Source of the DNA: an uncultured bacterium
GTDB taxonomy: Bacteria > Omnitrophota > Gorgyraeia > Zapsychrales > Aceulaceae
Direction: 5' to 3'
NCBI GenBank assembly: GCA_937930175.1
Contig: CALGLP010000012.1
Coordinates: 1,130-65,129 of the forward strand
Length of the DNA: 64,000 nt
The notes under the pieces are model-generated. The model saw only the letters and a list, made by a program, of their open reading frames with translations. It did not search any database and was not told the origin of the DNA. Below are positions 1 through 64,000 of the stretch, in pieces. A program made the position numbers and the translations under genes. Position 1 is the first letter of the stretch. The number at the start of each line of letters is the position of its first letter.

Positions 1-449
1 AGGGCTGCTGCGGTATCCGTTGTAAAATAAGGATTCCCTGTGCCTGCCACAAAGATCACAACACGCCTCTTTTCCAAATGACGCATGGCGCGTCTTCGAA
101 TATAAGGCTCGGCCACGGCGTGCATGTCAATAGCGGTCATCACACGTGTTTCTACGCTAACTTGCTCTAAGGCATTCTGAAGGGCCAGCCCATTGAGAAC
201 TGTGGCCAACATGCCCATATAATCCGCAACGGAACGATCTAAACCAAAGCGGGCAGATTCAAGCTGTCCACGAAAGATATTGCCGCCGCCAACAACCAAG
301 GCAACATCCACCCCTGCTTCCCAAACTTCTTTCACCTGTAGCGCAATGGAAGCACAGACCTCCGCATCAATGCCATGACCCTGCTTGCCCTGCATGGCTT
401 CTCCGCTTAATTTCAAAAGAATACGCTTGTAAACAGGTTTCTTATTCAA
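1..449 (-). CDS. pyrH: UMP kinase (PyrH), partial; C-terminus lies beyond the left window edge
   Basis: Minus-strand translation from a TTG at about 449 gives [21 protein letters not shown]...[10 protein letters not shown], the UMP kinase N-terminal signature. It sits in the conserved rpsB-tsf-pyrH order and is absent from the ORF track because it uses a non-ATG start and runs off the window. Confidence 0.7.
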
Positions 450-972
450 CGTCACCAACCTTGAATCTCTTGAAACGCCCAATAAACATATTTTCACCAA
501 TCTTGGCAACCAAGGTATTCAAATAATCCTGGATGGTCAATTTTGGGTCTTTTACATAGGACTGCTCCATCAAGCACTTCTCCTTAAAAAAGGCTTCTCG
601 ATCAGGATAACCAACAAGGACATCCTCAGGAACATCTTCTCTGCGCACATACAAAGGCGCCATCGCTGCAATATGCATAGCGACATCTTTTGCAAATTGG
701 CAAAAATCACTATTTTTAGCAACAAAATCTGTTTCGGAATTGACTTCAACCAAGACCCCGATCTTCGATCCCAGATGAACATAGGCTTCCACGCGGCCTT
801 CCTTAGCTGCGCGACTTCCCTTCTTGGCCGCGAGCTCAAGTCCACGCTTTCTTAAGATTTCCTTAGCCTTGTCAAGATTACCACCTGTTTCTTCTAAAGC
901 CTTCTTACATTCAATAACTCCACAGGATGTCATATCGCGGAGTTCTTTAATAGCGTCGACACTAGCTCCCAT
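442..972 (-). CDS. tsf: Elongation factor Ts (short form, 176 aa)
   Basis: The N-terminal UBA-like motif [37 protein letters not shown] is typical of EF-Ts. Position downstream of rpsB supports the call. Confidence 0.85.
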
Positions 973-1042
973 AATAAATCCTTTCCCTCAAAATAACTAA
1001 GATTTCTTAAACAATAAATGATTTTTTAAATGTCTCTTAAAA

Positions 1043-1783
1043 CTACTTGGCGAGCTCAACAACCTCTTTATCTTTTTTCTCAGCCATAACGCTTGTCATA
1101 TACCCCTTGCGACCTTCTACAATGCTATCGGTAATAATCGAAAGGATCAAACGAATGGACTTGAGCGCGTCATCATTGCCAGGAATAGGATAATCGATCT
1201 TATCGGGGTCACAGTTCGTATCGATAATGCCCACGATGGGAATACCAAGCTTGCGCGCCTCTTGAACAGCAATCTCTTCTTTTTTAGGATCGATGACAAA
1301 AACAGCTTGAGGCAATTCTTTCATCAAACGGATACCGCTAAGACTACGATCAAGCTTGACGCGTTCTTTTTGTAGTAACGAGATCTCCTTCTTGGTGAGT
1401 TTGGAGGCCACTCCATTATCAAGAATACGCTCGATATTAAATAACTTCTCCAGGGATTTTCGCGATGTTTCGAAATTGGTTAACAAGCCCCCTGGCCATC
1501 GAAAGTTCATATAGAACATATCTGACCGCTGGGCTTCCTGGGCAATCACTTCTTGAGCTTGCTTTTTTGTTCCGACAAACAAGATGCGGCCACCCTTGGC
1601 TGCGATCGTATGAAGAAAATCACGAGCTTGGTTCAGGCATTCCGCTGTCTTTTCAAGATCAATAATATAAATATTGCTTCTTGCTCCAAAAATGAATTTC
1701 TTCATTTTAGGGTTCCAGCGCTTAGTTTGATGTCCGAAGTGAACGCCTGCTTCTAACAGTTTCTTGATTAATTCATTTGTCAT
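1043..1783 (-). CDS. rpsB: 30S ribosomal protein S2
   Basis: The 246-aa product starts MTNELIKKLLEAGVHFGHQTKRWNPKM, the canonical S2 N-terminus. Confidence 0.9.
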   Translation of the reverse strand: MTNELIKKLLEAGVHFGHQTKRWNPKMKKFIFGARSNIYIIDLEKTAECLNQARDFLHTIAAKGGRILFVGTKKQAQEVIAQEAQRSDMFYMNFRWPGGLLTNFETSRKSLEKLFNIERILDNGVASKLTKKEISLLQKERVKLDRSLSGIRLMKELPQAVFVIDPKKEEIAVQEARKLGIPIVGIIDTNCDPDKIDYPIPGNDDALKSIRLILSIITDSIVEGRKGYMTSVMAEKKDKEVVELAK

Positions 1784-1849
1784 TCTTTCTCCTTTAACCT
1801 CCCTTTGGATTTATTGATAAAAACACCATTTTTTAAAATATAGTGAGTT

Positions 1850-1878
1850 AGTATACATAATTATTTATTGATATGCAA
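1850..1878 (-). promoter_or_regulatory. Candidate sigma70 promoter for rpsB-tsf-pyrH
   Basis: On the minus strand: TTGCAT (revcomp of 1873-1878), 17-nt spacer, TATACT (revcomp of 1850-1855), about 65 nt upstream of the rpsB start. Confidence 0.4.
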
Positions 1879-1919
1879 TATTTAATTTTTGAGCGATTTG
1901 ACAACAAAATCTATCAAAA

Positions 1920-3713
1920 CTAGGCCTGAAACTGCGTTTCATAAAGTGTCTTGTAAAGCGAACAGGACTTAATAAGCTCTTCATGAGAGCCTGCCCCAAC
2001 GATCTGGCCGGCTTGTAAAACAACAATTTTATTAGACTTTTTAATCGTCGAAAGCCTATGCGCGATACAAATAACTGTGCGATCCTTCATTAAGCCATCA
2101 ATCGCGTCTTGAACATATTTTTCTGATTGCGAATCGAGCTGAGACGTTGCCTCATCTAAAATAAGAATCGGGGCATTTTTTAGGATAGCCCGCGCAAGCG
2201 CAATCCTCTGCCGCTCGCCCCCAGAAAGCCTAAACCCGCGATCACCAATAACCGTATCATACCCTTGAGGCATCTTCATGATAAAATCATGAGCAAAAGC
2301 CTTTTGCGCAGCCTGGTGAACACGCTCATCAGAGGCTTCCAAATGTCCATAGGCAATATTATTACGCACCGTATCATTAAACAAAATCGTTTCCTGCGTA
2401 ACGATCCCAATCTGCCCTCGCAGGGACTTAAACGTCACATTCTTTAAATCAATACCATCAATTTCCACCGATCCTCGAATCGGATCGTAAAAGCGAGGGA
2501 TCAAATTGACCAAAGACGACTTCCCAGCGCCTGTCGGGCCAACAATCGCCACAATATCACCTACCCCTATTTCAAGATTAATATGATGTAAAATTATCAT
2601 ATTCTCATCATCATAATAAAAATCAACATCTTTAATACTAATTTTCTGGCTCACGGGTGCTAAGTCTTGTGCATCAAGCTTTTCCACAACGGTAGGCTTT
2701 GTATTCAAAACCGCATAAACCCTTTCATTAGCCGCTAAGGCTTGCTGAATAAGGGCGTTAACATTGCTTAACTTTTTTATAGGATTGAGCATGGACAAAA
2801 GAGATCCTAAAAACAGGCCAAAAACCCCAAAAGAAACCTGGCCTGAAATAACTTGTCGCCCAATCCATAATAAAATACCAACCCCAAAAAGGGCTCCAAT
2901 AAACTCAGTAATCGGGTTAATCCACAACATCCGACGCACAGCCTTCATTCTAAGCTTATAAATATCTTGATTTTGAACCTTAAAACGATTGGTCTCATAC
3001 TCTTCCATGTTAAAGGCCTTAACAACACGGACGCCAGAGATTGTTTCAAACAATAACGAATTAATATCTGCCATCTTATCTTGCGATTTATGAGAAAGGA
3101 TTTTAAGTTTTCGTCCAATCTGACGCATGGGGATCAAGAGCAAGGCAGCCAAAACAAGAGTAATAATAAAAACTTTCGGATAAATAAATAGAATAATAAT
3201 ACTAAAAACAAGCAAGCGAAATGATTGGTAAAAAAGATCTGTAACGCCATAAGAGACAGCATTTTCAACAACTGCAACATCATTGGTAATGCGTGAAATA
3301 AGCTCTCCTGTGCGCTTATTGCTAAAATAGTCAAGGGATAAGTTCTGGATGCTTTGATAAAGACGAAAACGCATATCCCGCATAACTCTCTGAGAAACAT
3401 CGTTCATCAAAAATCCTTGCAAAAAGGCAAAAATACCCTTCAAGAGGAAGATAACCAAACATCCAATGGCGACGATCGTTAAGAGTCGTTCAGAGGGGAT
3501 CGCATTAATACTGCTGACAAAATCTTCAAGCCAATGCGGAGCTTGACCAGGCAAAGTAACCTGCCCCTTCCCTAAGATCTTGTCCGCCATGGGGATAATA
3601 AGCGAAAGCTGAAATCCATCAAAAATAGCAGAAACCAGCATACAAACTGTAGCCCAAACAAGGACTTTGACGTGACCTTTAAGAAACTTGAGGAGTTTAA
3701 AATAATTCTTCAT
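1920..3713 (-). CDS. msbA: ABC transporter ATP-binding/permease protein, MsbA-like lipid A/lipid exporter
   Basis: 597 aa with six N-terminal TM helices. C-terminal ABC domain has Walker A GPTGAGKSS, signature LSGGERQR and Walker B ILILDEATS. It lies next to an lpxB-containing locus. Confidence 0.8.
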   Translation of the reverse strand: MKNYFKLLKFLKGHVKVLVWATVCMLVSAIFDGFQLSLIIPMADKILGKGQVTLPGQAPHWLEDFVSSINAIPSERLLTIVAIGCLVIFLLKGIFAFLQGFLMNDVSQRVMRDMRFRLYQSIQNLSLDYFSNKRTGELISRITNDVAVVENAVSYGVTDLFYQSFRLLVFSIIILFIYPKVFIITLVLAALLLIPMRQIGRKLKILSHKSQDKMADINSLLFETISGVRVVKAFNMEEYETNRFKVQNQDIYKLRMKAVRRMLWINPITEFIGALFGVGILLWIGRQVISGQVSFGVFGLFLGSLLSMLNPIKKLSNVNALIQQALAANERVYAVLNTKPTVVEKLDAQDLAPVSQKISIKDVDFYYDDENMIILHHINLEIGVGDIVAIVGPTGAGKSSLVNLIPRFYDPIRGSVEIDGIDLKNVTFKSLRGQIGIVTQETILFNDTVRNNIAYGHLEASDERVHQAAQKAFAHDFIMKMPQGYDTVIGDRGFRLSGGERQRIALARAILKNAPILILDEATSQLDSQSEKYVQDAIDGLMKDRTVICIAHRLSTIKKSNKIVVLQAGQIVGAGSHEELIKSCSLYKTLYETQFQA

Positions 3714-3768
3714 AATGAATTATCAGCGATATTTGTTCATTTAGGAAAGCCAAATCGTAGCATACGGT

Positions 3769-3797
3769 TTGACTTTTGTCGAGCGATTTGTTATAGT
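3769..3797 (+). promoter_or_regulatory. Candidate sigma70 promoter for the oxidoreductase-lpxB unit
   Basis: TTGACT (3769-3774), 17-nt spacer, TATAGT (3792-3797), about 50 nt upstream of the ATG at 3850. Confidence 0.45.
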
Positions 3798-3849
3798 GCT
3801 GCCATACTCTTTTCCTTCAAAATTCTTTCTAAAGAAGACCTGGCTAAAA

Positions 3850-4785
3850 ATGAAAAATAAGCTCAACATCGGCATCATTGGCATTGGGCATCTCGGTTCC
3901 CGCCACCTCAAAGTTTACAGCGAACTCCCCGACCACGTCAATCTTGTCGGCATTTCCGACCTACAAGAAGAGCGCACGCGCAAACTTGCCGACCATTACC
4001 ATGTTCCCTATTTTAAAGATCATGCTGATCTTATAGAAAAAGTTGACGCGGTTAATATTTGTACGCCAACCGCATCACACTTTGATGTTGCCTCGGCATT
4101 CCTTAACAAAGGAATTCATACCTTTATTGAAAAGCCTATCACAACAACCCTGGCGCAAGCCCAAAAGCTTATTGCCTTGGCCCAGAAAAACAAATGCCTG
4201 ATCCAGGTTGGACATATCGAACGCTTTAACTCAGCCTTTGAGGGTATTCATCATTTTGCCAAAAATCCTCGTTTTATTGAATGTCACCGGCTCAACCATT
4301 TTCCCAACAGATCTCTTGATATCGGCGTTGTCATGGACCTCATGATCCACGACATTGATATTGTCTTAGGCCTCACCGAGTCTAAGGTCACGCGCATTGA
4401 TGCCGTCGGCGTCCAAGTCCTCACACCGCTAGAAGATATCGCCAATGCCCGGATCACCTTTGCCAATGGCTGTGTCTGCAACCTAACCGCAAGCCGCGTA
4501 TCTGATGAAGTCACGCGTAAGATCCGCATTTTTCTTAACGACGCTTACATTTCTCTTGACTATGTCAAACAGGAAGCCTTTATTTACAAAAAGCACGGCA
4601 ATCTTATCAGCAAGCACGCGCTCCCCATTGAAAAAGAAGAGCCCCTTAAAAAAGAACTCCTTTCCTTTATTGATTGTGTCCAAAACAAGAAAAAGCCTCT
4701 TGTCTCAGGTGTTGAAGGCCGCGATGCGCTCAAGCTCGCGCTTACCATCACTCAAAAAATATGGAAAACCCCAAAAAGCACTTAA
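3850..4785 (+). CDS. Gfo/Idh/MocA family NAD(P)-dependent oxidoreductase
   Basis: The Rossmann N-terminus NIGIIGIGHLGSRHL and the EKP motif (TFIEKPITT) support the family. The start was trimmed from the ORF-track 3769 to the ATG at 3850, downstream of the predicted promoter. Such oxidoreductases commonly sit in lpx clusters. Confidence 0.7.
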   Translation: MKNKLNIGIIGIGHLGSRHLKVYSELPDHVNLVGISDLQEERTRKLADHYHVPYFKDHADLIEKVDAVNICTPTASHFDVASAFLNKGIHTFIEKPITTTLAQAQKLIALAQKNKCLIQVGHIERFNSAFEGIHHFAKNPRFIECHRLNHFPNRSLDIGVVMDLMIHDIDIVLGLTESKVTRIDAVGVQVLTPLEDIANARITFANGCVCNLTASRVSDEVTRKIRIFLNDAYISLDYVKQEAFIYKKHGNLISKHALPIEKEEPLKKELLSFIDCVQNKKKPLVSGVEGRDALKLALTITQKIWKTPKST

Positions 4786-5903
4786 TCATCGTTGCCGGCG
4801 AAGCTTCTGGTGATGACCGCGCGGCCGAACTTATCGCGGAGATGAAAAAGCAGGACCCTCATATCACTTTTTCAGGACTTGGCGGGAAGAAAATGGCAGA
4901 ACAAGGCGTTGAGATCTATTTTGACCTTGCCAGCATTGCTGTGGTTGGCTTTACGGAAGTCTTCAAGCATTTCCAAACGATCAAAAATGCCTTTAATTTA
5001 ATTCTTAAGAAAATTGATGAACGCAAACCTGCTGCAGTCATCTTGGTTGATTACCCGGGATTCAATTTACGCCTCGCCAAGGAACTCAAAAAACGAAATG
5101 TTCCGGTGATTTACTATGTCAGCCCTCAAGTCTGGGCGTGGAATGCCAAGCGTATCGAATTGATTAAAAAGGTGGTCGACAAAATGCTTGTTTTCTTCTC
5201 ATTTGAAGAAGCGCTTTACGCACGGCATGATTACAAAGTTGATTTTATTGGGCACCCCTTAATCGACCGCGTTAAAATAAACCTTGAAAAAGATGCGTTC
5301 CTAAAAGAAATTGGCTTTCTGGGCAACTTTCGCACCATCGGTTTGCTGCCTGGCTCACGAGAAAAAGAAGTTCAGAACATCTTCCCTATCATGCTTAAGG
5401 CGGCTCAATATCTTTACCAGAAAAACCCTGAATTTCAATTTCTTGTTTTTAAAGCGTCAACCATTGACACCAAAATCCTTCACCACTACCTAAAGAACAC
5501 TTCCCTTCCTATCCAAATCATCAGTGAAAAAACATACGATGGGATCAATGCCTGTGATTTCTGCCTTGTGGCCTCGGGCACCGCAACCCTTGAAACAGCC
5601 ATTTTGCAAAAACCGATGATCGTGGTTTACAAAACATCCCTCGTAACCTGGGCCTTGGCCAAGCTTTTGATCAAAATACCCAATATCGGGCTTGTCAATA
5701 TTGTTGCAGGAAAAAGAATCGTGCCTGAATGCGTGCAATTTAACGCAACAGCAAAAACAATTGCCTATCAAGCCATTAGCTTGCTCAGCCATGAGGAAAA
5801 ACTAGACCAGATCAAAAAAGCCTTACGTGAAGTGAAATCCGCCCTCGGTGCTCCTGAGGCAAGCGCTCGCGCGGCGCAAGCCATCCTAAACTTTCTTAAA
5901 TAA
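4761..5903 (+). CDS. lpxB: Lipid-A-disaccharide synthase
   Basis: 380 aa with HLIIVAGEASGD...VDYPGFNLRLAKELKK...PQVWAWN, the LpxB GT19 hallmarks. Confidence 0.85.
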   Translation: MENPKKHLIIVAGEASGDDRAAELIAEMKKQDPHITFSGLGGKKMAEQGVEIYFDLASIAVVGFTEVFKHFQTIKNAFNLILKKIDERKPAAVILVDYPGFNLRLAKELKKRNVPVIYYVSPQVWAWNAKRIELIKKVVDKMLVFFSFEEALYARHDYKVDFIGHPLIDRVKINLEKDAFLKEIGFLGNFRTIGLLPGSREKEVQNIFPIMLKAAQYLYQKNPEFQFLVFKASTIDTKILHHYLKNTSLPIQIISEKTYDGINACDFCLVASGTATLETAILQKPMIVVYKTSLVTWALAKLLIKIPNIGLVNIVAGKRIVPECVQFNATAKTIAYQAISLLSHEEKLDQIKKALREVKSALGAPEASARAAQAILNFLK

Positions 5904-5916
5904 TACATTTTCTTTT

Positions 5917-8900
5917 CTAACTTCCAACTTCTAATTTCTCTTCTTCTCCAAGCCCAAGCAACCCCATAAAATCTGTGACCGGAACAATGTTAATAATTAC
6001 TGGAATCAGACCTTTAATCTCTTGAAGATTCTCAAAACTCATATTTTGTGGCATCGCAAAATCGATTGCCTGACCTTGCGTTACAAGATTGATATTATCA
6101 GATTTAAAGTCGATGCCGCCGGGTCCGCTTGTAGCTTGCGAACCTTTTCCGCTCCCTGAGGGAGAGATCGTATCCGCAAGAGCGTTCCTTCTTTTTGTTG
6201 TCAAATATCGGCCAAAAAAATCTAACACCTGGTCAGAAATATCAGAAGGAAGCATTGTGTTTTTTATTACCTTGCCAACTTCTTTCGAAGCTTTCACCGC
6301 CATCTCTTCATCCCCCACAGTGCGAGAGTTGAATTTCCCATCCTCTGCAACCTTGGCCTGTCCATCGTCCTTCTTTTTAAACATATTCGATACGATCCCT
6401 TTGCCTTTCACAAACAACCCCCTGCCGCGATCCTTAAGACTTACGGTAAAATCTTGTTTTTCGATTTGATCCCATTTTCCCTCTGAAGCCAAACGCAAAG
6501 CAGTCATCTGTTCATTCGTTTTGTCAGGAAATTTATACCCCAACTTAGAAAATATTAATCCAGGAATCTCCATCTGGTCAACAGCCCGTATAATATAACC
6601 TACTTTCTTAAAGAATGTAGCCTCAAGAATTCTACCATCTGGGATTTGTGGCAACTGTCCAGGATGCAAAGCCATATAGCATAACCACTGCGCCAATTCA
6701 TGCATCCGCTTGCTTTTCCCAGCCAGGCCTTTTTCCCAAAGAGCCTTAAGTGTCAATGAAAATTCATCTGCTCCAAAATCCTCAGCTGACAACTCAGGAT
6801 TTAACACAAAATCATCCTGATCGATCGTTTCTTCTTCTAGAACAAACATCTTCTCATTGACCACGGCGTCCCGCCCCCCTGCAACAGACTCAAGGTCAGC
6901 ACGCGTCACCACCGCATCATTACGCCCCATGGAACCCAAGTCTAAAAAGACCAGCTCCAGCGAACCATCGTCACGTTTGTTGATCCAAATATTTCCGCCA
7001 TGCGGGTCCGCATGAAAGAACCCATCGACAAACATCTCTTCCATCAATTCGCCAAAGATCTTTTTCTTAAGCTGTCTGATCTCGTCCTTGGTCAACCCCA
7101 GCTCATCTTCAAGACGGCTATCTTCGTTTAACGGGACACCATGCATTTCTTCCTCAAAGATCGCCTGCCCGCGTAATGACTCAGGAAGCAGCTCATCGAG
7201 CTCCGTATAATTTTCTGCAGACCTCAAGAAAATCCGATGTGAACCGACAAAGAGCTCTTCAGTCCTGTTTGCCAAAATTTCCCTGTAACGCTTCTGATTG
7301 GCTCTTTCCACATAAAAATCGACCTCTTCCCTGAGATAAGAAGCCACCTGCTTTCCCATGTTTTTCGGGATATTCAAGCCCGACCGGCCAAGCGCATCCA
7401 AGATTTTCTCAAGAGTTTCTAGCTCCACATCAAGCACCTTGTCAATATGGGGCCGCTTAATCTTCATGACCACTCTTTTTCCGTCTGCCAGAACAACTCT
7501 ATAAACCAGCTTAATAGACGCACTGCCTAAACTGCTGCCCACATAAGCAAAATGTTTTCCAAAATCATCCCCTAACGCCAGACGCAAAAGCTGAAAAACA
7601 AACCGTTTGCCAAACGGATCTGCAGACGAAGATAGCTCCTGCAAAGCCTTCTTGACCAGAGAGTCAAGCCGGATGTCCGAATGACTGATGATCTGCGCCA
7701 GCTTGATGCCCACTAGGCCCATGGACTCAAAGAACGTCTTGATCAATTCAGGCACAGAGGATGTTCCATCGCTTTTCATCTTACCGGCCAAAGCACTGAT
7801 CACCTCAAGCGTCTTGTCCTCATCCAAATGTTGAAAAACAGTCCTGAAAATCTTCTTAAGACTTTTACGGTCGGCCATGCCTGCCGGCACACTTTTTTCA
7901 AACACAACATTTAGGAAGTGCGCCATACGCTCCGGATCACGCATGAGACCCTTCTTGCCGCCAAACAAAGATTCCATCAGGTCTTTTTTAGCGTTGGTGC
8001 CTATCGAGGAATACTTCGTCGAACCAAGCTCGGAGAAAATCTCTTTAAGATAACCCAAATCCGTGTGAGAAAAGAACTCGATCTCCATAACGGCAACGGG
8101 TTTTTCTTTTCTCAAGCCCATGATCCACAACGCAAACTCTTCCTTATCTAGGTTACTGGCTTTCTGAATGGTCTCGCGGATTTTGTTCTCAGCCGTGATC
8201 TTATTCTTAACCTTATCCTTAATCGCGTTTTCTTGTAAAAGCAACAAATGCTCTCGAACATCCTTATCTTCCTCTGGGATTCCCGCGCGCTCCATGATCT
8301 CCAGAAGAATATCATCCCGCGTAAAACTAAAGTCTGTAAAATATTGAAAAACTAGATCCATCTCCTGTTCAAAGGTCAACGACTGGCCCTCCTCCTTCTC
8401 CTTGATGCCCAGGGCAAGTTCCAGAGCTCGCAGACGAAACTTATCCCTGAAAAAATCCCGATACATAAGCGCCGAAAGCTGTTCCATCGCGCGTAATTTA
8501 TCGGATGCAGAAAGGCTAGCTTCCTGAAACGCCGATTCAGCCGCAGCGACCAAGAATTCATCCCGCACATAAGATGGCCGGGCAAAATATTCCTGCGTCT
8601 CACGCGCCAAGGCTTCCCAAGCCCTGCCTGCGCTCTGGGCTTTCTTCAAAATCATGTCCCGATATGGATATGCGGTCACAAGGTCGATCTGGGAATGAAT
8701 ATTCCCCTCCTCATTGAACTCGGCCTTGATACGTCCCCTGCTAAGACGGCCTGCCAGGGAGAGAAAAACAAAAAGCAAAGACCGGAAGGTCTGACTTAAA
8801 CGAAGAGGAGCGTATAATTCTTTCATTAATCTGAATTTCGTGCTGATGTCCATAAGCCGTTCCAACTCCTTGACCGGCAGGTCTGGCAAATGAAAAGGAC

Positions 8901-11900
8901 TTCCATACTTAGTTAAAGGAGACTCAGCAAACACGCTTCCTCCAAGTACCGATAGAAAAGGCAATATTTTCATAGCTCCCGGAATCTTTTCCAAATGCAG
9001 GATCGAATAGATTCTCAACCAGAATTTGTTCAGCAAATAAAATGAGCCGAACAAACAAGTAAAAAGAATCGGATCAAACATAACCTTAAATCTAGCCAAC
9101 CTGTTCCTTGCTTTATGACTTAGTCTCTTGGAAAAAGAGCTGAACAGAGTATACTCTTCAATCATCTCTTTTTCTTGGTGATTCACGGCCGCATTGCTAT
9201 CCGCGATCCATGCTGATATCAAGCCTGAAGTCACTCCGTTGATCTGCTTCATAAATCTGTCTTCTATCATCAAAGGCGCAATACTGCGCACAGCCGCCTG
9301 AAGCTCTTGATTATTGGCCAATTGTTTATTACTAAAACCACTCAAAACACGATCGAGATCATAAAATCGAGTCCACTTCTTCTGCCCCCGGATCCCCAGC
9401 GCAGAAGCAAGATGCTTGTCCCACAGAACATAATAAAGAAAAAGATCCCGAAAAGCAGATGACGGCATATAGTCTTTGGCAAAGGCTACCCAATGATCAA
9501 AGTCATACTGCGGGTTATCCTGGACAAAACTAAAGATCTTGAGCAGTCGTTTACGTTCAACGCTCGAAAAATGCAGGCGGTCCGTAGAATTTGTGCCTGA
9601 AATCAACCCCGCAAGAACAGCATGAACAGGAACGTTGCCCCTCCTTCTTAACAAGTCTTGAATCCACATTGTCCACAAAGTAAAATCAGGAACACGCGGA
9701 GGAGGGCGATAAAGCTTACTTGGAAATTCTCCGATTAATATCTGATAAGGATTATCCAGATCAGCTTGAACCGAAGAAACTGAAGAATTTTCTTCTGAAT
9801 AGAACCATGTGTTTTTATTCGAGTTTTTATTATGGGGGTGTTTGTATTTTTCCTGGGGATTTTGGGATCGGATCAGAAATGAAGCATTTTGACCCAGTGA
9901 TAGGTCAAAGTTAAATTTTTTATGGATCACATAATAACTTAACGGCACCAGATATTCCGACCATGTCATGGGGGTCAGAAAATACTTCTGAGCAAATCGC
10001 CGCTTTGTCTGAAGGGGCGTAAGAGCGTTAAGATAGGTAAACAAACCTTCAAGATCTTCAGCTGACAATCCAGAAATGGCATCGTCCAGCTGATCATAAA
10101 ATGTATCCATGGAAACAAACCCTCCCAGCCCAAAAAGATACATCCACTGCCTGATCTGCTGATTAAGATGGGAGACGCCTACAATAAAATCCTCACCCAG
10201 TCCCAGTTCCAGAGCCTGCGCCACAATAAACTTATTCGCATGCTCCATAATCTCCGCTGTTGCCGCTTCCTCCAGGATGCGTTCAGTATACTGAAAAAAT
10301 AAATTACTCAGAGTAGCAGGGTCATTATACGGATCCGTGATCGTAAACTCTTGTTGTCGTTCAGGCCTCTCATTCAATGCCTTGAACAGCGATTCGCTGT
10401 ACTTTAATTTCTCAACAGGTGTTGTAAAACCAAAATGCCCTTCAATGAACCCCAAGATATTCGGATCCTTTTGCAGAAGGACATAAAATTCAAAAAAGAC
10501 CTTTCCGGGATCATTGCCCCAGCGATCAAGAGAAAAATACTCGTTTTGGTCCAGCTTACCACGGGCAAAACCTGAAAGGATCGCCCCCGCGACAGACCGA
10601 CTAACAGCGCCTCTATCCTTTGAGAAAATAAGCATAATATCCTGACGATATCTTGCGTAATTGCTAGGATTAAAGATCAAGAGATCCAAGAAGAAATTCT
10701 GGCAGGACTGACTTTCAGATATCAATTCCGGAAAATTCTTGAACGTCTCAAGCAAAGTTTCCACCAGATCATCCGTAATCAGCTCAGTCTTTGCCTGCAA
10801 TCTGTCAATAATCTGCTCAACCGCAATCACGCCAATGCTATGATACATGACTACATATTTCTGCCAACCAACCTCCTTAGCCAAAAGGATCCTGTTCAAC
10901 AAATGGATGAGTTCCCTGACACTGAACTCATCAGCCCGGGCCTTAATGACGCCTTCGAGATCAAGTAAAAAATCGCTTGTCATCCAGCCTGCGCCCTTAC
11001 GCTGAACATCATGAGGAAATCTTTCGCGTTGCATCATAATGCCCTGACGTCTGCGACCTTCCTCGTCCTGGTGGATCAGGTCAAAGCGCCAGACAGATCC
11101 CAAGAGAGGATGATCAAAAACCCGGGCAAGATCTTCCTTAGGAAGCTTTTTGATTGAATCTATCAAAAACTTCTTCTCCGCCCCATGATCCAAGCCCTGC
11201 ACCTGCACAGGCATTGATTCCACTTCCCCGAAGAATGCGCGCATAGCGACCTTGCTGTAAAACGTTTGAATGCCATCTTCTGCCCGCGTCTCTTCTGCTT
11301 TGAGCGCCTCTAAGCGCTCTGCGGCCGCTTGGCCCAATTGTTTCAATTCTCGGTTCAATCCCATGTCTTGATATATCTGTTCAAAAACCTTTTTAATCTG
11401 AGGCGCAAAGGGTGCAATTTCTTTTTCAAGCTGAGGTAAAAGATCTTCTGTTAAAGGCTTTAATATGGTGCGAACCTCATCACTGCCTCTTTCTAAATAA
11501 GAACTGTTTGAAACAACGGGTTTGCTATAAGAAATTATGTTATCAACTTCGGTTAAACCCCAAGATATTCTATCCCTGACAATCGGGACAGGTCGCCAAT
11601 CCCTGTTATTAAGCAAATATTCAAGGAACCACATCAACAAACGATTATCCACATCAAATCGTTGATCTTGGTCTGCAGTCATATCCCTACTTTCTATAAT
11701 ACTCTGCCCTATCCTTAAGGAGTGATCCTTCTTGTACCCCATCGATAAAACAAAGCCATATTCCTGACTAGAAATACTCATGGGAAATAAGCCACGATTT
11801 AGTTTCTTAGACGCCATAGCATTTCTTAATCGCCACCAATTCCTTTTTTGAGGACGACCTCTTGAGTCTGGACGATCCAATCCCTGGCGCAATATTTCAG

Positions 11901-14900
11901 ACCGCGCAATCTCCATATAGCGGGTCAAGATCTGACGCAACTCTTCATGCAAACGGGTAAACTCTTTAAGCGCCGCGGAGTCCTTATTTAAATTCTGGTA
12001 TTCACTAACCTGAAATAACAATAGAGAATAAACCCCGTAGGTTGAGGCCATCTCTAGCTCTTTGGGAGTTTTGGCATCACGGATAAGCTCAAGGAGTTGG
12101 GCCGTGGTCCTGACGTTCATAAGCCGTGCGTGATACGTGCGCACCCGTGTACGTTCAAACTGATACGCCTGACCTTCCCAGCGCGTAAATTCCAAAGAAA
12201 AACCTTCAGAGAAAGGCTGGCTGGGCGCACGGTAATGCTTGAAATAATTGGGCTTTACAGCCTTAAGTATATTCCTGATCCTCTCTCCCAACAATGGATG
12301 ATTACCAAAAAAATTCTCCTTACGACCGTCCAGGTCCATGGCTTTTCTCAGCATTTCAAACGGCCTCTGGGCCTTCCCTACGGAATAACCCGCGCCGTCC
12401 ATGATCTCCAAGGCACGGCGATCGGCATCGATCTCATGAACGTAGACATCCACCTCTCCTTGAACATAACCCACGCTCCAATCATAACGGCCCCGCTCCA
12501 TCTTTCGTTTCATCTCGTCCAGCGTTTCGGGTTTGGGCGCTTCTCCCTTGTTGACTTTATCGCGGTCCTGAGTAATATGAGATATTTCATGCGCAAGGAT
12601 AAGCGCTATATGTTCTTTAAAAAACATAAAGAATTTCTCAGGATCCCCCTGACTGCGGCTTTCCTGGATAGCGTAAAAAAACTCCCACAGAAGCCCGATA
12701 TTAAGAACAATATGATTCGAGAAAGAAACGACAAAAGCATTGGCATCGGAATAATCTGCCAGATGAAAATGAAAGCTCCCCGGATCGTAGCCGGCACTCA
12801 CAAGAAGATTGTCGAATATTTCACGTAGTTCGCTGTAAACAGTCCTAAGCTCATCATCCCCATGACTGATGAGGCGGTATTCTTCTCTCGCATATTCAAT
12901 AAAAACATCCGCCGAATGCTGACTCACGTTATAACGCGCAGTCTCAGCGCGACGCTTCCATGTTTTAAGGGCGCTTTGGACATCTCCTTCGCCGCCCATG
13001 ACCTGAAAAACCGTATCCACCGGCGTTTCCCCGGATCTGTCCGCCGCATGAAGAAGGGTATCAAAAAACAGGGCCGCAAACAGCGAGGGGTCCATCCTGA
13101 CTGACAGAACATATTCGTTGATCCCGAAATATCCAGAACCACTTTCATAATTCATCATATACTTGGACGACCACTTGTCTTCTTCTCTCGGGACTACGCC
13201 GATCACAAGCCCGCCTTTGTCACCGGCCGCCTTGATCTGGCGGTGAAAAATCTCTTGATCTGCTGGAGAAAGCCGCTGATACCACTCTCCCAGAAGGGAC
13301 TGCCATTGATCCCGCGTCACACCACTATCGATCAAGTGGTGATCAATGGTGATGATTGTGCCGTCAAGCTCAAGCTGAACATTCCCCGTGCGACCAAGGG
13401 TCTCTCCCCGATAACGATCGACCTTTTTTGCTTCAAAATCCCTAGAATACCGCATGGCCTCAAATGTCGGCAGGCTTTGCCAGGACGTATTCTGCGCCTG
13501 ATCAGGTTCCCGCGCCTTCACGGGCGTGGAATTTCCTGTCTCAAGCGCTATTGGCGCTGATTGCTGTTCAAAGATTTCATTGCTGGAACTGGCTCTCGTC
13601 TCTATAGATTGATCAGTGACCGGAATATCCGACGACGCTACCCGCGGATTTTGGAAAAAGGGTGCCTCTGTTGATGTGCTTGTCCATTCTGGCGCTCTAG
13701 CTTGAACGGAGATTTCGTAGACTGTTTTCTGAGCTCCAGATTTTCTTATATAATTAATAAAAATATGACTTGGCTCTTGGCTTTCATGAAATGACGTATT
13801 TAGGTTCATGACCGTTACCCCTCCCGCAAAGTATTTCCGGGGGATGTTCTTTTTGGTGTAAGGATCATACTCCACCTTCATCATATTGCAGACGCCTTTT
13901 TTAAAGGTTTGGAGGTATTGTTGGTAAATGATTTGAACAGTATCTGGTGAAGAGTGAATAGTATCTAGAGAAGAATTATTCTGAGTTTGTGAAGGGTATC
14001 TGGTATCTAGTATCCGGTGCTTTTCTTCGCCATTTTCTAACGACTCTTCATTGCTTTTTTGGCTAGATACTAGATACTTTTCACTATTCACGACTTCTAG
14101 TCCTTTAACCTTTCTCTTATCCGCATACACCTTATTCAGTATTGAGTTCTTGAGATTCGTCTTATACCAGTAGCTTAAGATAATGCTGTTGTAGATCTGC
14201 CTTAGCTGGGCAAAGTTCTTGCCTTCATTGACTTCTTTTTCCAGGACAGGGATGAAGACCTCACGCACAATACTAGAAGAGATATCAGAAGATGGAGAAT
14301 GGACAATGGAAGATGGAAAAGTCTTAGAATCTAGGGAATCAGGACTTTTATTCGCTGTTGTCTTGTCGTTGTTTTTTCCATCTTCTATCTTCTCCCTTCT
14401 ATCTTCTTTACTTTTCTCTCTTGCTAAATAATCACTTTCCAGCATCACTTTTAATCGCGATTCAACGACAAAGGCCTTATCCTCTTGAACGTAGACTTCA
14501 GCCTTATCGGGCATGATCCAGACCTTGTTAAAGGTGTCGACAGGAACGTTCGTTGTCCCGAATTTCTCATAGGATTGCTTGTAAATCTTTTGCCAGAATT
14601 CTTTACCAAGATCACTATCAGGATTGGTTAAAGAGGCAGTTATTTGCTTTAAGAGATAGTCTTGGGCAAGCATATCAATACCCATCTCGGTAGTCCCAAG
14701 CTCTGCTGGAACGATGCGGTCTTTTTCATAGGGAGAAAGGTTGACCCAGAGATCATTCTCTGGAAGAGTAAGACTTGCCAGGAAGTAGCGGATAAGCTTT
14801 TCGCTTTCGCTCTTTAACTCATCCCCTTGAAGCCCGGAATCACCAGAATCGACAATAAAGTCGAACTTCAGGGGATTGTCAGGGTAGACACGTATTCCAC

Positions 14901-15081
14901 GAACCAGGGTAGGTGTGAAAGCCGGGCTTAAGGGGATGAGGGTATTACTAATAGCTGGTGCCAGGGTTTGAGACAAGGCTTCTTGAGGGGCGACACTCAT
15001 CAGCCCAAAAGAGAGTAAAAGACATAAAACAACCACCTTGTATAAAATAGAATTCTTATAAGTTCTTATATCATTTATCAT
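5917..15081 (-). CDS. Giant secreted multidomain protein A (3054 aa): signal peptide, family-specific N-domain, M48-type Zn-peptidase domain, UbiB/ABC1-type kinase domain, conserved C-terminal motif
   Basis: Single 9165-nt ORF. The N-terminus is hydrophobic (ILYKVVVLCLLLSFGLMSVA). The first roughly 420 aa are paralogous to the N-termini of the ORFs at 36386-42052 and 56961-62225 (shared FDFIVDSGD, YFLASLT, WVNLSPYEKDRI, VDTFNKVWIMP, LKVMLE, LEKEVNEGK, CNMMKVEYDPY). An M48 signature is present (ILAHEISHITQ ... EIDADRRALEIMDGAGY). UbiB kinase motifs are present (GIKLAQIISHSD..., VVMKIKRP, FHADPHGGNIW). The C-terminus GGIDF...IPVIINIVPVTDFMGLLGLGEEEKLEVGS is shared with the other giant ORFs. Confidence 0.8.
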   Translation of the reverse strand: MINDIRTYKNSILYKVVVLCLLLSFGLMSVAPQEALSQTLAPAISNTLIPLSPAFTPTLVRGIRVYPDNPLKFDFIVDSGDSGLQGDELKSESEKLIRYFLASLTLPENDLWVNLSPYEKDRIVPAELGTTEMGIDMLAQDYLLKQITASLTNPDSDLGKEFWQKIYKQSYEKFGTTNVPVDTFNKVWIMPDKAEVYVQEDKAFVVESRLKVMLESDYLAREKSKEDRREKIEDGKNNDKTTANKSPDSLDSKTFPSSIVHSPSSDISSSIVREVFIPVLEKEVNEGKNFAQLRQIYNSIILSYWYKTNLKNSILNKVYADKRKVKGLEVVNSEKYLVSSQKSNEESLENGEEKHRILDTRYPSQTQNNSSLDTIHSSPDTVQIIYQQYLQTFKKGVCNMMKVEYDPYTKKNIPRKYFAGGVTVMNLNTSFHESQEPSHIFINYIRKSGAQKTVYEISVQARAPEWTSTSTEAPFFQNPRVASSDIPVTDQSIETRASSSNEIFEQQSAPIALETGNSTPVKAREPDQAQNTSWQSLPTFEAMRYSRDFEAKKVDRYRGETLGRTGNVQLELDGTIITIDHHLIDSGVTRDQWQSLLGEWYQRLSPADQEIFHRQIKAAGDKGGLVIGVVPREEDKWSSKYMMNYESGSGYFGINEYVLSVRMDPSLFAALFFDTLLHAADRSGETPVDTVFQVMGGEGDVQSALKTWKRRAETARYNVSQHSADVFIEYAREEYRLISHGDDELRTVYSELREIFDNLLVSAGYDPGSFHFHLADYSDANAFVVSFSNHIVLNIGLLWEFFYAIQESRSQGDPEKFFMFFKEHIALILAHEISHITQDRDKVNKGEAPKPETLDEMKRKMERGRYDWSVGYVQGEVDVYVHEIDADRRALEIMDGAGYSVGKAQRPFEMLRKAMDLDGRKENFFGNHPLLGERIRNILKAVKPNYFKHYRAPSQPFSEGFSLEFTRWEGQAYQFERTRVRTYHARLMNVRTTAQLLELIRDAKTPKELEMASTYGVYSLLLFQVSEYQNLNKDSAALKEFTRLHEELRQILTRYMEIARSEILRQGLDRPDSRGRPQKRNWWRLRNAMASKKLNRGLFPMSISSQEYGFVLSMGYKKDHSLRIGQSIIESRDMTADQDQRFDVDNRLLMWFLEYLLNNRDWRPVPIVRDRISWGLTEVDNIISYSKPVVSNSSYLERGSDEVRTILKPLTEDLLPQLEKEIAPFAPQIKKVFEQIYQDMGLNRELKQLGQAAAERLEALKAEETRAEDGIQTFYSKVAMRAFFGEVESMPVQVQGLDHGAEKKFLIDSIKKLPKEDLARVFDHPLLGSVWRFDLIHQDEEGRRRQGIMMQRERFPHDVQRKGAGWMTSDFLLDLEGVIKARADEFSVRELIHLLNRILLAKEVGWQKYVVMYHSIGVIAVEQIIDRLQAKTELITDDLVETLLETFKNFPELISESQSCQNFFLDLLIFNPSNYARYRQDIMLIFSKDRGAVSRSVAGAILSGFARGKLDQNEYFSLDRWGNDPGKVFFEFYVLLQKDPNILGFIEGHFGFTTPVEKLKYSESLFKALNERPERQQEFTITDPYNDPATLSNLFFQYTERILEEAATAEIMEHANKFIVAQALELGLGEDFIVGVSHLNQQIRQWMYLFGLGGFVSMDTFYDQLDDAISGLSAEDLEGLFTYLNALTPLQTKRRFAQKYFLTPMTWSEYLVPLSYYVIHKKFNFDLSLGQNASFLIRSQNPQEKYKHPHNKNSNKNTWFYSEENSSVSSVQADLDNPYQILIGEFPSKLYRPPPRVPDFTLWTMWIQDLLRRRGNVPVHAVLAGLISGTNSTDRLHFSSVERKRLLKIFSFVQDNPQYDFDHWVAFAKDYMPSSAFRDLFLYYVLWDKHLASALGIRGQKKWTRFYDLDRVLSGFSNKQLANNQELQAAVRSIAPLMIEDRFMKQINGVTSGLISAWIADSNAAVNHQEKEMIEEYTLFSSFSKRLSHKARNRLARFKVMFDPILFTCLFGSFYLLNKFWLRIYSILHLEKIPGAMKILPFLSVLGGSVFAESPLTKYGSPFHLPDLPVKELERLMDISTKFRLMKELYAPLRLSQTFRSLLFVFLSLAGRLSRGRIKAEFNEEGNIHSQIDLVTAYPYRDMILKKAQSAGRAWEALARETQEYFARPSYVRDEFLVAAAESAFQEASLSASDKLRAMEQLSALMYRDFFRDKFRLRALELALGIKEKEEGQSLTFEQEMDLVFQYFTDFSFTRDDILLEIMERAGIPEEDKDVREHLLLLQENAIKDKVKNKITAENKIRETIQKASNLDKEEFALWIMGLRKEKPVAVMEIEFFSHTDLGYLKEIFSELGSTKYSSIGTNAKKDLMESLFGGKKGLMRDPERMAHFLNVVFEKSVPAGMADRKSLKKIFRTVFQHLDEDKTLEVISALAGKMKSDGTSSVPELIKTFFESMGLVGIKLAQIISHSDIRLDSLVKKALQELSSSADPFGKRFVFQLLRLALGDDFGKHFAYVGSSLGSASIKLVYRVVLADGKRVVMKIKRPHIDKVLDVELETLEKILDALGRSGLNIPKNMGKQVASYLREEVDFYVERANQKRYREILANRTEELFVGSHRIFLRSAENYTELDELLPESLRGQAIFEEEMHGVPLNEDSRLEDELGLTKDEIRQLKKKIFGELMEEMFVDGFFHADPHGGNIWINKRDDGSLELVFLDLGSMGRNDAVVTRADLESVAGGRDAVVNEKMFVLEEETIDQDDFVLNPELSAEDFGADEFSLTLKALWEKGLAGKSKRMHELAQWLCYMALHPGQLPQIPDGRILEATFFKKVGYIIRAVDQMEIPGLIFSKLGYKFPDKTNEQMTALRLASEGKWDQIEKQDFTVSLKDRGRGLFVKGKGIVSNMFKKKDDGQAKVAEDGKFNSRTVGDEEMAVKASKEVGKVIKNTMLPSDISDQVLDFFGRYLTTKRRNALADTISPSGSGKGSQATSGPGGIDFKSDNINLVTQGQAIDFAMPQNMSFENLQEIKGLIPVIINIVPVTDFMGLLGLGEEEKLEVGS
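13949..14093. repeat. In-frame palindromic insertion (hairpin-forming) within giant gene A, insertion 2
   Basis: The arms gtgaatagtatctag ... ctagatacttttcactattcac form an imperfect inverted repeat. The segment encodes a low-complexity stretch (NSEESLENGEEKH...SSLDTIHSSPD) that is absent from paralog B at the equivalent position. Confidence 0.45.
14273..14425. repeat. In-frame palindromic insertion within giant gene A, insertion 1 (tagaag-type)
   Basis: The arms agaagatggagaatggacaatggaagatggaaaag ... cttttttccatcttctatcttctcccttctatcttc form an inverted repeat. It encodes EDRREKIEDGKNN...SSIVHSPSSDISSS between the conserved LKVMLESDYLA and IVREVFIP blocks, and paralog B has only a short linker there. 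Confidence 0.5.
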
Positions 15082-15352
15082 ATGCCCTACCCTGCTTCTT
15101 GCTCTACTACTTCTTATACTTAAAGTATGTAATATAGATGCGAGAAAACAAGGGGGTTTGGGGCATTTGGGGAAAGCGCTTTCATCGACGGTGGAAACGC
15201 ATGAAATAGAAAACGAAAGGATAAATATGCTAGAAAATTAAAAAAATGAAACCTTACGATTAAAGTCGTAGCACCTTTCTGTATGTGACCATCGCAGCTG
15301 GCAAAACAATCGCATTGACTTTAAAGGGCTTCGTAAATAAACTTGTAAAGAT

Positions 15353-15757
15353 TTAAATGCGGGCTAGTAAAAGATCCTTCATATGATTAACGAGCATCTT
15401 AGGGTCAACGGGCTTTGTAATAAAATCATCCCAACCCATATTATATTTTTCCATCAAGGAATCCCGATAAGCCGTAATCATGATCACAAGGCTATCTTGC
15501 TTAAGATCCTTGGCCTTTTCTTCGTAGGAACGAATGGCTTTTAAGACCTGAAAGCCATCCAGTTCAGGCATGGTGACATCAAGCAAAACAAAATCAAATG
15601 GGGTTTTTGTTTGAATAGCTTTTTGATGCAGATCAAGGGCTTCGCGACCGGTTTTGGCAATGGAACACTGGGCAAGATTCTTAAGGCCATCCGAGAGAAT
15701 CGCTCGATTCTCTGCATCATCTTCAGCAACAAGAACTTTCCACATAATACCCTCCAA
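15353..15757 (-). CDS. Response regulator receiver domain protein (single-domain, CheY-like)
   Basis: 134 aa with VLVAEDDAENRAIL...LDVTMPELDGFQVLKAIR, showing the REC domain acidic pocket and the phospho-acceptor Asp context. Confidence 0.7.
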   Translation of the reverse strand: MEGIMWKVLVAEDDAENRAILSDGLKNLAQCSIAKTGREALDLHQKAIQTKTPFDFVLLDVTMPELDGFQVLKAIRSYEEKAKDLKQDSLVIMITAYRDSLMEKYNMGWDDFITKPVDPKMLVNHMKDLLLARI

Positions 15758-15825
15758 GCCCTTGTACTTACGTTAGCTTTATTATAAACCTATCGCGCCA
15801 AAATAAGGAATATTTTTTGTAAAAA

Positions 15826-16479
15826 TTATTTAGGGTAGCCGACGGGTTGAGTCAGGATAATCCGCTGATGGGACGCAAGTTTCATGGCCTTGACCAAAGC
15901 CTCTTTATCAATCCAGCCTAGCACGACCGTGGCCAAGCCTTCTGCCGCGCAGAAAAGATAAACATTTTGACTAATATAACCTGTATCAACAGCCGCATAT
16001 AACGCCTTGGCATCTTCAGCGCCATCCATGCGTTTTAAATCTGCCACAAAGATAAGGCTTAAAGGCGCATCTTTCACAAAGCCTTGAATACCGACAATAG
16101 GGCGAATATCTTGCGCCAAGATCGGATCAAGTGCCTGCGTTTTTGCATTAAAAAGGTAGAGGCCACTTTTCATCGCCACATAAATATCAATCTCTTGCGC
16201 ATTTTTTGCTGAAGGCGCTGTGCGCATACCTGTTTCTGGACGGTTGATGCCATTGGCTGCCCAAAGAAGATTAGAAATCGTCTGCAGAGACAATTCATCT
16301 GTTTTAAATGCGCGACTTGATTTTCGTTTCTCTAACGCCATCATCAATGTTGTAGACGATGAAAACTTTGGAGCTAAAAGTTCAATCGCCGCCAACTCCT
16401 TCTTTTCCTGAGCCTGCGCGAATAACGAAAATTGACACAAAAGAAAAGTAAAAATAACAAAGACTTTTAATGGTCTCAT
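15826..16479 (-). CDS. Nitroreductase-family / SagB-type dehydrogenase-like protein with N-terminal signal peptide
   Basis: 217 aa with an N-terminal hydrophobic leader (VFVIFTFLLCQFSLFAQAQ). The remainder resembles the nitroreductase fold (...LSLQTISNLLWAANGINR...). Its start overlaps the upstream TPR gene stop by 4 nt. Confidence 0.5.
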   Translation of the reverse strand: MRPLKVFVIFTFLLCQFSLFAQAQEKKELAAIELLAPKFSSSTTLMMALEKRKSSRAFKTDELSLQTISNLLWAANGINRPETGMRTAPSAKNAQEIDIYVAMKSGLYLFNAKTQALDPILAQDIRPIVGIQGFVKDAPLSLIFVADLKRMDGAEDAKALYAAVDTGYISQNVYLFCAAEGLATVVLGWIDKEALVKAMKLASHQRIILTQPVGYPK

Positions 16480-17288
16480 TGCAACTCCTGTTCTTTACCA
16501 AATCTTAAAATTTTCTCAAAGCTTGATGCCTGGACCCAGCCAAGCTTTCCGTCTAAACGCTCAATCTTAGCCCACGCACCTTCTATTTTCACAACAAAAA
16601 TTTTTTCTCCAGCAAAAAGATAAAAATGTTGCGTTGCCTGATCGCTAGGCTCAAATCGCGCCTGCGCGTCTTCAAGGATAACAGCGGCCTTCAACGTATC
16701 CTTAGACTTACTCACCCACATGACCCCTTGCCCAAGAGCAAGGAATGCAAGAATACCGATCACGACCCATTGCTTCCATTGAGAAAGCGAAACCATTTCA
16801 GCGCCGATCACCGCGATGCCAAGCAATAGACAAAAAAACGCCGCAAGCCACATCATTTCGCGCGCGGTGAACATATCTTGATAATAATGAGAAATTCTTT
16901 TTAACAATGAAATCTCTGAGATGGGAGATGATGCCTTAGAAAGCGACACCGCATAATCCAAGTTTGACTGCAAATCAGAGTCGCGGGGAATAAAAATTTT
17001 AGCACGCTCATAGCTAAGGATCGCTTTCCCCATTTTTTGCGTCTTCAAATAACTATTGCCCAAATTATAATACAGAGCCCCGCTCGCTACGCCCTGGTTT
17101 AGAACCTCTTCATAAAGGGTCATCGCCTGCGCATAATTGTTTTGCTTGTACGCCAAGTTGCCTTCATAAAATTTAACAGCAGGATTTTGCAAATCCCCTT
17201 GTGCAACAGCCCAGGAGCATACAAGCGATAGAATAACCATGCCGCCCATCATCAGTTTTCTCATATTATAGCCTCTCAAAAAAATCAA
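16476..17288 (-). CDS. TPR-repeat and SH3b-like domain protein (BatE-like)
   Basis: Signal peptide, TPR motifs (YYNLGNSYLKTQKMGKAILSYERA), a TM segment and a C-terminal SH3-like region (WAKIERLDGKLGWV). It is the last gene of the Bat operon. Confidence 0.5.
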   Translation of the reverse strand: MIFLRGYNMRKLMMGGMVILSLVCSWAVAQGDLQNPAVKFYEGNLAYKQNNYAQAMTLYEEVLNQGVASGALYYNLGNSYLKTQKMGKAILSYERAKIFIPRDSDLQSNLDYAVSLSKASSPISEISLLKRISHYYQDMFTAREMMWLAAFFCLLLGIAVIGAEMVSLSQWKQWVVIGILAFLALGQGVMWVSKSKDTLKAAVILEDAQARFEPSDQATQHFYLFAGEKIFVVKIEGAWAKIERLDGKLGWVQASSFEKILRFGKEQELQ

Positions 17289-19065
17289 GGATCTCCTTTA
17301 ATGCTTGATAATTCTTTTGCATCGCAGCCGTATCCGAGGAAATTGCACCATAGCGGATCAGCTCACAGGCCGAAAACAATTCTTGAACCTTTCCGATCAT
17401 AGCTAAAGAGATACTTCGTTTTAACAAAATCTCATGAAGATCATGCGCCGTGACCATCCCCTCAGGGATAGAAAACTTTTCAGCAAAATATTTCTGCAAA
17501 ACTTTATACGCAGCATCGTAAAACTCTTTAGGTTTATGCACTTTAAGGAAATGTTCTGCCGCGCGCAAGCCTTGTCTCGCCTTTTGGGGGGCGCGCAAAC
17601 GCTTTGCGTATCCAACATCGGTTTTCATGCGCACCTTTCTTCGATAGACGACAAGAATCGCAATGATTCCAAACATATACAAAAGAAGGAATAGCAGAAA
17701 AACATTCCTATCCCCGAGCACCACACCCATAGGATAAAAAACACCAGGATTCTCTTTAATAAAAATGACATCCCGGCCCAAGGTTTCCGCAACCGCGGCT
17801 TTTTCTTGTTTGCCCTCAACGACTTGAGGCATTGCTCCTTGCGGCGATGGATGAACAGTCAGGGCAAAAGGGCCCTGGCGTATAGTTTCAAAGGTTTGTT
17901 TTTGCGGATCAAAATACACAAACGCAACCGCTGGCACTTGATTTACTTTCTCCGCTTTCGGAATCAAAACCTGCTCGAGTGTTTTGACATTACCTTGTTG
18001 CTTGATCTGCGGGTCATAGACCTTAAAATTTTCAGAATCCTTATACGCCGGCATATCGATCGTCTTTAAATCTCCCCTGCCAGAAATCGTCATCTTAACA
18101 GTGATTGGATCTCCGACGTTCACCTCCAGAGGGCTTGCGGATAATTGAAAATCAAATTGGCCAACCGCCGCACCAAAACCCTGCGGCGCGCCTTGCGGGA
18201 GTGGGAGCACTTCCACATTACGTACTTCTGATTTTAACGCAATGGGATATTTTTCATAATTGCTAAAGAAATCACTAAAGAAGTCATCAGGAAACCCACC
18301 GAAGCCTGATCCACGGCTTGAAGACCTTTTATAAACAACATTGCAATCCAATTGCGCTGGCCCCAACGTAAAAATACCATCCTTGGCGGGATAGGCAACT
18401 GTGTTAAATTCTACAACATCATAAGAAACGCCATTGAGAACATCTTGATATTGCACAGGCTTTCCAAAGTCTTCAAAAACAAAATCGTTTTGTGCGAGCG
18501 CTGGAAACTGAATATCCGTTAATGAAATACTGCTGGCATAAAGCTTGATGGTAACCGGCAAGCGTTCGTGGACATAAACTTTTTCCTTAGGAATTTCAAG
18601 ACGAAGCAAGGCCTTGTCTTCAAGGTTCGTTGGTCGATTAACAGCGTCAGATGAAGAAAGTTGGCTTTCCGCAGGAGCTGATTCTAAAATCTCCACATCA
18701 ATGGGTTGCGTTTCATATTGTTTGCCGTCAATCGTGGATGCAAATGCAGGAATGGTCAGCGACCCTGTCTTTTGCGGATAAAGAATATATTTCTGGGATA
18801 CTGAAGAAGAATACTGGCCATTGACAATAGAAATGCTCGTGGAAGGACCGATATAGCGTGACTTAAATCCATCAATCTCAGGCAATTCGATCGGGGAAGC
18901 ATTCTGAACTCCGGTGACCGTTAAATCCAGCACGATCGTTGAGTCTAGACCAGCTCTTTTCTTGTCCACGCTCGCCTGAAAACTGATATCCTGACTAAAC
19001 GCATTAAGCGCTATACTCAGGAAAAGAATCAAAAATAAAAAAACTCTATTCCATGATTGTTTCAT
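17266..19065 (-). CDS. batD: BatD-like protein (Bat operon)
   Basis: 599 aa with a signal peptide, a large extracytoplasmic region, one TM near the C-terminus (VFLLFLLLYMFGIIAILVV) and a cytoplasmic tail, which is the BatD topology. It lies downstream of batA/B/C. Confidence 0.6.
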   Translation of the reverse strand: MKQSWNRVFLFLILFLSIALNAFSQDISFQASVDKKRAGLDSTIVLDLTVTGVQNASPIELPEIDGFKSRYIGPSTSISIVNGQYSSSVSQKYILYPQKTGSLTIPAFASTIDGKQYETQPIDVEILESAPAESQLSSSDAVNRPTNLEDKALLRLEIPKEKVYVHERLPVTIKLYASSISLTDIQFPALAQNDFVFEDFGKPVQYQDVLNGVSYDVVEFNTVAYPAKDGIFTLGPAQLDCNVVYKRSSSRGSGFGGFPDDFFSDFFSNYEKYPIALKSEVRNVEVLPLPQGAPQGFGAAVGQFDFQLSASPLEVNVGDPITVKMTISGRGDLKTIDMPAYKDSENFKVYDPQIKQQGNVKTLEQVLIPKAEKVNQVPAVAFVYFDPQKQTFETIRQGPFALTVHPSPQGAMPQVVEGKQEKAAVAETLGRDVIFIKENPGVFYPMGVVLGDRNVFLLFLLLYMFGIIAILVVYRRKVRMKTDVGYAKRLRAPQKARQGLRAAEHFLKVHKPKEFYDAAYKVLQKYFAEKFSIPEGMVTAHDLHEILLKRSISLAMIGKVQELFSACELIRYGAISSDTAAMQKNYQALKEILDFFERL

Positions 19066-19073
19066 AAAACTAT

Positions 19074-19976
19074 TTACCAGTCTTTGTCTACAGTGTTATC
19101 CCCTGCAGGTTTTTTCAAAAGATACAAAAGACCTTTAGGTTCTTCATTTTGCTGATAATTGCCAAGTGCGGCTTCTGCCTGCTCTTTGGTCATCGATGCT
19201 TTTCCTTCTGATGATGATTGCGATTTCTTTTCAGCATTGTTTTCTGCCTTATCCTCGGATGAAGACTGAGGGCTCTGGCGATCTTGGGAGTCCTCCTTTT
19301 TCTCTTGATCCTGATCTCCTTGAGAGCTCTGCTCTTGGGAATCCTTTTGCTCTTGCGGCTGTTGCTCTTGCTGCTGATTCTGCTGTTGTGGCTGATTTTG
19401 TTGTTGATTTTGAGATTGTTGCTTACCTTGATTATCTTTTGATGAATCTTCCTTTTTCGGTAACGGACAATTCTTATTTTGTTGTTCTTGCTGTTGCTTC
19501 TCTAACTTCGCAAGTTCCTTTTTTACAAACTCATAGTTATGCTGGGCATCTTTGTCCGCCTGATCAAGATCGATAGCCTTTTGGAAGCTCGCCAGGCTTT
19601 TTTCTAAGGAGGCAACAGCCCCTGCCATATCTTGTTTTTCCTTAGCTTTTCCTTGCTGATAAAAAGCATTGCCTAAATTATATACAGCCTGCTGCCGCAA
19701 ACGCGCGTCCTCCGTAAGCAATGTTTTCTCAAGATGCTCCAAAGCCTGCACATAATCCCCTTGCTGATAAAAAGCTGTGCCCACATTGAAGTTGATGATA
19801 TCAGAATTAGGTTCTCTATCCAAAGCTTTCTTGTAGCTTTTAAGGGCAGCCGCGTAGTCGCCCTTCTTGTACTGCTGGTTCCCTTTTTTCACAGCTCCTG
19901 ATTGTGACGCATGACAAAAAGCTGGCATCATGAAAAAAAGAAAGAAGGCTAAGGCGAAACGCAAACTCTTTGTCAT
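19074..19976 (-). CDS. TPR-repeat protein (BatC-like) with Q/E-rich low-complexity C-terminus
   Basis: Signal peptide, TPR motifs (YKKGDYAAALKSYKKALD; FNVGTAFYQQGDYVQALEHLEK), then a QQNQPQQQNQQQEQQPQEQ-rich tail. Confidence 0.55.
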   Translation of the reverse strand: MTKSLRFALAFFLFFMMPAFCHASQSGAVKKGNQQYKKGDYAAALKSYKKALDREPNSDIINFNVGTAFYQQGDYVQALEHLEKTLLTEDARLRQQAVYNLGNAFYQQGKAKEKQDMAGAVASLEKSLASFQKAIDLDQADKDAQHNYEFVKKELAKLEKQQQEQQNKNCPLPKKEDSSKDNQGKQQSQNQQQNQPQQQNQQQEQQPQEQKDSQEQSSQGDQDQEKKEDSQDRQSPQSSSEDKAENNAEKKSQSSSEGKASMTKEQAEAALGNYQQNEEPKGLLYLLKKPAGDNTVDKDW

Positions 19977-20995
19977 TGTATCCTCGCAAAAATCATTTCT
20001 ATGATCAGGGCCAACGTCGCTAAGGCCAAGGGAATCTGAAAACGATCAATATACTGCTTCTTCATCTTAGCCTCAATCTCACGCTTTTCCATCGTGGCTA
20101 GGCGTGTTTGATAAAGATAATCTAAGCCAAAGTCTGCGCCACTGGCACGGACATAAGCCCCACCGGTTTCAAGGGCAATATTCTTGAGCATGTTTTCATC
20201 AAGTCGCGATTTAACAAAATTGCCGCTTTTATCTTTAAGAAATTCTTTTTCCCCATGCTCATTTGTCACACGAATCAGTTCGCCATCCTCAGTTCCAATC
20301 CCAATGCAAAAAATCTTAATATTTTTCTCTTTGGCCTGCCGTGCCGCTTGCAGAGGATTTCCCTGTAAATTCTCACCGTCGGTAATCAACACAATGCTTT
20401 TATATTGGCTAGGAATCTTTTGATACCCCTTCATGGCTTCCTCAATAGCACGCGCCAAGTTCGTTCCACCCTGAGAAATACTCTGAGGCCCAATATCTTC
20501 GAGGGCTAATAAAAATCCACCATAATCGCTCGTTAACGGACAGGCCAAGAAAGCTGTGCTCGAAAACGCCACAAGACCAAGGCGATCCCCTTGAAGCTTC
20601 TTGATCAAATCCTTCACCGCAAGCTTGGCGCGCTCCAAACGATTTGGCTTGACGTCCTCGGTGAGCATACTTTTAGAAACATCCAGCGCAATGACAATAT
20701 CAAGTCCTTGACGCTTGACCTCAAACCATTGAAACCCCCACTGCGGCCTGGCAAGTGCGACGATGCTCAAGATGAAAACACTGATGAGCAAAATACATCG
20801 AACGGGCTTTAGCATAAAACGTGCCAACGGAAGGATCTCGCTTAGCAAATGCTTGGCAGCAAATTTCTCTCGCAAGGCGTTTTTATACGTAGCCGCCCAC
20901 CACAAAAAAATACCTAGCGGTATCACAAGCCATAAAAGATTTAATAATTGAGGTTCAGCCCATTGCATAGATTTTAAGGAATCTTGACAAGCCAC
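19973..20995 (-). CDS. batB: vWA domain protein BatB-like
   Basis: Two N-terminal TM helices, then a vWA domain with the MIDAS motif LDVSKSM...DRLGLVAFS...ITDGEN. Confidence 0.7.
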   Translation of the reverse strand: MACQDSLKSMQWAEPQLLNLLWLVIPLGIFLWWAATYKNALREKFAAKHLLSEILPLARFMLKPVRCILLISVFILSIVALARPQWGFQWFEVKRQGLDIVIALDVSKSMLTEDVKPNRLERAKLAVKDLIKKLQGDRLGLVAFSSTAFLACPLTSDYGGFLLALEDIGPQSISQGGTNLARAIEEAMKGYQKIPSQYKSIVLITDGENLQGNPLQAARQAKEKNIKIFCIGIGTEDGELIRVTNEHGEKEFLKDKSGNFVKSRLDENMLKNIALETGGAYVRASGADFGLDYLYQTRLATMEKREIEAKMKKQYIDRFQIPLALATLALIIEMIFARIQ

Positions 20996-21993
20996 GTGTT
21001 AGACAAAACAACTTCACTTAATAATAGCACCAACGCAATAACAAGAAACCATGGAAAAAGTTGGCGATACTCCCGATAACCCGCTTGCTCAATGTCACTT
21101 TTTTCCATCTGGTCAATTTCCCCATAAATAGCTTTCAAGGACTCGGTGTCCATGGCCCAGAAATATTTTCCGTTGGTCGTGGCCGCGATTTCTTTGAGCG
21201 TCGCATCATCAAGATTAATCTCAACATTTTGATACGCCCGACGCCCCCAGAAATCCTGAATGGGAAACGGCACGGGCCCCTTGGAGCCAGCACCAATAGT
21301 ATAAACGCGCACATGCATCGCCTGCGCGATCTTGGCTGCCGCCAGAGGGTCCATTTTGCCTGCATTATTAATGCCATCTGTTAACAAAATAATAATTTTA
21401 CTTTTAGCATGACTTGTCTTTAGGCGCGCCACCGAAGACGCTAGCGCCGACCCGACGGCTGTTCCATCTTCCATCATCCCTAAATTAATGCGACTCAAGT
21501 TGTCCAACAACCACTCCTTGTCAAAGGTCAAAGGACAAACGGTATACGCAAATTGCGAAAACGCCACAAGACCAATACGGTCATTGCCACGCTTCTCAAT
21601 AAAATCACTCACAACACGCTTCACCGCCGTCAAACGATTTGCACGCTGACCATCAATCTTAAAATCCTCGGCCGCCATGCTCCCTGAGGCATCAATGGCC
21701 AAGACAATATCGATCCCTTGCGCCTTATAAGGCGTGGCATCAAGTACTTGCTGGGGGCCTGCCAACGCAACTAAAAAGAAAACAAGCGCTAAGAGCCGCA
21801 ACAGGTAAAGATGATCAGACAACCATACCTTAAAACCGCCCGCAACAGATGTTAACAATAACGAAGTTGAAAATTGCAATGCCGCCTCTTTTCTCTGCCG
21901 ATACCACCAGAGAAAAAAGCCTATCGCCAATGGAATCAAAAATAAGATCCAAAAACTCTTAAACGTGAGATTCACCGGGGCACGTCTCCTCAA
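20974..21993 (-). CDS. batA: vWA domain protein BatA-like
   Basis: N-terminal TM helices, a vWA domain with MIDAS motif (IDASGSMAAEDF...DRIGLVAFSQ...LLTDGINN) and a C-terminal TM. Confidence 0.7.
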   Translation of the reverse strand: MRRRAPVNLTFKSFWILFLIPLAIGFFLWWYRQRKEAALQFSTSLLLTSVAGGFKVWLSDHLYLLRLLALVFFLVALAGPQQVLDATPYKAQGIDIVLAIDASGSMAAEDFKIDGQRANRLTAVKRVVSDFIEKRGNDRIGLVAFSQFAYTVCPLTFDKEWLLDNLSRINLGMMEDGTAVGSALASSVARLKTSHAKSKIIILLTDGINNAGKMDPLAAAKIAQAMHVRVYTIGAGSKGPVPFPIQDFWGRRAYQNVEINLDDATLKEIAATTNGKYFWAMDTESLKAIYGEIDQMEKSDIEQAGYREYRQLFPWFLVIALVLLLSEVVLSNTWLVKIP

Positions 21994-22501
21994 TAAGCTT
22001 TTTGGCTAGACAAAAACTATGTTCCATTTCTTCAGCGCTTGAATGATATTTTGCAAATTTAACCAAGTCGCATGACTCAAGGAAATCCTTAAGACTCCCC
22101 TTGTGCGCTGAGGTAAGCGCTGTCGAATACCGCAACGAAAATAAAAACTCTTCCGTGGTCATTTCTGGAGCGCGCAACAACAAGCTATCTTCAAGATAGC
22201 GACGTACAATATCCGAAAGAATCGAATAATATTCTTTGACTTTTCCAGCAGCTGGCAGATTTTGCGCACGCAAGGCTTCTAGCCGCTGCAATGCCATCAC
22301 ATGCGGTGGAAGCACAGGCGCTACAGGAGCTAACTTTTTGCGATTCTTAAGAAATTTAAAAAGAATATACACAAGCGCGATTGCTACAAGCAGCCCTAAG
22401 GCCACCCACAAGATCATAAAGCTCGATGGCAAAGCCACCGGGGGCTTGACCCCGCGTAACCCTTCCCCCTCTTGAGCAAAACACGCTGTTGGAAATAACA
22501 T
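21959..22501 (-). CDS. Small membrane protein of the Bat operon (DUF4381-like); start trimmed to the ATG at 22501
   Basis: The ORF track extends to 22801, but that N-terminal part overlaps the DUF58 gene in another frame. A start at MLFPTACFAQ... gives a roughly 180-aa protein with one TM (ILWVALGLLVAIALVYILF) and a 4-nt gap to the DUF58 stop. Confidence 0.45.
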   Translation of the reverse strand: MLFPTACFAQEGEGLRGVKPPVALPSSFMILWVALGLLVAIALVYILFKFLKNRKKLAPVAPVLPPHVMALQRLEALRAQNLPAAGKVKEYYSILSDIVRRYLEDSLLLRAPEMTTEEFLFSLRYSTALTSAHKGSLKDFLESCDLVKFAKYHSSAEEMEHSFCLAKKLIEETCPGESHV

Positions 22502-22505
22502 AAGC

Positions 22506-23396
22506 TTAACGAAAACGTTTCTTGCGTTTAATAAAAAACTTAACCAACTCATGCGAAAAAGGCTGATCAGTCGAAATATTGATCGCATCCACGCCGACAC
22601 TCTTAAAAAGATCTTCCCTTGCTCGCGCTCGCTTAAGCGCATGCTCATGATAACGCTCACGCACAAGGCGATTGCTGGAATCCACCTTAAAACGGCTACC
22701 CGTCTCAGCATCTTGAAGTTCCAGCAATCCACAATTAGGCAAATCAATCTCTTTAGGATCATTGAGGGTGATCGCAATGACGTCGTGGCGCTTATTCGCA
22801 ATCGTAAAATCTTTTTTCAATTCTTTTTCCATATTCGCTTCAAAGAAATCAGAAATGATAAAGGCAACACTGCGCCGACGCGTAACCTTACTTAAAAATT
22901 CCAAAGCTTTTTTGATATTGGTCGTGCGGCCTTGAGGTTTAAAATAGAGAACTTCGCGAATGACACGCAAAACATGGCGCAACCCCTTGCGCGGTGGGAT
23001 AAATTTTTCAATATCGTTAGTAAAAATCGCCAGACCAACCTTGTCATTATTTTTAATGGCCGAAAAAGCCAAAACCGCAGCGATCTCGGCGGCAAGCTTG
23101 CTCTTAAGCTCTTGGATAGTGGCAAAATGGCAGGAACGCGACGCGTCCACAACCAGCATCACGGTCATCTCACGCTCTTCCACAAACTTTTTAATATGCG
23201 GACGACCGGTGCGCGCGGTGACATTCCAATCGATCATGCGGATATCATCGCCGGGCTGATACTCACGCACTTCCTCAAACTCAACGCCCTGGCCTTTAAA
23301 AACACTATGGTAGGCACCAGCAAAAACATCCGTGGCCAATCGCTTGGTTGAGATCTCAATACGTCGAATTTTGGTGAAAATGTCTTTGGGATTCAT
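22506..23396 (-). CDS. DUF58 family protein (vWA-like, MoxR partner)
   Basis: 296 aa with GQGVEFEEVREYQPGDDIRMIDWNVTAR, the DUF58 hallmark. It lies directly downstream of the MoxR ATPase. Confidence 0.75.
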   Translation of the reverse strand: MNPKDIFTKIRRIEISTKRLATDVFAGAYHSVFKGQGVEFEEVREYQPGDDIRMIDWNVTARTGRPHIKKFVEEREMTVMLVVDASRSCHFATIQELKSKLAAEIAAVLAFSAIKNNDKVGLAIFTNDIEKFIPPRKGLRHVLRVIREVLYFKPQGRTTNIKKALEFLSKVTRRRSVAFIISDFFEANMEKELKKDFTIANKRHDVIAITLNDPKEIDLPNCGLLELQDAETGSRFKVDSSNRLVRERYHEHALKRARAREDLFKSVGVDAINISTDQPFSHELVKFFIKRKKRFR

Positions 23397-23418
23397 ACAA
23401 CACGCTTAAGCAAAAAAA

Positions 23419-24417
23419 TTAAGGAACTTCAACAGCTTCAAAGATACGCTTGATCATATCTTCGGGTGTTTTCTCTTCTGCTTCAGCTTCATAAGTCGGG
23501 ATGATCCGATGCCGCAAAACATCCATGCCGATCGACTTAACATCTTGGGGCGTGACATAACCACGGCCTTGCAAAAAGGCATAGGCCTTAGACGCCACAG
23601 TTAAATAAATCGTTGCCCTTGGCGATGCCCCATATTGGATGAGGCCTTTGAGGTCTGCTAATTGATAATCCATAGGCTTGCGTGTTGCTTCCACGATATC
23701 GACAATATAACGCTCAATCTTTTCGTCCATATAAATCTCATCAACCACACGGCGCAAGCGAATGATATCTTGAGGCGTCATAACCTTTTTAACATCAAAA
23801 TGCTTTTCCGTGTAGGACATACGCTTGAGGATTTTGAGCTCTTCCTCTTTGGAGGGATATTGGATCTTAACCTTGAGCATAAAACGATCAACCTGGGCTT
23901 CAGGCAAAGGATAGGTGCCCTCCTGCTCAATCGGATTTTGCGTAGCGAGCACGAGAAAGGGATCATCCAGCTTTAACGTTTCTTCCCCAATGGTCACCTG
24001 GCGCTCCTGCATGGCTTCGAGCAAAGCACTTTGTGCTTTCGCAGGAGCACGATTAATTTCATCGGCTAAAATAATATTAGCAAAGATAGGACCTTTTTTA
24101 ATAGAAAACGTCGCAGTTTTTGGTTCATAAATAACAGTCCCAATCAAATCCGCGGGCAACATATCAGGTGTAAATTGAATGCGATGAAACTTTGTCTGGA
24201 GGATATCCGCAAGGGTTTTGACAGCGGTGGTCTTGGCTAGCCCCGGAACCCCTTCGATCAAGATATGCCCATTGGCAAGCAGGCCAACAAGCAAACGGTC
24301 TAATAAATACCGCTGACCGACAATAACCTTTTGTATTTCAAAGATAACGCCTTCAATAAAGGCACCTTCTTTTTTGGCTCTTTCGTTGAGAAGAGTAATA
24401 TCATTATGCTCGATCAT
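23419..24417 (-). CDS. moxR: MoxR-family AAA+ ATPase
   Basis: 332 aa with Walker A GVPGLAKTT, Walker B ILADEINRA, and sensor motifs. This is the classic first gene of the bat locus. Confidence 0.9.
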   Translation of the reverse strand: MIEHNDITLLNERAKKEGAFIEGVIFEIQKVIVGQRYLLDRLLVGLLANGHILIEGVPGLAKTTAVKTLADILQTKFHRIQFTPDMLPADLIGTVIYEPKTATFSIKKGPIFANIILADEINRAPAKAQSALLEAMQERQVTIGEETLKLDDPFLVLATQNPIEQEGTYPLPEAQVDRFMLKVKIQYPSKEEELKILKRMSYTEKHFDVKKVMTPQDIIRLRRVVDEIYMDEKIERYIVDIVEATRKPMDYQLADLKGLIQYGASPRATIYLTVASKAYAFLQGRGYVTPQDVKSIGMDVLRHRIIPTYEAEAEEKTPEDMIKRIFEAVEVP

Positions 24418-24487
24418 GATTTCCTCCCGTTTTTATTTTTCAATATACAAAAAAATAATTTTTTTTCAAGATTTTTTTAAAGAAATT

Positions 24488-27400
24488 CTAGAAAAAAACA
24501 TCCATCTGCTTAACGCACCCGCTTCGCACATCCTGCGCGTGAGGACTTGAGATCACCCCGCCCACAATCTCCTTCTTTTTGCCCCCATAATACGTGCAAA
24601 GAATCTTTTGGATCTTTGCCTGGCTGTCAAACGTATTGATCCGCTTTGGATTATGATAAACAACCAATGTTGATGCCATAAAATTAAAGGCATAGGTGTT
24701 TTCCGCAAGCGTCACATCTTCCCAGTGATTATTCTTTGTTAGAAAACGGATCACAGTTGGTTTTGTCGCGAATAATTTTTTAGACAAAATCGGTTTTAGG
24801 GCAAAGACAAGCTTGCCTTGACAATCGAGATAAAACGGCTTAAGGCCCATATTCATCACAAGCCAGATATGCAAAAATTCTGCGGTTGACCCGCTTAAAC
24901 GTGCCACATAACCTCGGCCATGAATATTGGGATTCTCATGCGCGCTACTCACAATAAAAGATGAGTTCTCAAGAATACTGCGCCCATACTTTTGAGGATT
25001 TAAAAATGGGACAAGGGTATTTGGCAAATCCTGATAAAATTCTTTATAAAGACCGCAACGAAGAAGCTCAAGCAGAAATTTATATTCCATATGGATCCAG
25101 ATGGATTGATTCTCAAGCCATCCGGCTGGAAAAATACGCGCTCGTCCGATCTCTGAAGACTCCTTGGACAAATCAGCATTGACACGATACATCTTGAGTT
25201 TCTTATCAAAAAGCGCGCTGCCCTTAACCTTAGCATAAATTTTCTTTGCCTTAACAAGGTCGCTCTCAACCCGAAAGGCATGCACAAAACCTTCAAGAAA
25301 TAACGGAAGCGCACGCCGTTTAAATCCTAGCGGCGCAATAAAGGGTAATCCTTGCTCATTGACCTCGCGTAATTTCTTATACTGTGTGATCTCATGACTA
25401 AAGTATGTCAATAAAAATCCCTTCTTGTCTGTCGCAAGCTTAATAGCTTTATCTGTTCGCGCGATGACAAGAGTTAAAAATTTCTTAATCCGCTCAACAG
25501 AAACTTTCTTTTCCTGTCCGCTAACCCCTTTAAGCGTTGCAAGGCGATAGCTTTCCTTGGCCTGGTTGGATTTCTCCCAAAAGCCCAGCGAATAAGGTTC
25601 ATCTCGCAAAATATCAATGAGCTTAATAATAAAACCGAAAAGCTCTTCAAAGATCTCAATGGTTTTACTATCCGAAAGATCCATGGCCTCAAAAGACTCA
25701 AGCAAGAATAAACAAAGTCTTTTCAATTCAATGGTTTCGCAGATCGAAGAGCCCAATAGGCCTGGCAATCCGTTTAAGGCATCATACCAGCTAGGCTTAT
25801 CCGCCTCCATCTCGATTCCAATACCTGAAGGATCCAAAGAAGACACCTTGTTCGCAACAAGGCAAAGACACTTAGCCAATAAATGCGTTGTATAAATATC
25901 ACCGCGTCCATTTTTTGTGCGCACGGTATTGTCGATCTTATCATGCGCAACATCTTTAGACATCTTACCTACCGAATGATACTGACGAGGCCCACGATCT
26001 GTCAAAACATAGCGACTGCGTCTTGGCAAGACATAATGCGTATTCTGATAAAAAGTGAAAACGTTCTGACCCAAAAGAAGGCTCTGAAGCTTTTCGGGAA
26101 ACACATGCAAATAACTTTCGATCAAATCCAAATTGTACGCCCAGTGATCGATCCAGAAGCCCTCCCCATGATCAGCCAGCTCCCCTGCAGTACAAAATGA
26201 TAAAACCTTGAGCAGAAAATCCCTAGGCGTTGTTTTTAATTTAATATCTTTTTCGAAAATAACCTTCAAAACCGATCCCGGGAAAAACTCTTTCCTAAGA
26301 AGATCACGCACAAGCGCACGATCTTTCCCATCGACATATTGATCAACAAGGGCCTCGATCTTGCGCGGATCCGCAAAATGAAACGCAGTCCCCTTAACGA
26401 TCAAAGGATTATAGCCATCGGTCTGAACAAGATTGAGGAAATTAATAATACTGCCTTCGTTCAAGTCACGGTTAAACCAAATATCATTGCGTCGATTCTG
26501 GTTAACATCGCGAAAATTACCATTCCCCTGAGATAAAAAAGTCGGATTAAAGACAAAATAATTATAATCGCGCTCAGGATCTCCATGCTTACGGCTAAAG
26601 ACATTAAAGACTACCGGTCCTTTTTCTGTTTTGAGCGATATGGGCAACCCCCCGCGCAAGGCATTATCCACAAAGGTTTGCTTGGTATAAAGATCAAATT
26701 CGCGCGAAGCACTATGGGTCAAGACATTATTTTGAACTTCTTCTAAAATCTCCTGATTGCGTGTTCGTTTATCTTTAACATATTGGCTGCACAGGCTTCG
26801 ATTGACGATACGGTTGAGCTGCGCCTTGCTATGAATGTGCCCGATCAACGAAGTCACCATTCTTTTTTCTTGAGGAACAAGCAAGAAATCTGCGTATGCC
26901 ATAGCTGAAGGCGTCTGGTTACGGGTCTTTTGATCGCGTGGAACCTGAAAAGTCTTAGCCGCAAGAAAAGCCTTGGGATAACTAAAATCAGTTGCCCTAC
27001 TAAAGATGCACGATGGCTGAACAATGGGCTTAAGAAGCCTTGGCTTTCCCCCATCTTGATCAAAACAAAAATAAAAATTTCCTTCATTAATATTTTCAAC
27101 ATACGGCTTATCCGAAACGATCACTTCAAGATTATAAAAAGGAGCCTTTTGCTTAAGATTACGAACCTGGATCCACGCCTCTACAGTCCTCGAAATATCC
27201 TTTAAAAGCCTGTCATTAAATCCATAAGGAATAATCGCCGGCATCCCATCAATAAGCTCGATAGCATAGGCCTTTTTTGACGTGTTTGTGATCGTCACCT
27301 GACGGATCAGCGCCGCATACGGCTCCTCTGGAAGGGTTGAATAATTGACTTCAACAGAAATCCCAAGAGTCGCATTAAATTCTTCAATCGTCAAATCATA

Positions 27401-27787
27401 GGAAGAAATTGCCATCTTTTGAGAAATCTTGTATTGCTTGTTCTGTAAATTATCCTGAAAAGGCTCATAATAAACAACATCTTGCCCAGTAGCGATCTTA
27501 AGAAAAGTCCGGAATCCGCCAAGCGATGTATAACGATAAGCCTTGTTGGCTGCCTGAAACTCCATGATCGCCTTGTCCTTGCTTTCAATGCCAAAACTTG
27601 AAATACACTGGCCACGATTCACATAAAAAACCCACATCGGAATACCCCAGACCCCACCAATCCCTGAAAAGAAATTAGTAAAAATCTTCGCATTATTGTA
27701 CTCTTCAACAACAAAACGATTTTGATCATCAAGATAATATTTAACAGGATGCCCACTGCTTTGAGTTATTTTCATAGCTGACCTCAT
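24488..27787 (-). CDS. Large (1099 aa) hypothetical protein, possibly (alpha/alpha)6-barrel glycoside phosphorylase/hydrolase-like
   Basis: Continuous 3.3-kb ORF. The stretch GNGNFRDVNQNRRNDIWFN resembles the RDxxQ(D/N) region of GH94-type phosphorylases. No other clear catalytic signature is visible by eye. Confidence 0.35.
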   Translation of the reverse strand: MRSAMKITQSSGHPVKYYLDDQNRFVVEEYNNAKIFTNFFSGIGGVWGIPMWVFYVNRGQCISSFGIESKDKAIMEFQAANKAYRYTSLGGFRTFLKIATGQDVVYYEPFQDNLQNKQYKISQKMAISSYDLTIEEFNATLGISVEVNYSTLPEEPYAALIRQVTITNTSKKAYAIELIDGMPAIIPYGFNDRLLKDISRTVEAWIQVRNLKQKAPFYNLEVIVSDKPYVENINEGNFYFCFDQDGGKPRLLKPIVQPSCIFSRATDFSYPKAFLAAKTFQVPRDQKTRNQTPSAMAYADFLLVPQEKRMVTSLIGHIHSKAQLNRIVNRSLCSQYVKDKRTRNQEILEEVQNNVLTHSASREFDLYTKQTFVDNALRGGLPISLKTEKGPVVFNVFSRKHGDPERDYNYFVFNPTFLSQGNGNFRDVNQNRRNDIWFNRDLNEGSIINFLNLVQTDGYNPLIVKGTAFHFADPRKIEALVDQYVDGKDRALVRDLLRKEFFPGSVLKVIFEKDIKLKTTPRDFLLKVLSFCTAGELADHGEGFWIDHWAYNLDLIESYLHVFPEKLQSLLLGQNVFTFYQNTHYVLPRRSRYVLTDRGPRQYHSVGKMSKDVAHDKIDNTVRTKNGRGDIYTTHLLAKCLCLVANKVSSLDPSGIGIEMEADKPSWYDALNGLPGLLGSSICETIELKRLCLFLLESFEAMDLSDSKTIEIFEELFGFIIKLIDILRDEPYSLGFWEKSNQAKESYRLATLKGVSGQEKKVSVERIKKFLTLVIARTDKAIKLATDKKGFLLTYFSHEITQYKKLREVNEQGLPFIAPLGFKRRALPLFLEGFVHAFRVESDLVKAKKIYAKVKGSALFDKKLKMYRVNADLSKESSEIGRARIFPAGWLENQSIWIHMEYKFLLELLRCGLYKEFYQDLPNTLVPFLNPQKYGRSILENSSFIVSSAHENPNIHGRGYVARLSGSTAEFLHIWLVMNMGLKPFYLDCQGKLVFALKPILSKKLFATKPTVIRFLTKNNHWEDVTLAENTYAFNFMASTLVVYHNPKRINTFDSQAKIQKILCTYYGGKKKEIVGGVISSPHAQDVRSGCVKQMDVFF

Positions 27788-27792
27788 AATTG

Positions 27793-28623
27793 TTAGTTAG
27801 GAGAAACTGGCTTTTCAAAAAAATGATAATACCCTGACAGCTTAAGCCAGAGTAGAAATGGTATTGTGTTTTTATTAGCAAAATGTAAACGTTTTAACGC
27901 ATACACATCTCGATTGAAACGGTTGTATCCCCGATTTGCTGTGCATGCGGAGGCATAGCCAGCATCTTTCACAAAGCCCTTAATCGCATCCGTAAAACCA
28001 CCTAAAGGATAACAAAAATGGTGGATCGCGTGCCCTAGATGGCGCTCGATCGCTTTTTTACTGACAGAAATCTGATGTTTTTGTTTATTTTTGGAAAGAC
28101 CCGGGAGATAAACGTGGTTCAGCGTGTGACTGCCAAAAACAATCCCAGCTTTCTCCATGTCTTTGATCTGCTCCCAGGTTAAATAACCTTTTTTACCCAC
28201 TAACCACGGAGAAATAAAAATCGTCGCAGGAAAACCATACTTCTTTAAGATCGGAAAAACGTATTGATAATGATTCGCTTTACCATCATCAAACGTCAAA
28301 ACAACACTATGACGAGGCAAAGTTTTTTTAGTCGTAATCGAGGAAACCAGCTCATCTAAACTGATCACACGATACTTATATTTTCGTAAAAACGCCATCT
28401 GGCTTTCAAAGTGATTGAGCGCAACATTCCTGGGATCACTGGTAGGACTACCTAGCCTCACATCAGAATACGCCACAATGGGAACAACATACTGATCGCG
28501 AAGCTTAAGGCTGTAAATAACAACCGCCAAGCTTAAAAAAATCACCACAATCATAAGACGCTGGAACTTTTTCATAGAAATTCTTAAACTACAAAGATGA
28601 CAGGCATTTTCTGACCAGATCAC
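27793..28623 (-). CDS. Polysaccharide deacetylase (NodB homology domain), membrane-anchored
   Basis: N-terminal TM anchor. NodB motifs VVLTFDDG and HTLNHVYL are present. Confidence 0.7.
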   Translation of the reverse strand: MIWSENACHLCSLRISMKKFQRLMIVVIFLSLAVVIYSLKLRDQYVVPIVAYSDVRLGSPTSDPRNVALNHFESQMAFLRKYKYRVISLDELVSSITTKKTLPRHSVVLTFDDGKANHYQYVFPILKKYGFPATIFISPWLVGKKGYLTWEQIKDMEKAGIVFGSHTLNHVYLPGLSKNKQKHQISVSKKAIERHLGHAIHHFCYPLGGFTDAIKGFVKDAGYASACTANRGYNRFNRDVYALKRLHFANKNTIPFLLWLKLSGYYHFFEKPVSPN

Positions 28624-29038
28624 TGATCATTTTATTATCTGCCCGTCCTTCAAACTTTGCGACCACAAGCTTCATCACCTGCCCCATATCCTTCATGCTA
28701 GAGGCCTTAGTTTCCACAATCGCCTCTCGCACAGCGGCTTCCGTCTCTTCTAAAGAAGCTTGTTGAGGTAAATAGCCTTGCAAAATCGCCATCTCATTTT
28801 TTTCTTTTTCAACTAAATCACTACGACCGCCTTGCTCAAACTGGACAATCGATTCCTGGCGCTGTTTAACCTGCTTCTTGATAACCGCAATAACATCGGC
28901 ATCTGAAAGCTGTTCGACCTTACTGTCAATGCGCACATTCTTGATTTGCGCACGCAAAAAACTCAAAACAGAGCTTTTCAACGTGTTGTGTTCTTTCATG
29001 GCCTGGATATAATCACTGGTAATTTGTTGTTCGAGCAT
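28589..29038 (-). CDS. GatB/YqeY domain protein
   Basis: 149 aa starting MLEQQITSDYIQAMKEHNTLKSSVLSFLRAQIKN ... LQGYLPQQASLEE, matching the YqeY family pattern. Confidence 0.7.
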   Translation of the reverse strand: MLEQQITSDYIQAMKEHNTLKSSVLSFLRAQIKNVRIDSKVEQLSDADVIAVIKKQVKQRQESIVQFEQGGRSDLVEKEKNEMAILQGYLPQQASLEETEAAVREAIVETKASSMKDMGQVMKLVVAKFEGRADNKMISDLVRKCLSSL

Positions 29039-29059
29039 ATAACCTCCCTTTGAAAATCG

Positions 29060-29281
29060 TTAAAGTCTTTCTATGGTAATCGTTTTATAGCGGGATTTCA
29101 ATCCTTTTATAATACGTATACTACTTTTAGTAATTTTATAATATCCTGCTAAAAAATCAATTAAAGCCTTGTTGGCTTTCCCATCAACCGCTGGAGCCAC
29201 CAAATAAACTTTGACCGGAGTCACGTCAAAACGGATCACATTCTTTTTAGCTGAAGGAATAACTTTAACTTCAAGACGCAT
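29060..29281 (-). CDS. DUF167 (YggU-like) protein
   Basis: 73 aa, MRLEVKVIPSAKKNVI...VAPAVDGKANKALIDFLAGYYK, the typical YggU pattern. Confidence 0.55.
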   Translation of the reverse strand: MRLEVKVIPSAKKNVIRFDVTPVKVYLVAPAVDGKANKALIDFLAGYYKITKSSIRIIKGLKSRYKTITIERL

Positions 29282-29296
29282 GCATTCTTCCCCCTT

Positions 29297-30052
29297 TTAA
29301 GTCAAACGGGTCATAGCTTCATATTCCTTAAGCCACTGTTCAGAAACCTTATAATGGGGGTCGATACTCCGAACTTTATCCCAAAACCGTTTGGAATGAT
29401 TAGCAACATAAAAATGACACAATTCATGAATCAAAATATAATCAACAACCTTAAGAGGCATCATCACGATCTTCCAGTTAATGTTAATACGCTTTAAACG
29501 ATAATAACAGCTGCCCCAAATTCTCTTTTGCGTACGAACCACAACCCTTTCAATCTTGAGGTCTAACTTTTTGGTCCACACTGGCAAGCGCTCTTCCACA
29601 GTACGCTTTGCTTCTACTTTATACCAGACAACAAGTGCTTTCTTAATGCTCTCCTCGATCTTCTCCCAGGACATAGAAATAGGTACAAGCGCTTCAAAAC
29701 GAGAACCGTTAAAGCTCATCTTTATGCGCTTGGCATCGGAAGGAACATAGCAAAGCCGATAGCTTTGGCCAAGGAATAGAAATTCTTCACCATCCCTGAA
29801 AGAATGCTGATACGTTTTGGGAAAACGCGCCGCGAGTCTTTCCAAGCTCCGAACAATCCAATGAGCCTTTTTTTGAATAAAGCGTTCAATATGCTTATTG
29901 CCTAACAACAACGGCGCCAAAACACGGACATGACGATCTTCTTTGACATAAATCGTGAGGTTTTTTCTTCTTGGCGATCGGGATAACGAATAAGAGATCA
30001 AACCTGCTGCGGTTTGAGCTTCGCAGCTTTGAGCTTTGAGGCGCACGAACAC
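29297..30052 (-). CDS. YgjP-like (DUF45 / M48-related) metal-dependent hydrolase
   Basis: 251 aa with a C-terminal ILIHELCHFYVANHSKRFW (HExxH) motif. The architecture is typical of SprT/YgjP-like proteins. Confidence 0.65.
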   Translation of the reverse strand: MFVRLKAQSCEAQTAAGLISYSLSRSPRRKNLTIYVKEDRHVRVLAPLLLGNKHIERFIQKKAHWIVRSLERLAARFPKTYQHSFRDGEEFLFLGQSYRLCYVPSDAKRIKMSFNGSRFEALVPISMSWEKIEESIKKALVVWYKVEAKRTVEERLPVWTKKLDLKIERVVVRTQKRIWGSCYYRLKRININWKIVMMPLKVVDYILIHELCHFYVANHSKRFWDKVRSIDPHYKVSEQWLKEYEAMTRLT

Positions 30053-30068
30053 TTTTAAATAAACGGTC

Positions 30069-31244
30069 TTAAAAAAAGGAAACGTTGATATTAATCTTTT
30101 TCGCTGGCAATCCAGTGGCTTCTGGACTAGGATCTACTTTTGAAAAATTCCTTGAATCCGAAGGCTTTCCATCGCGAATAACAAATCCACGATTGCCCTG
30201 ACTTAAGGCCAGGGCATCTTTTTTGCGTTGTGTTTCACGCTTGGCCAAGGCAGCCTCTTGTTTTAACTCTGAAACTCTACTACGGGCTAGCTGAATTTGC
30301 TTCTGGTGATCACTAATCTTCGCCAACAATGTTTCATACTTAAGATTTTCCATCCGAAGATCAAGGGCATCCATCTTGCTTACATATTGGTCCGATTGAA
30401 CTCTCAAGGATTCCGCATCCCCTGCAGACATAGCATTAATCTCTGTTTCCAAAGCCTTAAGATCATCGCGAAGACTGTCTCTTTGAGCAACAAGAACTTT
30501 AACATTGTCACCTAAGGTTTCTACTTTTGCCTGGCTCAAGGCACTACGTAAAATACTTATTTCGCTTTGTGCCTGGGCATATTGCCGCTTGGTCTCAGCA
30601 AGAAGATTTTCCGTCTGCACAAGAAGTGCTTTTGTGGAAACATACTCCAGCTCTAGTTGCGCATACACATTCTGTAAAACTTTATGCTGTGCTAATAAAT
30701 CACTATATAATTTAGCCTGCTGACCAGCCACGCTCAAAACCAAGGTGTTGGAGCGTTCTATGGTTTGAGAAATGGATGAACGCTGCGACAAAACAAGGCC
30801 CCCTAAAGAAAGCATAACAATAATCAGGAAAATCGTAATAGCGCTCATTACTTTATCTCCAAGCTCCAGCTCGCCAATACGATCCTGAATTCTTTTCTTA
30901 AGCCGGTCATTAACATCCGCAGGCAGATGCGTAAATTCAACTCCGCAAAGTGTCTTTTTCTTTAAGAATCCTATAGACTTAGACCAAACAACGCGGCCTT
31001 CGGGTGGCAAAAATCCCTCTAATGGCTCGGCCCCCTGATTAAGAGCCATCACGGTTCCATCGCCAATCGGCCGTGTGGCATGTGCCTCAATCAATGCACC
31101 TGTCGAGCTTAAGTCACAAACGCGTCCTGAACCGCTTCCCAAGCCTCCGATCGTCCATGTAATCGGCAAAGCTTCCTTGACACGAAAATTTCTTCGAGTT
31201 TCTTCGTAAAGCCTCTTAGGAAAACCAAACATATTTCTTGTCAT
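30069..31244 (-). CDS. PilZ-domain protein with TM segment and long coiled-coil
   Basis: The N-terminus has a PilZ-like RxxxR...DLSSTG(A/G)LIE pattern, followed by one TM (ITIFLIIVMLSLGGLVL) and an extended heptad-rich coiled-coil region. Confidence 0.5.
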   Translation of the reverse strand: MTRNMFGFPKRLYEETRRNFRVKEALPITWTIGGLGSGSGRVCDLSSTGALIEAHATRPIGDGTVMALNQGAEPLEGFLPPEGRVVWSKSIGFLKKKTLCGVEFTHLPADVNDRLKKRIQDRIGELELGDKVMSAITIFLIIVMLSLGGLVLSQRSSISQTIERSNTLVLSVAGQQAKLYSDLLAQHKVLQNVYAQLELEYVSTKALLVQTENLLAETKRQYAQAQSEISILRSALSQAKVETLGDNVKVLVAQRDSLRDDLKALETEINAMSAGDAESLRVQSDQYVSKMDALDLRMENLKYETLLAKISDHQKQIQLARSRVSELKQEAALAKRETQRKKDALALSQGNRGFVIRDGKPSDSRNFSKVDPSPEATGLPAKKININVSFF

Positions 31245-31263
31245 AAACCCTCCTCACATGTCT

Positions 31264-31298
31264 TAAAAAAGCAAAAAGGCAACCCTTATGGTTGCCTT
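31264..31298 (-). terminator. Rho-independent terminator (minus strand)
   Basis: Stem aaggcaacc / ggttgcctt (9 bp, 5-nt loop), followed on the minus strand by UUUUUGCUUUUUU. It lies downstream of the nuclease and small-lipoprotein pair. Confidence 0.45.
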
Positions 31299-31401
31299 GT
31301 CAGAATCATTGATATGGCATTATTGGCATATGTTTCATTGGCTTTACTGTGTTAAGTATAGCACATTTCTACGCCAAAAAACAACACCTATCAGCATTAA
31401 T

Positions 31402-31566
31402 TTACCACTTGATATAGACGGATTCCTTGGCGTTTTGCTCTTGCGCTTGACGATCACGCTCGTATTTTCTCTCTTGGCGATCATAATCTTCCTGCGTAAA
31501 CCTCATGCACCCCAAGAGTGTCATCACATAACAAAAGAAAACAACTTTAAGCATGATATTTTTCAT
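31402..31566 (-). CDS. Small lipoprotein (54 aa), translationally coupled to the upstream nuclease gene
   Basis: Not in the ORF track because it is under 60 aa. Translation: MKNIMLKVVFFCYVMTLLGCMRFTQEDYDRQERKYERDRQAQEQNAKESVYIKW. It has a signal peptide with lipobox LLGC. Its ATG overlaps the nuclease stop as TAATG. Confidence 0.45.
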   Translation of the reverse strand: MKNIMLKVVFFCYVMTLLGCMRFTQEDYDRQERKYERDRQAQEQNAKESVYIKW

Positions 31567-32375
31567 TAAAATAAAAACTCCCCTTGTTTTTCCGGTAGGA
31601 CAAGATGATCCTCCCCTGCTTTCTCAATGGCCTGATAATACTGGCAGTATTCGCATTCTTTGGTATAGTCAGGAATGCACTCTAAGCACAAGCACTCTCG
31701 CGCCTTGGCAACCATTCCATCAATCCAGCTATCATCACCCTGATAGCTAATAATCTCTAAATCAAAAATCAAATGCCCGTCAAAGGCATCTTTATCCTTA
31801 TTAGCATTACAATAAACAAAATATCCTATCGATGAGACCTTAAACCCTTCATGGCGCAAGAGCCATTGATAAATTTCCATCTGCCGCTTGTAACTTATTT
31901 TATATTCGGAATCGAGATCAATAATTTCGCGGGTACTCGTAGATTTATAATCAACAACGAAAAGTTCCTGCGAGCTCGCCTGCCAGAGATCATCAATAGC
32001 TCCGGTAATAATAAAATTTGTTTCCTTGTGATGATGCTGAACCCCTTTAAAGTTCTCCTGCCATTCTTTAAGCAAGGGATGCGCAAAGGGAATCGCGTCA
32101 ATACCAAAGCGCTCCATCAAAGGATGCGGTTTGCGTAGGGCACGATAACGATCAAATTCTTTCTTTAAAAGCTCATCCACGGCGGTGTTTAACGTAAATG
32201 CCGGCATGCTCGGCTGTCCAATACCTAAGCGTCGATCAAGATAAAAACACCGTGGACATTTGATAAAATTCTCGATTTTCGAACGGCTCAACCGAAAAGG
32301 AGTTTTCGACTCAGGATCAAAAAGATTGCGCTTACGCGTATACGCATTATTTTTCACAAAAGACATTTTGCTCAC
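31566..32375 (-). CDS. PD-(D/E)XK nuclease superfamily protein (Cas4/RecB-like, Cys-cluster)
   Basis: 269 aa with an N-terminal CPRCFYLDRR and C-terminal CLCLEC...CEYC cysteines, as in Cas4/AddB-type Fe-S nucleases, plus a D...E.K-like core. No cas genes are nearby. Confidence 0.5.
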   Translation of the reverse strand: MSKMSFVKNNAYTRKRNLFDPESKTPFRLSRSKIENFIKCPRCFYLDRRLGIGQPSMPAFTLNTAVDELLKKEFDRYRALRKPHPLMERFGIDAIPFAHPLLKEWQENFKGVQHHHKETNFIITGAIDDLWQASSQELFVVDYKSTSTREIIDLDSEYKISYKRQMEIYQWLLRHEGFKVSSIGYFVYCNANKDKDAFDGHLIFDLEIISYQGDDSWIDGMVAKARECLCLECIPDYTKECEYCQYYQAIEKAGEDHLVLPEKQGEFLF

Positions 32376-32398
32376 CCTTAATATTCAACCATAACTAT

Positions 32399-34297
32399 TT
32401 ATTTCTTAAAAATCGCATCCAAAACACTATTAACGATCGCTTCTCCCTGGCTCGCCTTAGCAGAGGAATCAGCTTGGCCCTCAGTTCCCCTTGCACCAGG
32501 TCCGTTATCTTGTTTTAAAACCTTATCCAAAAGTCTGCCAAGCTCTTGCCGGCCTTGTGTTTCAAAAAGCTGACGCCCCAAATAATCAAGATCAGGAAGA
32601 TATTTAAGCCGGTCAGGAATTTTACCTTCGATCGTAAGTGGGATCACAATCTGGCCATCATTGTTGGCAAGAAATTTCAACTCTTCAACGGCTCCCATCA
32701 TACTTTTAGACAAATCTTGGGGGATCGCAATCCGCGCTTCCATCTGCGTGTTCAAATGAAAATCCATGCTGCCCTTGCCCGTCAATGTAAAGACATCCGT
32801 CTGGGCTTTAGCCGAGCGGATATTCATTTGCCCGGACTGGATATCCATATCCAGATCAACGGCGCTGATCGTTGTATCATTTTGTTCCAATTGAGCTTTA
32901 TAATTTTCAGGTAAAGTCTGCAATAATTTTGCAGTAAGATCTGGCAGCATGCTCATTTTATCCAATACAACCCGCAGCACATTAATATTACGCAGCTTGC
33001 CATCTTTAAAACGAAACGTCACGTTACCGCTATCAAAATCGAGCGCGGCCAACTTCTCAAGAATTTTCCCTTGAATGATGGATTGCGCAGACACCAGGCC
33101 TTCCAATGAAATATCCTGATTTCCCTGATGGACAACTTCGGCCACGCTGATGTTATCCGCGCTGACAATAAAATGATAGTCCTGCGTCGCTAAATAATCC
33201 TTAATCGTCCCCTTAAAATGAACCTCACCTTGACCTAACTTGCCTAAAACCGAGTCAATGGTCAAGTCACTACCAACGATCTGCATCTTCCCTTCAATAT
33301 TTGCCAGAGGAACTTTTAAATAAGATGTTTTAAGCTCGCCTGCAGTCAATTGTCCGTCGAGTTTCTTGATTGCTGCACCTTGTGCGCTTAAGGTTATCTC
33401 ATCCGCATCACACGCAAACGATCCTTTCAGAGGATTTTGCAGTTTAGCTTGGGCCATGGATGGGAGAATACCGCTTACGGCCTTGACATCCATCGTGCTT
33501 AAATCAATATCGGCGTGTAGATTTTTCAAAATACCGGCCGCATGCAAAACATCGATGGTCGCAAAGCTCGTAACTTTCACATTTTGTGCATCGCTTAAAA
33601 CAGCCGCTCTTAACTGCACCTTAAAAGGATTGAGAAGCGAAAAATCCGCAATAGAAAGATCGGCCTTGGTGATCTGCAAGATCTTGTCCTCATCCAGATG
33701 GTCTTCAAAATGCAATACACCATCGCGAAGGGCAATATTTTTTACAAGCAACACAGCAACGCCTGCCGTTACTGCCGACGACGATGCGGAAGCCGAAGAA
33801 GCCGGCGTAGCGCCCTTGGTCAGGACAGCCAAACTTTGAAAATTAAAAACACCCTCTTCATTACGAATAAGAGAAATGTGAGGACTTTTAATTTCAATAC
33901 CAGAGATACTTACCTGGCGCTTGACGATCATGCCCACAAGATCCAATCCAAGGCTGAGTTTTGCCACGGAGACAAAGGGTTTCGTGGAAAAAGCGGCATC
34001 ATCGGCGATGCTCACATCGCTTACGCTTACTGATAATCCTTGCGCGAGCGATATACCGACGTCAAGATCGCCAATCTTCGTTGCGCGGCCTAAGGCCTCT
34101 TCGATCTGGCTTGTAATCTGCGGCCTAAGCTTGTTGGCATCAATATTCTTCACCACAAAAAATAACACAACCCCTGCCAGGACGCAGAGCCCAACCACGA
34201 TCAACGCGATGACAAGAATAATCTTCAGAATCTTTTTCATATAAACTCCTTGGTGATGGCAAGGCAAGATCTTTTTCCCTTGCATAGCTTTCTTCAC
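32399..34297 (-). CDS. AsmA-family outer-membrane biogenesis protein
   Basis: 632 aa with an N-terminal TM anchor, then a long beta-rich periplasmic region, which is the AsmA-like architecture. Confidence 0.55.
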   Translation of the reverse strand: MKKAMQGKKILPCHHQGVYMKKILKIILVIALIVVGLCVLAGVVLFFVVKNIDANKLRPQITSQIEEALGRATKIGDLDVGISLAQGLSVSVSDVSIADDAAFSTKPFVSVAKLSLGLDLVGMIVKRQVSISGIEIKSPHISLIRNEEGVFNFQSLAVLTKGATPASSASASSSAVTAGVAVLLVKNIALRDGVLHFEDHLDEDKILQITKADLSIADFSLLNPFKVQLRAAVLSDAQNVKVTSFATIDVLHAAGILKNLHADIDLSTMDVKAVSGILPSMAQAKLQNPLKGSFACDADEITLSAQGAAIKKLDGQLTAGELKTSYLKVPLANIEGKMQIVGSDLTIDSVLGKLGQGEVHFKGTIKDYLATQDYHFIVSADNISVAEVVHQGNQDISLEGLVSAQSIIQGKILEKLAALDFDSGNVTFRFKDGKLRNINVLRVVLDKMSMLPDLTAKLLQTLPENYKAQLEQNDTTISAVDLDMDIQSGQMNIRSAKAQTDVFTLTGKGSMDFHLNTQMEARIAIPQDLSKSMMGAVEELKFLANNDGQIVIPLTIEGKIPDRLKYLPDLDYLGRQLFETQGRQELGRLLDKVLKQDNGPGARGTEGQADSSAKASQGEAIVNSVLDAIFKK

Positions 34298-34308
34298 ACG
34301 GATATACG

Positions 34309-35784
34309 CTAAAAATCTTTCTCAGAAAAAACTTGTGCAGTAAATATTTCGATAATTACCGATGGGTCCTTCCAAGCATCTGCGGGTAATCCAGCCTTTT
34401 CGGAACACAAATAGGATAAAAACTGCTCGCGATTCCAGCCTTGTTCCGTCGCAACCTGTGGCAAAAACAATCCCTTATGAAAAGGGCCGCGGCTAATAAT
34501 CACGCCATGGGTTCCGAGTTTAATCTCCTGAGGATCTGTGATACGCCAAGGCTTGGACAAAACAGAGATCTCAAGCTCCAATTGCGAAAGCTCTTCAGGC
34601 CGAACAGGTTGAAAACGAGGATCTTGTGTCGCGGAAGCGATCGCCATATCACGCACCGTTAGAAACAACGGCCCGGACCCAAAGATATTGCCAATACAGC
34701 CCCTGAGCTGGCCCTGTTTATGCAAGGTCACAAACGCTCCCTCTTCCCACAAAAGACGCGGATCGTTTTCCTTCACTTCAAAGGTTTTTCCTTCCTTGAC
34801 ATACAGATAAACTGTTTTACGGGCCACTTCTAAAAGCTTCTTTTTCTGTGCTGAAGATAGCTCACCTTTTGTTTCTTGAACGCCAGAAGCTCCTACAGGC
34901 TTTGTAAATACCGCTGAAAAATACCCCACCACAGCTTTTTTATCACCTGTGACATCGCCAGAATCCGCGTAGTTCAAAATCTTAGCGCTTAACTTTCTTT
35001 CTTTTGCATAAAAAAGAGCTGTGGTCACTGGCGCAAAACCGCAAAGCTCTACTTTTCCGCTCTGACAATGTTGCCAAAATCCAGCTATGTCAAGGGTTCT
35101 CACCAGATCGATCGCCTGTTGATCCATGGCCTTAGCGTCTTTGCTGCTATGATAATGCGACATATCTGTACTGATCACAATCAACACATCCTCGCGATTA
35201 CCAATCACCTCACGCAAAGCCTTGGCCAGGCGCTCACATCCATCGATACCAGGCTGGCCCATGATAATCGGAACAATTTTAAAATTCTGGAACGTTTTTT
35301 GTAGGAATGGCAGCTGAACCTCAAGCGCATGTTCTTTGGCAAAGGCCTCTGGCACAAACGCAAATTCCTTTTGTTGAGATACAAGCTTAGCGGCAAAATC
35401 TTGATCAACCGTGATCGAACCCAAAGGAGTTTCAAAGCTCCCCTGTGGCCAAACCGAGGCGCCAGCAAACCCCACATGATGGCTTGGCGCAATGACGACA
35501 ATCGTTGTGTAGGAAAATTTGCTCGCCGCCTTATATCCGTAGGCCGCCACCGGCCCTGAATACACATAACCGGCATGCGGCGCAATCACAATCTCGACTC
35601 TTGCATCTAAGGGTTGACAATCTGCTTTTTTTAAAAAGGAATCGATTTGATCAGAAAGCTCTTTGCGGTCTCCAGAATAGAATTGCCCGCTGACATTGGG
35701 CTTCTTGACAAAATCTTGACTATGCGCCATGGTCGTCACCAAAAGGAAGAAAAAAATACTTTGGACAATTTTTATATTATTCAC
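34309..35784 (-). CDS. Fusion protein: MEMO1-like (AmmeMemoRadiSam system protein B) N-domain plus AMMECR1 C-domain
   Basis: The N-half has IVIAPHAGYVYSGPVAAYGY and DMSHYH (MEMO signatures). The C-half has LRGCIGNIFG and THGVIISRG (AMMECR1 signatures). The N-terminus is hydrophobic and leader-like. Confidence 0.7.
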   Translation of the reverse strand: MNNIKIVQSIFFFLLVTTMAHSQDFVKKPNVSGQFYSGDRKELSDQIDSFLKKADCQPLDARVEIVIAPHAGYVYSGPVAAYGYKAASKFSYTTIVVIAPSHHVGFAGASVWPQGSFETPLGSITVDQDFAAKLVSQQKEFAFVPEAFAKEHALEVQLPFLQKTFQNFKIVPIIMGQPGIDGCERLAKALREVIGNREDVLIVISTDMSHYHSSKDAKAMDQQAIDLVRTLDIAGFWQHCQSGKVELCGFAPVTTALFYAKERKLSAKILNYADSGDVTGDKKAVVGYFSAVFTKPVGASGVQETKGELSSAQKKKLLEVARKTVYLYVKEGKTFEVKENDPRLLWEEGAFVTLHKQGQLRGCIGNIFGSGPLFLTVRDMAIASATQDPRFQPVRPEELSQLELEISVLSKPWRITDPQEIKLGTHGVIISRGPFHKGLFLPQVATEQGWNREQFLSYLCSEKAGLPADAWKDPSVIIEIFTAQVFSEKDF

Positions 35785-35814
35785 AACTGTGGACGCCGTT
35801 TCATAAGCCTTGGG

Positions 35815-36234
35815 TCAGGCAACGATATCGCCTTGATCTTTGTTAGACGCGACAAAACCTGCAAGCTGCTGAGAATAAAAATCCATAAAGGCTTTTCCGT
35901 CGTTTGATTTTGTATCCGCGAGCCTGACGCCGATCTCAAAATCTTCCCGATCAGCTTCTTGGCACCACACAACCATGGCCGCAAGCATGATCGGCTTACC
36001 ATCAGGCAATTGAATAAGCAGATGGATCTCCTCATTCATGGAAGGCTTATCTTTCACGCGCAAGCGTAATCCGCTGGCGCTGACATCCAAGGTTGACGCC
36101 TTGGTCAAACCATCTTGAAATGCCGCCAATTTATATTGAATAGGGAGTGCGATCTTAAAGCGGCGATAAACTCTTCGTTCTTCCATGTCAAGACTCCTTT
36201 CAAGGTAACTATAGATTATCTTTATGAATACCAC
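35815..36234 (-). CDS. PilZ domain protein
   Basis: 139 aa with RRVYRRFKIALPIQYK...DVSASGLRLRV, the PilZ c-di-GMP-binding motifs RxxxR and D/NxSxxG. Confidence 0.6.
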   Translation of the reverse strand: MVFIKIIYSYLERSLDMEERRVYRRFKIALPIQYKLAAFQDGLTKASTLDVSASGLRLRVKDKPSMNEEIHLLIQLPDGKPIMLAAMVVWCQEADREDFEIGVRLADTKSNDGKAFMDFYSQQLAGFVASNKDQGDIVA

Positions 36235-36312
36235 TAAAAAACCCCTCTGTCAAACGACAAAGGACAAAAGTCGCCAAACAAAATAAAAGTCGCATCGTAA
36301 AGATCAAGATAG

Positions 36313-36353
36313 CAAAAAGGGGGCTGCGATCTGATCAGATCGCAGCCCCCTTT
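36313..36353 (-). terminator. Rho-independent terminator of giant gene B
   Basis: Perfect palindrome gggggctgcgatctga/tcagatcgcagccccc, followed on the minus strand by UUUUUGCU. It lies 35 nt downstream of the stop at 36386. Confidence 0.55.
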
Positions 36354-36385
36354 GAAAAAATTAACCCCTCACCGCTTATTATCCG

Positions 36386-39300
36386 TCACCCCTTGACCAC
36401 CTCAGCCACCGCAGGCTCCTGTGGTATGTCAAATCCAAGTTGCAACGGCAGATTAATGGGCGTCATCTCAAGGATGATAGGCCTCAAGATATCAATATAA
36501 ATGCTCTCCATATCCTGAAATGGCACCGCGAGCGGCACGCCCTGATCATCGGTCTTGATATTTAACTCTTTATACAATTGAGTCAAGTCCACGCCACCGG
36601 TAGGAGCCGAAGAAACTGAAAAATCAAAAAGTCCTAAAGAAGTAACAAGATCCCACATAAACTGAGAATCTTCAGAGCTTTCGTTCTTAACCATTCCTGC
36701 AAAAATCCTATAATCTTTATCAACGGAAAGGATTAACGCAAACCTTATATTAGTAAACTGTTGCGTATATGCTCTTAAATTATTCCCAAAAGTTTTATGA
36801 CTCTCCGTTGATATATTGCCTTTGACAATAACAGGAACAATAATCTTTGCCTTATTCCCGTCCCTGGCACCTTGGCTGATCTTCCGAAGCTTAGCTTCAA
36901 CCTCCTTTTGCCAAGCCCGCATCTGCCAGTCATCTTTAAAAACTTCCGGATCAATGGTAATGGCTTCTTCAAATAAATCACCATGTTCTTCTTTAAGAGT
37001 TTCTGCAAAACGTGAAGGATCAGGATGCAGAACACAAGCGCTCTGCAAAGAATTTGGATCCTTTACAAGCAAATCATATACTTGCTGAGCAGCCTGTTTT
37101 CTGGCTTTAGTCTTTTTATCATCAACAGCTGTTTCGCGAAGATTGATCAAGGAACGGATAAATTCAGCCGGTACTCCGCCTAAGGCCATAAACTCGCTGG
37201 CCAGAACAACAAAGCGGTCAAAAGAAAACTCCTTTGTGCTATAACGACTATCTTTCTTGTTTAAATCCCTATAAAAATTAACAGTAAAAGAATTTTCCGA
37301 AGGCTTCGCTAAAGCCCAGGACAAGAGATCTTGAATAACTGTCCTTTTGTCACGCAGCAAATCACCATGCATCTCTTTGTCAACGTCCATCATTTTATCC
37401 TTAAGCTCATTAAGCCTGGGGATCAGTTCATCCGTTAGACCTAAGCCTTGTAGCTGCGCTTTGGCAAATCTGACAAAATCGTCCTCGCCAATACCGGAAT
37501 GAGTGCTTTCTGCCAAATCCCGCACCAAGGCTCTGGCCGCAAAGGCATCCAGACGAAGAAGAGCATCCATAAAGTATAAAAAGTTGTCTTCAGTGAATCG
37601 ATACCGATCAACCCCCCCGTTATTAGGACTAAAAATAATATCCTTTGATGTCAGGGCATCTTCAGGCGGCAGATCTCTCGAAAGCACTTCCTTGGCATAT
37701 CTTGCTAAAATCGGCAAAAGACGCTTATCCGTCTTGATCAGGCTGATCAACCTAGTATCAACTATGAACTTCTTATACCGACCGTCTTCATCCTTATTCC
37801 CGCGAAGAATGAGATCCAGATTGGGCCACGTTACCAAAGCATCACCCTGCTCATTAATCGACTTACGCGCATTTGTAGCTGATGAACTGGCCGTGAACTT
37901 GACAACCCAGTCACCACGCATGCTAGATGGCTTAGTCAACGTAACCTTGCCTTCAGAATACTGATAGGTGATGGTGAAAATGTCAGTACAACTCCCGCGA
38001 AAGCTAGGGCCTTCAAAAGTACCCCCTAATTTTGTTATAATAATTGGATTTCCTATATACCTGCCAATCTTATTTAAAACCTGTGTATTGATTACATCGG
38101 GAGTTTCAAACGATCCCGGAAGCTTAAAACTCTCAGCTTTTTCTTTAATACTCGAACTAACAACAGTCGTAACCTTCCAATCCCCTGATTTCTGCGCTGT
38201 AATCGTTCTCTGAGCGTTTTTTAAACCTCGCTGATAAACGACGACCTTGCCCACTAAAATATCGGTCTTTATTGTTTTCCAGCCATTATAGGCATACTCT
38301 TCTGAAATCAGGCGCGCTACCTTTTCCTCGGATAGAACTCTCGAATAGGTCTTAAGCCCAGAGCTGATCTTTTCTGGCGCTGAAACGGCAACAGCAGGAG
38401 CAAATCCATTTTTTGCTAATTCTTTGAGTATGACTTGCCTGATCCATGACGGTTCATCCAGGCCGCGATACTCTGGCGATGACTCAAGAGCGCGATTGAC
38501 GTTTTCGGCGATCTTAAAAGCCATGTCAAAACTGCCTAGAGATTCTTTCGCCTTGCCGTAGAGGTCCTGAAAAGTCACCTCGCGGCCAAAAAGATCTGAA
38601 AGGATCTTCAAGGCATCCTCACCGTTATACGCTTTGGTCATTGACTCAGAAGAAAATCGGTTGACAGAAAATTTTCTTGATCTGACAAGCGACAGGATGC
38701 CTAAGATCGACCAGATTTGACCATCAGCCTCAGGGTCTAAATCCTTGCCCATCAACACCAGAAGCTCATCTCGTGTAAGGGAAAAACCAGGACGAATAAA
38801 TTTAGGATTTGAATCCTTAGAAGCACGATTACGCAAACTCAATCCCAGAGAATCCCTAATCCACTCCTCATAAGACTCTTTATATACTTTTCCATCCGGT
38901 CTAATGTAGACATGCAGGGATTTTAATTCTTGCATCTTGCCTGTGCGATCAACATAGAACCAGGGAGCTGCTTGCTCGCGAAAACGAAACTCGCCAGGAT
39001 AATCACTTTCGATCACAACATTCTCGCCAATTTCAACCCCGCTAAGGTCGACACGGCCACGGATCACGCCAGAAAAAGAGGTTTCACGAAAAGTGATAGA
39101 ACTCTTACTCCTTATGAAATCTATGCTAGGAATCGACACCCTTGGACCCCTTTGCTTCCTTGCTTTTTCTTTTTTCTTATCCGCATTGGTTGAGGTGCCA
39201 AATTCTTCAGATGAATTATCCAAGGTGGTGGTCAACAAATACCACTCCTCATGCTCCCGGAACACAAGATAGGTCAATTGACCGTCCTGAACACCGATCC

Positions 39301-41917
39301 GTGTTTGATCGCTAGAGATCCGGATTTGCGCAGGAAGAATCTTAAATTTTCTCGAAAGAAATACGACCACGGCGAAAACATCTTTTCCCGATAACTCAGA
39401 AACCTCAAATGGTCCCGAAATCACCTGCGCTTTCGGCTCTGTATCGCGCAGCACAGAGGGAACGCTCGGAGACGCCTTGGCCTGCTGAAACGGAATCGGA
39501 GCTCCAAAAGAATCCTTATAAGAAACGACAACAAATCGTGGACCTGCCATCTCCACACCCATAACGGAACTATCTTGGAACGTGATCCATAATCCAGGGA
39601 TCTCGACAGGAAGAGGTTTATTTTCAGAGAAAATTTCCAAGACTTTATAAGGCGAAAGACTCATAGGAAAAATACCCTTAGGTCTTTTATTTACTGCCTC
39701 TGCAATAATCGCCGCCACTTTTTCAGGCGTGAGAGTAAGCGATAAATAAGGAATCTTTGCCGACTCTGTCGGCAGAACAGGCGTTGTTTGATTCGTGGGA
39801 CTTGGTGACTGGGTAAAATCAACATCCTGATTATTCTTGTCGACAACGCCTGAGATCTTCCAACTATTCTTAGAAAAATCCCTTGTAATCAAAATCTTCA
39901 AATCACCATACATCAAGGTAATGGAAACAATTTCTTCCAGCTTGTGAGCACGAGGATCATACTCTTCCAAGAAGAAATTTCCATGAGGAACGTTACGCAC
40001 CACAAACGTCTTTTCAGGGTTTCCATACCCTAAAGCTTCATTTATCTGCGCGGTAATCTCTTCAACAGAAAGCTTGGCGTCTAAATGCGGGATCTTGATA
40101 TTGGAAGATGTCTTGACGACTACTGCTGGACGGGCTGGTCGCTGTGGTAAATGATTAATTTCTACAACTTTCCATTGCGTATTGTCTTCATTTAAACTTT
40201 TTACTTTAACATAACTCGATCCGCCAAAATGGATCTCAACATAAATAATGTCATCGCTGCCATCAACCTCCATCCACATGCTTTCTATTGATTTCCATTC
40301 AGCCCACTCAAGATCCCTTTGTTCACCATCTGAAAAATACACAACTACTTTATCAATCATGCGTCCAGCGTATGTCTTCCACACATCATTTAGCATGGTC
40401 TCGCCAGACCCATTAATAATTTGATTGATCGCTAAACCAGACGATATACGTTTTTTACTCTTAAACGTATACACAACCCACTGGTCGGTGAGATTCTTTA
40501 ACTCTTTATAAGATCCACGCGGGGCAACGGCAACAACGCGGAAGTTACCGGAAATTATTTCGACTGGGCTTAGCGGCGCATTACCGGTCGTAATTTTAGC
40601 TTTTTTGCGATCAATGCTTTGATTATACTTTTTTAGAAGATACTTCCTAATTCGGTCTTGCTTCCATACTTTCGCGCCTTTCTCATCAATAAAATACCGC
40701 TTCTTTCTTTCCCATGGCGAGGTCGATCTTTGGCGAGGCTTAATCCGAGACTTTTTGTTAGACAGGACTGAGCTTATTTTAATATTGCCGCCTCCCTTGC
40801 CAACAATCGTTTCTATTTGACCAGACGTTGGAAAATTGGTCTGCGTTAAATTAATCTCAACCAATGGAATACCCCCGGAGAAATATTTTCGGGCAACATT
40901 ACGCTTGGCTTGAGCGTCGTACTCTGCACGGATCAAATTATACGCCCCTTGTTTGTAAGCAGTTAAATACGAATCATAAATCTTTTGCTTCACAGCCTTA
41001 TCCGTCAAATCAATACCGTTTATTTTGGATTTGTTGACATAGGCTTGACCTAAAAGACTATCTTTTAAATTCTTCTTAAACCATGTTCCTAAGATAAGGG
41101 CATTATAGGCCTGACGCAAGGCGGCAAAATGTTTTCCATTATTCACTTCTTTTTCAAGTTCGGGGATCACAATGTCGCGGACGATTTGGGAGGCAAGTTC
41201 TTGGCTCTTGGCTCTTGGCTCATTGGTTTTGCTATCAGCTATGAGCGATGAGCTCTGAGCTTTTTGCAGCGCGAGGTAATCCTCTTCCAGCATCACCTTT
41301 AAGGACGCCTCGGCCACAAAGGCCATGTTGCCATAGCGATACACAACCGCCTTGTCCGGCATGATCCATACCTTATTAAAAGTATCAACCGGGATCTGCG
41401 TGGTTTGATAGGTTTCATAGGCCTTTTTGTAAACCTTATCCCAAAACTTTTTTCCAAGATCGTTTTCAGGATGGATCATCGATGCGGTAAATTGTTTTAA
41501 GACATAGTCCTGCGCGAGCAAATCGCGGCCCAAATCCGTTTGTGCCAAGGCATCAGGAATGATCCGGTCTTTTTCATACGGAGAGAGATTGACCCACAAG
41601 TCTTTTTCAGGGATCGTCAGAGACGCCAAGAAATATTTGATCATCTTCTCCGATTCCTTCTTTAAAGCCTCGCCTTGAAGATTATCATCGCCATCATTCA
41701 CAATAAAATCAAACTGAAACGGGCTATCCGAGTGGACCTCAACACCTGTCATCATGGCCGGATGAAAGACTGGAGTTGGCGCAAGCAGAGTGCCAGGTGC
41801 GGGCAAGTTGAGCGCTTGAGCAAATCCAGAGGATGGCAAAATAAGATTGACAACAAAACAAACACAGACAAGGCAACGAATCGCCTTTGAGGACCAGTTT
41901 TTTCTAAATGTAAACAT
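36386..41917 (-). CDS. Giant secreted protein B (about 1843 aa from internal Met; ORF-track version 1888 aa to 42052) with family N-domain and C-terminal motif
   Basis: The internal Met at 41917 gives a good signal peptide (MFTFRKNWSSKAIRCLVCVCFVVNLILPSSGFAQA). Conserved N-domain blocks are present (FDFIVNDGDD, YFLASLT, WVNLSPYEKDRI, VDTFNKVWIMPDKA, LKVMLEEDYLA, LEKEVNNGK). The C-terminus is GGVDL...PIILEMTPINLPLQLG. No enzyme motif was recognised in the central 1400 aa. Confidence 0.7.
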   Translation of the reverse strand: MFTFRKNWSSKAIRCLVCVCFVVNLILPSSGFAQALNLPAPGTLLAPTPVFHPAMMTGVEVHSDSPFQFDFIVNDGDDNLQGEALKKESEKMIKYFLASLTIPEKDLWVNLSPYEKDRIIPDALAQTDLGRDLLAQDYVLKQFTASMIHPENDLGKKFWDKVYKKAYETYQTTQIPVDTFNKVWIMPDKAVVYRYGNMAFVAEASLKVMLEEDYLALQKAQSSSLIADSKTNEPRAKSQELASQIVRDIVIPELEKEVNNGKHFAALRQAYNALILGTWFKKNLKDSLLGQAYVNKSKINGIDLTDKAVKQKIYDSYLTAYKQGAYNLIRAEYDAQAKRNVARKYFSGGIPLVEINLTQTNFPTSGQIETIVGKGGGNIKISSVLSNKKSRIKPRQRSTSPWERKKRYFIDEKGAKVWKQDRIRKYLLKKYNQSIDRKKAKITTGNAPLSPVEIISGNFRVVAVAPRGSYKELKNLTDQWVVYTFKSKKRISSGLAINQIINGSGETMLNDVWKTYAGRMIDKVVVYFSDGEQRDLEWAEWKSIESMWMEVDGSDDIIYVEIHFGGSSYVKVKSLNEDNTQWKVVEINHLPQRPARPAVVVKTSSNIKIPHLDAKLSVEEITAQINEALGYGNPEKTFVVRNVPHGNFFLEEYDPRAHKLEEIVSITLMYGDLKILITRDFSKNSWKISGVVDKNNQDVDFTQSPSPTNQTTPVLPTESAKIPYLSLTLTPEKVAAIIAEAVNKRPKGIFPMSLSPYKVLEIFSENKPLPVEIPGLWITFQDSSVMGVEMAGPRFVVVSYKDSFGAPIPFQQAKASPSVPSVLRDTEPKAQVISGPFEVSELSGKDVFAVVVFLSRKFKILPAQIRISSDQTRIGVQDGQLTYLVFREHEEWYLLTTTLDNSSEEFGTSTNADKKKEKARKQRGPRVSIPSIDFIRSKSSITFRETSFSGVIRGRVDLSGVEIGENVVIESDYPGEFRFREQAAPWFYVDRTGKMQELKSLHVYIRPDGKVYKESYEEWIRDSLGLSLRNRASKDSNPKFIRPGFSLTRDELLVLMGKDLDPEADGQIWSILGILSLVRSRKFSVNRFSSESMTKAYNGEDALKILSDLFGREVTFQDLYGKAKESLGSFDMAFKIAENVNRALESSPEYRGLDEPSWIRQVILKELAKNGFAPAVAVSAPEKISSGLKTYSRVLSEEKVARLISEEYAYNGWKTIKTDILVGKVVVYQRGLKNAQRTITAQKSGDWKVTTVVSSSIKEKAESFKLPGSFETPDVINTQVLNKIGRYIGNPIIITKLGGTFEGPSFRGSCTDIFTITYQYSEGKVTLTKPSSMRGDWVVKFTASSSATNARKSINEQGDALVTWPNLDLILRGNKDEDGRYKKFIVDTRLISLIKTDKRLLPILARYAKEVLSRDLPPEDALTSKDIIFSPNNGGVDRYRFTEDNFLYFMDALLRLDAFAARALVRDLAESTHSGIGEDDFVRFAKAQLQGLGLTDELIPRLNELKDKMMDVDKEMHGDLLRDKRTVIQDLLSWALAKPSENSFTVNFYRDLNKKDSRYSTKEFSFDRFVVLASEFMALGGVPAEFIRSLINLRETAVDDKKTKARKQAAQQVYDLLVKDPNSLQSACVLHPDPSRFAETLKEEHGDLFEEAITIDPEVFKDDWQMRAWQKEVEAKLRKISQGARDGNKAKIIVPVIVKGNISTESHKTFGNNLRAYTQQFTNIRFALILSVDKDYRIFAGMVKNESSEDSQFMWDLVTSLGLFDFSVSSAPTGGVDLTQLYKELNIKTDDQGVPLAVPFQDMESIYIDILRPIILEMTPINLPLQLGFDIPQEPAVAEVVKG

Positions 41918-42182
41918 TATGTGGTATTTCCGTTTCTCCGTGGCGTGAGAAAAAGGTGGAGCCCAACAACTAAAGTCATCCGCCCTTCTAAGAAAAGGGC
42001 GAACATCCGCCGAAGCACCAATTACACCATTTTCGTATTCCTCCACGGACAAGCCCGTGGTATCCTGCGTAGGCGGATGGAGCTAAGATTTTAGCTTCAG
42101 GTTTTTTAAAAATATATTTTTTGTTGACTTTGTAAAAGGATAGCACTGGATTAAAGCTTTGACAAGGGCGCGAGGGACAATG

Positions 42183-42227
42183 ACTAAGGGCATAACCCAT
42201 TGTTTATCAATGGGTTATGCCCTTAGT
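42183..42227. repeat. Perfect 20-bp-stem palindrome (hairpin, 5-nt loop)
   Basis: actaagggcataacccattg tttat caatgggttatgcccttagt. There is no adjacent U-tract on either strand. It lies between the glycine-zipper lipoprotein gene and giant gene B. Confidence 0.6.
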
Positions 42228-42289
42228 AATAAAAAATTCTTTGTATTCTTAATAATTATATCAGACTTTTTAAAATAAGCCTCTAAAAA

Positions 42290-42751
42290 CTACTTTTTGG
42301 TTGACACCATGAAGCCAATCACTTTGTCGCTGACCTTATTATCTTTCAGATATTGCACGGTCTGCTCATCCATATCAAAAACAGAGCCCGTCTTTTGGAT
42401 CTCATCGATCACCACATCATCGGGCATGCCTTGCTTAACCATATCCACAACTTTTAAGATCGTAAGCTGAGTTGATGCAGCACTCGTAGCAAGTATTGTT
42501 TGAGGCGCAACCTTAGCCTCGTCATCAATGCCACTTCCAATCAAGGCCCCTGCGCCTGCGCCAACCGCGCCACCGATCAAAGCACCTTCAACACCATGAC
42601 CTCCTGTGTTATGACCCACAACACCTCCAGCCACAGCACCCAGGACACCGCCAATCCCAACCCCTTTTTTGGTATTTGATCCCATATTTTCACAACCAGC
42701 AAAAGCCAAGCTAACTAAGGCAACGGCAACAACAAAGACTTTGACGCTCAT
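42290..42751 (-). CDS. Glycine-zipper lipoprotein
   Basis: Signal peptide with lipobox-like LAFAGC, then a Gly-rich GxxxG zipper (GVGIGGVLGAVAGGVVGHNTGGHGVEGALIGGAVGAGAGALIG), then a roughly 70-aa C-terminal domain of unknown function. Confidence 0.5.
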   Translation of the reverse strand: MSVKVFVVAVALVSLAFAGCENMGSNTKKGVGIGGVLGAVAGGVVGHNTGGHGVEGALIGGAVGAGAGALIGSGIDDEAKVAPQTILATSAASTQLTILKVVDMVKQGMPDDVVIDEIQKTGSVFDMDEQTVQYLKDNKVSDKVIGFMVSTKK

Positions 42752-42793
42752 CTCTTCCCTCTCCCTTGTTAAATAATGTTAAAACAAAAACTA

Positions 42794-43507
42794 TTAAAAC
42801 GTCTTAAAACAGCATGGCACACCAACAGAAAAAACTCCAAACAGCGAAAGAGCTTTAAAAAGAAAATACATCGCAGCTAAAAACAAAATCGCAGCAGATA
42901 CCTGCTTGATGCACAAAAGCCATTTCCCGGATTTTGGCAAACGCGCTAATAATCCGCTAAAGGTTCCCACAAGAATAAGAGAAAATCCTACACCATAGGA
43001 AAAAACGAATAACAAGCTTAAGGCATGGATCCAATTTTGTTTTGACGAAATATAAAGTAAAAGAGTTCCCAAGATCGGCGCTGTACACGGGCCCACCACA
43101 AGCCCTGAGACCGCGCCAAATAAAAATACCGTCCATAAATTGCGGGGCCTGATTTTATTTTGCAGCTGAGTTCCTAGGGCCGGAAACGAAACGACGCCCA
43201 TCATGACAAGGCCGAAAAAAGTCAACACGCAGGCAACAAAGAGAAAAAGAAAAGGATTAGATTGAAGATGGCCAAAAAGACGGCCTGTCAGAACAGCAAA
43301 AAGGCCTAGCGCCGAATACGTAACCGCTAAACCCAAAACATAGACAAGAGAAATCACAAGTCCCATGAGTCGTGTCCCGCGGATATTAACGCCGGCGATA
43401 AAGCCTACGGTAATCGGCATCAAAGGATAGACGCACGGACTGAAGCTAACAAGAACGCCTGCGCCAAAAACAATAAAGTAATCAAAAAAGTTTCCGGATA
43501 ATTGCAT
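42794..43507 (-). CDS. ccdA: Cytochrome c biogenesis / thiol:disulfide interchange transmembrane protein CcdA (DsbD family)
   Basis: 237 aa polytopic membrane protein with SFSPCVYPLMP and GPCTAPILG cysteine motifs in TM helices, the DsbD/CcdA hallmarks. Confidence 0.7.
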   Translation of the reverse strand: MQLSGNFFDYFIVFGAGVLVSFSPCVYPLMPITVGFIAGVNIRGTRLMGLVISLVYVLGLAVTYSALGLFAVLTGRLFGHLQSNPFLFLFVACVLTFFGLVMMGVVSFPALGTQLQNKIRPRNLWTVFLFGAVSGLVVGPCTAPILGTLLLYISSKQNWIHALSLLFVFSYGVGFSLILVGTFSGLLARLPKSGKWLLCIKQVSAAILFLAAMYFLFKALSLFGVFSVGVPCCFKTF

Positions 43508-43565
43508 GGTGTTATTTTAGCATTTTTTCAGAAAAGAAAAAGGATTAAGGAAGGAAAATAATCAA

Positions 43566-43590
43566 GGGCGGCTCTTGACAAGAGCCGCCC
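43566..43590 (-). terminator. Candidate terminator of the PFOR gene
   Basis: Stem gggcggctctt / aagagccgccc (11 bp, 3-nt loop), 30 nt downstream of the PFOR stop. The minus-strand tail is UUGAUUAUUUU, a weak U-tract. Confidence 0.4.
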
Positions 43591-43619
43591 TTTGTTGTTT
43601 CTCAATTTCCTAAAACCTC

Positions 43620-46600
43620 TCACACTTTTTTCTTAGGCGCAAAGGCCTCTGACGCTAAGGCCTCATAGGCTGCCCAACGCTCATCCACATCCTTTTGCGC
43701 TTCAAGCAAAAGCTTCTTAGAGCGCTCAGGATCACTTGTCATCAAAGATTTAAAACGTGTTTCTTTAAGCGCGTACTCCTCAAAACTGATCTTGGGAGCC
43801 TGCGAATCTAGGATAAGCGGATTCTTGCCTTCATCTTTAAGCAAAGGATTATATCTAAAAAGCGGCCAATAGCCAGAAGCCACAGCTTCTTTCTGATAAT
43901 CCAATCCACGACCCATATTGATCCCATGGGCGATACAATGCGAATAGGCAATGATCAGTGATGGCCCAGGATAATGTTCCGCTTCTAAAAGTGCCTTCAC
44001 CGTATGCTCATCACGCGCGCCAAGCGCAACATTGGCAACATACACATTGCCATAGGTCATGATCATGCGCGCCAAATCTTTCTTGGGCGCAGGCTTGCCT
44101 GATGCGGCAAATTTGGCCACAGCACCGCGCGGGGTTGCCTTAGACATCTGTCCGCCGGTATTAGAATAAACTTCTGTATCCAAAACTAAGACATTGACAT
44201 CAAATCCTGATGCTAGCACATGGTCAAGCCCGCCGTAACCAATGTCATAGGCCCATCCATCCCCACCCATGATCCACACGCTCTTCTTAACAAGCGTATC
44301 GGCAAGGCTTAGCAGCTGTTTAGCATCGGATGAAGCATCGCTTTTCAGCTTTTCTTTTAAAATATCAACGCGCTTTCGCTGTTCATAAATATCAGGCTCT
44401 TCAATTTGCTTGGCCTCGATAATCGCTTTCGCGAGTTCCGTGCCAATCTTGCCTTCTAATCGCTTAACCAATTCACACGCATATTCCTGCTGCTTGTTCA
44501 AGGCGAGGCGAAAGCCGAGCCCAAATTCGGCATTATCTTCAAACAAAGAATTCGACCATGCAGGGCCGCGGCCATCCGTATTTTGAGCCCATGGCGTTGT
44601 CGGAAGATTCCCTCCGTAGATCGAGGTGCATCCGGTGGCGTTGGCCACAACCATGCGGTCACCAAAAAGCTGACTCACCATCCTGATATAAGGCGTTTCC
44701 CCGCAACCTGCGCAGGCACCCGAAAATTCAAACAAGGGCTGCAAAAACTGCGTACTGCGAATTGTTGATTTTGCCTTGGAACGATCAAGTAAAGGAATCT
44801 TATTAAAGAAAAACCAATTCTTTGACTCCTCAACTCGAAGCGGAGGCTGAGGATGCATATTGATCGCCTTCTTATTAGGATCAGCCTTATCTTTCACCGG
44901 ACATGTGGTCACGCAAAGACCGCAACCTGTACAATCTTCGGCCGCAACCTGAAGCGTAAATTCAAGGCCCGCCAGATCTTTATCTTTAGCGGGAACATGT
45001 TTAAACGTGCTTGGGGCTCCCGCCAGGGCCTTGGCGTCATAGGCCTTGGCGCGGATAACCGCGTGAGGACAGACAGCGCTACATTTACCGCACTGAATAC
45101 AAATATCTTTTTCCCAAACAGGAATCTGCAGAGCGATATTGCGTTTTTCCCATTGTGTGGTGGCTGTTGGAAACGTCCCATCGCAAGGAAAGGCACTTGT
45201 CGGCAACTCATCACCGCAATTGGCCATGATCTTGGCCAAAACCTTACGCACAAACTCTGGGGCCTCAGCAGAGACAACCGGAGGCATGTCAATCGTACTT
45301 GTGACTTGATTAGGATATTCAATCTTATGGAGATTTTCCAGGGTCTTATCAACCGCGGCAAAATTCATCTTGACAACATCGGCACCTTTCTTTCCATACG
45401 CATGCTCGATCGACTTCTTAATTTCTGCAATCGCCTGCTCACGCGGAAGAACACCTGAGATCGCAAAAAAACACGTTTGCATAATGGTATTGACACGTCC
45501 ACCCATGCCACTGGCCTCGGCGACCTTGTAACCGTCAATAACGTAAAACTGCAATTTCTTGTCGATCATCTGCTTTTGGACTTGCTTGGGCAACTGATTC
45601 CAAACCTCATCCTTGCTATAATAACTATTTAAAAGAAAGACGCCGCCCTCGTCCACATGGCGCAAGATATCATATTTCTCCAAGAAAACAAATTGATGGC
45701 ACGCCAAAAAGCTCGCGCGCGTGATCAAATACGGCGCATGGATCGGCTCGGGACCAAAGCGTAAATGCGATACCGTCATACTACCGGACTTTTTCGAATC
45801 GTATACGAAATAGCCTTGGGCATAATTAGGCGTATTCTCGCCAATAATTTTAATCGAATTGTGATTAGCACCCACAGTTCCATCGGAGCCAAGGCCGTAA
45901 AACACCGCACGCACGCTCTTGGGATTTTCCGTTGAAAACGAAGCGTCATAGACTAACGACGTGTGCGTGACGTCTTCATTGATACCAAGCGTAAAATGAT
46001 TTTTTAGCTCCTTCTTGGCCATCTCATCAAAAAGGCCTTTGGCCATAGCTGGAGTAAATTCTTTTGAGGAAAGGCCGTAGCGGCCGCCGATGATCTTGGG
46101 AAGCACGGCGAATTTCGTAGCACCCTTTTGCGCTAGCGCGTACACAACATCTAAGTAAAGCGGTTCCCCACCAGCGCCTGGTTCTTTGGCTCGGTCTAAA
46201 ACAGCAATGGTTTTCGTGGTCTTCGGTAAGGCCTCGATAAAAGCATTCACGGCAAAAGGACGATAAAGACGGACATTGAGAACGCCGACCTTTTCCCCTT
46301 TCTTCATTAAATACTGCACTGTATCGCGGCAAACTTCAGTTCCTGATCCCATGACAATAACAACGCGTTCCGCATCCGGCGCGCCAACATATTCAAAAAG
46401 TTGATATTGTCGTCCTGTAAGCTTGGCAAACTTGTCCATAGTCTTTTGAACAATCTCAGGACATTTATCGTAATAGCCATTCACAATTTCTCGCGCCTGG
46501 AAAAAGACATCAGGATTCTGCGCGGTTCCGCGAAGAACAGGCTTGTCGGGTGAAAGAGCGCGGGCGCGATGCGCGAAGACTTGGTCCTCACTAATCATAG

Positions 46601-47177
46601 ATTTGATATCATCATCACCTAAAAGTTCAATTTTCGCAAGCTCGTGGGAAGTTCTAAACCCATCAAAAAAATGCACAAAAGGAATCCTTGCTTCAAGGGT
46701 TGCGGCATGAGAAATAAGAGCCAAATCCATAACCTCTTGGACAGAGTTTGAGGACAAAAGCGCAAAACCTGTGGAACGCGCCGCCACGACATCAGAATGA
46801 TCACCAAAAATTGAAAGCGCGTGCGCAGCCACCGTACGGGCGGCGATGTGAAAAACCGTAGGTGTTAACTCTCCGGCAATTTTGAACATGTTGGGGATCA
46901 TCAGAAGCAACCCTTGCGAAGCGGTAAAGGTTGTCGCCAGCGCTCCACGCTGCAACGCACCGTGAATGGCCCCAGCAGCGCCGCCTTCACTTTGCATCTC
47001 TTGAACTAAAGGCGTTGTGCCCCAGACATTCTTGTGATTCTTGGCTGACCAGGCATCGGCCCATTCCCCCATGTTTGACGAAGGGGTGATTGGATAAATC
47101 GCGATAACTTCACTCACCTTAAACGCAACATGTGCCGCTGCTTCATTTCCGTCCATCATAATTTGTTTTCGTGCCAT
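43620..47177 (-). CDS. nifJ: Pyruvate:ferredoxin (flavodoxin) oxidoreductase, single-polypeptide form
   Basis: 1185 aa with 2x[4Fe-4S] ferredoxin motifs (CIQCGKCSAVCP; CTGCGLCVTTCP) and the TPP-binding region GGDGWAYDIGYGGLDHV. It is collinear with PFOR. Confidence 0.95.
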   Translation of the reverse strand: MARKQIMMDGNEAAAHVAFKVSEVIAIYPITPSSNMGEWADAWSAKNHKNVWGTTPLVQEMQSEGGAAGAIHGALQRGALATTFTASQGLLLMIPNMFKIAGELTPTVFHIAARTVAAHALSIFGDHSDVVAARSTGFALLSSNSVQEVMDLALISHAATLEARIPFVHFFDGFRTSHELAKIELLGDDDIKSMISEDQVFAHRARALSPDKPVLRGTAQNPDVFFQAREIVNGYYDKCPEIVQKTMDKFAKLTGRQYQLFEYVGAPDAERVVIVMGSGTEVCRDTVQYLMKKGEKVGVLNVRLYRPFAVNAFIEALPKTTKTIAVLDRAKEPGAGGEPLYLDVVYALAQKGATKFAVLPKIIGGRYGLSSKEFTPAMAKGLFDEMAKKELKNHFTLGINEDVTHTSLVYDASFSTENPKSVRAVFYGLGSDGTVGANHNSIKIIGENTPNYAQGYFVYDSKKSGSMTVSHLRFGPEPIHAPYLITRASFLACHQFVFLEKYDILRHVDEGGVFLLNSYYSKDEVWNQLPKQVQKQMIDKKLQFYVIDGYKVAEASGMGGRVNTIMQTCFFAISGVLPREQAIAEIKKSIEHAYGKKGADVVKMNFAAVDKTLENLHKIEYPNQVTSTIDMPPVVSAEAPEFVRKVLAKIMANCGDELPTSAFPCDGTFPTATTQWEKRNIALQIPVWEKDICIQCGKCSAVCPHAVIRAKAYDAKALAGAPSTFKHVPAKDKDLAGLEFTLQVAAEDCTGCGLCVTTCPVKDKADPNKKAINMHPQPPLRVEESKNWFFFNKIPLLDRSKAKSTIRSTQFLQPLFEFSGACAGCGETPYIRMVSQLFGDRMVVANATGCTSIYGGNLPTTPWAQNTDGRGPAWSNSLFEDNAEFGLGFRLALNKQQEYACELVKRLEGKIGTELAKAIIEAKQIEEPDIYEQRKRVDILKEKLKSDASSDAKQLLSLADTLVKKSVWIMGGDGWAYDIGYGGLDHVLASGFDVNVLVLDTEVYSNTGGQMSKATPRGAVAKFAASGKPAPKKDLARMIMTYGNVYVANVALGARDEHTVKALLEAEHYPGPSLIIAYSHCIAHGINMGRGLDYQKEAVASGYWPLFRYNPLLKDEGKNPLILDSQAPKISFEEYALKETRFKSLMTSDPERSKKLLLEAQKDVDERWAAYEALASEAFAPKKKV

Positions 47178-47405
47178 GTGTTCCTACCCTTTCTATACTA
47201 CTGAGCCCAGCTGAAGGTTGCCTTCCGGGCATTGGTACATATAAGTTAAATACTGAATGGTTGTCGTCAAAATGCAGGAATCTTTAAGAATTCTGAAATT
47301 ATAGCACTATTTAAATAAATGAAAAGGGAATAATTGGAAAAACTTAGGCTGGTTTTAAAGCCCCAAAGATAGCCAAAAAGATTCCTTTGCTGGAATCCGG
47401 ATGAC

Positions 47406-48077
47406 CTAATTCTTTTCCCAGTCTTTTTGGATCGCCTTAAACTCCTCTTCGCTGTACACGCGCTCATCCTTGAGGGCCTTATCTAGAATCGATTGGTCAG
47501 CAACAAACTCTTGCAAAAGATATCTCTTGGCTGAGGCTAATAGTGCAGATATTTCTTTCAACTCTTTGCTTGATATAAACTTATGAACAACTGTTGTGCG
47601 GAAATGATAATCGATACCAGAGTCAATAATGGCCTTGATACTTTCTTGGATATGCTGAGCATCAACCTTTACCCCGGCTGCCTCATCATATCGACCCAAA
47701 GAGGTTTTAATATCCATAGCAATATAATCAACAAGGCTTTCTTGAATGAGCTTTTTCAAGGCTTGCGGATTATTGCCATTGGTGTCGAGCTTAACGCAAT
47801 AGCCTAGAGCTTTGATTCTCTTGAGGAAATCTGGTAAATCACTATGGATGGTTGGCTCGCCCCCCGTGACAACAACACCGGTCAGTTGGCCTTGACGCTT
47901 GGCAAGAAACTGAAAGATACCTTCCTCGTCCATGGGAGGCAAAAACTTTTCCGGAATGACAAGATCGGCATTATGACAAAAAGGGCAGCGGAAGTCACAC
48001 CCTTGGGTGAAAATAACCGCTGCCACTTTTTTTGGATAATCGATCAGAGAAAACTTTTGAAACCCGCCTATTCGCAT
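47406..48077 (-). CDS. nrdG: Anaerobic ribonucleoside-triphosphate reductase activating protein
   Basis: 223 aa with the radical-SAM motif CDFRCPFCHN and a glycine-rich SAM motif (VVVTGGEP). It is directly downstream of, and overlapping, nrdD. Confidence 0.85.
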   Translation of the reverse strand: MRIGGFQKFSLIDYPKKVAAVIFTQGCDFRCPFCHNADLVIPEKFLPPMDEEGIFQFLAKRQGQLTGVVVTGGEPTIHSDLPDFLKRIKALGYCVKLDTNGNNPQALKKLIQESLVDYIAMDIKTSLGRYDEAAGVKVDAQHIQESIKAIIDSGIDYHFRTTVVHKFISSKELKEISALLASAKRYLLQEFVADQSILDKALKDERVYSEEEFKAIQKDWEKN

Positions 48078-50188
48078 GTCCTACAAATGCGGTAGGTTTT
48101 TCTCTGCGCAAATTCTTGTTTTTTACCTTTATTCCACTGCTGAACCGGCCTTAAGTAGCCAACAACGCGTGAATAAATCTCACATTCAGCCTGGCATTTG
48201 GGGCAATACTCCTGCTCGCCAGCTAAATACCCGCAGCTAGGACACACACTAAAGGTAGGCGTAATCGTAAAATACGGCAACTTATACTTGTGACAAACTG
48301 TCTTAATCAGTGCCTTAAGGCTTTCGGTATCATCGATCTTCTCGCCGACAAATCCATGCAAGACTGTTCCTCCGGTATAGCGTGATTGAAGATCATCTTG
48401 AAGATCAAGCACTTCAAAGATATCATCCGAATACCCCACGGGAAGATGCGTCGAATTAGTATAAAAAGGTTCCTTGCCTTTTTGATATTCCTCTTCATTA
48501 GCACAAATGATATCCGCAAGATTGTCCTTGTCAAGACGCGCAAGCCGATAAGAAACGCCCTCCGCTGGCGTGGCTTCCAAGTTATAATTATTTCCGGTTT
48601 CTTCCTGGAATTCTTTCATACGACTGCGCATATGGTCAAGCACCTTACAGGCAAAGGCACGCCCTTTTTCAGAAACAATATTCTCGCCTAAAAGATTTAA
48701 ACACCCTTCGTTCATCCCCACAAGACCGATCGTAGAAAAATGATTCTTCCAATATTCACCTAGGCGGCCTTTAACATCACGCAAATAAAACTTGATGTAG
48801 GGATAAAGATTATTATCCGTAAACTTCTCAAGGACTTTGCGCTTGATCTCAAGGCTTTCCTTGGCCAAGAGCATCAATTCATCGAGTCCTTTGAAAAAGT
48901 CCTGTTCATTCTCCGAAGTATACGCTAAGCGCGGCATATTAATGGTCACTACACCGATAGAGCCAGTCAAAGGTGATGAACCAAAAAGCCCTCCGCCACG
49001 CTTGCGGAGCTCACGATTATCCAAGCGAAGACGGCAGCACATACTGCGCGCATCGTCGGGACTCATGTCAGAATTAACAAAATTCGCAAAATACGGTATT
49101 CCATACTTCGCTGTCACTTCCCATAAGGGCTTCAAGTTAGGATTATCCCAATCAAAATCCTTAGAGATATTATAGGTCGGAATAGGAAACGTAAAGACTC
49201 TTCCCTTGGCATCACCCTCGATCAAGACCTCCAAGAAGGCCTTGTTAAACATATCCATTTCGGCTTGAAATTCCTTGTAGGTCTCGGGCTTCAATTCCCC
49301 ACCGATCACAACATTTTGATCGCGAAAATGAAATGGTGGATGCAAGTCGCAGGTCACATTGGTAAACGGTGTTTGAAACCCAACGCGAGTAGGCACATTG
49401 ACATTAAAAACAAATTCTTGAAGAACTTGCTTGACATCTTTGTAGGCTAAATTGTCATAGCGAATAAAGGGAGCTAACAGTGTATCAAAATTGGAAAAGG
49501 CCTGAGCCCCTGATGCTTCGCCTTGAAGCGTATAAAAGAAATTGACCAGCTGGCCTAAAGCACTGCGCAAATGCTTAGCGGGCTTGGACTCCATCTTTCC
49601 TGAAGCACCTTTAAAACCAACCGTAAGTAAGTCTTGCAAATCCCATCCGACGCAATAAACGCTTAAGAGTCCTAAGTCATGAACATGAAAATCACCGCTG
49701 GTGTGCGCATCCTTGACTTCCGACGGATACAATTTATTGAGCCAATAAACTTTGCTAATCTCCGACGAGACATAGTTGTTTAACCCTTGCAGGGAAAAAC
49801 CCATATTGCTATTTTCATTGACCTTCCAATCAGCCTGGGTCAAGTATTGATCGACTAAGCTCACATTGCTCGCCGAGGTGATTTCTCGGATCTTGGCATG
49901 TTGGTCGCGATAAATAATGTAGGCCTTGGCGGTCTTGCGATACGGCGAGGAAATCAGCACTTCTTCGACGATATCCTGGATCTCTTCCACCGTCGGTGAT
50001 GATTCAGGGCTCATCAGCTGCTGCGCAATATTGATCACGCGCATCGAAAGCTTCAGGGCAACATCACGACCAAACTCGCCAGTCGCTTCTCCTGCTTTCT
50101 GAATCGCGATCGTGATTTTCTCTGCATCAAAAGACTCGAGACTACCATTACGTTTGAGAATTTTAGTCAAAACTTCTGTTGACTGCAT
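48068..50188 (-). CDS. nrdD: Anaerobic ribonucleoside-triphosphate reductase (class III)
   Basis: 706 aa with an N-terminal ATP-cone, a C-terminal Zn-ribbon (CPSCGY...CPKCQ) and the glycyl-radical region RVVGYLRPV. Confidence 0.9.
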   Translation of the reverse strand: MQSTEVLTKILKRNGSLESFDAEKITIAIQKAGEATGEFGRDVALKLSMRVINIAQQLMSPESSPTVEEIQDIVEEVLISSPYRKTAKAYIIYRDQHAKIREITSASNVSLVDQYLTQADWKVNENSNMGFSLQGLNNYVSSEISKVYWLNKLYPSEVKDAHTSGDFHVHDLGLLSVYCVGWDLQDLLTVGFKGASGKMESKPAKHLRSALGQLVNFFYTLQGEASGAQAFSNFDTLLAPFIRYDNLAYKDVKQVLQEFVFNVNVPTRVGFQTPFTNVTCDLHPPFHFRDQNVVIGGELKPETYKEFQAEMDMFNKAFLEVLIEGDAKGRVFTFPIPTYNISKDFDWDNPNLKPLWEVTAKYGIPYFANFVNSDMSPDDARSMCCRLRLDNRELRKRGGGLFGSSPLTGSIGVVTINMPRLAYTSENEQDFFKGLDELMLLAKESLEIKRKVLEKFTDNNLYPYIKFYLRDVKGRLGEYWKNHFSTIGLVGMNEGCLNLLGENIVSEKGRAFACKVLDHMRSRMKEFQEETGNNYNLEATPAEGVSYRLARLDKDNLADIICANEEEYQKGKEPFYTNSTHLPVGYSDDIFEVLDLQDDLQSRYTGGTVLHGFVGEKIDDTESLKALIKTVCHKYKLPYFTITPTFSVCPSCGYLAGEQEYCPKCQAECEIYSRVVGYLRPVQQWNKGKKQEFAQRKTYRICRTCE

Positions 50189-50257
50189 TTACGCCTCCCC
50201 CCTCGATAAATGATGAGAATAATAACGATTAAAAGGATTTTCAGATATTATGCTACA

Positions 50258-50304
50258 CCACAAGATATGGTGTGTCAATATTTTTATTTCACAAGATATG
50301 GTGG
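50258..50304. promoter_or_regulatory. Two tandem NrdR-box-like palindromes upstream of nrdD
   Basis: ccACAAGATATGGTGt (50258-50273) and tcACAAGATATGGTGg (50289-50304). Both resemble the NrdR consensus acaCwAtATaTwGtgt (12-13 of 16). Centres are 31 bp apart, the typical two-box spacing. They lie 70-115 bp upstream of the nrdD start. Confidence 0.5.
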
Positions 50305-50319
50305 AAAACACTGGAACCT

Positions 50320-51102
50320 CTAGGATCTATAGTGACCGTGACGAGCAACTGTTTTTTCCTCGTCCAGCGGATCGAAAGGCTTCACAATAACATCATAAAC
50401 AGACACCGTTTTAAAATCAAGGAACGCTCTTTTAATAACATCCATTTGTTTCTTTGTCAATGGTTTTATCGCACAAGGGCGAAGCGGTGTGTTGATCTGC
50501 ACTTCATCAGGATCGATTTTTTTCGCGATCTCGGCGATATCCTTGGCATGCATAATATTCTCCTGCATAAACATAATCTGAAGAGCCAATTTTCCTGAAA
50601 ACTTTTTACGAAAAGCGCATAGGCCCTTAACCAATTCACCAAACAAAACCGTGTCCACACCCTTGTTGATCGCGGCAAAACTTTCTTGCGAAAAAGCATC
50701 AAGCTTCGCCAAAACAAAATCAGCTTTGGCAAGATCATCTTGTACATCACGAAGGTGAATCAATGACGAATTGGTAATGACCGCAATCTTCTCTGGACGC
50801 ACGCGCTTAATGGCGCGGATCAGGGTGCCTAAATTTTTTGCAAGGGTAGGCTCGCCACACCCTGAAAATGTAATATAGTCAATATCCGTCAATGAAATCG
50901 TTTTGATTTCATCCACAATCGCTTGCGCCGAAATAAAACTTTTTCGCTCGGATTGAAATAAACACGTTTCTCCAAGCTGGCAATAAAGACAATTGAAATT
51001 ACAGATTTTTTGAGGACAAGAGATGGGGTCAACCCCTAACGACATGCCTAGGCGCCAAGAATACACCGGACCGTAAATATACTGAAAAGTTTTTTGATGC
51101 AT
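50320..51102 (-). CDS. Radical SAM domain protein
   Basis: 260 aa with an N-terminal CNFNCLYCQ (CxxxCxxC) cluster 30 aa from the start, preceded by GPVYSWRLGMSLGVD, and a glycine-rich SAM site (ITFSGCGEPT). Confidence 0.7.
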   Translation of the reverse strand: MHQKTFQYIYGPVYSWRLGMSLGVDPISCPQKICNFNCLYCQLGETCLFQSERKSFISAQAIVDEIKTISLTDIDYITFSGCGEPTLAKNLGTLIRAIKRVRPEKIAVITNSSLIHLRDVQDDLAKADFVLAKLDAFSQESFAAINKGVDTVLFGELVKGLCAFRKKFSGKLALQIMFMQENIMHAKDIAEIAKKIDPDEVQINTPLRPCAIKPLTKKQMDVIKRAFLDFKTVSVYDVIVKPFDPLDEEKTVARHGHYRS

Positions 51103-51130
51103 CAGAAATGCCTAGCAGAACAAGCGTGGA

Positions 51131-51517
51131 TTATATAGCCTTTATTTTCTTCTGAATCTTGGATAAAAGGTCCGCCTTATCATAAGGCTTGGCCACGGTT
51201 TCATACCAATCTTCGCCAACATTGATCGAAAGGGCTTCCCCTTTGTCCTCCGAAGGCGTGACCATCGCGGTTAAAAAAAGAACTGGTTTATCTTTTAATT
51301 CGGGATATCCCTTAATGATCTTGACAGCATCGGCCCCACCCATATCGGGCAAAAGAAGGTCCATGAGAATAAGATCCGGCAGCGTCTCTTGCGCCTTTTG
51401 GATGCCTTCCTTGGCTGTTGTCGCCGTGACAACCTTGTAGCCGGCAGCTGTCAATTCTTTAGCCAAGACTTTCAAAACATCGGCTTCATCATCCACAACT
51501 AAAATGCTTAACATCAA
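51131..51517 (-). CDS. Response regulator receiver protein (stand-alone CheY-like)
   Basis: 128 aa with ILVVDDEADVLKVL...LILMDLLLPDMGG...PVLFLTA. Confidence 0.7.
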   Translation of the reverse strand: MMLSILVVDDEADVLKVLAKELTAAGYKVVTATTAKEGIQKAQETLPDLILMDLLLPDMGGADAVKIIKGYPELKDKPVLFLTAMVTPSEDKGEALSINVGEDWYETVAKPYDKADLLSKIQKKIKAI

Positions 51518-51535
51518 CTCTTCTCCTTAAACATT

Positions 51536-51964
51536 TTAAGAAAGCGCGAGCGCGACATTGATCAAATCGTGGCGACCCACCACGCCTGCAAGCTTTTCAC
51601 CATCATAGACTGGAATCGTATGCACGTTTTTGCGATGCATCATGGCAATGGCCTTGACGACCTTATCATCTTGCTGCAGGGTCACGATATCCTTGCTGGC
51701 CAGCTCACCAACCGAACGCTGGGCTACCTTTTGTAACTCAGCAATGCTATGAACACCCTTCGAAATCGCATCATCCATCAAGCGCAGCAAATCTGTTGTG
51801 GTAAAAATACCAAGGAGCTTATCCTCATCCTGATCACTCACCACCAAGATCCCATTGATCTGATAACGAAAAAGAAGGTGGGCAACATTGCCCACCGAAA
51901 CACTTTCTTTAACCTTGATAGGATGATCACACATCACATCTTTAAGCGCTATCTTTAACATCAA
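51536..51964 (-). CDS. CBS-domain pair protein
   Basis: 142 aa with two CBS-like repeats (VKDVMCDHPIKV...GILVV; VASKDIVTLQQDD...HTIPV). Confidence 0.65.
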   Translation of the reverse strand: MMLKIALKDVMCDHPIKVKESVSVGNVAHLLFRYQINGILVVSDQDEDKLLGIFTTTDLLRLMDDAISKGVHSIAELQKVAQRSVGELASKDIVTLQQDDKVVKAIAMMHRKNVHTIPVYDGEKLAGVVGRHDLINVALALS

Positions 51965-51988
51965 TGTCCTTGTTTTCGATCATCTTGT

Positions 51989-52534
51989 CTATGCCGTAGC
52001 GGCTGGCGTTCCTGACGGCGTCAAGACAGGCATGAGCCTCAAGCTCAATTCTTTGTCCAGCATCAAAATGCCTTCACCCCGATCACCAGTATACTTGAGC
52101 TTACCAATAATTTCACTGGCATTCTTCTCTTCTTCCACTTGTTCGGTCACAAACCATTCTAAGAAAATCACCGTCGCATTATCATTTTCTTTTTTCGCTA
52201 AAGCATAAAGCGTATTAATACTTTTTGTAATGTACTTCTCGTGCTGAAGAGCTTGCTCAAAGACATCTTTAACCGATGATATCTTCACCGCAGGCTTTTC
52301 AATAGTTTCGAGAACGATCTTGCCTGCGCGCTCGCTGACGTAGTTAAAAAACTTCATCGCGTGCGTCATCTCCTCTAAGGCCTGGATACGCATCCAATGG
52401 GCAAAACCATTTAAGTTTTCCGCTTCCAAATAAGCCACCATGGCCAAATACAAATAGGCCGAAAAAAGTTCACGATTGATCTGGGCGTTCATTTCTTGCT
52501 GAAGAATCTTTTCCATAAGCCTGCTCCTTGTCAA
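51989..52534 (-). CDS. ftn: Non-heme ferritin (Ftn-like)
   Basis: 181 aa with ferroxidase-centre residues in LNAQINRELFSAYLYLAM...ALEEMTHAMKFFNYV...EQVEEE. Confidence 0.8.
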   Translation of the reverse strand: MTRSRLMEKILQQEMNAQINRELFSAYLYLAMVAYLEAENLNGFAHWMRIQALEEMTHAMKFFNYVSERAGKIVLETIEKPAVKISSVKDVFEQALQHEKYITKSINTLYALAKKENDNATVIFLEWFVTEQVEEEKNASEIIGKLKYTGDRGEGILMLDKELSLRLMPVLTPSGTPAATA

Positions 52535-52601
52535 AATTATTTCTATACCAAAGGACTTCTTGAGTATACTACGTTTTCATTATTTGAAAATCTTTTTTAT
52601 C

Positions 52602-52639
52602 TGAAAAAAGGGCGGCCAGGGGATTCCCCCTGGCCGCCC
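52602..52639 (-). terminator. Rho-independent terminator of rubrerythrin
   Basis: 13-bp GC stem gggcggccagggg / cccctggccgccc with loop attc. The minus strand follows with UUUUUUCAG. It lies 15 nt after the stop at 52654. Confidence 0.65.
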
Positions 52640-52653
52640 CGTCAAACCCTTCC

Positions 52654-53193
52654 CTATCCCCTCATCAGATCAAGCGGCTCATAATATTCCCTGGGATGCT
52701 TACATGCCGGACATTTGATGGGCGGCTCTGTGCCTTCATGAATAAATCCGCACTTGCTGCATTTCCATTGGATCGGCTTTTCACGCTTAAACACCGTGCC
52801 CTCTTCAACCATTTTGAGCAAATTCTTATAACGCTCTTCATGCTTCTTCTCCACCTTGGCAATCTGCTCAAAAAGCCTGGCGGCATCCTCAAAGCCTTCG
52901 TCTTTAGCGTCTTTTGCGAAATCAGGATACATCTGCGTTGTTTCATAGTGCTCGCCGCCAATCGCCTCTTTTAAATTGGCCTTGGTATCGCCAATCCCAT
53001 TTAAGAGCTTAAATTCATCCTTGGCATGCTGCATCTCATTATCCGCGGTCTCTAAAAAGATCTTTCCGATGTAAAGATAGCCTTCCTTCTCCGCGATCTT
53101 GGCAAAATACGTATACTTATTTCTTGCCTGTGATTCTCCGGCAAAAGCAGCCATGAGATTCTTCTCCGTTTTTGTCCCTTTAAGTTCTGCCAT
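52654..53193 (-). CDS. rbr: Rubrerythrin
   Basis: 179 aa with a diiron four-helix-bundle N-domain (ExxH motifs: [10 protein letters not shown]; EKKHEERY) and a C-terminal rubredoxin-like CSKCG...CPACKHP. Confidence 0.85.
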
Positions 53194-53386
53194 TTTAACC
53201 TCCGTTTTTTTATGAGTTATAGAACATGATCACTGACGAAATTAATCAAAAATAAAATCCCAATGACGAATGAAATCTCAAGCTTCAATGCCCAAATGGA
53301 GAAACTAAGTCATGATGGTTTCATTTTGCATTGTTTCATTGAACATTGTGTCATTTATTCTTTGTTGATTCAAATTCATCTTACTT

Positions 53387-54097
53387 CTAGTATCCTAAAA
53401 AATTCTCCGCCTTAACCTTGCTCATAGCACACCCGATCTCTTGGCAAATCGCCTTCATTGCGTTCACCATCGCCGGCGGGCCAAAAAGATAAAAAGCTCG
53501 ATCTTGATAATCCGGCACCTGCGAAATGACAAAATCCTTGGTGATCATCCCCACAAAGCACGGGCAGTTGTTCGCCACACGATTGACAACCGTATAAACA
53601 ACCTTGATATTCTCGTTGTCCTTTGCCCACGCATCAAGATGTTCCTTAAACGCCATGTCCTCGTCCGTCATGTTCGAATATAAAAGCCGCGCATCTACTT
53701 TGATCTTCTTATCTGCCACATGCTCAAGGATCGAAATGACCGGCGTGATGCCAATGCCCCCAATCAAAAAAGCTGCCTTTTGAGAAGATTGGTCTAAGAC
53801 ACAATGCCCCATGGGGCCTTTAAACAAAATGCTATCTCCTTTTTTAAGAGCCAAAAGACGACTGGAGAATGCGCTTGCGGAAAGCCGCTTGGTCACCTCA
53901 AGATACGCCTTGCCAGGACGACAGGAAAAAGATAAATATTTATTAAGCTGTTTATTGGCCCTATCTTTTTCATCAAAAAAAATCTGCACAAATTGTCCTG
54001 GAATAAAATCAATCAACCCCTGGGGTTTAAAGCGAAAACTGCTGACACTTTTTGTTCGCTCAATCCGTTCAATAAATTCTACGCGAAACTCGCTCAT
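53387..54097 (-). CDS. FAD/NAD(P)-binding oxidoreductase (ferredoxin-NADP reductase-like, no Fe-S domain)
   Basis: 236 aa with an FAD-binding barrel (GQFVQIFF), then GGIGITPVISIL and FGPPAMV, which are FNR-family NAD-binding motifs. It lies between rbr and a Fur-family regulator. Confidence 0.6.
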   Translation of the reverse strand: MSEFRVEFIERIERTKSVSSFRFKPQGLIDFIPGQFVQIFFDEKDRANKQLNKYLSFSCRPGKAYLEVTKRLSASAFSSRLLALKKGDSILFKGPMGHCVLDQSSQKAAFLIGGIGITPVISILEHVADKKIKVDARLLYSNMTDEDMAFKEHLDAWAKDNENIKVVYTVVNRVANNCPCFVGMITKDFVISQVPDYQDRAFYLFGPPAMVNAMKAICQEIGCAMSKVKAENFLGY

Positions 54098-54103
54098 ATC
54101 TTC

Positions 54104-54565
54104 CTAGCGCTTCTTTTTAGCCTGACACTCTTTGCACGTTCCGTAAAAATACCCTTGAAAGTTGTCAATTGCGTGTCCCTCAACGCTTTTGCATTTAAGC
54201 GTAGCACAGGCTGGCATATCCAGATCCAAGATCGTTTTGCAACTTTGACAAAAAAAATGGTGATGATCTTTGTCCGCCAGCTCATACAAAGATCTCTCAA
54301 AATCTATCTTGATCTCCTGGATCAAATTCTTAGCGGTAAAATTCTCTAAAATCGCATATACCGTGCCCAAGGAAATCGCAGGAACCTTGAGCCTGACAGC
54401 TTGATAAATCTCATCAACGCTAAAATGCCCTTTCGCCGTCCCAAAGGCGCCGTACACGGCAATGCGTTGAGGCGTTACCTTGATATGACAACTGCGTAAT
54501 GTTTGCTCAATATGCTTCACAGGAAACCTTTTTTGAACCCTTGGCCTTCGGCGGAGCAAGGTCAA
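54104..54565 (-). CDS. Fur-family transcriptional regulator, probably PerR-like
   Basis: 153 aa with a DNA-binding helix region (KVTPQRIAVYGAF), HHHFFCQSCKTI...CKECQ (Fur metal sites plus the structural Zn CxxC pair). Its context in the peroxide-stress cluster suggests PerR. The true start may be a downstream GTG near 54520, since it overlaps the upstream gene by 59 nt. Confidence 0.7.
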   Translation of the reverse strand: MTLLRRRPRVQKRFPVKHIEQTLRSCHIKVTPQRIAVYGAFGTAKGHFSVDEIYQAVRLKVPAISLGTVYAILENFTAKNLIQEIKIDFERSLYELADKDHHHFFCQSCKTILDLDMPACATLKCKSVEGHAIDNFQGYFYGTCKECQAKKKR

Positions 54566-54998
54566 TAATATGGTTCACCGTGATTTCGATCAGATAGCGT
54601 GGTTGAAGAGGCAGATACGCTTCATGATGAGTCTGAGATTTTAAACCTGCCTTAACGCTATTGGCAACCCGCTTCGAAATACGCTTCACCACGCGACTCT
54701 CCCATTCCTGAAAAATCTTTTCATGCATTTTGTCACGATCTATGATCTTAGCTTGGCCCTGAAGCGTGTACCCCTTAAACAGATGCTCATCCACTGCCGT
54801 GATACTGATCTTGGGGTTTTTCTTCAAATTCCTAAAAGTGTGATAGCAATAAAGGTCCACCAAAAAGATCTTGGCACTTTTCTTAATACCAAGAACACCT
54901 TTGATCGAGCAATGGATCCGCCCCACAGGATCAATCGTCGAAACAATGACCGTGTCTTGTTTTTCAAAAAAATCAATAATCGCTTGATCAACACGCAT
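54507..54998 (-). CDS. Pyridoxamine 5'-phosphate oxidase-like FMN-binding protein
   Basis: 163 aa with VIVSTIDPVGRIHCSIKG...ITAVDEHLFKGYTLQGQAKII, a split-barrel flavin-binding pattern. Confidence 0.5.
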   Translation of the reverse strand: MRVDQAIIDFFEKQDTVIVSTIDPVGRIHCSIKGVLGIKKSAKIFLVDLYCYHTFRNLKKNPKISITAVDEHLFKGYTLQGQAKIIDRDKMHEKIFQEWESRVVKRISKRVANSVKAGLKSQTHHEAYLPLQPRYLIEITVNHIIDLAPPKAKGSKKVSCEAY

Positions 54999-55001
54999 AA
55001 A

Positions 55002-56180
55002 TTATTTCTCCAAAATTTCTCTAACTTTCACCACAACATGATCTAACTCGCCTAAATCCTGCTCGTCCGGAACAAACGGGATATATTTACCTTCAGCTAA
55101 AAGTTCAAAACCAGCATCCGCAATGGACGTTTCTAGCTCTTTAAACCCAATCGTGGACCACCCATAAGAGCCAAACGTCCAGGCATGTTTATTTTTGGTC
55201 TTCAACCCCTTGAGGTACATCAAAAGCCCTGCCATGGTCGGCAACATACGATTATTGAGGATCGGTGTTCCAAAAAGAACAACTTTAGAAAGCATCACAT
55301 CCGTGACAATGTCCGACATATGCGCGGCTTGCAAATTGACAAGCTTGGTTTGGATGCCTTCCTTGTCTAAGCGATCATAGAGCCTTAGGGCCATTTCTTT
55401 AGTTGAATTCCACATGGTGTCATAAATGATCAAAACTTTCTTATCCGCTTCATAACGCGCCCACTTGCCATAGGCTTTTAAAATCGTTGCCAAATCTTTT
55501 GGGGTGCGCCAGATCAGTCCATGCGAGGGACAAATCATCTTAATCGACAGCTTTTCAGCTGCCTCCAACGCCCTTAAAACTTGTGCCCCGTAAGGCATCA
55601 CAATATTGGCATAATATTTAGCCGCATCTTCAAAAACAATATCCATGCCCAATTCATCGGCGTAGCGCTCCACCGATGCCCGATGCTGACCAAAAGCATC
55701 ATTGGAAAATAAAATGTTGTCCTGCGGTGAATAAGTGGCCATGGAATCCGGCCAATGCACCATGGGCATGAGCAAAAATTTTAATGTCCGCTTGCCAATG
55801 TTAAGCTCGTCCCCGGTTTGCACGACCTTAAAATTCCAATCCTTCTTGAAATGACGCTTCAAGCCCTCTGCCCCTTTGGGTGAACACACCACCTGCGCCT
55901 TAGGGCAAATCGCGAGCAGCTTGTCAATCGACCCCGAATGGTCCATTTCTGTATGGTTGGAAATAATATATTCGATCTTAGCAGGATCAATGACGTCCCG
56001 AATGTGGGCAAGCATTTCATCAACGCCGTAATATTTCACGGTATCAATGAGTGTGGGCTTCTCGTCTACAATAAGGTAGGCATTGTACGTGGAGCCTGCA
56101 GGCGTGTCATAGCCATGGAAATTACGCAGATCCCAGTCAATGTAGCCAGTCCAATAAATATCAGGGGCAATGGTATGCAT
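55002..56180 (-). CDS. Flavodiiron protein (rubredoxin:oxygen/NO oxidoreductase, FprA/ROO type)
   Basis: 392 aa with a metallo-beta-lactamase-like diiron domain (HTEMDHSG) and a C-terminal flavodoxin domain (KVLIIYDTMWNSTKEMA). Confidence 0.85.
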   Translation of the reverse strand: MHTIAPDIYWTGYIDWDLRNFHGYDTPAGSTYNAYLIVDEKPTLIDTVKYYGVDEMLAHIRDVIDPAKIEYIISNHTEMDHSGSIDKLLAICPKAQVVCSPKGAEGLKRHFKKDWNFKVVQTGDELNIGKRTLKFLLMPMVHWPDSMATYSPQDNILFSNDAFGQHRASVERYADELGMDIVFEDAAKYYANIVMPYGAQVLRALEAAEKLSIKMICPSHGLIWRTPKDLATILKAYGKWARYEADKKVLIIYDTMWNSTKEMALRLYDRLDKEGIQTKLVNLQAAHMSDIVTDVMLSKVVLFGTPILNNRMLPTMAGLLMYLKGLKTKNKHAWTFGSYGWSTIGFKELETSIADAGFELLAEGKYIPFVPDEQDLGELDHVVVKVREILEK

Positions 56181-56198
56181 AAATTTTAAATTCTTTAA

Positions 56199-56346
56199 AG
56201 AAAATAGAAATTAGAAGATGGAAGATAGAAAATGATCTTAGAACGCGGTAGCTACTTCGTGTTAAAATCAAAGAAGATCAAGGATGCTTTTCTATTTTTT
56301 CTTTTTCTAACTTCTAATTTCCAACTTCTATCTTCTAATTTCTTTA
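56199..56346. repeat. Intergenic palindromic 'tagaag' element between the rubredoxin and flavodiiron genes
   Basis: The arms agaaaatagaaattagaagatggaagatagaaaa (56199-56232) and ttttctattttttctttttctaacttctaatttccaacttctatcttctaatttct (56290-56345) are mutually complementary. An inner gatctt...aagatc hairpin is nested inside. The element is non-coding here. Confidence 0.55.
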
Positions 56347-56348
56347 TT

Positions 56349-56510
56349 TTACTCTACTACCTCAAAATCCTCTTTCCCTACCCCGCACTCTGGACAAACC
56401 CAGGTGCTGGGAATGGCCTCAAAAGCTGTGCCAGGGGCAATACCGCCATCTGGATCTCCTTTAGCCGGGTCATAAACATAACCGCAAACGGTACATTTGT
56501 ATTTTTTCAT
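56349..56510 (-). CDS. rub: Rubredoxin (53 aa; missed by the ORF track)
   Basis: Translation [53 protein letters not shown], with two CxxCG knuckles. A strong GGAGG RBS lies 8 nt upstream. It is immediately upstream of the flavodiiron gene. Confidence 0.85.
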
Positions 56511-56960
56511 AAACAGCCTCCTTTAAATGAGTCCGCCATTGCTTCAGTGGCGGACGAATTTATCCAGGTTTAACTGCGTTTAAGCGGTTAAATCTGGACT
56601 TCCTTACATTTTTTAAATCTTCCCCACAATTTAATTGGCGTGGGGGCCAGTCAGGAATCGTTATTATATAGGAATAAAGGAATGGGTCAAGGAATTTCTT
56701 GCAGAGCATTGCCTCACATTAAATGTTAACGAGTCCTCCGAGATCGTCTTCTTTGGCAACAGTCTTGAAAGATCACCAAGGGTTGGAAGGCGTGCTGGCG
56801 TTTTCCTCTCGTGAGTTTCCGAAGTCGTCTGTTCTCATTCATTTTGCACTGGGGAAAACAGATGACGAAGGAATGTTTGAGCGAAGGATAATGCCAGTAC
56901 GCCTCATATAAACAAGGACTTGTTCAGTAACCTTTATTAATAAGTTAACGGCCGGAGGAT

Positions 56961-59900
56961 TTACAACTTGCTCAGCTCCAGACCTTCTGCCTCCTCTTCG
57001 AATACACCTAAAAGAAGGGGCAGGTTCGTCACCGGTGCGACATTGATGATGACAGGATAGAGTCCGTCGACCTGAAGATCCTCAAAATCTTGATTGTTGA
57101 GATCAAATGGGATCGCACTACTCCCCTCTCCCTTGCGCTCAATATTTAGATTCGCCAGATTAAAATCCACACCGCCCTTGATCTTAACTGAAGAAAGTGC
57201 CTCATCTGTGATGGTGCCTTGCTCTAGCCCTGTGGTGACACCCTTAAGATTTTCTTCTAAATCACTATATGAGGTGAACCCCAAAGCATTCGCCATCATT
57301 ACCTTCTTGAATCCTGATAGCTCTTCGCCAGTAAGCTCAAGATAATTCAGAATGACATCCCAAACCGCTTTTTTTGATTTCACCGTCAAATATTTAAGAG
57401 GAATATCCTGCGAAAATGTTACCTCGCCAGGAGATTCATCCTTGCGAAAGCCCGCCTCTTCAAGTTCTTTCTTAGCAAAAATAAGATTAATGCCGCCAAA
57501 ACTGTTGAGAAGGCGCACCCGCGCCATCTGTCCCTGACCCCCAGAGTTAACAAAAATCTTGTCTTTTGACCCTAAAAGCTTTCCTTGGCTTTCAAAAATG
57601 ATCTTATATAAAGCTTCCGACGTTGTAACATGGCCCCAAGCCTCTTCAATACCCGAATAATTCTCAGCCATCCATCCATTAACATCAAAAAACGTCCTAT
57701 AATTTCTTTGTGCAATCTTCTTAAGCGCTACATCTTTTTCTATACCTGGCTGAAGCCTGTCCATTTTATCAATAGCTAATTCTACGGATAACGACTTCTC
57801 AGAAGGAATGTGGGAAGCATTAGCAACAATCCAAGCTCTTGCCGAAACGATGAATTTAAGGGCCTCTTCTGCGCCCATTTGCTTAACAAGACTATTTTCA
57901 ATTTCATATCGAATATCATCCCAAGTAGCATTTGCAAATACATCATCCACTCCCTCCACCCCAAAATCTTTTTTAACTGCCTCGGGTAGGTCGCCTTCTG
58001 CCAGCTCCTCTTTTTCCTTTCCAGCGCTTGCGCCATCATAGCGCAAATATTTCACAGCCCCTGATTTATCAAGAAGCATGACATAAAGTTTTTTCTCAAA
58101 AACTGTAAAATTTACTACGCCGACAAGAAGATAGGGTTTTCGTCCATCAGATAAGGACAGCGTCCCTGGAGCGTCTTCGCGGCCAGCAGGAAAGATCTGA
58201 ATCCCAGGTAAAATAGCGGGATTTGAATCGATATACTCCATTTTTTCTTCGATGGAAAGATACTCTGCCCTGGTAATATTCGCGCGAGGAGCATTAGTAA
58301 AGATTTGCAGAATCCGTGCGTTGATCTGATACCACTCCATCGGCACAAGAGGCGAATTGGCTTTGGCCGCGCCAGATGATGGCAAAGGCTTCTTGGTATC
58401 AACAGGCTTAGAGGGACTTTCCTTCTTTATTTCCCCGCCATATCCAAGCATATGTATGGCATAATAGGCTTCTGGAAAAACATAGTTCATGGCTTCAAAC
58501 CCTACGGGAGGCACAAATTTATTATTTCGCTGAAATTGTGGCCAATGGGTATCAACAATATACGGCATGCCAGCGCCACCCACGTCCACGTAAACCTTCA
58601 AAACTGCATGGGGCACAGCTTGTTTATTGCCGGAATCTTGAAAATCAAAGGGAACGGAAAAATCTTTCTTCTCAAGATCCCAATTGCCGCGGTTTCCGCC
58701 GAGGATATCAAAAAGATCATTGCGAGCAATCTGGCAATTCCTGTCCAAATCATTGCGATGTTTTCTGGCAAGGCCCATAGCCATATCACGCAAAACCGGC
58801 AAGGTCAAGGTAGAACTGACGACCTTCTGCTTCAGTAGTTCATTCTTAAAATTTAAAGTATAAAAAAGAAAATCACGCTTGGCCTCCTGCTTCTCACGAA
58901 TGAGCGGCATGCCATTCTTGAATCCGCCTGAGAACTCAACGGGATAGGCCCCCAGAAACTCAACGGCGCGAATCATGTTCATGTCATCTGTCTCTACCGG
59001 TAAAGCGCTCAACCCTTGAGAAAGCTTACTGTAAAACATAAAACCTTCAACCTTGTTCAAAATATTTTCTTTTTTAAATCCTGCCTTCTCCATTTGCTGG
59101 AGAATAAGAGCCTTCATGAATAAAACATACGAACCTGTCTCAGTCGTGTCGATAAAGCGGATCCCTTTATCTTCGATTTCCTGCCAAGAAATATTAAGCG
59201 TCTCAAAATATTTTGAGAATCCTTCTGCTGCCTTCTGAATACCTGCTTGGTGCTCATTAATCAATTTCGTACGCGGTGATTCGAGGATGCGGCCTTCCGT
59301 GAATGCATTAAAGATAGCAAAGAATTCTTCCTCAAACTTCGCAAATCTATCCTCGGGAACACGGTCCCTCTCCTTCAGATCCATCCGCAGTTTTGCCTCA
59401 GTAATCAGGTAATGAATCGCGCTGGGAAGGGTGTTGGTTTTTTGTCCTCCGGCAAGACTCTCAAAAACCTTGTTGGAGGCAAAAAAACCTTTTTTCTCTT
59501 TTTCCCCTGCCAAATACAGCAAAGCCTCATCTCGAAAGAAATAAATATTATACGCATCGGTGTTTGCAGATTTTCTCTGAATAAAGCGGGTAAAGTTAGA
59601 AGCCGTCTTTGCGGTGTCCCTTATAGTTTCCAAATCATGCCACGCTGGAATCTTCGAAATCCCCATGGCATCCGCAATTTCTTTCATTTCAGCGTCGGTT
59701 ACTGGCCTGTCAATGGTGGCAGAAATGGCATCAACCCATGCGACAAAATCAGAAAACTGATCTCCGATAGGATCTTGATAAAGCTTTCTTATTTTTTCAA
59801 CAAGCGTCGAGGCGGAGGAATTGGTTGTGCCAGGCTGGTCTGCGGGCGCAGCTTGCGCTTGTTCTTCTTCGATGAATTCCTTCACATTCTCTAAAACGAC

Positions 59901-62225
59901 AGTGCGCATCATTTCATAAGTTGGAGCGCTTTGGCCATTTTTCGCTCTTAAGTCCTTATACTGATCAAATGTCAGTCCATACTGACGCATAAAAGAACCT
60001 TCATATCCCTCAAACTCTGAAATCTTGTCGAAACCTTCAGCAAGTCCATCGGCAATATCACTCTTGATGCGATCCATTATGCTTTTGAGAGGTTCAATAT
60101 CTTGCGAACCAAATTCTTTCCCCACCTTTCTATAAAAAATATCATAAATCGACTGCAAAGATTGCCTTAGCTCAAGATTGCTTTCGCTTGCGATATAATC
60201 TCGCAATTCGTCACCGTTTAAGACAAATTGCCTAAAAAATTCCGCTAAAAACTGGTTTGGCCCATACTCTCTAAGATAGGTATTGCGAATAAGGCTTTTT
60301 GTGCTGAAATCCAAGATATTTTCTTCATCACTTGGAAGCAACACGCGATACTCCTTGACGGCCTTGATCTTGTTGTAAAATTCAACAGCGCTTGCGCGAT
60401 CCTCAGAAGAAAAATGGCTCTCAATGCTATGACCAATTTCATGCAAAATCAAACGTGCCAATCCAAACAAATCCCAATACGCAATGCCCAGAGAATCAAT
60501 CGTTACCATTTTCTCTTCGATGTCATAATTCCCAACATCTGGCCGAGCCATTCGAGGAACAGGCATGCCGAACAAAAACTTAGTAATAATTTGCCGGCCT
60601 CTTTCTCCCTCCTTCAAATCTTTCTTATCGCCATAGTCTAAAACCTCTCCAGGGACCAGGGACAACAAGAAAGCAATAAAATTTCTTAAATCTGTCTTGC
60701 CTGCAGGAAACACTTTATAGAAAAACTCAATATTGTGCTCTCTGAACACATCGGGTATTTCTTGATTTACTGCTTTGCTTGGACTACCTTCAGGTGGTTC
60801 TTTGCCTTTAGAATCTTGAAACTTAAATTTAACGTTTTTAAAAACAGCTTTAATTTTTCTTACAAATGCTCCATCTCTTATTCGCTGGATAGCTACCTTG
60901 ATATTGCTCGAGTTAAAACCCCCTGAAAAATACTTACGCGGGATGGCCTTTTTGGCATAGGGGTCATACTCGACCTTCATCATGTTGCAGACACCTTTTT
61001 TGTACGCAGCGAGGTATTGCTGGTAAATAAAATTGACATCAGAAATTAGAGGTTGGAGGTTAGAAGCTAGAAAAAGAACTGAAGATTGAGAATCGATGTT
61101 GGAAGTTAGATTTTTTTCGTTGTTTTTTCTATCTTCTCCCTTCTCCCTTCTATCTTCTATCCTCAATCCTTCCACCTTTCTCTTATCGCTATACACTTTA
61201 TTCAAAATAGAATCCTTGAGCGTTTCCTTAAACCACGTAGCCAAAATCAGCGAATGATAGATCTGGCGCAAATTCGCGAAATTCTTGCCCTCATTGACTT
61301 CCTTTTCCAGGGCCGGGATAAAGACTTCACGAACGATACTAGAAGAGATATCAGAAGTTAGAGGTTGGAGATTAGAAGTTAGAAGAGGCGAAGAAGAATC
61401 TTTTGTGTTGTTTGGATTTGCCTCTTCTCCCTTCTCCCCTCTATCTTCTAACTTCTTTTCTGAATTCTTCTGCTCTGCTAAATAATCACTTTCCAGCATG
61501 ACTTTCAATCGTGATTCCACAATAAACGCCTTGTCGCCATTTTCATAAACAACCGCCTTTTGCGGCATGATCCACACCTTATTAAAGGTATCCACCGGAA
61601 CATTGGTTGTGCCGTATTGTTCAAAGGCTTTTTTGTAAACCTTGGCCCAGAATTCTTTGCCCAAATCAGAATCGGGGTTGATCAAGGATGCGGTGATCTG
61701 CTTTAAAAGATAATCTTGCGCCAACAGATCGCGGCCCATCTCCGTCTGGCCAAAGCCTTCGGGCACGATGCGGTCTTTTTCATAGGGCGAGAGATTGACC
61801 CATAGGTCGTCTTCGGGCATGGTCAAGGACGCGAGAAAATATTTCACAAGCCTTTCTGTTTCTTTGTTAAACGCTTCGCCCTCGAGCTTCGCGTCACCCA
61901 CATCAACAATAAAATCAAATTCAAAAGGATTCGCGGCATTGGTCCTGATCCCGCGCAAGATCGTCGGAACAAAGCCTAGGCTCAACGCCACAGCTGTACC
62001 TGGCGCTGGCAGCCCTAAGGAACTTTGGGCATAGCTTAGGGATGGCAAAAGGGTTTGGGTGAGAAAAATGAGGCAGACAGAAATGGAAATAATCTTTTTG
62101 GAATGAGTAGAAAGTAGAGAGTAGAAAGTAGAGAGTAGAAAACGAAAAGAACGACAAAAAAGAAGGCAAAATTCCTTTTGCGATCTTTGCGTCAGTTGTT
62201 TTATAATATCTTTTTCTCTGTTCAT
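56961..62225 (-). CDS. Giant secreted protein C (1754 aa) with family N-domain, HEIGH zincin-like domain and C-terminal motif
   Basis: Conserved N-domain blocks are present (FEFDFIVDVGD, YFLASLTMPEDDLWVNLSPYEKDRI, VDTFNKVWIMPQKA, LKVMLESDYLA, LEKEVNEGKNF, CNMMKVEYDPY). A HExxH motif sits in LARLILHEIGHSIESH. The C-terminus is GGVDFNLANLN...YPVIINVAPVTNLPLLLGVFEEE. The first 45 codons lie inside an intergenic-looking palindrome, so the exact start is uncertain. Confidence 0.7.
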   Translation of the reverse strand: MNREKDIIKQLTQRSQKEFCLLFCRSFRFLLSTFYSLLSTHSKKIISISVCLIFLTQTLLPSLSYAQSSLGLPAPGTAVALSLGFVPTILRGIRTNAANPFEFDFIVDVGDAKLEGEAFNKETERLVKYFLASLTMPEDDLWVNLSPYEKDRIVPEGFGQTEMGRDLLAQDYLLKQITASLINPDSDLGKEFWAKVYKKAFEQYGTTNVPVDTFNKVWIMPQKAVVYENGDKAFIVESRLKVMLESDYLAEQKNSEKKLEDRGEKGEEANPNNTKDSSSPLLTSNLQPLTSDISSSIVREVFIPALEKEVNEGKNFANLRQIYHSLILATWFKETLKDSILNKVYSDKRKVEGLRIEDRREKGEDRKNNEKNLTSNIDSQSSVLFLASNLQPLISDVNFIYQQYLAAYKKGVCNMMKVEYDPYAKKAIPRKYFSGGFNSSNIKVAIQRIRDGAFVRKIKAVFKNVKFKFQDSKGKEPPEGSPSKAVNQEIPDVFREHNIEFFYKVFPAGKTDLRNFIAFLLSLVPGEVLDYGDKKDLKEGERGRQIITKFLFGMPVPRMARPDVGNYDIEEKMVTIDSLGIAYWDLFGLARLILHEIGHSIESHFSSEDRASAVEFYNKIKAVKEYRVLLPSDEENILDFSTKSLIRNTYLREYGPNQFLAEFFRQFVLNGDELRDYIASESNLELRQSLQSIYDIFYRKVGKEFGSQDIEPLKSIMDRIKSDIADGLAEGFDKISEFEGYEGSFMRQYGLTFDQYKDLRAKNGQSAPTYEMMRTVVLENVKEFIEEEQAQAAPADQPGTTNSSASTLVEKIRKLYQDPIGDQFSDFVAWVDAISATIDRPVTDAEMKEIADAMGISKIPAWHDLETIRDTAKTASNFTRFIQRKSANTDAYNIYFFRDEALLYLAGEKEKKGFFASNKVFESLAGGQKTNTLPSAIHYLITEAKLRMDLKERDRVPEDRFAKFEEEFFAIFNAFTEGRILESPRTKLINEHQAGIQKAAEGFSKYFETLNISWQEIEDKGIRFIDTTETGSYVLFMKALILQQMEKAGFKKENILNKVEGFMFYSKLSQGLSALPVETDDMNMIRAVEFLGAYPVEFSGGFKNGMPLIREKQEAKRDFLFYTLNFKNELLKQKVVSSTLTLPVLRDMAMGLARKHRNDLDRNCQIARNDLFDILGGNRGNWDLEKKDFSVPFDFQDSGNKQAVPHAVLKVYVDVGGAGMPYIVDTHWPQFQRNNKFVPPVGFEAMNYVFPEAYYAIHMLGYGGEIKKESPSKPVDTKKPLPSSGAAKANSPLVPMEWYQINARILQIFTNAPRANITRAEYLSIEEKMEYIDSNPAILPGIQIFPAGREDAPGTLSLSDGRKPYLLVGVVNFTVFEKKLYVMLLDKSGAVKYLRYDGASAGKEKEELAEGDLPEAVKKDFGVEGVDDVFANATWDDIRYEIENSLVKQMGAEEALKFIVSARAWIVANASHIPSEKSLSVELAIDKMDRLQPGIEKDVALKKIAQRNYRTFFDVNGWMAENYSGIEEAWGHVTTSEALYKIIFESQGKLLGSKDKIFVNSGGQGQMARVRLLNSFGGINLIFAKKELEEAGFRKDESPGEVTFSQDIPLKYLTVKSKKAVWDVILNYLELTGEELSGFKKVMMANALGFTSYSDLEENLKGVTTGLEQGTITDEALSSVKIKGGVDFNLANLNIERKGEGSSAIPFDLNNQDFEDLQVDGLYPVIINVAPVTNLPLLLGVFEEEAEGLELSKL
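61041..61180. repeat. In-frame palindromic 'tagaag/ggagg' insertion within giant gene C (insertion 2)
   Basis: agaaattagaggttggaggttagaagctag ... ttctatcttctcccttctcccttctatcttctatcc. It encodes EDRREKGEDRKNNEKNLTSNIDSQSS...ASNLQPLISD between the conserved KRKVEGL and IYQQYL blocks, and is absent in paralog B. Confidence 0.5.
61338..61462. repeat. In-frame palindromic 'tagaag' insertion within giant gene C (insertion 1)
   Basis: agaagttagaggttggagattagaagttagaagaggcgaagaag ... cctcttctcccttctcccctctatcttctaacttct. It encodes EDRGEKGEEANPNN...LLTSNLQPLTSDISSS, the same site as A insertion 1. Confidence 0.5.
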
Positions 62226-62290
62226 CTCTTTCTCTCTATCTACTCTATCTACTCTACCTACTCTATTTACTTTCTACTTTTTCTTTTCCC
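62098..62290. repeat. Large imperfect inverted repeat (gagtagaaagtaga units) between giant genes D and C
   Basis: The left arm (62104-62140) is gagtagaaagtagagagtagaaagtagagagtagaaaa. The right arm (62226-62275) is tctctctatctactctatctactctacctactctatttactttctac, complementary to the left. The 85-nt loop contains TTGCGA-17-TTATAAT on the plus strand. Confidence 0.55.
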
Positions 62291-62292
62291 TT

Positions 62293-64000
62293 CTAACTTC
62301 CAACTTCTAACTTCTCTTTTTCTCCAAGCCCCAGCAGCCCCATAAAGTCGGTCACAGGCGTTACATTAATGATGATCGGCACGAGGCCTTCAAAATGGTC
62401 AGAAAAAATAGGGCTAGAGGAATTAAGGATGAAAAGATTTGGGTGATCAGATTGTGTCATGTTTAACGTGTTAGGTGTTAGGTTGTTTTGGCCTTCCGTG
62501 ACACTTGACTCTTGAAACTTTTCACTATCCTTTATCCCTTGACCCCTTTGCCCCTCTACTCCTTTTACTTTTACATTCATATTCTTAGCGTTAAAATCGA
62601 TTCCTCCTTTGGTGCCACTTGTATTCGCTGACGATGTAAGAAGCTTATCAATATGAATAATAAATTCCGTAAGAACTAAGCCATTATCGGTTCTTGTTTT
62701 TTGAATAGCGCACGGAGCCTTATCCATCAAGGTCGTCACACTCTCAGGGATCTGATCGCCACCCGTATCCGGGGACAATACCGTAGACTTTAAAAAAACG
62801 ATTTTCTTCCCATCAGCAGAAAGGGATCCCTCCCGAAGATCGATCTTGTAACGAACAGGCCCTGCAACACCCCCAGCCTGCTCGTAAAGATCCTGAATGG
62901 CCCCAGCCAACAAGACAGCATCTTTTTCCTCAAAATGCTTGCCATCTAAAAGAGCCGGCATCTCCTGCGCAACAAGACCATTCACAGATCTTATGGATAA
63001 ACTGCTAAATAACGTATTGGTCAGATTATTTTCTTCAACTACATTCATTACCTCTGGACTTAGATTACTATCGATAACTTTTTTATCAAGATTAGTCCTC
63101 ACCTCAATTAACCCAAAAATAGAGCTTAGTGGGTCCTCGCGAACGGAGAATTTAATCGCATCCTCCATTGCCTGCGGAAGCATCGCATGAATAAAAACAC
63201 CAGTTTGATTGATGCCTAAGGTCTTAGCGTCAAAATCCTCCTGATCGCCTTCTGAGCTCAGAGGAGATTTTAAATTAACAGTACGAACAATACCATCCTT
63301 TGCGACAGATATAAAGATCGCAGGAAAAGCCGTATCACCTAAAACAGCAGTACCCCTGCCTTCTTTACCCATATTGTCGGAATTAAGCGTGTCGTCTTTC
63401 TGCACTTTTCCTTTTCGGTATGACCCATCAGAAAAAATATCCTTTAAGTTTGTAACAATTTCGCCTTGTTCATCAAAAACACCCGGACCATAATCAAAAG
63501 CAAAAATCTCTATTCCCCCTGGCACCTCTTTTAAAAGCACAAGGCCTTGGCCTCTTGCATGTTGAATCATGTTTTCCGTGATACCATCAACAACCGCTCT
63601 CTGGTCTGGGGACATGCTTATTAGAGCATCGTCATCTAATATAATTTCACGATTTTCAACAACAACAAGCATAAATCCGCTGTCACGCGCAAATTGCTTG
63701 GCGCTCTCAAATGATTCTGGCCCCTTTTTCCACAAATCAGCCATTTGCTGGACAACGGACGACGAAACAGGAGTCTTTTCTTGTTCACGTACAACATTGT
63801 TCGACGAAACCTTCTGCCTCCTCCACTTCCCGCCATCTTCACTTCGCTCAAAAACCATTTCCTGTTTGCTAGGGGCACCAAGGCCCTCCACGTCATCATA
63901 AAATTGGAAACGGATCTCCTCAATTCGCCCATTTCTCACTTTTCGCGTGAGTCGAACAGACTGAAACCCTTTTGTAGGCATAAGCTTTGTCCCTGTCCAG
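62293..64000 (-). CDS. Giant-protein family member D, 3' portion (reading frame stays open to the window edge; N-terminus not in window)
   Basis: The C-terminus GGIDFNAKNMNV...LVPIIINVTPVTDFMGLLGLGEKEKLEVGS is nearly identical to protein A's. The last roughly 60 nt are about 85-90% identical to the 3' end of gene A. There is no stop upstream of the listed Met, so the gene probably extends beyond 64000. Confidence 0.7.
   Translation of the reverse strand, partial: WTGTKLMPTKGFQSVRLTRKVRNGRIEEIRFQFYDDVEGLGAPSKQEMVFERSEDGGKWRRQKVSSNNVVREQEKTPVSSSVVQQMADLWKKGPESFESAKQFARDSGFMLVVVENREIILDDDALISMSPDQRAVVDGITENMIQHARGQGLVLLKEVPGGIEIFAFDYGPGVFDEQGEIVTNLKDIFSDGSYRKGKVQKDDTLNSDNMGKEGRGTAVLGDTAFPAIFISVAKDGIVRTVNLKSPLSSEGDQEDFDAKTLGINQTGVFIHAMLPQAMEDAIKFSVREDPLSSIFGLIEVRTNLDKKVIDSNLSPEVMNVVEENNLTNTLFSSLSIRSVNGLVAQEMPALLDGKHFEEKDAVLLAGAIQDLYEQAGGVAGPVRYKIDLREGSLSADGKKIVFLKSTVLSPDTGGDQIPESVTTLMDKAPCAIQKTRTDNGLVLTEFIIHIDKLLTSSANTSGTKGGIDFNAKNMNVKVKGVEGQRGQGIKDSEKFQESSVTEGQNNLTPNTLNMTQSDHPNLFILNSSSPIFSDHFEGLVPIIINVTPVTDFMGLLGLGEKEKLEVGS

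Follow-up and report, generated by a model that had tools for sequence, protein, structure and literature searches.

In-frame palindromic repeats with tandem-heptamer arms in the loops of a giant protein family of Omnitrophota

The 64,000-nucleotide stretch of an Omnitrophota genome analysed here (the window) carries three genes of one protein family, all on the minus strand. Gene A (5917-15081, 3054 aa), as delineated from the list of open reading frames together with Pfam and NCBIfam, combines an Omnitrophota-specific N-domain (aa ~40-430), an M48 peptidase-like region, an ABC1/UbiB-type kinase and a C-terminal GGIDF...PVIINxxPV domain. Paralog B (36386-42052, 1888 aa) has the N-domain with a second linker of the family-typical 10 aa, and paralog C (56961-62225, 1754 aa) has an N-domain filled at both loops and a GGIDF-type C-terminus; a C-terminal GGIDF domain is also encoded by the open reading frame at 62293-63981. 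Homologs of the N-domain (n = 1362) come almost exclusively from Omnitrophota, no model in Pfam or NCBIfam covers the N-domain or the GGIDF domain, and a fold search of the N-domain model against the PDB gave no match (best E 2.4). Signal-peptide-like segments are present at the N-termini of the family proteins.

Two linkers of the gene A N-domain are occupied by palindromes lying between conserved blocks and translated in frame, as the original prediction had stated; the coding strand is the minus strand. The first, A_L1 (14273-14425; linker 1, aa ~220-270), is delimited by its arms and period-7 arrays and consists of a purine-rich heptamer array (AGAAGAT type), a loop of ~53 nt and a complementary pyrimidine array, encoding the peptide ...KEDRREKIEDGKNN...SSIVHSPSSDISSS; its arms (14287-14320 / 14374-14407) are 34 nt long and 74% complementary. 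The second, A_L2 (13949-14093; linker 2, aa ~330-383), is delimited by its arms and array units, encodes ...SEKYLVSSQKSNEESLENGEEKH...SSLDTIHSSPDTV, and has arms of 22 nt (13947-13968 / 14070-14091) that are 91% complementary, plus nested pairs. Against 1000 shuffles that keep the composition of each arm, and hence its purine or pyrimidine bias, arm complementarity reaches z 8.8 for A_L2 and 6.4 for A_L1, with 0 of 1000 shuffles as good in either case, which bears out the inverted repeats proposed at these positions. Folds of the whole segments as DNA are only moderately better than those of dinucleotide shuffles (z -2.65 and -2.27). The building blocks had been described as tagaag/ggaga-type units; they proved instead to be tandem heptamers, and since A_L2 is made of GTATCTR / GTGAAGA heptamers and their complements, the two segments represent different element families.

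Among 120 relatives, linker 2 is exactly 10 aa long in about 100 (~84%) and linker 1 is typically 29 aa long, so insertions are present in both A and C, with A_L2 exceeding the 10-aa norm of the family by 46 aa, and the segments are far from universal in the family, in agreement with their initial description as insertions. Across 123 sequences, insertions of at least 8 aa are almost confined to these two sites. Paralog B had been taken to represent the short state at both positions, which is correct; paralog C is also long at both, leaving B as the only short one. Linker 1 of paralog B (41193-41264, minus strand, 28 aa) consists of two adjacent direct heptamer arrays, TCTTGGC x4 and GCTATGA x4, which are not mutually complementary; it is devoid of an AGAAGWT-type element and, with scores of 6-10, dissimilar to all other copies. 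The expectation that the inserts sit in loops is matched by the AlphaFold model, in which both gene A inserts form low-confidence coil between confident helices (aa 238-262 in the A_L1 region with low pLDDT, aa 322-376 in the A_L2 region with pLDDT <50), and the insert sites are thus predicted to be compatible with the fold of the host protein.

The heptamer architecture is a general property of this DNA. There are 15 arrays of period 7 in the window, vs. 0-2 for the other periods between 4 and 13, and period 7 also dominates in 189 kb of other Omnitrophota DNA. The AGAAGWT motif has 33 matches where 0.93 would be expected, grouped in seven clusters, both coding and non-coding. Arrays pair as inverted purine/pyrimidine partners, the majority of those seen lying inside ORFs, and the resulting palindromes are ~100-150 bp long and hairpin-forming by arm and fold computations, with inverted arms and with ends that are fuzzy heptamer arrays lacking a defined terminus. 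Among relatives, long loops are hairpin-forming and short loops are not, the median z being -3.1 for the former and +0.2 for the latter (p 2e-5); control coding segments, at -0.19, also differ from the long loops (p 7e-9). Because three heptamers make 21 nt, an array read in any frame yields a 7-residue peptide repeat; the purine arm would read as E/D/R/K/G-rich and the pyrimidine arm as S/P/L/T-rich, and the sole heptamer that would need to change is one that puts TAG or TAA in frame. Signs of such frame-compatible editing are seen at the junctions, all four in-frame ones being GAG, while 7 of the 12 out-of-frame ones retain TAG. A coiled-coil-type protein heptad was considered as the source of the periodicity and rejected, because the DNA repeats every 7 nt and not just every 21 nt, and because there are non-coding copies rich in stop codons.

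Further copies lie elsewhere in the window. In paralog C, in-frame AGAAGWT-type palindromes occupy linker 1 (C_L1, 61340-61470, minus strand), with arms of 40 nt (61353-61392 / 61417-61456) that are 78% complementary (z 6.4), and linker 2 (C_L2, 61030-61180, minus strand), with arrays at 61045-61073 / 61120-61171 (z 3.0), both against the arm-composition null. The non-coding palindrome that the original prediction placed at 56199-56346 is a genuine member of the A_L1 family (56197-56348, no strand assigned), recognised by its arms (56201-56231 / 56318-56348, 84% complementary, z 5.5 against the same null) and its motif matches; it fills the 168-nt spacer between genes for a rubredoxin (56349-56510, minus) and a flavodiiron-type protein (55002-56180, minus) and is therefore intercistronic, inside an apparent operon. 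The idea of a single motif family thus holds for A_L1 and this copy, which share AGAAGWT, and fails for A_L2 and for the window at large, where several families occur. Scans for Rfam families and tRNAs, and for terminators and promoters around the non-coding copies, returned no known RNA family, tRNA or terminator. A role of these copies as intrinsic terminators was rejected, because a G+C-rich stem with a T-run behind it is missing and the site lies between two cistrons of an apparent operon.

A second supposedly non-coding palindrome, at 62098-62290, does contain repeats, which belong to a composite and partly coding region (62095-62325, no strand assigned, z 5.0) extending from the ORF at 62293-63981 to gene C. 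It includes a GAGTAGA-type purine array located within the initial ~41 codons of gene C (62102-62143), complementary CTCTATCTA/TCTACTC arrays (62226-62271) and, as the 3' tail of the ORF, an AGAAGTT-type array (62283-62320); the GAGTAGA-type palindrome covers the start of gene C. Two copies were seen beyond those of the original prediction. One is a solo AGAAGTT-type heptamer array (5915-5942, minus strand) that encodes the last residues of gene A (…EEEKLEVGS) and its TAG stop; the same tail closes the ORF at 62293-63981 (62293-62320; DNA score 32 against the 3' end of gene A). The other is a third type of in-frame element (AGGGGCAAAGG... / ...CCTCTAGCCCT; 62395-62580, minus strand) in a loop of the GGIDF domain at the C-terminus of that ORF, ~35 aa longer than the same loop of A and C in the protein alignment and containing an inverted repeat (62410-62430 / 62527-62547); its DNA resembles the loop elements of the relatives P0001, P0003 and P0054 (scores 14.5-34, null about 8 +/- 1). 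At least five copies in the window are thus translated in frame, carried by A, C and the ORF at 62293-63981. No further copy was found in ~10 kb of adjacent housekeeping DNA (contigs L143 and L144), and every copy in ~74 kb of the source genome sits in or beside family genes.

Comparison of the copies shows similarity that crosses sites, paralogs and genomes. Pairwise alignment scores among AGAAGWT-type copies range from 27 to 44, vs. a noise floor of ~6-12, with the qualification that low-complexity arms inflate scores. A_L1 shares a near-identical arm with the left side of C_L2 (score 35), and C_L1 resembles both C_L2 (34.5) and A_L1 (27.5), while A_L2 and C_L2, although at the same linker site, score at noise level (8); this pattern argues for a copied DNA element and not for an inherited linker. 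Across genomes, A_L1 matches the P0004 insert (L001) end to end, loop included (score 44), and A_L2 has one arm in common with the linker-1 insert of L124 (22 of 24 nt). Further copies, absence of which would have spoken against the original prediction, are found in the window, and related elements in other genomes.

Other Omnitrophota genomes contain related elements, and in four relatives both loops of one gene hold one genome-specific palindrome. The two copies are 84% identical over ~140 nt in L003, and the corresponding scores are 79 (119 nt) in L138, 70.5 in L139 and 24 in L140, where the element is a classical non-repetitive hairpin, yet lies in the same loops. The GGIDF-loop element at 62395-62580 resembles those of L138, L003 and L139, and in-frame palindromes recur at the GGIDF loop. 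Relatives whose cores are 88-93% identical differ in loop content or have empty loops, with filled/empty or replaced states in the pairs P0004 vs. P0008 (93%) and P0011 vs. P0106 (90%). Between close orthologs the loop content looks swapped wholesale and not simply interrupted; the peptides encoded by the inserts are not conserved between genomes. The same architecture occurs in frame in an unrelated Omnitrophota protein of 1943 aa (L080). A scan of a genome collection with the pattern AGAAGWTRGAAGWTRGAA, which is too permissive to give a genome-wide copy number, returned, among the matches listed, two Omnitrophota loci, the bulk being purine-rich repeats in coding DNA of other phyla that are unrelated to the present elements.

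We consider it probable that both segments arose as copies of small repeats of ~100-150 bp that are non-autonomous, form hairpins and are similar to Rickettsia palindromic elements (RPEs). Each arm would be a short tandem array of imperfect heptamers, the two arms being reverse complements around a variable loop, and several families of such elements would coexist in this Omnitrophota genome. They would be copied to new places in the fashion of MITEs, REPs or RPEs, possibly with ectopic recombination between arrays, and would persist in intergenic DNA and, in frame, in a small number of structurally permissive disordered loops, namely linker 1, linker 2 and the GGIDF-domain loop of one phylum-specific, secreted-looking multidomain family. 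The mobility foreseen by the original prediction is supported by the distribution of copies, which is the evidence from which we infer it; its mechanism, and the neutrality or function of the inserted peptides, are also inferred. Neither target-site duplications nor sharp termini could be delineated; at filled/empty pairs, where none of the former is evident, the native linker is partly replaced and the flanks were replaced or have diverged. No transposase was identified among the 15 window ORFs scanned. In another genome (L003), a Y1_Tnp gene lies 2 kb from a family gene and is the sole candidate seen. The window copies have common arms (74-91% complementary) but mostly unlike loops, and these differing loops and imperfect complementarity indicate that they are old or constrained. 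Their confinement to the vicinity of family genes in ~74 kb fits tolerance of insertions, but also a process specific to the gene family.

The palindromes could instead be of local origin. Heptamer microsatellites might have arisen and grown by replication slippage in permissive loops, three units at a time keeping the frame, and been inverted by intrastrand template switching or fold-back repair. In that case copies would be alike because the same small set of purine-rich heptamers, prone to slippage, was reached convergently, and because arrays undergo gene conversion with one another. Such an origin, which we regard as unlikely, would account for the use of different heptamers at different loci (AGAAGWT, GTATCTR, GAGTAGA, TCTTGGC and GCTATGA), for the mostly unrelated loops between the arms of window copies, and for the direct, non-palindromic arrays that paralog B has in its linker 1. 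Within one gene, both loops also tend to be alike, as short-range conversion would produce, and among the long simple repeats of prokaryotes heptamers are the most frequent, which has been attributed to slippage (PMC4679880). It is harder to reconcile with whole elements, non-repetitive cores included, that are common to unrelated sites and genomes (L003, L138, P0004 and 62395-62580), with the occupation of the same loops by the non-repetitive hairpin of L140, and with the existence of a non-coding copy of the same family.

The palindromes might alternatively be retained for a function, as RNA hairpins that pause translation between the folding units of giant secreted proteins, as stabilisers of operon mRNA, as charged plus Ser/Pro-rich flexible linkers or as recombination-prone cassettes diversifying exposed surface loops. 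The refilling of the same three loops across the phylum by unrelated elements, the location of all copies in ~74 kb in or adjoining family genes, the complete turnover of loops between orthologs at 93% core identity, the intercistronic position of the non-coding copy and the signal-peptide-like starts of the proteins are all in line with selection. Still, ~84% of family members work with a linker 2 of 10 aa, the peptide sequences are unconserved between genomes, there is no Rfam match, and terminator-like features are absent; we judge retention for function to be rather improbable. A more specific version, in which the three loops are dedicated hypervariable cassettes of a phylum-wide secreted or surface family, with inverted arrays as recombination- or slippage-prone substrates, appears more doubtful again; if true, it would mean a built-in diversification of surface proteins in host-attached or predatory ultra-small bacteria, with loops rapidly swapped or resized. 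Finally, it is extremely improbable that the segments are an ancestral low-complexity linker, charged (purine codons) and then Ser/Pro-rich (pyrimidine codons), that is palindromic by chance: although a purine-then-pyrimidine stretch does raise chance complementarity and whole-segment z values are only -2.3 to -2.65, the arms exceed composition-keeping shuffles by up to z 8.8, the period is 7 nt and not 21 nt, stop-rich non-coding copies exist, most relatives lack the segments, and A_L2 and C_L2 are unrelated at the same site.

On the favoured reading of copied elements, the analysis adds an uncultured phylum to those with in-frame palindromic repeats at scale, a phenomenon best documented in Rickettsia, with scattered cases elsewhere. 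Our literature search retrieved no description of these elements in Omnitrophota, nor, in the literature searched, of two of their features, namely arms made of tandem heptamers and the refilling of the same loops by unrelated, genome-specific elements. Since an array is translatable in any frame once the single stop-bearing unit has changed, a simple route is available for a stop-rich non-coding repeat to enter an ORF. The independent and repeated refilling of the same loops amounts to a natural experiment on insertion-tolerant protein sites and on the origin of disordered segments. Arrays encode where gene C starts and where both gene A and the ORF at 62293-63981 stop, and such repeats probably contribute to fragmented assemblies and to mis-annotated starts and ends of Omnitrophota giant genes.

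Several known systems share part of these properties. PARCELs are coding repeats with dyad-symmetric DNA that move inside a genome as well as from one genome to another, and proteins of the surface or targeted to membranes are enriched in them (PMC2996958). Whereas they consist of a tandem conserved 25-residue amphipathic motif filling much of an ORF, the present copies are single elements in loops of a conserved globular domain and involve no conserved peptide motif. The TAACTGA arrays of Beggiatoaceae and cyanobacteria, and the cyanobacterial STRRs, comprise 2-6 imperfect heptamers and are genome-specific and stop-rich in one direction. Some of them overlap the ends of ORFs, and an ORF tolerates them internally only when the frame read is free of stops; they have direct orientation and lie overwhelmingly in intergenic DNA ahead of start codons, with one inverted set among 170 (PMC4679880). 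The Omnitrophota arrays have in common with them the tandem 7-nt units, the genome specificity, the overlaps with ORF ends and the stop-free in-frame reading, but are arranged as inverted pairs forming long hairpins, several of which are translated in frame.

REPs are by definition extragenic and G+C-rich, have a conserved core and are mobilised by RAYT (Y1) transposases. REPs and REPINs are abundant hairpin-forming doublets of inverted short repeats that are often intercistronic (PMC3116915, PMC3337134). The copy at 56197-56348 is likewise intercistronic, and the Y1_Tnp gene of L003 is near a family gene; unlike REPs, the elements have A/G-rich heptamer arrays as arms, at least five of them in the window lie in translated sequence, and none of the 15 window ORFs scanned encodes a RAYT. 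MITEs (ERIC, Coxiella QMITE1 and the Anabaena MITEs) are small and multicopy, with inverted-repeat ends and occasional ORF fusions (PMC10969869). The presence of several similar copies, at seven clustered sites in the window and with scores of 27-44, is MITE-like; by contrast, the copies described here have common arms but variable loops and no defined terminal inverted repeat, the filled/empty pairs revealed no target-site duplication, and the 15 window ORFs scanned no parent insertion sequence.

In-frame palindromic elements are an established class, of which the RPEs are palindromes of ~100-150 bp present in intergenic DNA as well as in frame within intact ORFs, in several families and with no known transposase or mechanism (PMC10969869). 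The Omnitrophota elements differ from them in their host, which belongs to an unrelated phylum, a distinction that separates them from the RPE families by taxonomy only. They also differ in their heptamer-array arms, which give a 7-residue peptide repeat independently of frame, in the lack of conservation of the peptides across genomes, and in the range of host proteins, since RPEs occur in many unrelated metabolic genes and the coding copies described here lie in a few loops of one family and in the L080 protein. In the size of the palindrome, the coexistence of in-frame and intergenic copies, the presence of several families and a peptide predicted to be compatible with the host fold, they are nevertheless like Rickettsia palindromic elements.

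Gene A (5917-15081, minus strand; 3054 aa) contains both segments, and each of them holds imperfect inverted repeats: the arms run at 14287-14320 and 14374-14407 in linker 1 (14273-14425; 34 nt, 74% complementary), and at 13947-13968 and 14070-14091 in linker 2 (13949-14093; 22 nt, 91% complementary, with nested pairs). As single-stranded DNA the two segments fold only moderately more stably than dinucleotide shuffles (z -2.65 and -2.27). Because a purine-rich stretch followed by a pyrimidine-rich one raises chance complementarity, each left arm was compared with the reverse complement of its right arm under 1000 shuffles within each arm; the observed complementarity exceeded all shuffles in both segments (z 6.4 for linker 1 and 8.8 for linker 2). 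The hairpin-type repeats of the original prediction are thus confirmed, and the peptides it quoted are present in the translation.

In an alignment of A and its paralogs B and C with the 120 best homologues, linker 2 (KRKVKGL to IYQQYL) is exactly 10 aa long in about 100 of the 120 and 17-63 aa in a minority; it measures 56 aa in A and 45 aa in C. Linker 1 (SDYLA to IVREVF) is most commonly 29 aa long (range 17-89), with 50 aa in A and 46 aa in C. Insertions of at least 8 aa are nearly confined to these two linkers among the 123 sequences, with one minor third site. Linker lengths and insertion positions in relatives therefore identify the gene A segments as insertions relative to the family core, as had been proposed from a comparison with B; C also has insertions, which that account does not mention. 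An AlphaFold2 model of residues 1-440 of gene A (49 aligned sequences; mean pLDDT 73.7, pTM 0.67) has a confident core and predicts both inserts as low-pLDDT coil between helices, linker 2 (aa 322-376, pLDDT 36-40) between helices 314-321 and 379-395, and the centre of linker 1 (aa 238-262, pLDDT ~45-52) between helices 215-237 and 263-286, which fits permissive, probably exposed loops. When both loops of 16 family genes were folded as DNA, the median z was -3.1 for 18 long loops versus +0.2 for 11 short ones (Mann-Whitney p 1.9e-5) and -0.19 for 60 random 150-nt control segments of genes A and C (p 6.9e-9 versus the long loops); the long loops are hairpin DNA.

Each arm is a short run of imperfect heptamers, according to both Tandem Repeats Finder and a simple scan for offset matches, a purine-rich array being followed by a spacer and a complementary pyrimidine-rich array. 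Period 7 is represented by 15 arrays in the window, versus 0-2 for periods 4-13. The degenerate three-unit motif of the type found in linker 1 of A (AGAAGWTRGAAGWTRGAA, at most 3 mismatches) has 33 matches in the window versus 0.93 expected, clustered at 5915-5939, 14287-14407, 56199-56343, 61041-61165, 61353-61456 and 62291-62315, with a stray single site at 21462. The units of linker 2 of A (GTATCTR, GTGAAGA) are unlike this type, and the left half of 62095-62270 is built of GAGTAGA units; there are therefore several element families with one architecture. Since the long simple repeats of prokaryotes in general most often have heptamer units (PMC4679880), period 7 by itself is not unusual, and the distinctive traits of the elements are inverted pairing and in-frame translation. 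Two compact, near-perfect hairpins (42180-42230, 23-nt arms, 96%; 43556-43600, 22-nt arms, 86%), in short intergenic gaps beside the gene B / Gly-zipper / DsbD / PFOR cluster, do not resemble the heptamer elements and are terminator-like stem-loops of an ordinary kind.

Outside the two linkers, one copy (56197-56348) occupies nearly all of the 168-nt spacer between a rubredoxin gene (56349-56510, minus strand, 53 aa) and a flavodiiron-type gene (55002-56180, minus strand, ODP/metallo-beta-lactamase plus flavodoxin domains) and is therefore intercistronic; a terminator scan of it returned no terminator-like feature. The two genes (55002-56510) likely form an oxygen or nitric-oxide detoxification operon. 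This copy bears out one of the two non-coding palindromes originally proposed, and the other stands only in part, 62095-62325 being a composite region with coding arrays. In gene C as it is called, the purine array falls among the first ~41 codons, and the called start of C is therefore drawn from the element: the called ATG is at 62225, and these codons (62102-62225; ...FLLSTFYSLLSTHS...) lie in a GAGTAGA-type palindrome. No alternative ATG, GTG or TTG ahead of the signal-peptide-like segment was noticed by eye, and the N-terminus may therefore come from the element or be a wrong call. The last array of the region encodes the tail of the ORF at 62293-63981, which shares with gene A the ending ...GLLGLGE(E/K)EKLEVGS*; in both genes a GTTAGAA array (5915-5942; 62283-62320) encodes the tail together with the TAG stop, and the repeat therefore appears to determine where the two genes end. 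A third palindromic element translated in frame (62395-62580, minus strand; peptide VKGVEGQRGQGIKDSEKFQESS...NLFILNSSSP) lies in a loop of the C-terminal GGIDF domain of the same ORF, ~35 aa longer there than in A and C, and is related to loop elements of three relatives from other genomes (P0001, P0003, P0054; scores 14.5-34, null ~8). The GGIDF-domain loop holds elements in three loci of other genomes too (L124, L135, L126), and a further such locus, L080, has 9 period-7 arrays in 8 kb, in inverted pairs and all of them in the reading frame of an unrelated ORF of 1943 aa.

An ancestral linker inherited vertically would give similarity at the same site; similarity across sites and across genomes is seen instead. 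In pairwise DNA comparisons of copies (matrix noise level ~6-12), linker 2 of A and linker 2 of C, the same site in paralogs, score 8, whereas the two linkers of C score 34.5 (arms and part of the loop), linker 1 of A and linker 2 of C, differing in gene and site, score 35 with the left arm nearly identical, and linker 1 of A scores 44, end to end including the loop, with the insert of P0004, the positional ortholog of gene B in another genome (PFOR-DsbD-Gly-zipper synteny). The linker 1 insert of L124, at the other site and in another genome, matches one arm of linker 2 of A at 22 of 24 nt (score 19, null 7.8 +/- 1.2). Four family genes of other genomes hold copies of one genome-specific palindrome in both loops: L003 (84% identical across ~140 nt, including a ~60-nt core that is perfect), L138 (score 79 over 119 nt), L139 (score 70.5 over 132 nt) and L140, whose linker 1 holds a hairpin of -49 kcal/mol and whose linker 2 holds half a copy. 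This G+C-rich element of L140 (TTGTCATTCCCGAATGC...GTCGGGAATCC), with peptides such as SFPNAFVGNP and IQAFGDD, is met again in other genomes: at a third, minor N-domain insertion site in L128 (380-480) and, in L126 (14880-14990), in frame ~4.9 kb downstream of the N-domain within the same open frame.

Close relatives differ in loop content. P0004, which is filled, and P0008 have 93% core identity and DNA ~85-90% alike as far as the boundaries at DYLA and I(V/I)RE, between which 120-135 nt are unalignable. P0011 has relatives at 88-90% core identity with clean short loops, and its alignment with P0106 places an ~84-nt hairpin element within a native 23-aa linker. In P0001, the closest full-length relative of gene A (85% core identity), both sites are filled by a different element family.

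In a perfect array of a TAG- or TAA-bearing heptamer, no frame runs beyond 21 nt without a stop. In the purine arms of linker 1 of A and both linkers of C, in-frame heptamer junctions read GAG in 4/4 cases, and out-of-frame junctions still read TAG in 7/12. Out-of-frame stops of coding copies number 3.06 per 100 nt per frame, compared with 2.49 and 4.48 in two non-coding copies and a gene background of 2.2. The coding copies look like the non-coding element altered solely where the reading frame demands, a junction pattern that is descriptive and not independent proof, since an intact ORF must be without in-frame stops.

Homologues of the first ~430 aa of gene A number 1362, almost all of them in Candidatus Omnitrophota/Omnitrophica MAGs. 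This N-domain (~400 aa, Omnitrophota-specific, with a signal-peptide-like start; 13792-15081 in A, 40700-42052 in B at 36386-42052, and 60900-62225 in C at 56961-62225) is followed among homologues by a wide variety of fused domains (among them M48 peptidase plus ABC1 kinase, methyltransferases, HAD, kinases and ankyrin), gene A itself carrying an M48-peptidase-like region and an ABC1/UbiB-type kinase domain, and is an uncharacterised phylum-wide module. The GGIDF domain ("GGIDF...PVIINxxPV...LLG", or "GGIDF...N.N...GL.PVIINxxPVT...LLG"), common to A (5917-6141), C (56961-57170) and the ORF at 62293-63981 (62293-62640) and found also in giant relatives (L124, L135), has the look of a sorting or anchoring signal that goes with the N-domain. 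Pfam and NCBIfam have no model for either domain, and a PDB fold search with the N-domain model returned no match. Neighbouring genes are ordinary chromosomal ones, PFOR, NrdD, LpxB, AsmA, BatD and EF-Ts among them; nearly all ORFs of at least 150 aa in the window (1-64000) lie on the minus strand, and the GC skew stays below zero along its whole length (cumulative -4.2), consistent with one replichore and a strong gene-strand bias. Over 10.5 kb the window matches a metagenome contig (ENA ERZ724082 NODE_512) at 100% identity. Short-read contigs of the same population (L143 and L144, from ERZ724082 and ERZ724084), also 100% identical, break within gene A at ~13570, just downstream of its N-domain; this fits assembly collapse at paralogous N-domains or repeats, a practical hazard when annotating N-domain genes.

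The best-supported reading is that small, non-autonomous, hairpin-forming repeats would be copied around the genome, copies persisting between genes and within a small number of disordered loops of the N-domain/GGIDF protein family. Cross-site and cross-genome similarity thus supports the RPE-like (Rickettsia palindromic element) interpretation of the gene A inserts as in-frame, copied repeats; mobility is what we infer. No target-site duplication or sharp end was evident at the compared pairs (P0004/P0008, P0011/P0106), whose flanks are replaced or have diverged, and no transposase was found among the window ORFs scanned. At L003, a Y1_Tnp gene (1-577; IS200/IS605-type, possibly RAYT-like) lies ~2 kb upstream of the family gene with near-identical palindromes in two loops; the sole candidate mobilising enzyme in any locus, it is only a lead. 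Local genesis by slippage and template switching is alive as an alternative: arms are shared more than loops among window copies, and the short linker 1 of gene B (41193-41264, minus strand), of normal loop length, holds adjoining direct, non-palindromic arrays (TCTTGGC x4 and GCTATGA x4, not mutually complementary), suggesting that heptamer slippage acts there even without a palindrome. There is also room for a selected or targeted process, as every copy in ~74 kb of the source genome lies in or beside family genes and the turnover of loop content is rapid and complete.

A literature search found no description of such repeats, and two preprints on Omnitrophota giant genes do not mention them. 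The "extragenic" criterion of REP/REPIN does not fit the elements described here, which differ from STRR/TAACTGA heptamer arrays (PMC4679880) in being inverted and translated, and from PARCELs (PMC2996958) in being without a conserved peptide motif. In functional behaviour they resemble MITEs with in-frame fusions and, as in-frame palindromic repeats, RPE (PMC10969869), of whose families they are not members because the phylum differs.

Follow-up and report, generated by a model that had tools for sequence, protein, structure and literature searches.

The imperfect hairpin between the genes for rubredoxin (rd) and an FprA-type flavodiiron protein (fdp) in this Omnitrophota genome has arms built of tandem degenerate heptamers, and foldbacks of the same kind recur in the window (the whole 64-kb stretch of DNA that was analysed) and at the rd-fdp junction of relatives, where the heptamer unit changes from lineage to lineage. 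The explanation favoured here, held as a whole with moderate confidence, is that the hairpin is a copy of a genome-wide family of heptamer-array foldbacks, that it originated at the DNA level, and that it affects rd and fdp as a stem-loop similar to REP elements. In each copy of this family, an unrelated centre would be flanked by inverted runs of degenerate AGAAGWT units, about five on either side.

The rd gene (56349-56510, minus strand) codes for 53 aa and is the first gene of the predicted operon, preceded by an AGGAGG Shine-Dalgarno sequence. It was found in the ORF list and assigned to Pfam PF00301; the Pfam assignments of the operon genes were taken from identical contigs, with PF00301 coming from the identical gene in locus L002. 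The fdp gene (55002-56180, minus strand; ORF list, Pfam, and homologues) codes for 392 aa, and homologues of its product assign the window to Candidatus Omnitrophota. Downstream of rd-fdp are genes for a PNPOx-like protein, a Fur/PerR-family regulator, an FNR-like reductase, and rubrerythrin, and this gene order represents conserved synteny. All operon genes are coded on the minus strand, so that the order in the transcript is rd, hairpin, fdp. An earlier reading of the window, made from the sequence only, had placed both genes on one strand with a 168-nt gap, and this is the case, the strand being minus. The spacer (56181-56348) has a GC content of 26%. Its last part before the fdp start codon is an AU-rich leader (aaagaatttaaaattt before ATG; 56181-56195, minus strand) without a Shine-Dalgarno motif. 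A sigma70-like promoter, TTGACC-16-TATAAT (11/12, by consensus match only), is located upstream of rd at 56663-56690 on the minus strand, and a scan of 55900-57100 revealed no promoter-like or terminator-like site in the spacer. As a promoter-like site precedes rd and the spacer has none, the hairpin is most probably transcribed inside an rd-fdp mRNA; co-transcription is what we infer from this arrangement. A search of 55900-57100 with Rfam 15 covariance models gave no match at E≤1. A plus-strand ORF of 113 aa (56232-56573) crosses the hairpin antisense to rubredoxin; it is almost certainly spurious and can mislead gene callers.

In the repeat search, the arms of the imperfect palindrome were found at 56196-56230 and 56312-56346; they are 35 nt long, 83% complementary, and 81 nt apart. 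The main stem has about 31 bp in stacks of 8, 6, 6, 5, and 6 bp, with mismatches of 1-2 nt between them and hence a period of 7 nt. It starts 2 nt past the rd stop codon and ends 15 nt ahead of the fdp ATG. The hairpin is thus present at the place given in the sequence-only reading, and the calculation of folding energy named there as a check gave -39.3 kcal/mol (z -3.7) for the spacer as sense (minus-strand) RNA and -42.8 kcal/mol (z -4.7) for the antisense; none of 200 dinucleotide shuffles of the 168-nt spacer folded as stably on either strand. The arm sequence quoted in that reading is also correct and equals the reverse complement of 56308-56343. A nested gatctt/aagatc stem-loop had been described as well; complementarity between 56234-56240 and 56275-56281 is present, but in the minimum-energy fold 56233-56240 pairs with 56263-56270.

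Both arms are tandem arrays of degenerate heptamers of the unit AGAAGWT in inverted orientation, about five units each, and Tandem Repeats Finder (TRF) reported period 7 with 5.0 copies at 56199-56233 and 5.6 copies at 56305-56343. The arm that is 5' in the transcript (56305-56346, minus strand; repeat search, TRF, and folding) has about 5.6 heptamers, AGAAATT, AGAAGAT, AGAAGTT, GGAAATT, AGAAGTT, and AGAAAAA, and places UAG in all three frames. The 3' arm (56196-56233, minus strand; TRF and folding) is the complement of about five heptamers, which on the plus strand read AGAAAAT, AGAAATT, AGAAGAT, GGAAGAT, and AGAAAAT. Between them is a unique centre of 71 nt (56234-56304, minus strand; similarity search and folding) with small nested stems, among them gatctt/aagatc. 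No other copy of this centre was found in the window or in the other fetched loci (about 2 Mb), the same strain excepted. In two to three independent assemblies of the same strain the rd-fdp spacer is identical, and no length variation was seen at the window copy. No direct repeats that could represent a target-site duplication flank positions 56196 and 56346; the comparison with the diverged empty site of L006 is not base-precise.

Heptamer arrays are frequent in the window, as 18 arrays of period 7 were detected and 0-1 for each other period from 4 to 11. A motif derived from the arm has 10 matches, with 0.02 expected. The hairpin is, as the sequence-only reading had it, a non-coding copy of a repeat also present in giant genes. 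Besides the rd-fdp copy, six further AGAAGWT sites were identified in the 64 kb, including three inside ORFs and two at ORF ends. The search for other copies thus succeeded within the window, and what the copies have in common is the arms alone, never the centre. In these other copies the arms are separated by about 35-100 nt, and the purine arm comes first in all four inverted pairs of the window.

The two sites at ORF ends are single arrays (motif search and TRF, minus strand). One of them (5913-5940) makes up the last codons and the stop of giant gene A (5917-15081), read as KLEVGS-stop, and the other (62289-62317) is the KLEVGS-stop of the gene ending at 62293. The sequence-only reading had reported such ends for two giant genes; they are real at these two genes, but giant gene 56961-62225, upstream of rd, ends otherwise and carries internal copies. 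The same reading had suggested that the hairpin derives from, or recombines with, the 3' ends of giant genes. Those ends are simply two more AGAAGWT sites that share arms alone with the hairpin, and such a derivation is not needed, since similar arrays occur at the 3' ends of ordinary genes in many unrelated metagenomic contigs.

The three sites within ORFs are in-frame foldbacks on the minus strand, recognized by repeat search and folding. One is located within giant gene A (14284-14412, -31 kcal/mol) and two within giant gene 56961-62225 (site 1 at 61350-61460, -39.7 kcal/mol, and site 2 at 61038-61165). The foldback at 61038-61165 is missing from paralogue C and from the orthologue in L005, and both of these homologues lack the peptide inserts that result from the internal repeats of giant genes A and D, or have shorter ones. 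In all three coding foldbacks, GAG (or GGG) stands in the unit where TAG would be in frame, and TAGs in the other frames have remained. By its pattern, the change from TAG to GAG is a footprint of selection holding the ORF open after insertion of the repeat. With inserts absent or shorter in homologues and the in-frame TAG replaced by GAG, the coding copies look like tolerated insertions of the AGAAGWT repeat.

Arrays with other units were also observed in the window. A foldback of GTAGAGT/ACTCTAC units at 62100-62278 (-57.9 kcal/mol) spans the start of giant gene 56961-62225; its 5' arm is in the 5' UTR, its loop holds the ribosome-binding region, the ATG, and about 35 codons, and its 3' arm encodes FRFLLSTFYSLLSTHS. 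With this layout the foldback may control how the giant gene is translated, by sequestering or gating initiation. Giant gene A contains an in-frame AGTATCT/AGATACT hairpin (13930-14095) of the unit family that fills the rd-fdp spacer in L003, L088, and L089, so several unit families coexist in one genome and are common to different species. Two different arrays adjoin each other at 41195-41263 within giant gene 36386-42052, TCTTGGC in four copies and then GCTATGA in four copies. Giant gene C is followed by a GC-rich terminator with a 17-bp stem and a U5 tail (36314-36350, minus strand), and beyond it, in the region 36243-36350, is an array of GTCAAAG/GACAAAG units (36248-36272). The same unit was found again at 21518-21542, in or near an ordinary gene, and in L010 at 15860-15893.

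The comparison covered about 48 lineages of Omnitrophota in which rd immediately precedes fdp, and most of them have 2-46 nt between the two genes. In L006, for example, the spacer is 46 nt long and has a GAGG Shine-Dalgarno motif and no hairpin. Expanded gaps carry long hairpins with tandem-heptamer arms and lineage-specific units. Hairpins are present in the window, L003, L088, L089, L005, L090, L091, L010, L012, L053, L040, L034, and L054. The unit is AGTATYT in L003, L088, and L089, TTTAGGA in L005 and L090, TAAAGGG in L091, TTCGGTA in L040, CGACTAA in L034, ACGTGAT in L053, and GGCGCAA in L054 (69% GC); L010 and L012 have units other than these families. As in the window, the copies in L054 share the arms alone. 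Eleven period-7 arrays with units GGCGCAA, GGGGCAA, and CCGGGGG were counted in 20 kb of L054, and its hairpins, one of them at the rd-fdp junction, range from -60 to -130 kcal/mol; the label Methanobacteriota of this locus looks doubtful because of its Omnitrophota-like rd-fdp context.

In a neighbor-joining (NJ) tree of the flavodiiron proteins, the window was classified together with L003, L088, L089, L008, L091, L005, and L090 in one clade. Seven of the eight members have a hairpin, and four different unit families are represented among them. The remaining hairpins are nested among relatives with short gaps, which implies at least five further gains outside this clade. Compared across these sequences, the hairpin of the window is a derived state at an ancestrally very short rd-fdp junction. 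The clade member without a full hairpin, L008, which is sister to L088, has a 15-nt mini-palindrome, AGTAAAA-A-TTTTACT, which looks like a collapsed remnant of the AGTATTT-family hairpin of L088. A remnant of this kind in a hairpin-free spacer points to loss by deletion and not to primary absence. The mini-palindrome is retained in the hairpin-free 46-nt spacer recorded for L008/L006 at 3701-3746.

Stems of at least 22 pairs were counted at 8 of 48 rd-fdp junctions and at 19 of 664 other co-directional junctions of the same loci, an enrichment (odds ratio 6.8, p=2e-4) that rests on one fixed stem criterion and crude ORF calls and ignores kinship. The ORF-based census undercounts hairpins with larger internal loops, and the spurious plus-strand ORF had displaced rd in it. 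In L003, L088, and L089 the arms differ in the number and order of units, and pairing is maintained via the shared unit consensus and not via compensatory substitutions. As the number and order of units differ, a score of base-pair covariation has no clear meaning in these three hairpins.

Hairpins with heptamer arms were also found at many other co-directional junctions of Omnitrophota, typically right behind the stop codon. In 1.36 Mb of related loci there are 86 arrays of period 7, compared with 17 of period 6 and 9 of period 8. A metagenome scan with 3.5 AGAARWT units matched at least 120 contigs, with GC content from 25 to 69%. Among the matches listed, 47 of 120 arrays lie no more than 25 nt from the 3' end of an ORF, 37 of these 47 with the purine strand as the sense strand; for about 15% of the arrays listed, an inverted partner was found no more than 225 nt away, the purine arm being first in 11 cases and second in two. 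Some other units (L031 7967-7991 and 20790-20818; L005 6462-6492; L215 1431-1500) resemble known repeats: (CCCTAAA)n/TTTAGGG is the plant-type telomere unit, and TTGGTCA-like units resemble cyanobacterial STRR2, both probably by coincidence.

The matched contig L099 belongs to Anaerolineae according to its PGK homologues. A hairpin of TAGAAGT/TGGAAGT units, which is the AGAAGTT family, fills its gap-pgk junction, and the array's first TAG serves as stop codon of the GAPDH gene. L213, with 97% PGK identity to the L099 locus, has an identical gap-pgk spacer of 155 nt. In L212 (98% PGK identity) the 3' arm is shorter by exactly 70 nt, or ten units (L212 1416-1500 versus L213 1346-1500), a difference which is direct evidence of unit-number instability. 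The hairpin consists of AAGACGG units in L214 (94% PGK identity) and of CAGTCAA units in L215 (90% PGK identity), so it is kept in all five relatives. As judged from both comparisons, the unrelated junctions rd-fdp and gap-pgk in two phyla, a hairpin is retained in place, its units are exchanged, and its length varies by multiples of seven.

Selection on the sense RNA should, via G-U pairs, stabilise the sense over the antisense strand. In 25 hairpins no such bias was detected, with 13 more stable as sense and 12 as antisense (Wilcoxon p=0.66), and in the window hairpin the antisense is slightly more stable. Nothing in these 25 hairpins, therefore, points to selection on RNA, and the effect on expression could be neutral or mildly harmful. 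Given the similarity of arms alone, the equal stability of both strands, and the pairing via unit consensus, we read the palindrome as a DNA-level product (slippage by 7 nt together with inverted duplication, conversion, or re-insertion) and not as a tuned RNA. Slippage has been proposed as the source of heptamer repeats generally (PMC4679880). In the window family, arrays would lengthen and shorten through slippage in 7-nt steps, inverted duplication, conversion, or re-insertion would keep both arms of a locus in one unit family, and the unit family at a given junction would be swapped over short evolutionary distances.

Several kinds of known repeats are similar in part. REPs are conserved palindromes of about 35 nt that contain a GTAG motif and are associated with RAYT transposases. 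The window hairpin resembles REP/BIME elements in being a repeated extragenic palindrome between co-transcribed genes, as far as co-transcription is predicted here, and it differs from REP and REPIN elements in that its arms are heptamer arrays without a conserved GTAG, the copies are alike in unit consensus alone, and the sequence changes from one relative to the next. Palindromic repeats of 100-150 bp are also represented by the Rickettsia palindromic elements (RPE) and by further MITEs (Correia/NEMIS); they occur between genes and in frame within ORFs, where they add peptide segments and can supply stop codons; their copies are homologous along the whole length. The window repeat likewise forms in-frame inserts that homologues of the ORFs lack, but its copies are alike in the tandem 7-mer arms alone and the centre is not homologous.

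The closest description is that of Geobacter metallireducens (Aklujkar et al. 2009, PMC2700814), where class 2/3 'global regulator binding sites' and GGGACCG x4 elements are pairs of sites on opposite strands, each of 3-5 tandem heptanucleotides, at variable distance. These pairs have many copies and are located both within genes and between co-transcribed ones (e.g., proB-proA); the authors took them to bind an unknown global regulator (PMC2700814). The window repeat, too, consists of 7-nt tandem arrays of at least three units, paired in inverted orientation and both intergenic and intragenic. The unit sequence and phylum are different, and the Geobacter pairs come without comparative data, whereas the present comparison shows that units turn over between orthologous junctions and that copies occur in frame within coding sequence. 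The window element is thus a new member of a poorly understood kind of repeat, for which the Geobacter paired heptanucleotide sites are the closest description. Long simple sequence repeats of 7 nt form another such group, for which MacGregor (2015, PMC4679880, citing Mrazek 2007) names the cyanobacterial STRR and the TAACTGA repeats of Beggiatoaceae, Cyanobacteria, and Bacteroidetes. They have in common with the window arrays the heptamer as favoured period, a mostly intergenic location near gene boundaries, stop codons in the units that constrain orientation within ORFs, and a sporadic cross-phylum distribution. In contrast, nearly all of them are direct repeats (169 direct sets versus one indirect in BOGUAY; PMC4679880) and are located upstream of start codons, whereas the window arrays are inverted pairs that abut stop codons and form long hairpins. 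Exact strings of AGAAGTT repeats were not found in the literature search, and the papers found on Omnitrophota giant genes make no mention of hairpins, palindromes, or heptamers.

The most serious rival explanation is that the hairpin is neutral or selfish junk, a by-product of heptamer slippage, of palindrome-forming replication errors, or of a mobilising activity, with no meaningful effect on rd or fdp. The equal stability of sense and antisense agrees with this, as do the repeats inside coding regions and at gene ends, where tuning of an operon makes no sense, the gaps of 2-46 nt in most Omnitrophota, and the loss in L008. A stem of about 31 bp and -39 kcal/mol that starts 2 nt past a stop codon and replaces a Shine-Dalgarno sequence would hardly be silent for coupling or decay, however, and the retention of the hairpin in seven of eight clade members and five of five Anaerolineae gap-pgk relatives despite complete unit turnover, together with the approximately 7-fold enrichment at the rd-fdp junction, makes junk a rather unlikely account. 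Insertion as a unit of a classical non-autonomous transposable element (MITE, RPE, or REPIN-like) with transposase in trans is less probable still, and we regard it as doubtful. Several copies share inverted arms, the in-frame coding insertions resemble those of RPE, the purine arm is first in four of four window pairs and in 11 of 13 among the metagenome matches listed, and different families succeed one another at one site, all of which would suit such an element. Its copies, though, would not be expected to have unrelated centres and arms of differing length and unit order, no target-site duplication was recognized, a non-exhaustive look revealed no transposase beside any copy, and length changes in exact multiples of 7 point to slippage.

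The heptamers might instead be an array of binding sites for a DNA- or RNA-binding protein, either a nucleoid protein of IHF/HU type, as suggested for Geobacter, or a (UAG-N4)n RNA regulator, with the hairpin as a secondary outcome. The regular 7-nt phasing, the conservation of TAG/TGG as part of the unit in the window and in L003, L088, and L089 in the same phase to the rd stop, and the corresponding interpretation of the Geobacter sites (PMC2700814) speak for it, but unit sequences that are wholly different among close relatives would be intolerable for a conserved binding protein, TAG/CTA is weakly enriched (23 of 72 units, about 16 expected), and no candidate protein emerged, so this reading is very improbable. 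A HutP-like (UAG-N4)n site or three-frame stop module has no more than the rank of a minor rival, as TAG/CTA units are only 1.5-fold over expectation and many families are without TAG. An integron attC site was rejected as well, since there are no R''/R' cores (RYYYAAC ... GTTRRRY) at the arm ends and the locus has conserved synteny and is not a cassette array. A partial intrinsic terminator, or attenuator, between rd and fdp, as proposed in the sequence-only reading, has the slightest chance of all. It would be a long stem-loop within an operon whose 3' arm is U-rich in the transcript; yet the scan of 55900-57100 gave no terminator-like site, the stem is AT-rich with periodic mismatches and is not followed by a U-tract, and the genome has terminators of the canonical GC-rich type with a U5 tail (36314-36350).

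Under the favoured explanation, a heptamer foldback of DNA-level origin that acts as a REP-like stem-loop, the effect on the operon would follow from position and stability. Within an rd-fdp transcript the hairpin must be expected to fold into a stem-loop (about 31 bp, -39 kcal/mol). It would do away with the close spacing and the Shine-Dalgarno sequence through which relatives couple fdp to rd, and would serve as a REP-like 3' barrier or processing point that favours rd over fdp mRNA. The malE-malF intergenic structure of E. coli is a protective 3' structure in a differentially decaying operon (PMC5927463), and the window hairpin is likewise a stable structure directly 3' of the upstream gene, here rd, within a predicted operon. 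As with REP/BIME elements and malE-malF, a block of 3'-5' exonucleases that raises upstream mRNA over downstream mRNA would be expected. By this analogy the hairpin probably uncouples expression of rd and fdp and probably shields rd mRNA from 3' exonucleases, and message and protein of rd would be expected to exceed those of fdp. A role as mRNA stabiliser or processing site, which the sequence-only reading had considered as well, is plausible and the most reasonable functional reading; a role in setting the Rd:FDP ratio is what we infer from it.

A more far-reaching reading, offered tentatively and with little probability assigned to it, takes heptamer-array foldbacks as a distinct cross-phylum class of repeats (Omnitrophota, Chloroflexota, Geobacter, and others) that arise from a dedicated or strongly biased process and serve as general retuners of operon stoichiometry. 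One candidate process is repeat addition onto both 3' ends of a break, which would account for the polarity of unit first and complement second, for the similarity of arms alone, and for unrelated centres; the other is hairpin-templated conversion. The foldbacks would settle preferentially just behind stop codons in operons and replace one another there quickly in evolutionary terms, and would be exapted as peptide linkers in giant proteins. If this is true, uncultured bacteria may have a general, unrecognised way to retune the stoichiometry of operons.

The locus is ordinary once the repeat family is recognized, and the noteworthy part is the recurrent occupation of junctions, the rapid turnover of units, and the in-frame copies in giant proteins. 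The similarity of arms alone and the replacement of units argue for a mechanism other than classical MITE transposition. For annotation it matters that the odd low-complexity segments and KLEVGS-type ends of Omnitrophota giant proteins would be repeat insertions and not functional domains. Operon junctions in uncultured phyla repeatedly hold hairpins of 7-nt repeats, and this makes a testable pattern out of what was a single odd case. Should such hairpins work in the manner of malE-malF, they would be a cheap and evolvable means to set the ratio of a small electron carrier (rubredoxin), or of GAPDH, to its partner enzyme.

Follow-up and report, generated by a model that had tools for sequence, protein, structure and literature searches.

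The two inserts of gene C, a secreted-protein gene of an uncultured bacterium of the phylum Omnitrophota, are probably dispersed palindromic repeats analogous to Rickettsia palindromic elements (RPE), which are tolerated at, or targeted to, two disordered loops of the protein and undergo turnover there. We analyzed a 64-kb stretch of this genome (64,000 nucleotides, hereafter the window), and "dispersed" refers to 4–7 copies within these 64 kb of the source genome, combined with the analogy with sister genomes. The Omnitrophota are an uncultured phylum of very small bacteria that are possibly host-dependent or predatory.

Gene C (56961-62225, minus strand) is a single uninterrupted open reading frame (ORF) for a 1754-aa secreted protein, the conserved N-terminal domain of which houses both inserts. 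The window contains two paralogs, gene A (5917-15081, minus strand; 3054 aa, ORF also uninterrupted) and gene B (36386-41917, minus strand; the start is probably the ATG at 41917, MFTFRK...), the latter being syntenic with the homolog L081. Homologs of gene C are numerous (n=1356), those bearing names all belong to Candidatus Omnitrophica/Omnitrophota, and the closest sequence in the protein database and the species-representative genomes shows 65% identity. The N-terminal domain, for which searches of Pfam and NCBIfam as well as the Foldseek comparison with PDB (best E 0.29) yielded no match, is an uncharacterized domain of Omnitrophota. The AlphaFold2 model of this domain has a mean pLDDT of 82, with most 10-residue blocks of the core reaching at least 90 and values of 45–55 in both insert regions, so that the inserts are predicted to form disordered surface loops on an otherwise well-folded domain. 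Protein alignments confirm that both inserts are in frame and occupy the same two positions as those of gene A, as the earlier note had it. The surroundings are ordinary chromosomal ones, including rpsB, lpxB, a Bat/MoxR cluster, and a PFOR-sized ORF that is syntenic with the PFOR of L081; no transposase, RAYT, IS, or other mobile-element genes were found among the ORFs scanned in the 64-kb window, and no target-site duplication was recognized by eye at the element boundaries. An Rfam scan of the whole window returned nothing at the gathering score; there was a sub-threshold resemblance only, to plant miRNA-precursor hairpins.

The insert at loop site 1 of gene C, C1 (61351-61458, minus strand), is a palindromic heptamer-repeat element that is translated in frame as ..EKKLEDRGEKGEEANPNNTKDSSSPLLTSNLQPLTSD.. 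and contains no stop codons in the gene frame, with 3 and 2 in the remaining sense frames. Its arms of 40 nt each (61353-61392 and 61417-61456) are 78% complementary, its RNA fold has a z-score of -5.3 on both strands, with 0 of 200 dinucleotide shuffles folding equally well, and its identity at lag 7 is 0.64–0.66. The insert at loop site 2, C2 (61039-61180, minus strand), translated as ..RIEDRREKGEDRKNNEKNLTSNIDSQSSVLFLASNLQPLISD.., is a degraded copy of the family that includes C1, A1, and IG56 (the latter two are described below), with a lag-7 identity of 0.57–0.76 and 5, 3, and 0 stops in the three sense frames, zero being the gene frame. Compared with dinucleotide shuffles, the RNA fold of C2 has z-scores of -1.2 (sense) and -2.9 (antisense), the fold as DNA is not significant, and the element was missed by our inverted-repeat finder, which assumes ungapped arms. 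Given this marginal fold, the family membership of C2 rests on similarity of sequence and structure: a covariance model built from C1, A1, and IG56 alone recovers C2 with 84.7 bits (rough E ~6e-18). The insert sequences quoted in the earlier note are indeed present, at 61353 and 61424, and its description of the inserts as palindromic holds for C1, C2 being a degraded palindrome. The 22-nt string said to be shared by the two genes begins at 14270 in A, as reported, and at 61336, not 61338, in C. The flanking identity of A and C, put at 80–85%, is actually 70% (572/812), and only the blocks adjoining site 1 reach 87–100%.

Five further hairpins occur in the window. A1 (14285-14409, minus strand), at loop site 1 of paralog A, consists of AGAAGAT/GGAGAAT units, with arms (14287-14320 and 14374-14407) that are 74% complementary, and belongs to the C1 family, as does the intergenic copy IG56 (56197-56348), with arms of 35 nt that are 83% complementary; the neighbors of IG56 are a rubredoxin-like small ORF (56346-56510, recognized by eye) on the one hand and an annotated flavodiiron-protein gene on the other. 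C1, C2, A1, and IG56, coding and intergenic copies alike, align in register with a mean column identity of 66–68% and have in common a consensus hairpin of 29 pairs, six of which stay paired through changes on both sides. All four score far higher on the plus strand with the covariance model and therefore share one polarity; relative to the gene, their orientation agrees with that seen in the homologs L081 and L082. Thus, these four are a single oriented family with at least four copies in the window. By contrast, A2, B1, and IG62 are hairpins of C1-like architecture with other unit sequences. A2 (13934-14098, minus strand), at loop site 2 of paralog A, has inverted repeats at 13947-13968 and 14070-14091 that are 91% complementary, and was not detected by the covariance models R1 and R2; its GTATCTAG/GTGAAGA units are confined to A2 within the window, although a similar unit type is present in site 2 of the homolog L002. 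The unit vocabulary that the inserts of A and C were thought to have in common is accordingly that of site 1 of A and not of its site 2. B1 (41196-41268, minus strand), a short hairpin of (GCTCTTG)n / (xATGAGC)n units at loop site 1 of paralog B, has lag-7 identities of 0.82 and 0.71 and folds with z -4.9 on the plus strand; the protein alignment shows no insert at site 2 of gene B. IG62 (62101-62318), a related palindrome of GAGTAGA/AAGTAGA units, covers both the gene D stop codon and the region where gene C starts, with the ATG of gene C at 62225 inside its loop; it folds with z of -5.8 and -6.9 and gives weak covariance-model matches of 33–34 bits. Gene A also has, at its 3' end, a half array, TTCTAAC TTCCAAC TTCTAAT (5905-5945, minus strand), from which its final codons and its stop derive, and gene D has a near-identical copy at its own 3' end (62290-62330). 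Overall, 5 of the 7 hairpins are within ORFs of one gene family and are translated, and the remaining two flank members of this family. This clustering could mean that the hairpins serve this gene family and do not spread selfishly.

The elements are 104–165 nt long. The repeat of which C1 and C2 are copies measures roughly 105–150 nt, and each of its arms is an array of about five imperfect tandem heptamers, AGAAGWT-like in one arm and complementary to these in the other. The pooled identity is 0.62 at lag 7 and 0.56 at lag 14, compared to 0.29–0.36 at all other lags, including 3, 6, 9, and 12, and all 15 arms show the 7-nt period individually (0.42–0.82). Hairpins other than C1 fold with z-scores from -2.4 to -7.3, C2 being marginal, and in 6 of the 7 elements, the antisense (plus) strand folds better, via G.U pairs. 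Four consecutive CTTCTNN units, with at most one mismatch, occur 6 times in the window, with 0 occurrences expected, and 15 of the 17 occurrences of unit-junction 9-mers are inside the elements (0.5–0.7 expected for each). All coding copies lack stops in the gene frame; their two remaining sense frames have 2–5 stops each, except in the short B1, with 1 and 3. The intergenic copies, by contrast, contain stops in all six frames; that is, stop codons have been purged from the gene's frame only. The encoded peptides follow the order of a charged E/K/R/G-rich stretch, the loop, and an L/S/T/P-rich stretch. Between the DNA-constrained and codon-constrained units contemplated in the earlier note, the 7-nt period, with no signal at multiples of 3, decides for the former: given this period, the complementarity of the arms, and the intergenic copy, the constraint acts on DNA or RNA, not on the peptide. 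Palindromy together with stop-codon purging also accounts for the two look-alike antisense ORFs pointed out previously, at 14219-14431 and 61285-61485, which do exist and start with TTG ((M)PSLTSFSR...); the latter, on the plus strand, is a spurious ORF of 66 aa that is held open by the C1 palindrome.

We surveyed the two loop sites, S1 and S2, in 99 full-length copies of the domain from ~50 Omnitrophota genomes, with the sites mapped by phmmer and MAFFT. Apart from one rare third site, insertions of at least 15 aa were restricted to S1 and S2; long inserts are present at S1 in 41 of the 99 domains and at S2 in 23, the remaining 76 having the canonical length at S2. Long inserts fold far better than short ones at S1 (median z -5.0 vs -0.5, Mann-Whitney p 3e-10) and better than canonical-length sequences at S2 (-4.1 vs -1.0, p 1e-7), and 16 of the 47 inverted-repeat matches are inside S1 or S2, which make up 1.2% of the sequence. 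The occupants belong to numerous unrelated repeat families, some of which are GC-rich, non-periodic, and REP-like. Orthologs differ as well. The core of gene A is 80–84% identical to those of L083, L001, L002, and L003 (73% to that of gene C), yet the S1 hairpins of these four homologs are unrelated to A1; L081, the syntenic ortholog of B, carries an AGAAGAY-type S1 hairpin, in contrast to the GCTCTTG units of B; and the insert peptides differ completely between orthologs. In a given genome, several paralogs carry the same repeat family at S1 and S2, with more copies at other places: in the sister genome nDJH6bin18, a REP-like family is found at S1 of one paralog, S2 of three, and at least three outside places, and a second family is found at S1 of three paralogs and in two places outside. 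Thus, at the level of the family, the interpretation of the two sites as insertion hotspots, one of the two options in the earlier note, is well supported. Common descent of the inserts, the premise of its other option, is plausible for site 1 but is contradicted at site 2 by the different unit types of A and C. A scan of metagenomes revealed heptamer-armed hairpins at 30 of 120 loci, on contigs of 35–70% GC.

Several explanations other than dispersal have to be considered. An ancestral hairpin at each site could have been inherited through the expansion of the paralogs and reshaped in situ by 7-nt slippage and copying between arms, with no new insertions. This is what A1 and C1 would suggest, which agree in their boundaries and register, have about five units in each arm, and share a loop motif, and site-1 likeness of A and C plausibly reflects common descent or else copying between paralogs. 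Unit turnover would also yield a common architecture with differing units, as observed in the window (AGAAGWT, GTATCTA, GCTCTTG, GAGTAGA) and among relatives (GGATAGC, AGACCAT, TCCCAAG), and tandem arms allow several pairing registers. Evolution purely in place is nevertheless at odds with the intergenic IG56 being in register with the coding copies, with non-periodic GC-rich REP-like families lying at S1/S2 of other genomes and also outside, with the similarity of the A1 pyrimidine arm to the S1 arm of L081 (~30/33 nt by eye, in domains with ~60% protein identity), with the dissimilar units at site 2 of A and C, and with the prevalence of family members that have no S2 insert, so that we consider this scenario unlikely, if far from negligible. 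The stems could instead be kept for a benefit to the host genes, for example, in mRNA processing or stability, as a translational pause between folding units, in termination of antisense transcripts, or as a recombination hotspot for paralog shuffling. High occupancy of the two fixed sites (5 of 6 in the window, along with the family-wide counts above), constant polarity relative to the gene across the window, L081, and L082, the compensatory changes at six pairs, the better folding of the plus strand through G.U pairs, and the raised synonymous identity between paralogs over S1-S2 all fit such a function. The last of these refers to the third-codon-position identity of A and C, which is 62% over the S1-S2 segment vs 38% upstream (Fisher p 0.002) and may reflect an exchange between the two paralogs. 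Conversely, the stems of C2 and of S1 in L081 (-19.7 kcal/mol) are degraded, the same repeat families are also present in ordinary intergenic DNA, there is no Rfam match, and most members of the family lack long inserts, so that the hairpins are dispensable; a selected function is, in our judgment, rather improbable.

Slippage of the heptamer arrays during replication, switching the genes on and off or varying the loop length, would be favored by a unit length that is not divisible by 3, by the location of the arrays within secreted-protein ORFs, and by contigs of close homologs that break or lose the frame near hairpins (in L082, the contig breaks off past S1; in L083, the S2 array contains a stop). 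However, multi-copy repeats are equally expected to break contigs, the units are imperfect, with no run of more than two identical ones in gene C and only 4–5 per arm, slippage switches do not require complementary arms, and other genomes hold non-periodic elements at S1/S2. A contingency locus is accordingly very improbable, and phase variation at the inserts of gene C is unlikely because the heptamers diverge from one another within every arm. The inserts could also be viewed as low-complexity linkers, that is, charged and Ser/Thr-rich spacers selected as peptides, with the DNA repeat being incidental, which would agree with charged or S/T/L-rich peptides in predicted disordered loops. This explanation, to which we assign next to no probability, is already contradicted by the period of 7 nt rather than 3, 6, or 9, by the in-register intergenic IG56, and by the distribution of stop codons; the complementarity of the arms has no explanation at the peptide level, and the peptides of orthologs are entirely different.

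Among the known repeats, RPE are palindromes of ~100–150 bp that are dispersed in coding and non-coding DNA (Ogata et al. 2000, 2002, per PMC10969869); as outlined in the latter source, they are in frame within intact genes, with the extra peptide compatible with the protein fold, and have no known transposase of their own. Similarly, the window elements form long hairpins of 104–165 nt (C1 clearly, C2 marginally), related copies (C1, C2, A1, IG56) lie in both coding and non-coding DNA within the 64 kb, and the coding copies are in frame in intact ORFs of 1754 and 3054 aa, at surface peptides according to the low-pLDDT regions of the predicted model. The differences are that the host belongs to Omnitrophota, not Rickettsiales, that the arms are tandem heptamers whereas those of RPE are unique sequence, and that the coding copies fall in two fixed loops of a single family with many copies, with hairpins varying among orthologs, whereas RPE are scattered across many unrelated genes. 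We know of no description of RPE that includes heptamer-repeat arms. The host and the arms thus point to elements that are RPE-like in behavior and not members of RPE families 1–10.

Tandem heptanucleotide arrays are known from other bacteria. Xanthomonas GGGAATC and Nostoc GGGGA(C/T)T/STRR arrays come in convergent inverted pairs, typically have ~4–5 units, are dispersed in the genome, often abut start or stop codons, and, being G-rich, have been discussed as G-quadruplex formers; they are mostly intergenic and under-represented in ORFs, and in Xanthomonas, 7–11% are intragenic and there are 70–75 cases of close opposite-strand array pairs, potential stem-loops (PMC4692102). TAACTGA of Beggiatoaceae is another such array (PMC4679880). 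The window elements likewise consist of several tandem 7-nt units per array and pair complementary arrays that are close together on opposite strands, but their units (AGAAGWT, GTATCTA, GAGTAGA) lack G tracts, and the copies are mostly in ORFs. Unlike the repeats of phase-variable simple-sequence loci, the units are imperfect and number only 4–5 per arm. Like REP/REPIN and MITEs, the window elements are short, non-autonomous, hairpin-forming repeats with many copies, and sister Omnitrophota genomes carry classical GC-rich REP-like palindromes at the same two loops. REP/REPIN, however, lie by definition outside genes and are associated with a RAYT gene, whereas 5 of the 7 window hairpins are inside ORFs. 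MITEs derive from a parent IS and carry terminal inverted repeats flanked by target-site duplications (PMC10969869); here, the whole element is an inverted repeat, and no flanking direct duplication was recognized by eye. Intrastrand-triplex motifs (PMC4666352) were rejected as a candidate, given their three segments and stems of 6–15 nt compared to the two ~35-nt arms here. Two preprints on Omnitrophota giant proteins do not mention palindromes or hairpins.

Under the interpretation that we favor, namely RPE-analogous repeats with turnover, the elements would spread or be copied within the genome through events resembling transposition or through gene conversion, which would involve paralogs and hairpins. 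A copy in coding DNA would persist only if it lies in a disordered loop that can accommodate ~30–50 extra residues. Two pressures would subsequently shape each copy, keeping the frame open and the stem partly intact. The stem of C2 barely exceeds composition-matched shuffles, and therefore, stem maintenance is not universal. A hairpin already in place may itself draw in a further element, and this would account for replacement at one and the same site. The unrelated units of A2, B1, and IG62 are not explained by a single master copy; they fit in situ unit turnover or several families. A more far-reaching proposal, which we regard as decidedly improbable, is that the loops serve as landing pads in an active copy-and-replace process that is directed by hairpins and driven by some enzyme or by hairpin-primed gene conversion. 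If this were true, the two surface loops would be repeatedly overwritten by the current palindromic repeat of the genome, with repeat-driven diversification of exposed loops in a large family of secreted proteins, and the heptamer-armed hairpins would be products of a widespread, undescribed generative mechanism.

Rickettsia provides the best-documented palindromic repeats that are translated within intact genes, and the Omnitrophota present a case beyond that genus. Unusual here are the tandem-heptamer arms and the concentration of occupancy at two loops in a protein family of over 1300 members, with hairpins that differ between orthologs. Mirror-image antisense ORFs, start and stop codons supplied by the repeats, and contigs such as those of L082 and L083 that end near hairpins can mislead gene callers and homology searches. 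The system allows testing whether hairpins attract further insertions, and the inserts offer a natural series of selfish or structural DNA becoming protein under the twin constraints of stem pairing and an open frame.

The two inserts of gene C belong to one oriented family of palindromic, heptamer-periodic DNA repeats. Gene C (56961-62225, on the minus strand like its neighbors in this part of the window) is a single uninterrupted ORF of 1754 aa. Following the signal peptide, its first ~400 residues share homology with the N-terminal parts of genes A (5917-15081, minus strand, 3054 aa) and B (36386-41917, minus strand); in this region, C is 54% and B 47% identical to A. Protein alignment bears out the claim of the earlier note that C carries inserts at the same two places as A, extra sequence compared with B and most homologs; the reality of both inserts is upheld overall, with the identity figure and one coordinate corrected. 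The site 1 insert, C1, spans 61351-61458 and the site 2 insert, C2, 61039-61180, both on the minus strand. Each consists, in coding-strand order, of a purine-rich arm, a loop and a pyrimidine-rich arm, and the encoded peptides are EKKLEDRGEKGEE - ANPNNTKDSSSP - LLTSNLQPLTSD (C1) and RIEDRREKGEDRK - NNEKNLTSNIDSQSSVLF - LASNLQPLISD (C2). The arms of C1 are 40 nt long and 78% complementary; its RNA fold has a z-score of -5.3 on both strands against dinucleotide-preserving shuffles (0 of 200 equally good), and its DNA fold scores -3.2 on the sense and -4.8 on the antisense strand. The RNA fold of C2 is weaker (z -1.2 sense, -2.9 antisense), and folding of C2 as DNA showed no significance against shuffles. 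Despite this weaker fold, C2 belongs to the family of C1: with C1, its counterpart in A and an intergenic copy as the only input, a covariance model recovers C2 at full length with 84.7 bits.

These two relatives of C1 and C2 are A1, at loop site 1 of gene A (14285-14409), and IG56 (56197-56348), located between a flavodiiron-protein gene and a small ORF which, reading the sequence by eye, we take to be rubredoxin-like. The four copies can be aligned in register with a mean column identity of 66-68% and share about five units per arm as well as small motifs in the loop, among them AATC and TCGTTGTTTTTTC. RNAalifold yields a common stem of 29 pairs, 6 of which are maintained through two-sided changes. 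The plus-strand model scores of the four copies far exceed those of the minus strand (134/48, 110/62, 107/72 and 85/52 bits), so that the element is polar, with the same polarity in all four. The unit-junction 9-mers AGAAGTTAG, AGAAGATAG and AGAAGATGG fall within elements in 15 of their 17 occurrences, and four consecutive CTTCTNN units with at most one mismatch occur 6 times in the window, compared to 0 in 100 shuffles. Three further elements have the same architecture but are built of other units, namely A2 at site 2 of A (13934-14098; GTATCTAG/GTGAAGA), B1 at site 1 of B (41196-41268; GCTCTTG) and IG62 (62101-62318; GAGTAGA/AAGTAGA). Thus, the earlier suggestion that the inserts of C draw on the same unit vocabulary as those of A holds for site 1, where A1 is in register with C1, and fails for site 2, with its GTATCTAG/GTGAAGA units.

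The repeat acts at the level of DNA and not of codons. A 7-nt period is present in each arm of all elements, where the pooled identity reaches 0.62 for lag 7 and 0.56 for lag 14 but stays at 0.29-0.36 for the remaining lags, including 3, 6, 9 and 12. The units are AGAAGTT, AGAGGTT and GGAGATT in C1 and AGAAGAT, GGAGAAT and GGACAAT in A1. Since 7 is not divisible by 3, any TAG or TAA within a unit would come into frame at each third unit, and direct reading of C1 finds exactly those third units altered, to GGGGAGA in the purine arm and CTCCAAC in the pyrimidine arm. Stops have been removed from the gene frame: the coding copies contain none there, while their two remaining sense frames have 2-5 each (B1, which is short, has 1 and 3); in the intergenic copies, all six frames contain stops. 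The antisense ORFs at 14219-14431 and 61285-61485, which had been described as look-alikes, do exist, both with a TTG start and continuing PSLTSFSR...; they result from the near-identity of the palindrome on the two strands, such that a frame cleared of stops leaves its mirror frame open as well.

The palindrome IG62 bridges genes D, which adjoins C, and C. The stop codon of D (62293-62295) lies within a heptamer array just beyond the IG62 stem, the sole ATG of C (62225) lies in the hairpin loop, and the left arm, when translated, extends the N-terminus of C by an unusually long stretch (...SFRFLLSTFYSLLSTHS...) that precedes the signal peptide; the start codon of C seems to have come from IG62. 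The last ~70 nt of A and D are ~90% identical (5905-5990 and 62290-62370), with poorly alignable DNA further upstream, and this shared stretch contains half an array, GAGAAGT TAGAAGT TGGAAGT TAG, which encodes ...GE(E/K)EKLEVGS and provides the TAG stop. The C-termini of A, B, C and D (5917-6000, 36386-36470, 56961-57050 and 62293-62380, respectively) have in common, some 15-25 residues before the end, the motif P[VI]I(I)N[VI]xPVT....LLG; it has no match in Pfam or NCBIfam and could be an undescribed sorting signal. The window also contains short, near-perfect, GC-containing intergenic palindromes at 36316-36353, 42180-42230 and 43556-43600 (arms of 22-23 nt, 86-100% complementary) that look like ordinary terminators unrelated to the heptamer family. 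No transposase was found in the window, where there are only housekeeping genes. The plus-strand GC skew is negative in all 8-kb blocks (-0.10 to -0.18) and the minus strand holds nearly all long ORFs, which places the window on a single replichore with a strong gene-strand bias.

The N-terminal domain that accommodates the inserts (~60850-62020 in C) has at least 1356 homologs at E <= 1e-3, those with a named source coming nearly all from Candidatus Omnitrophica/Omnitrophota, with several paralogs per genome. It has no match in Pfam or NCBIfam, and a Foldseek search of the PDB with the domain model gave no significant match (best E 0.29); the domain may represent an undescribed fold. The AlphaFold2 model of the C domain is confident, having a mean pLDDT of 82 and a pTM of 0.79, and most 10-residue blocks of the core score at least 90; at the two inserts, pLDDT drops to 45-55, such that the inserts are predicted to be floppy loops on a folded core. 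The elements are translated in frame within two loops that are disordered in the model. We aligned 99 full-length copies of the domain, from 80 Omnitrophota loci and the window, and found insertions of at least 15 aa at site 1 (a variable loop following ...MLEEDYLA), at site 2 (within ...KVAGVDIDD|PNEKEKIY...), in one instance at a third place, and nowhere else; throughout the protein family, it is these two loops that take up insertions. The long versions are hairpins and those of canonical length are not: the median fold z is -5.0 (n=41) against -0.5 (n=58) at site 1 (Mann-Whitney p 3e-10) and -4.1 (n=23) against -1.0 (n=76) at site 2 (p 1e-7). An independent inverted-repeat finder placed 16 of its 47 matches inside these sites, which make up 1.2% of the 1.3 Mb searched.

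The same two loops hold quite different repeats in other genomes. Some are hairpins whose heptamer arms consist of other units, for example GGATAGC/CTAAACG (locus L001), AGACCAT/GGTCTxT (L037) and TCCCAAG/CTTGGGA (L029), and several are GC-rich and non-periodic; the encoded peptides include SPPLVGGARGG...NPPHGGGG, SVIPAKAGIQ, VILSAAKDLK...SSASPQND, MDSRFHGND and PTRGHV...VSPSTLP...LNVKAPQGN. In the sister genome nDJH6bin18 (7 loci, 108 kb), a REP-like family occupies site 1 of one paralog, site 2 of three paralogs and at least 3 places outside the domain, and a second family occupies site 1 of three paralogs and 2 places outside. The two sites of L001 encode almost identical peptides (SGQRIADSNxKxLNAKRSTL). 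The general form of the window case is that both loops are filled by the genome's own repeat family. Elements can also be nested: at site 1 of L082 (893-1180), an AGAAG-type heptamer hairpin encloses a GC-rich palindrome in its loop, and site 2 elements contain a small GCCTGCCGGCAGGC palindrome. The GC-rich element of L082 is present at site 1 of L011 (499-702) as well. Among the closest homologs, the L082 contig ends shortly past site 1 (1180-1280), and in L083 (1230-1328) a TGA in the site 2 heptamer array coincides with loss of the reading frame; both breaks fit assembly failure at multi-copy or heterogeneous repeats. L081 (genome GCA_028693815.1) carries additional intergenic heptamer hairpins with other units at 4473-4640 and 9100-9290, (AAATTCG)n and (ACAATAT)n, the stems of which contain many G.U pairs on the sense strand, a hint of pairing at the RNA level.

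Element identity tracks the genome. The core of A is 80-84% identical to those of L083, L001, L002 and one L003 copy and 73% identical to that of paralog C (218 core columns), yet A1 resembles C1 and not the site 1 hairpins of A's orthologs, which are unrelated (9-nt units in L083, GGATAGC in L001, the GTATCTAG type in L002 and L003). Similarly, the ortholog of B identified by synteny (PFOR - DsbD - ... - family gene), L081, has at site 1 an AGAAGAY-type hairpin in place of the GCTCTTG units of B; its pyrimidine arm matches that of A1 at ~30 of 33 nt, counted by eye, with the domains ~60% identical in protein. Insert likeness thus goes with the repeat's genome or lineage rather than with the gene tree, which speaks for copying between loci and not vertical descent alone. 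At conserved residues of A and C (13800-14960 and 60915-62030), identity at third codon positions is 38% (38/99) upstream of site 1 and 62% (53/86) across the stretch from site 1 to site 2 without the inserts (Fisher p 0.002). Although the numbers are small, this suggests a gene conversion tract between A and C, and such conversion could account for the match of A1 with C1.

In-frame palindromic repeats are already known, and for one Rickettsia enzyme with such an element, tolerance of the fold is reported to have been tested by expression; what differs here is the heptamer arms and the concentration on two loops in a protein family that spans the phylum. The closest functional analogue is the Rickettsia palindromic element, which is ~150 bp long, dispersed and in frame in many genes (PMC10969869); the window elements, from another taxon and with heptamer arms, fall outside that family. 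The closest architecture is that of the heptanucleotide arrays in convergent pairs of Xanthomonas, 70-75 of which could form stem-loops, and related arrays of Nostoc; these arrays are mainly intergenic and G-rich and are treated as G-quadruplexes, and heptamer repeats are described as hardly studied (PMC4692102). Two recent preprints on Omnitrophota giant proteins make no mention of palindromes or hairpins. A metagenome scan for four CTTCTNN units yielded at least 120 loci and, among the matches listed, the array is an arm of an inverted repeat in 30 of 120, on contigs with 35-70% GC, none of which contains the Omnitrophota domain. Heptamer-armed hairpins are thus widespread beyond Omnitrophota. 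Examples (contigs of 35-67% GC) include L091 (2100-2229), with (AGAAGAC)5 ... (GTCTTCT)5 at 95% complementarity, and L100 (3807-4060), with 60-nt arms. Near-perfect hairpins of the (AGAAGAC)n/(GTCTTCT)n or (AGAAGTC)n/(GACTTCT)n type are present in these two, in L088 (710-870) and in 27 more of the metagenome loci listed; the contigs of the three named loci have 57-61% GC.

How these elements came to occupy the loops can be explained in several ways. A peptide-level linker is contradicted by the 7-nt period and by the complementarity of the arms, and the earlier reading of DNA-constrained sequence at insertion hotspots is largely right. Slippage in situ at each site would account for a common architecture with differing units; we nevertheless consider it unlikely as the sole process, given that it leaves unexplained the intergenic member IG56, the non-periodic families at the same sites and the near-identity across paralogs. 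Somewhat less probable still is that the hairpin is kept for a selected function: the inserts are absent from most family members and several stems are degraded, even if the conserved polarity, some compensatory pairs and the high occupancy of the sites speak for it. Phase variation, too, is unlikely with units so few and imperfect.

We favor instead a scenario in which the elements are non-autonomous repeats copied within a genome. An existing hairpin may promote the next insertion, with which the nested cases in L082 and at site 2 agree, and inserted repeats would later decay or be replaced. Such repeats would last in coding DNA only where ~30-50 extra disordered residues do no harm.
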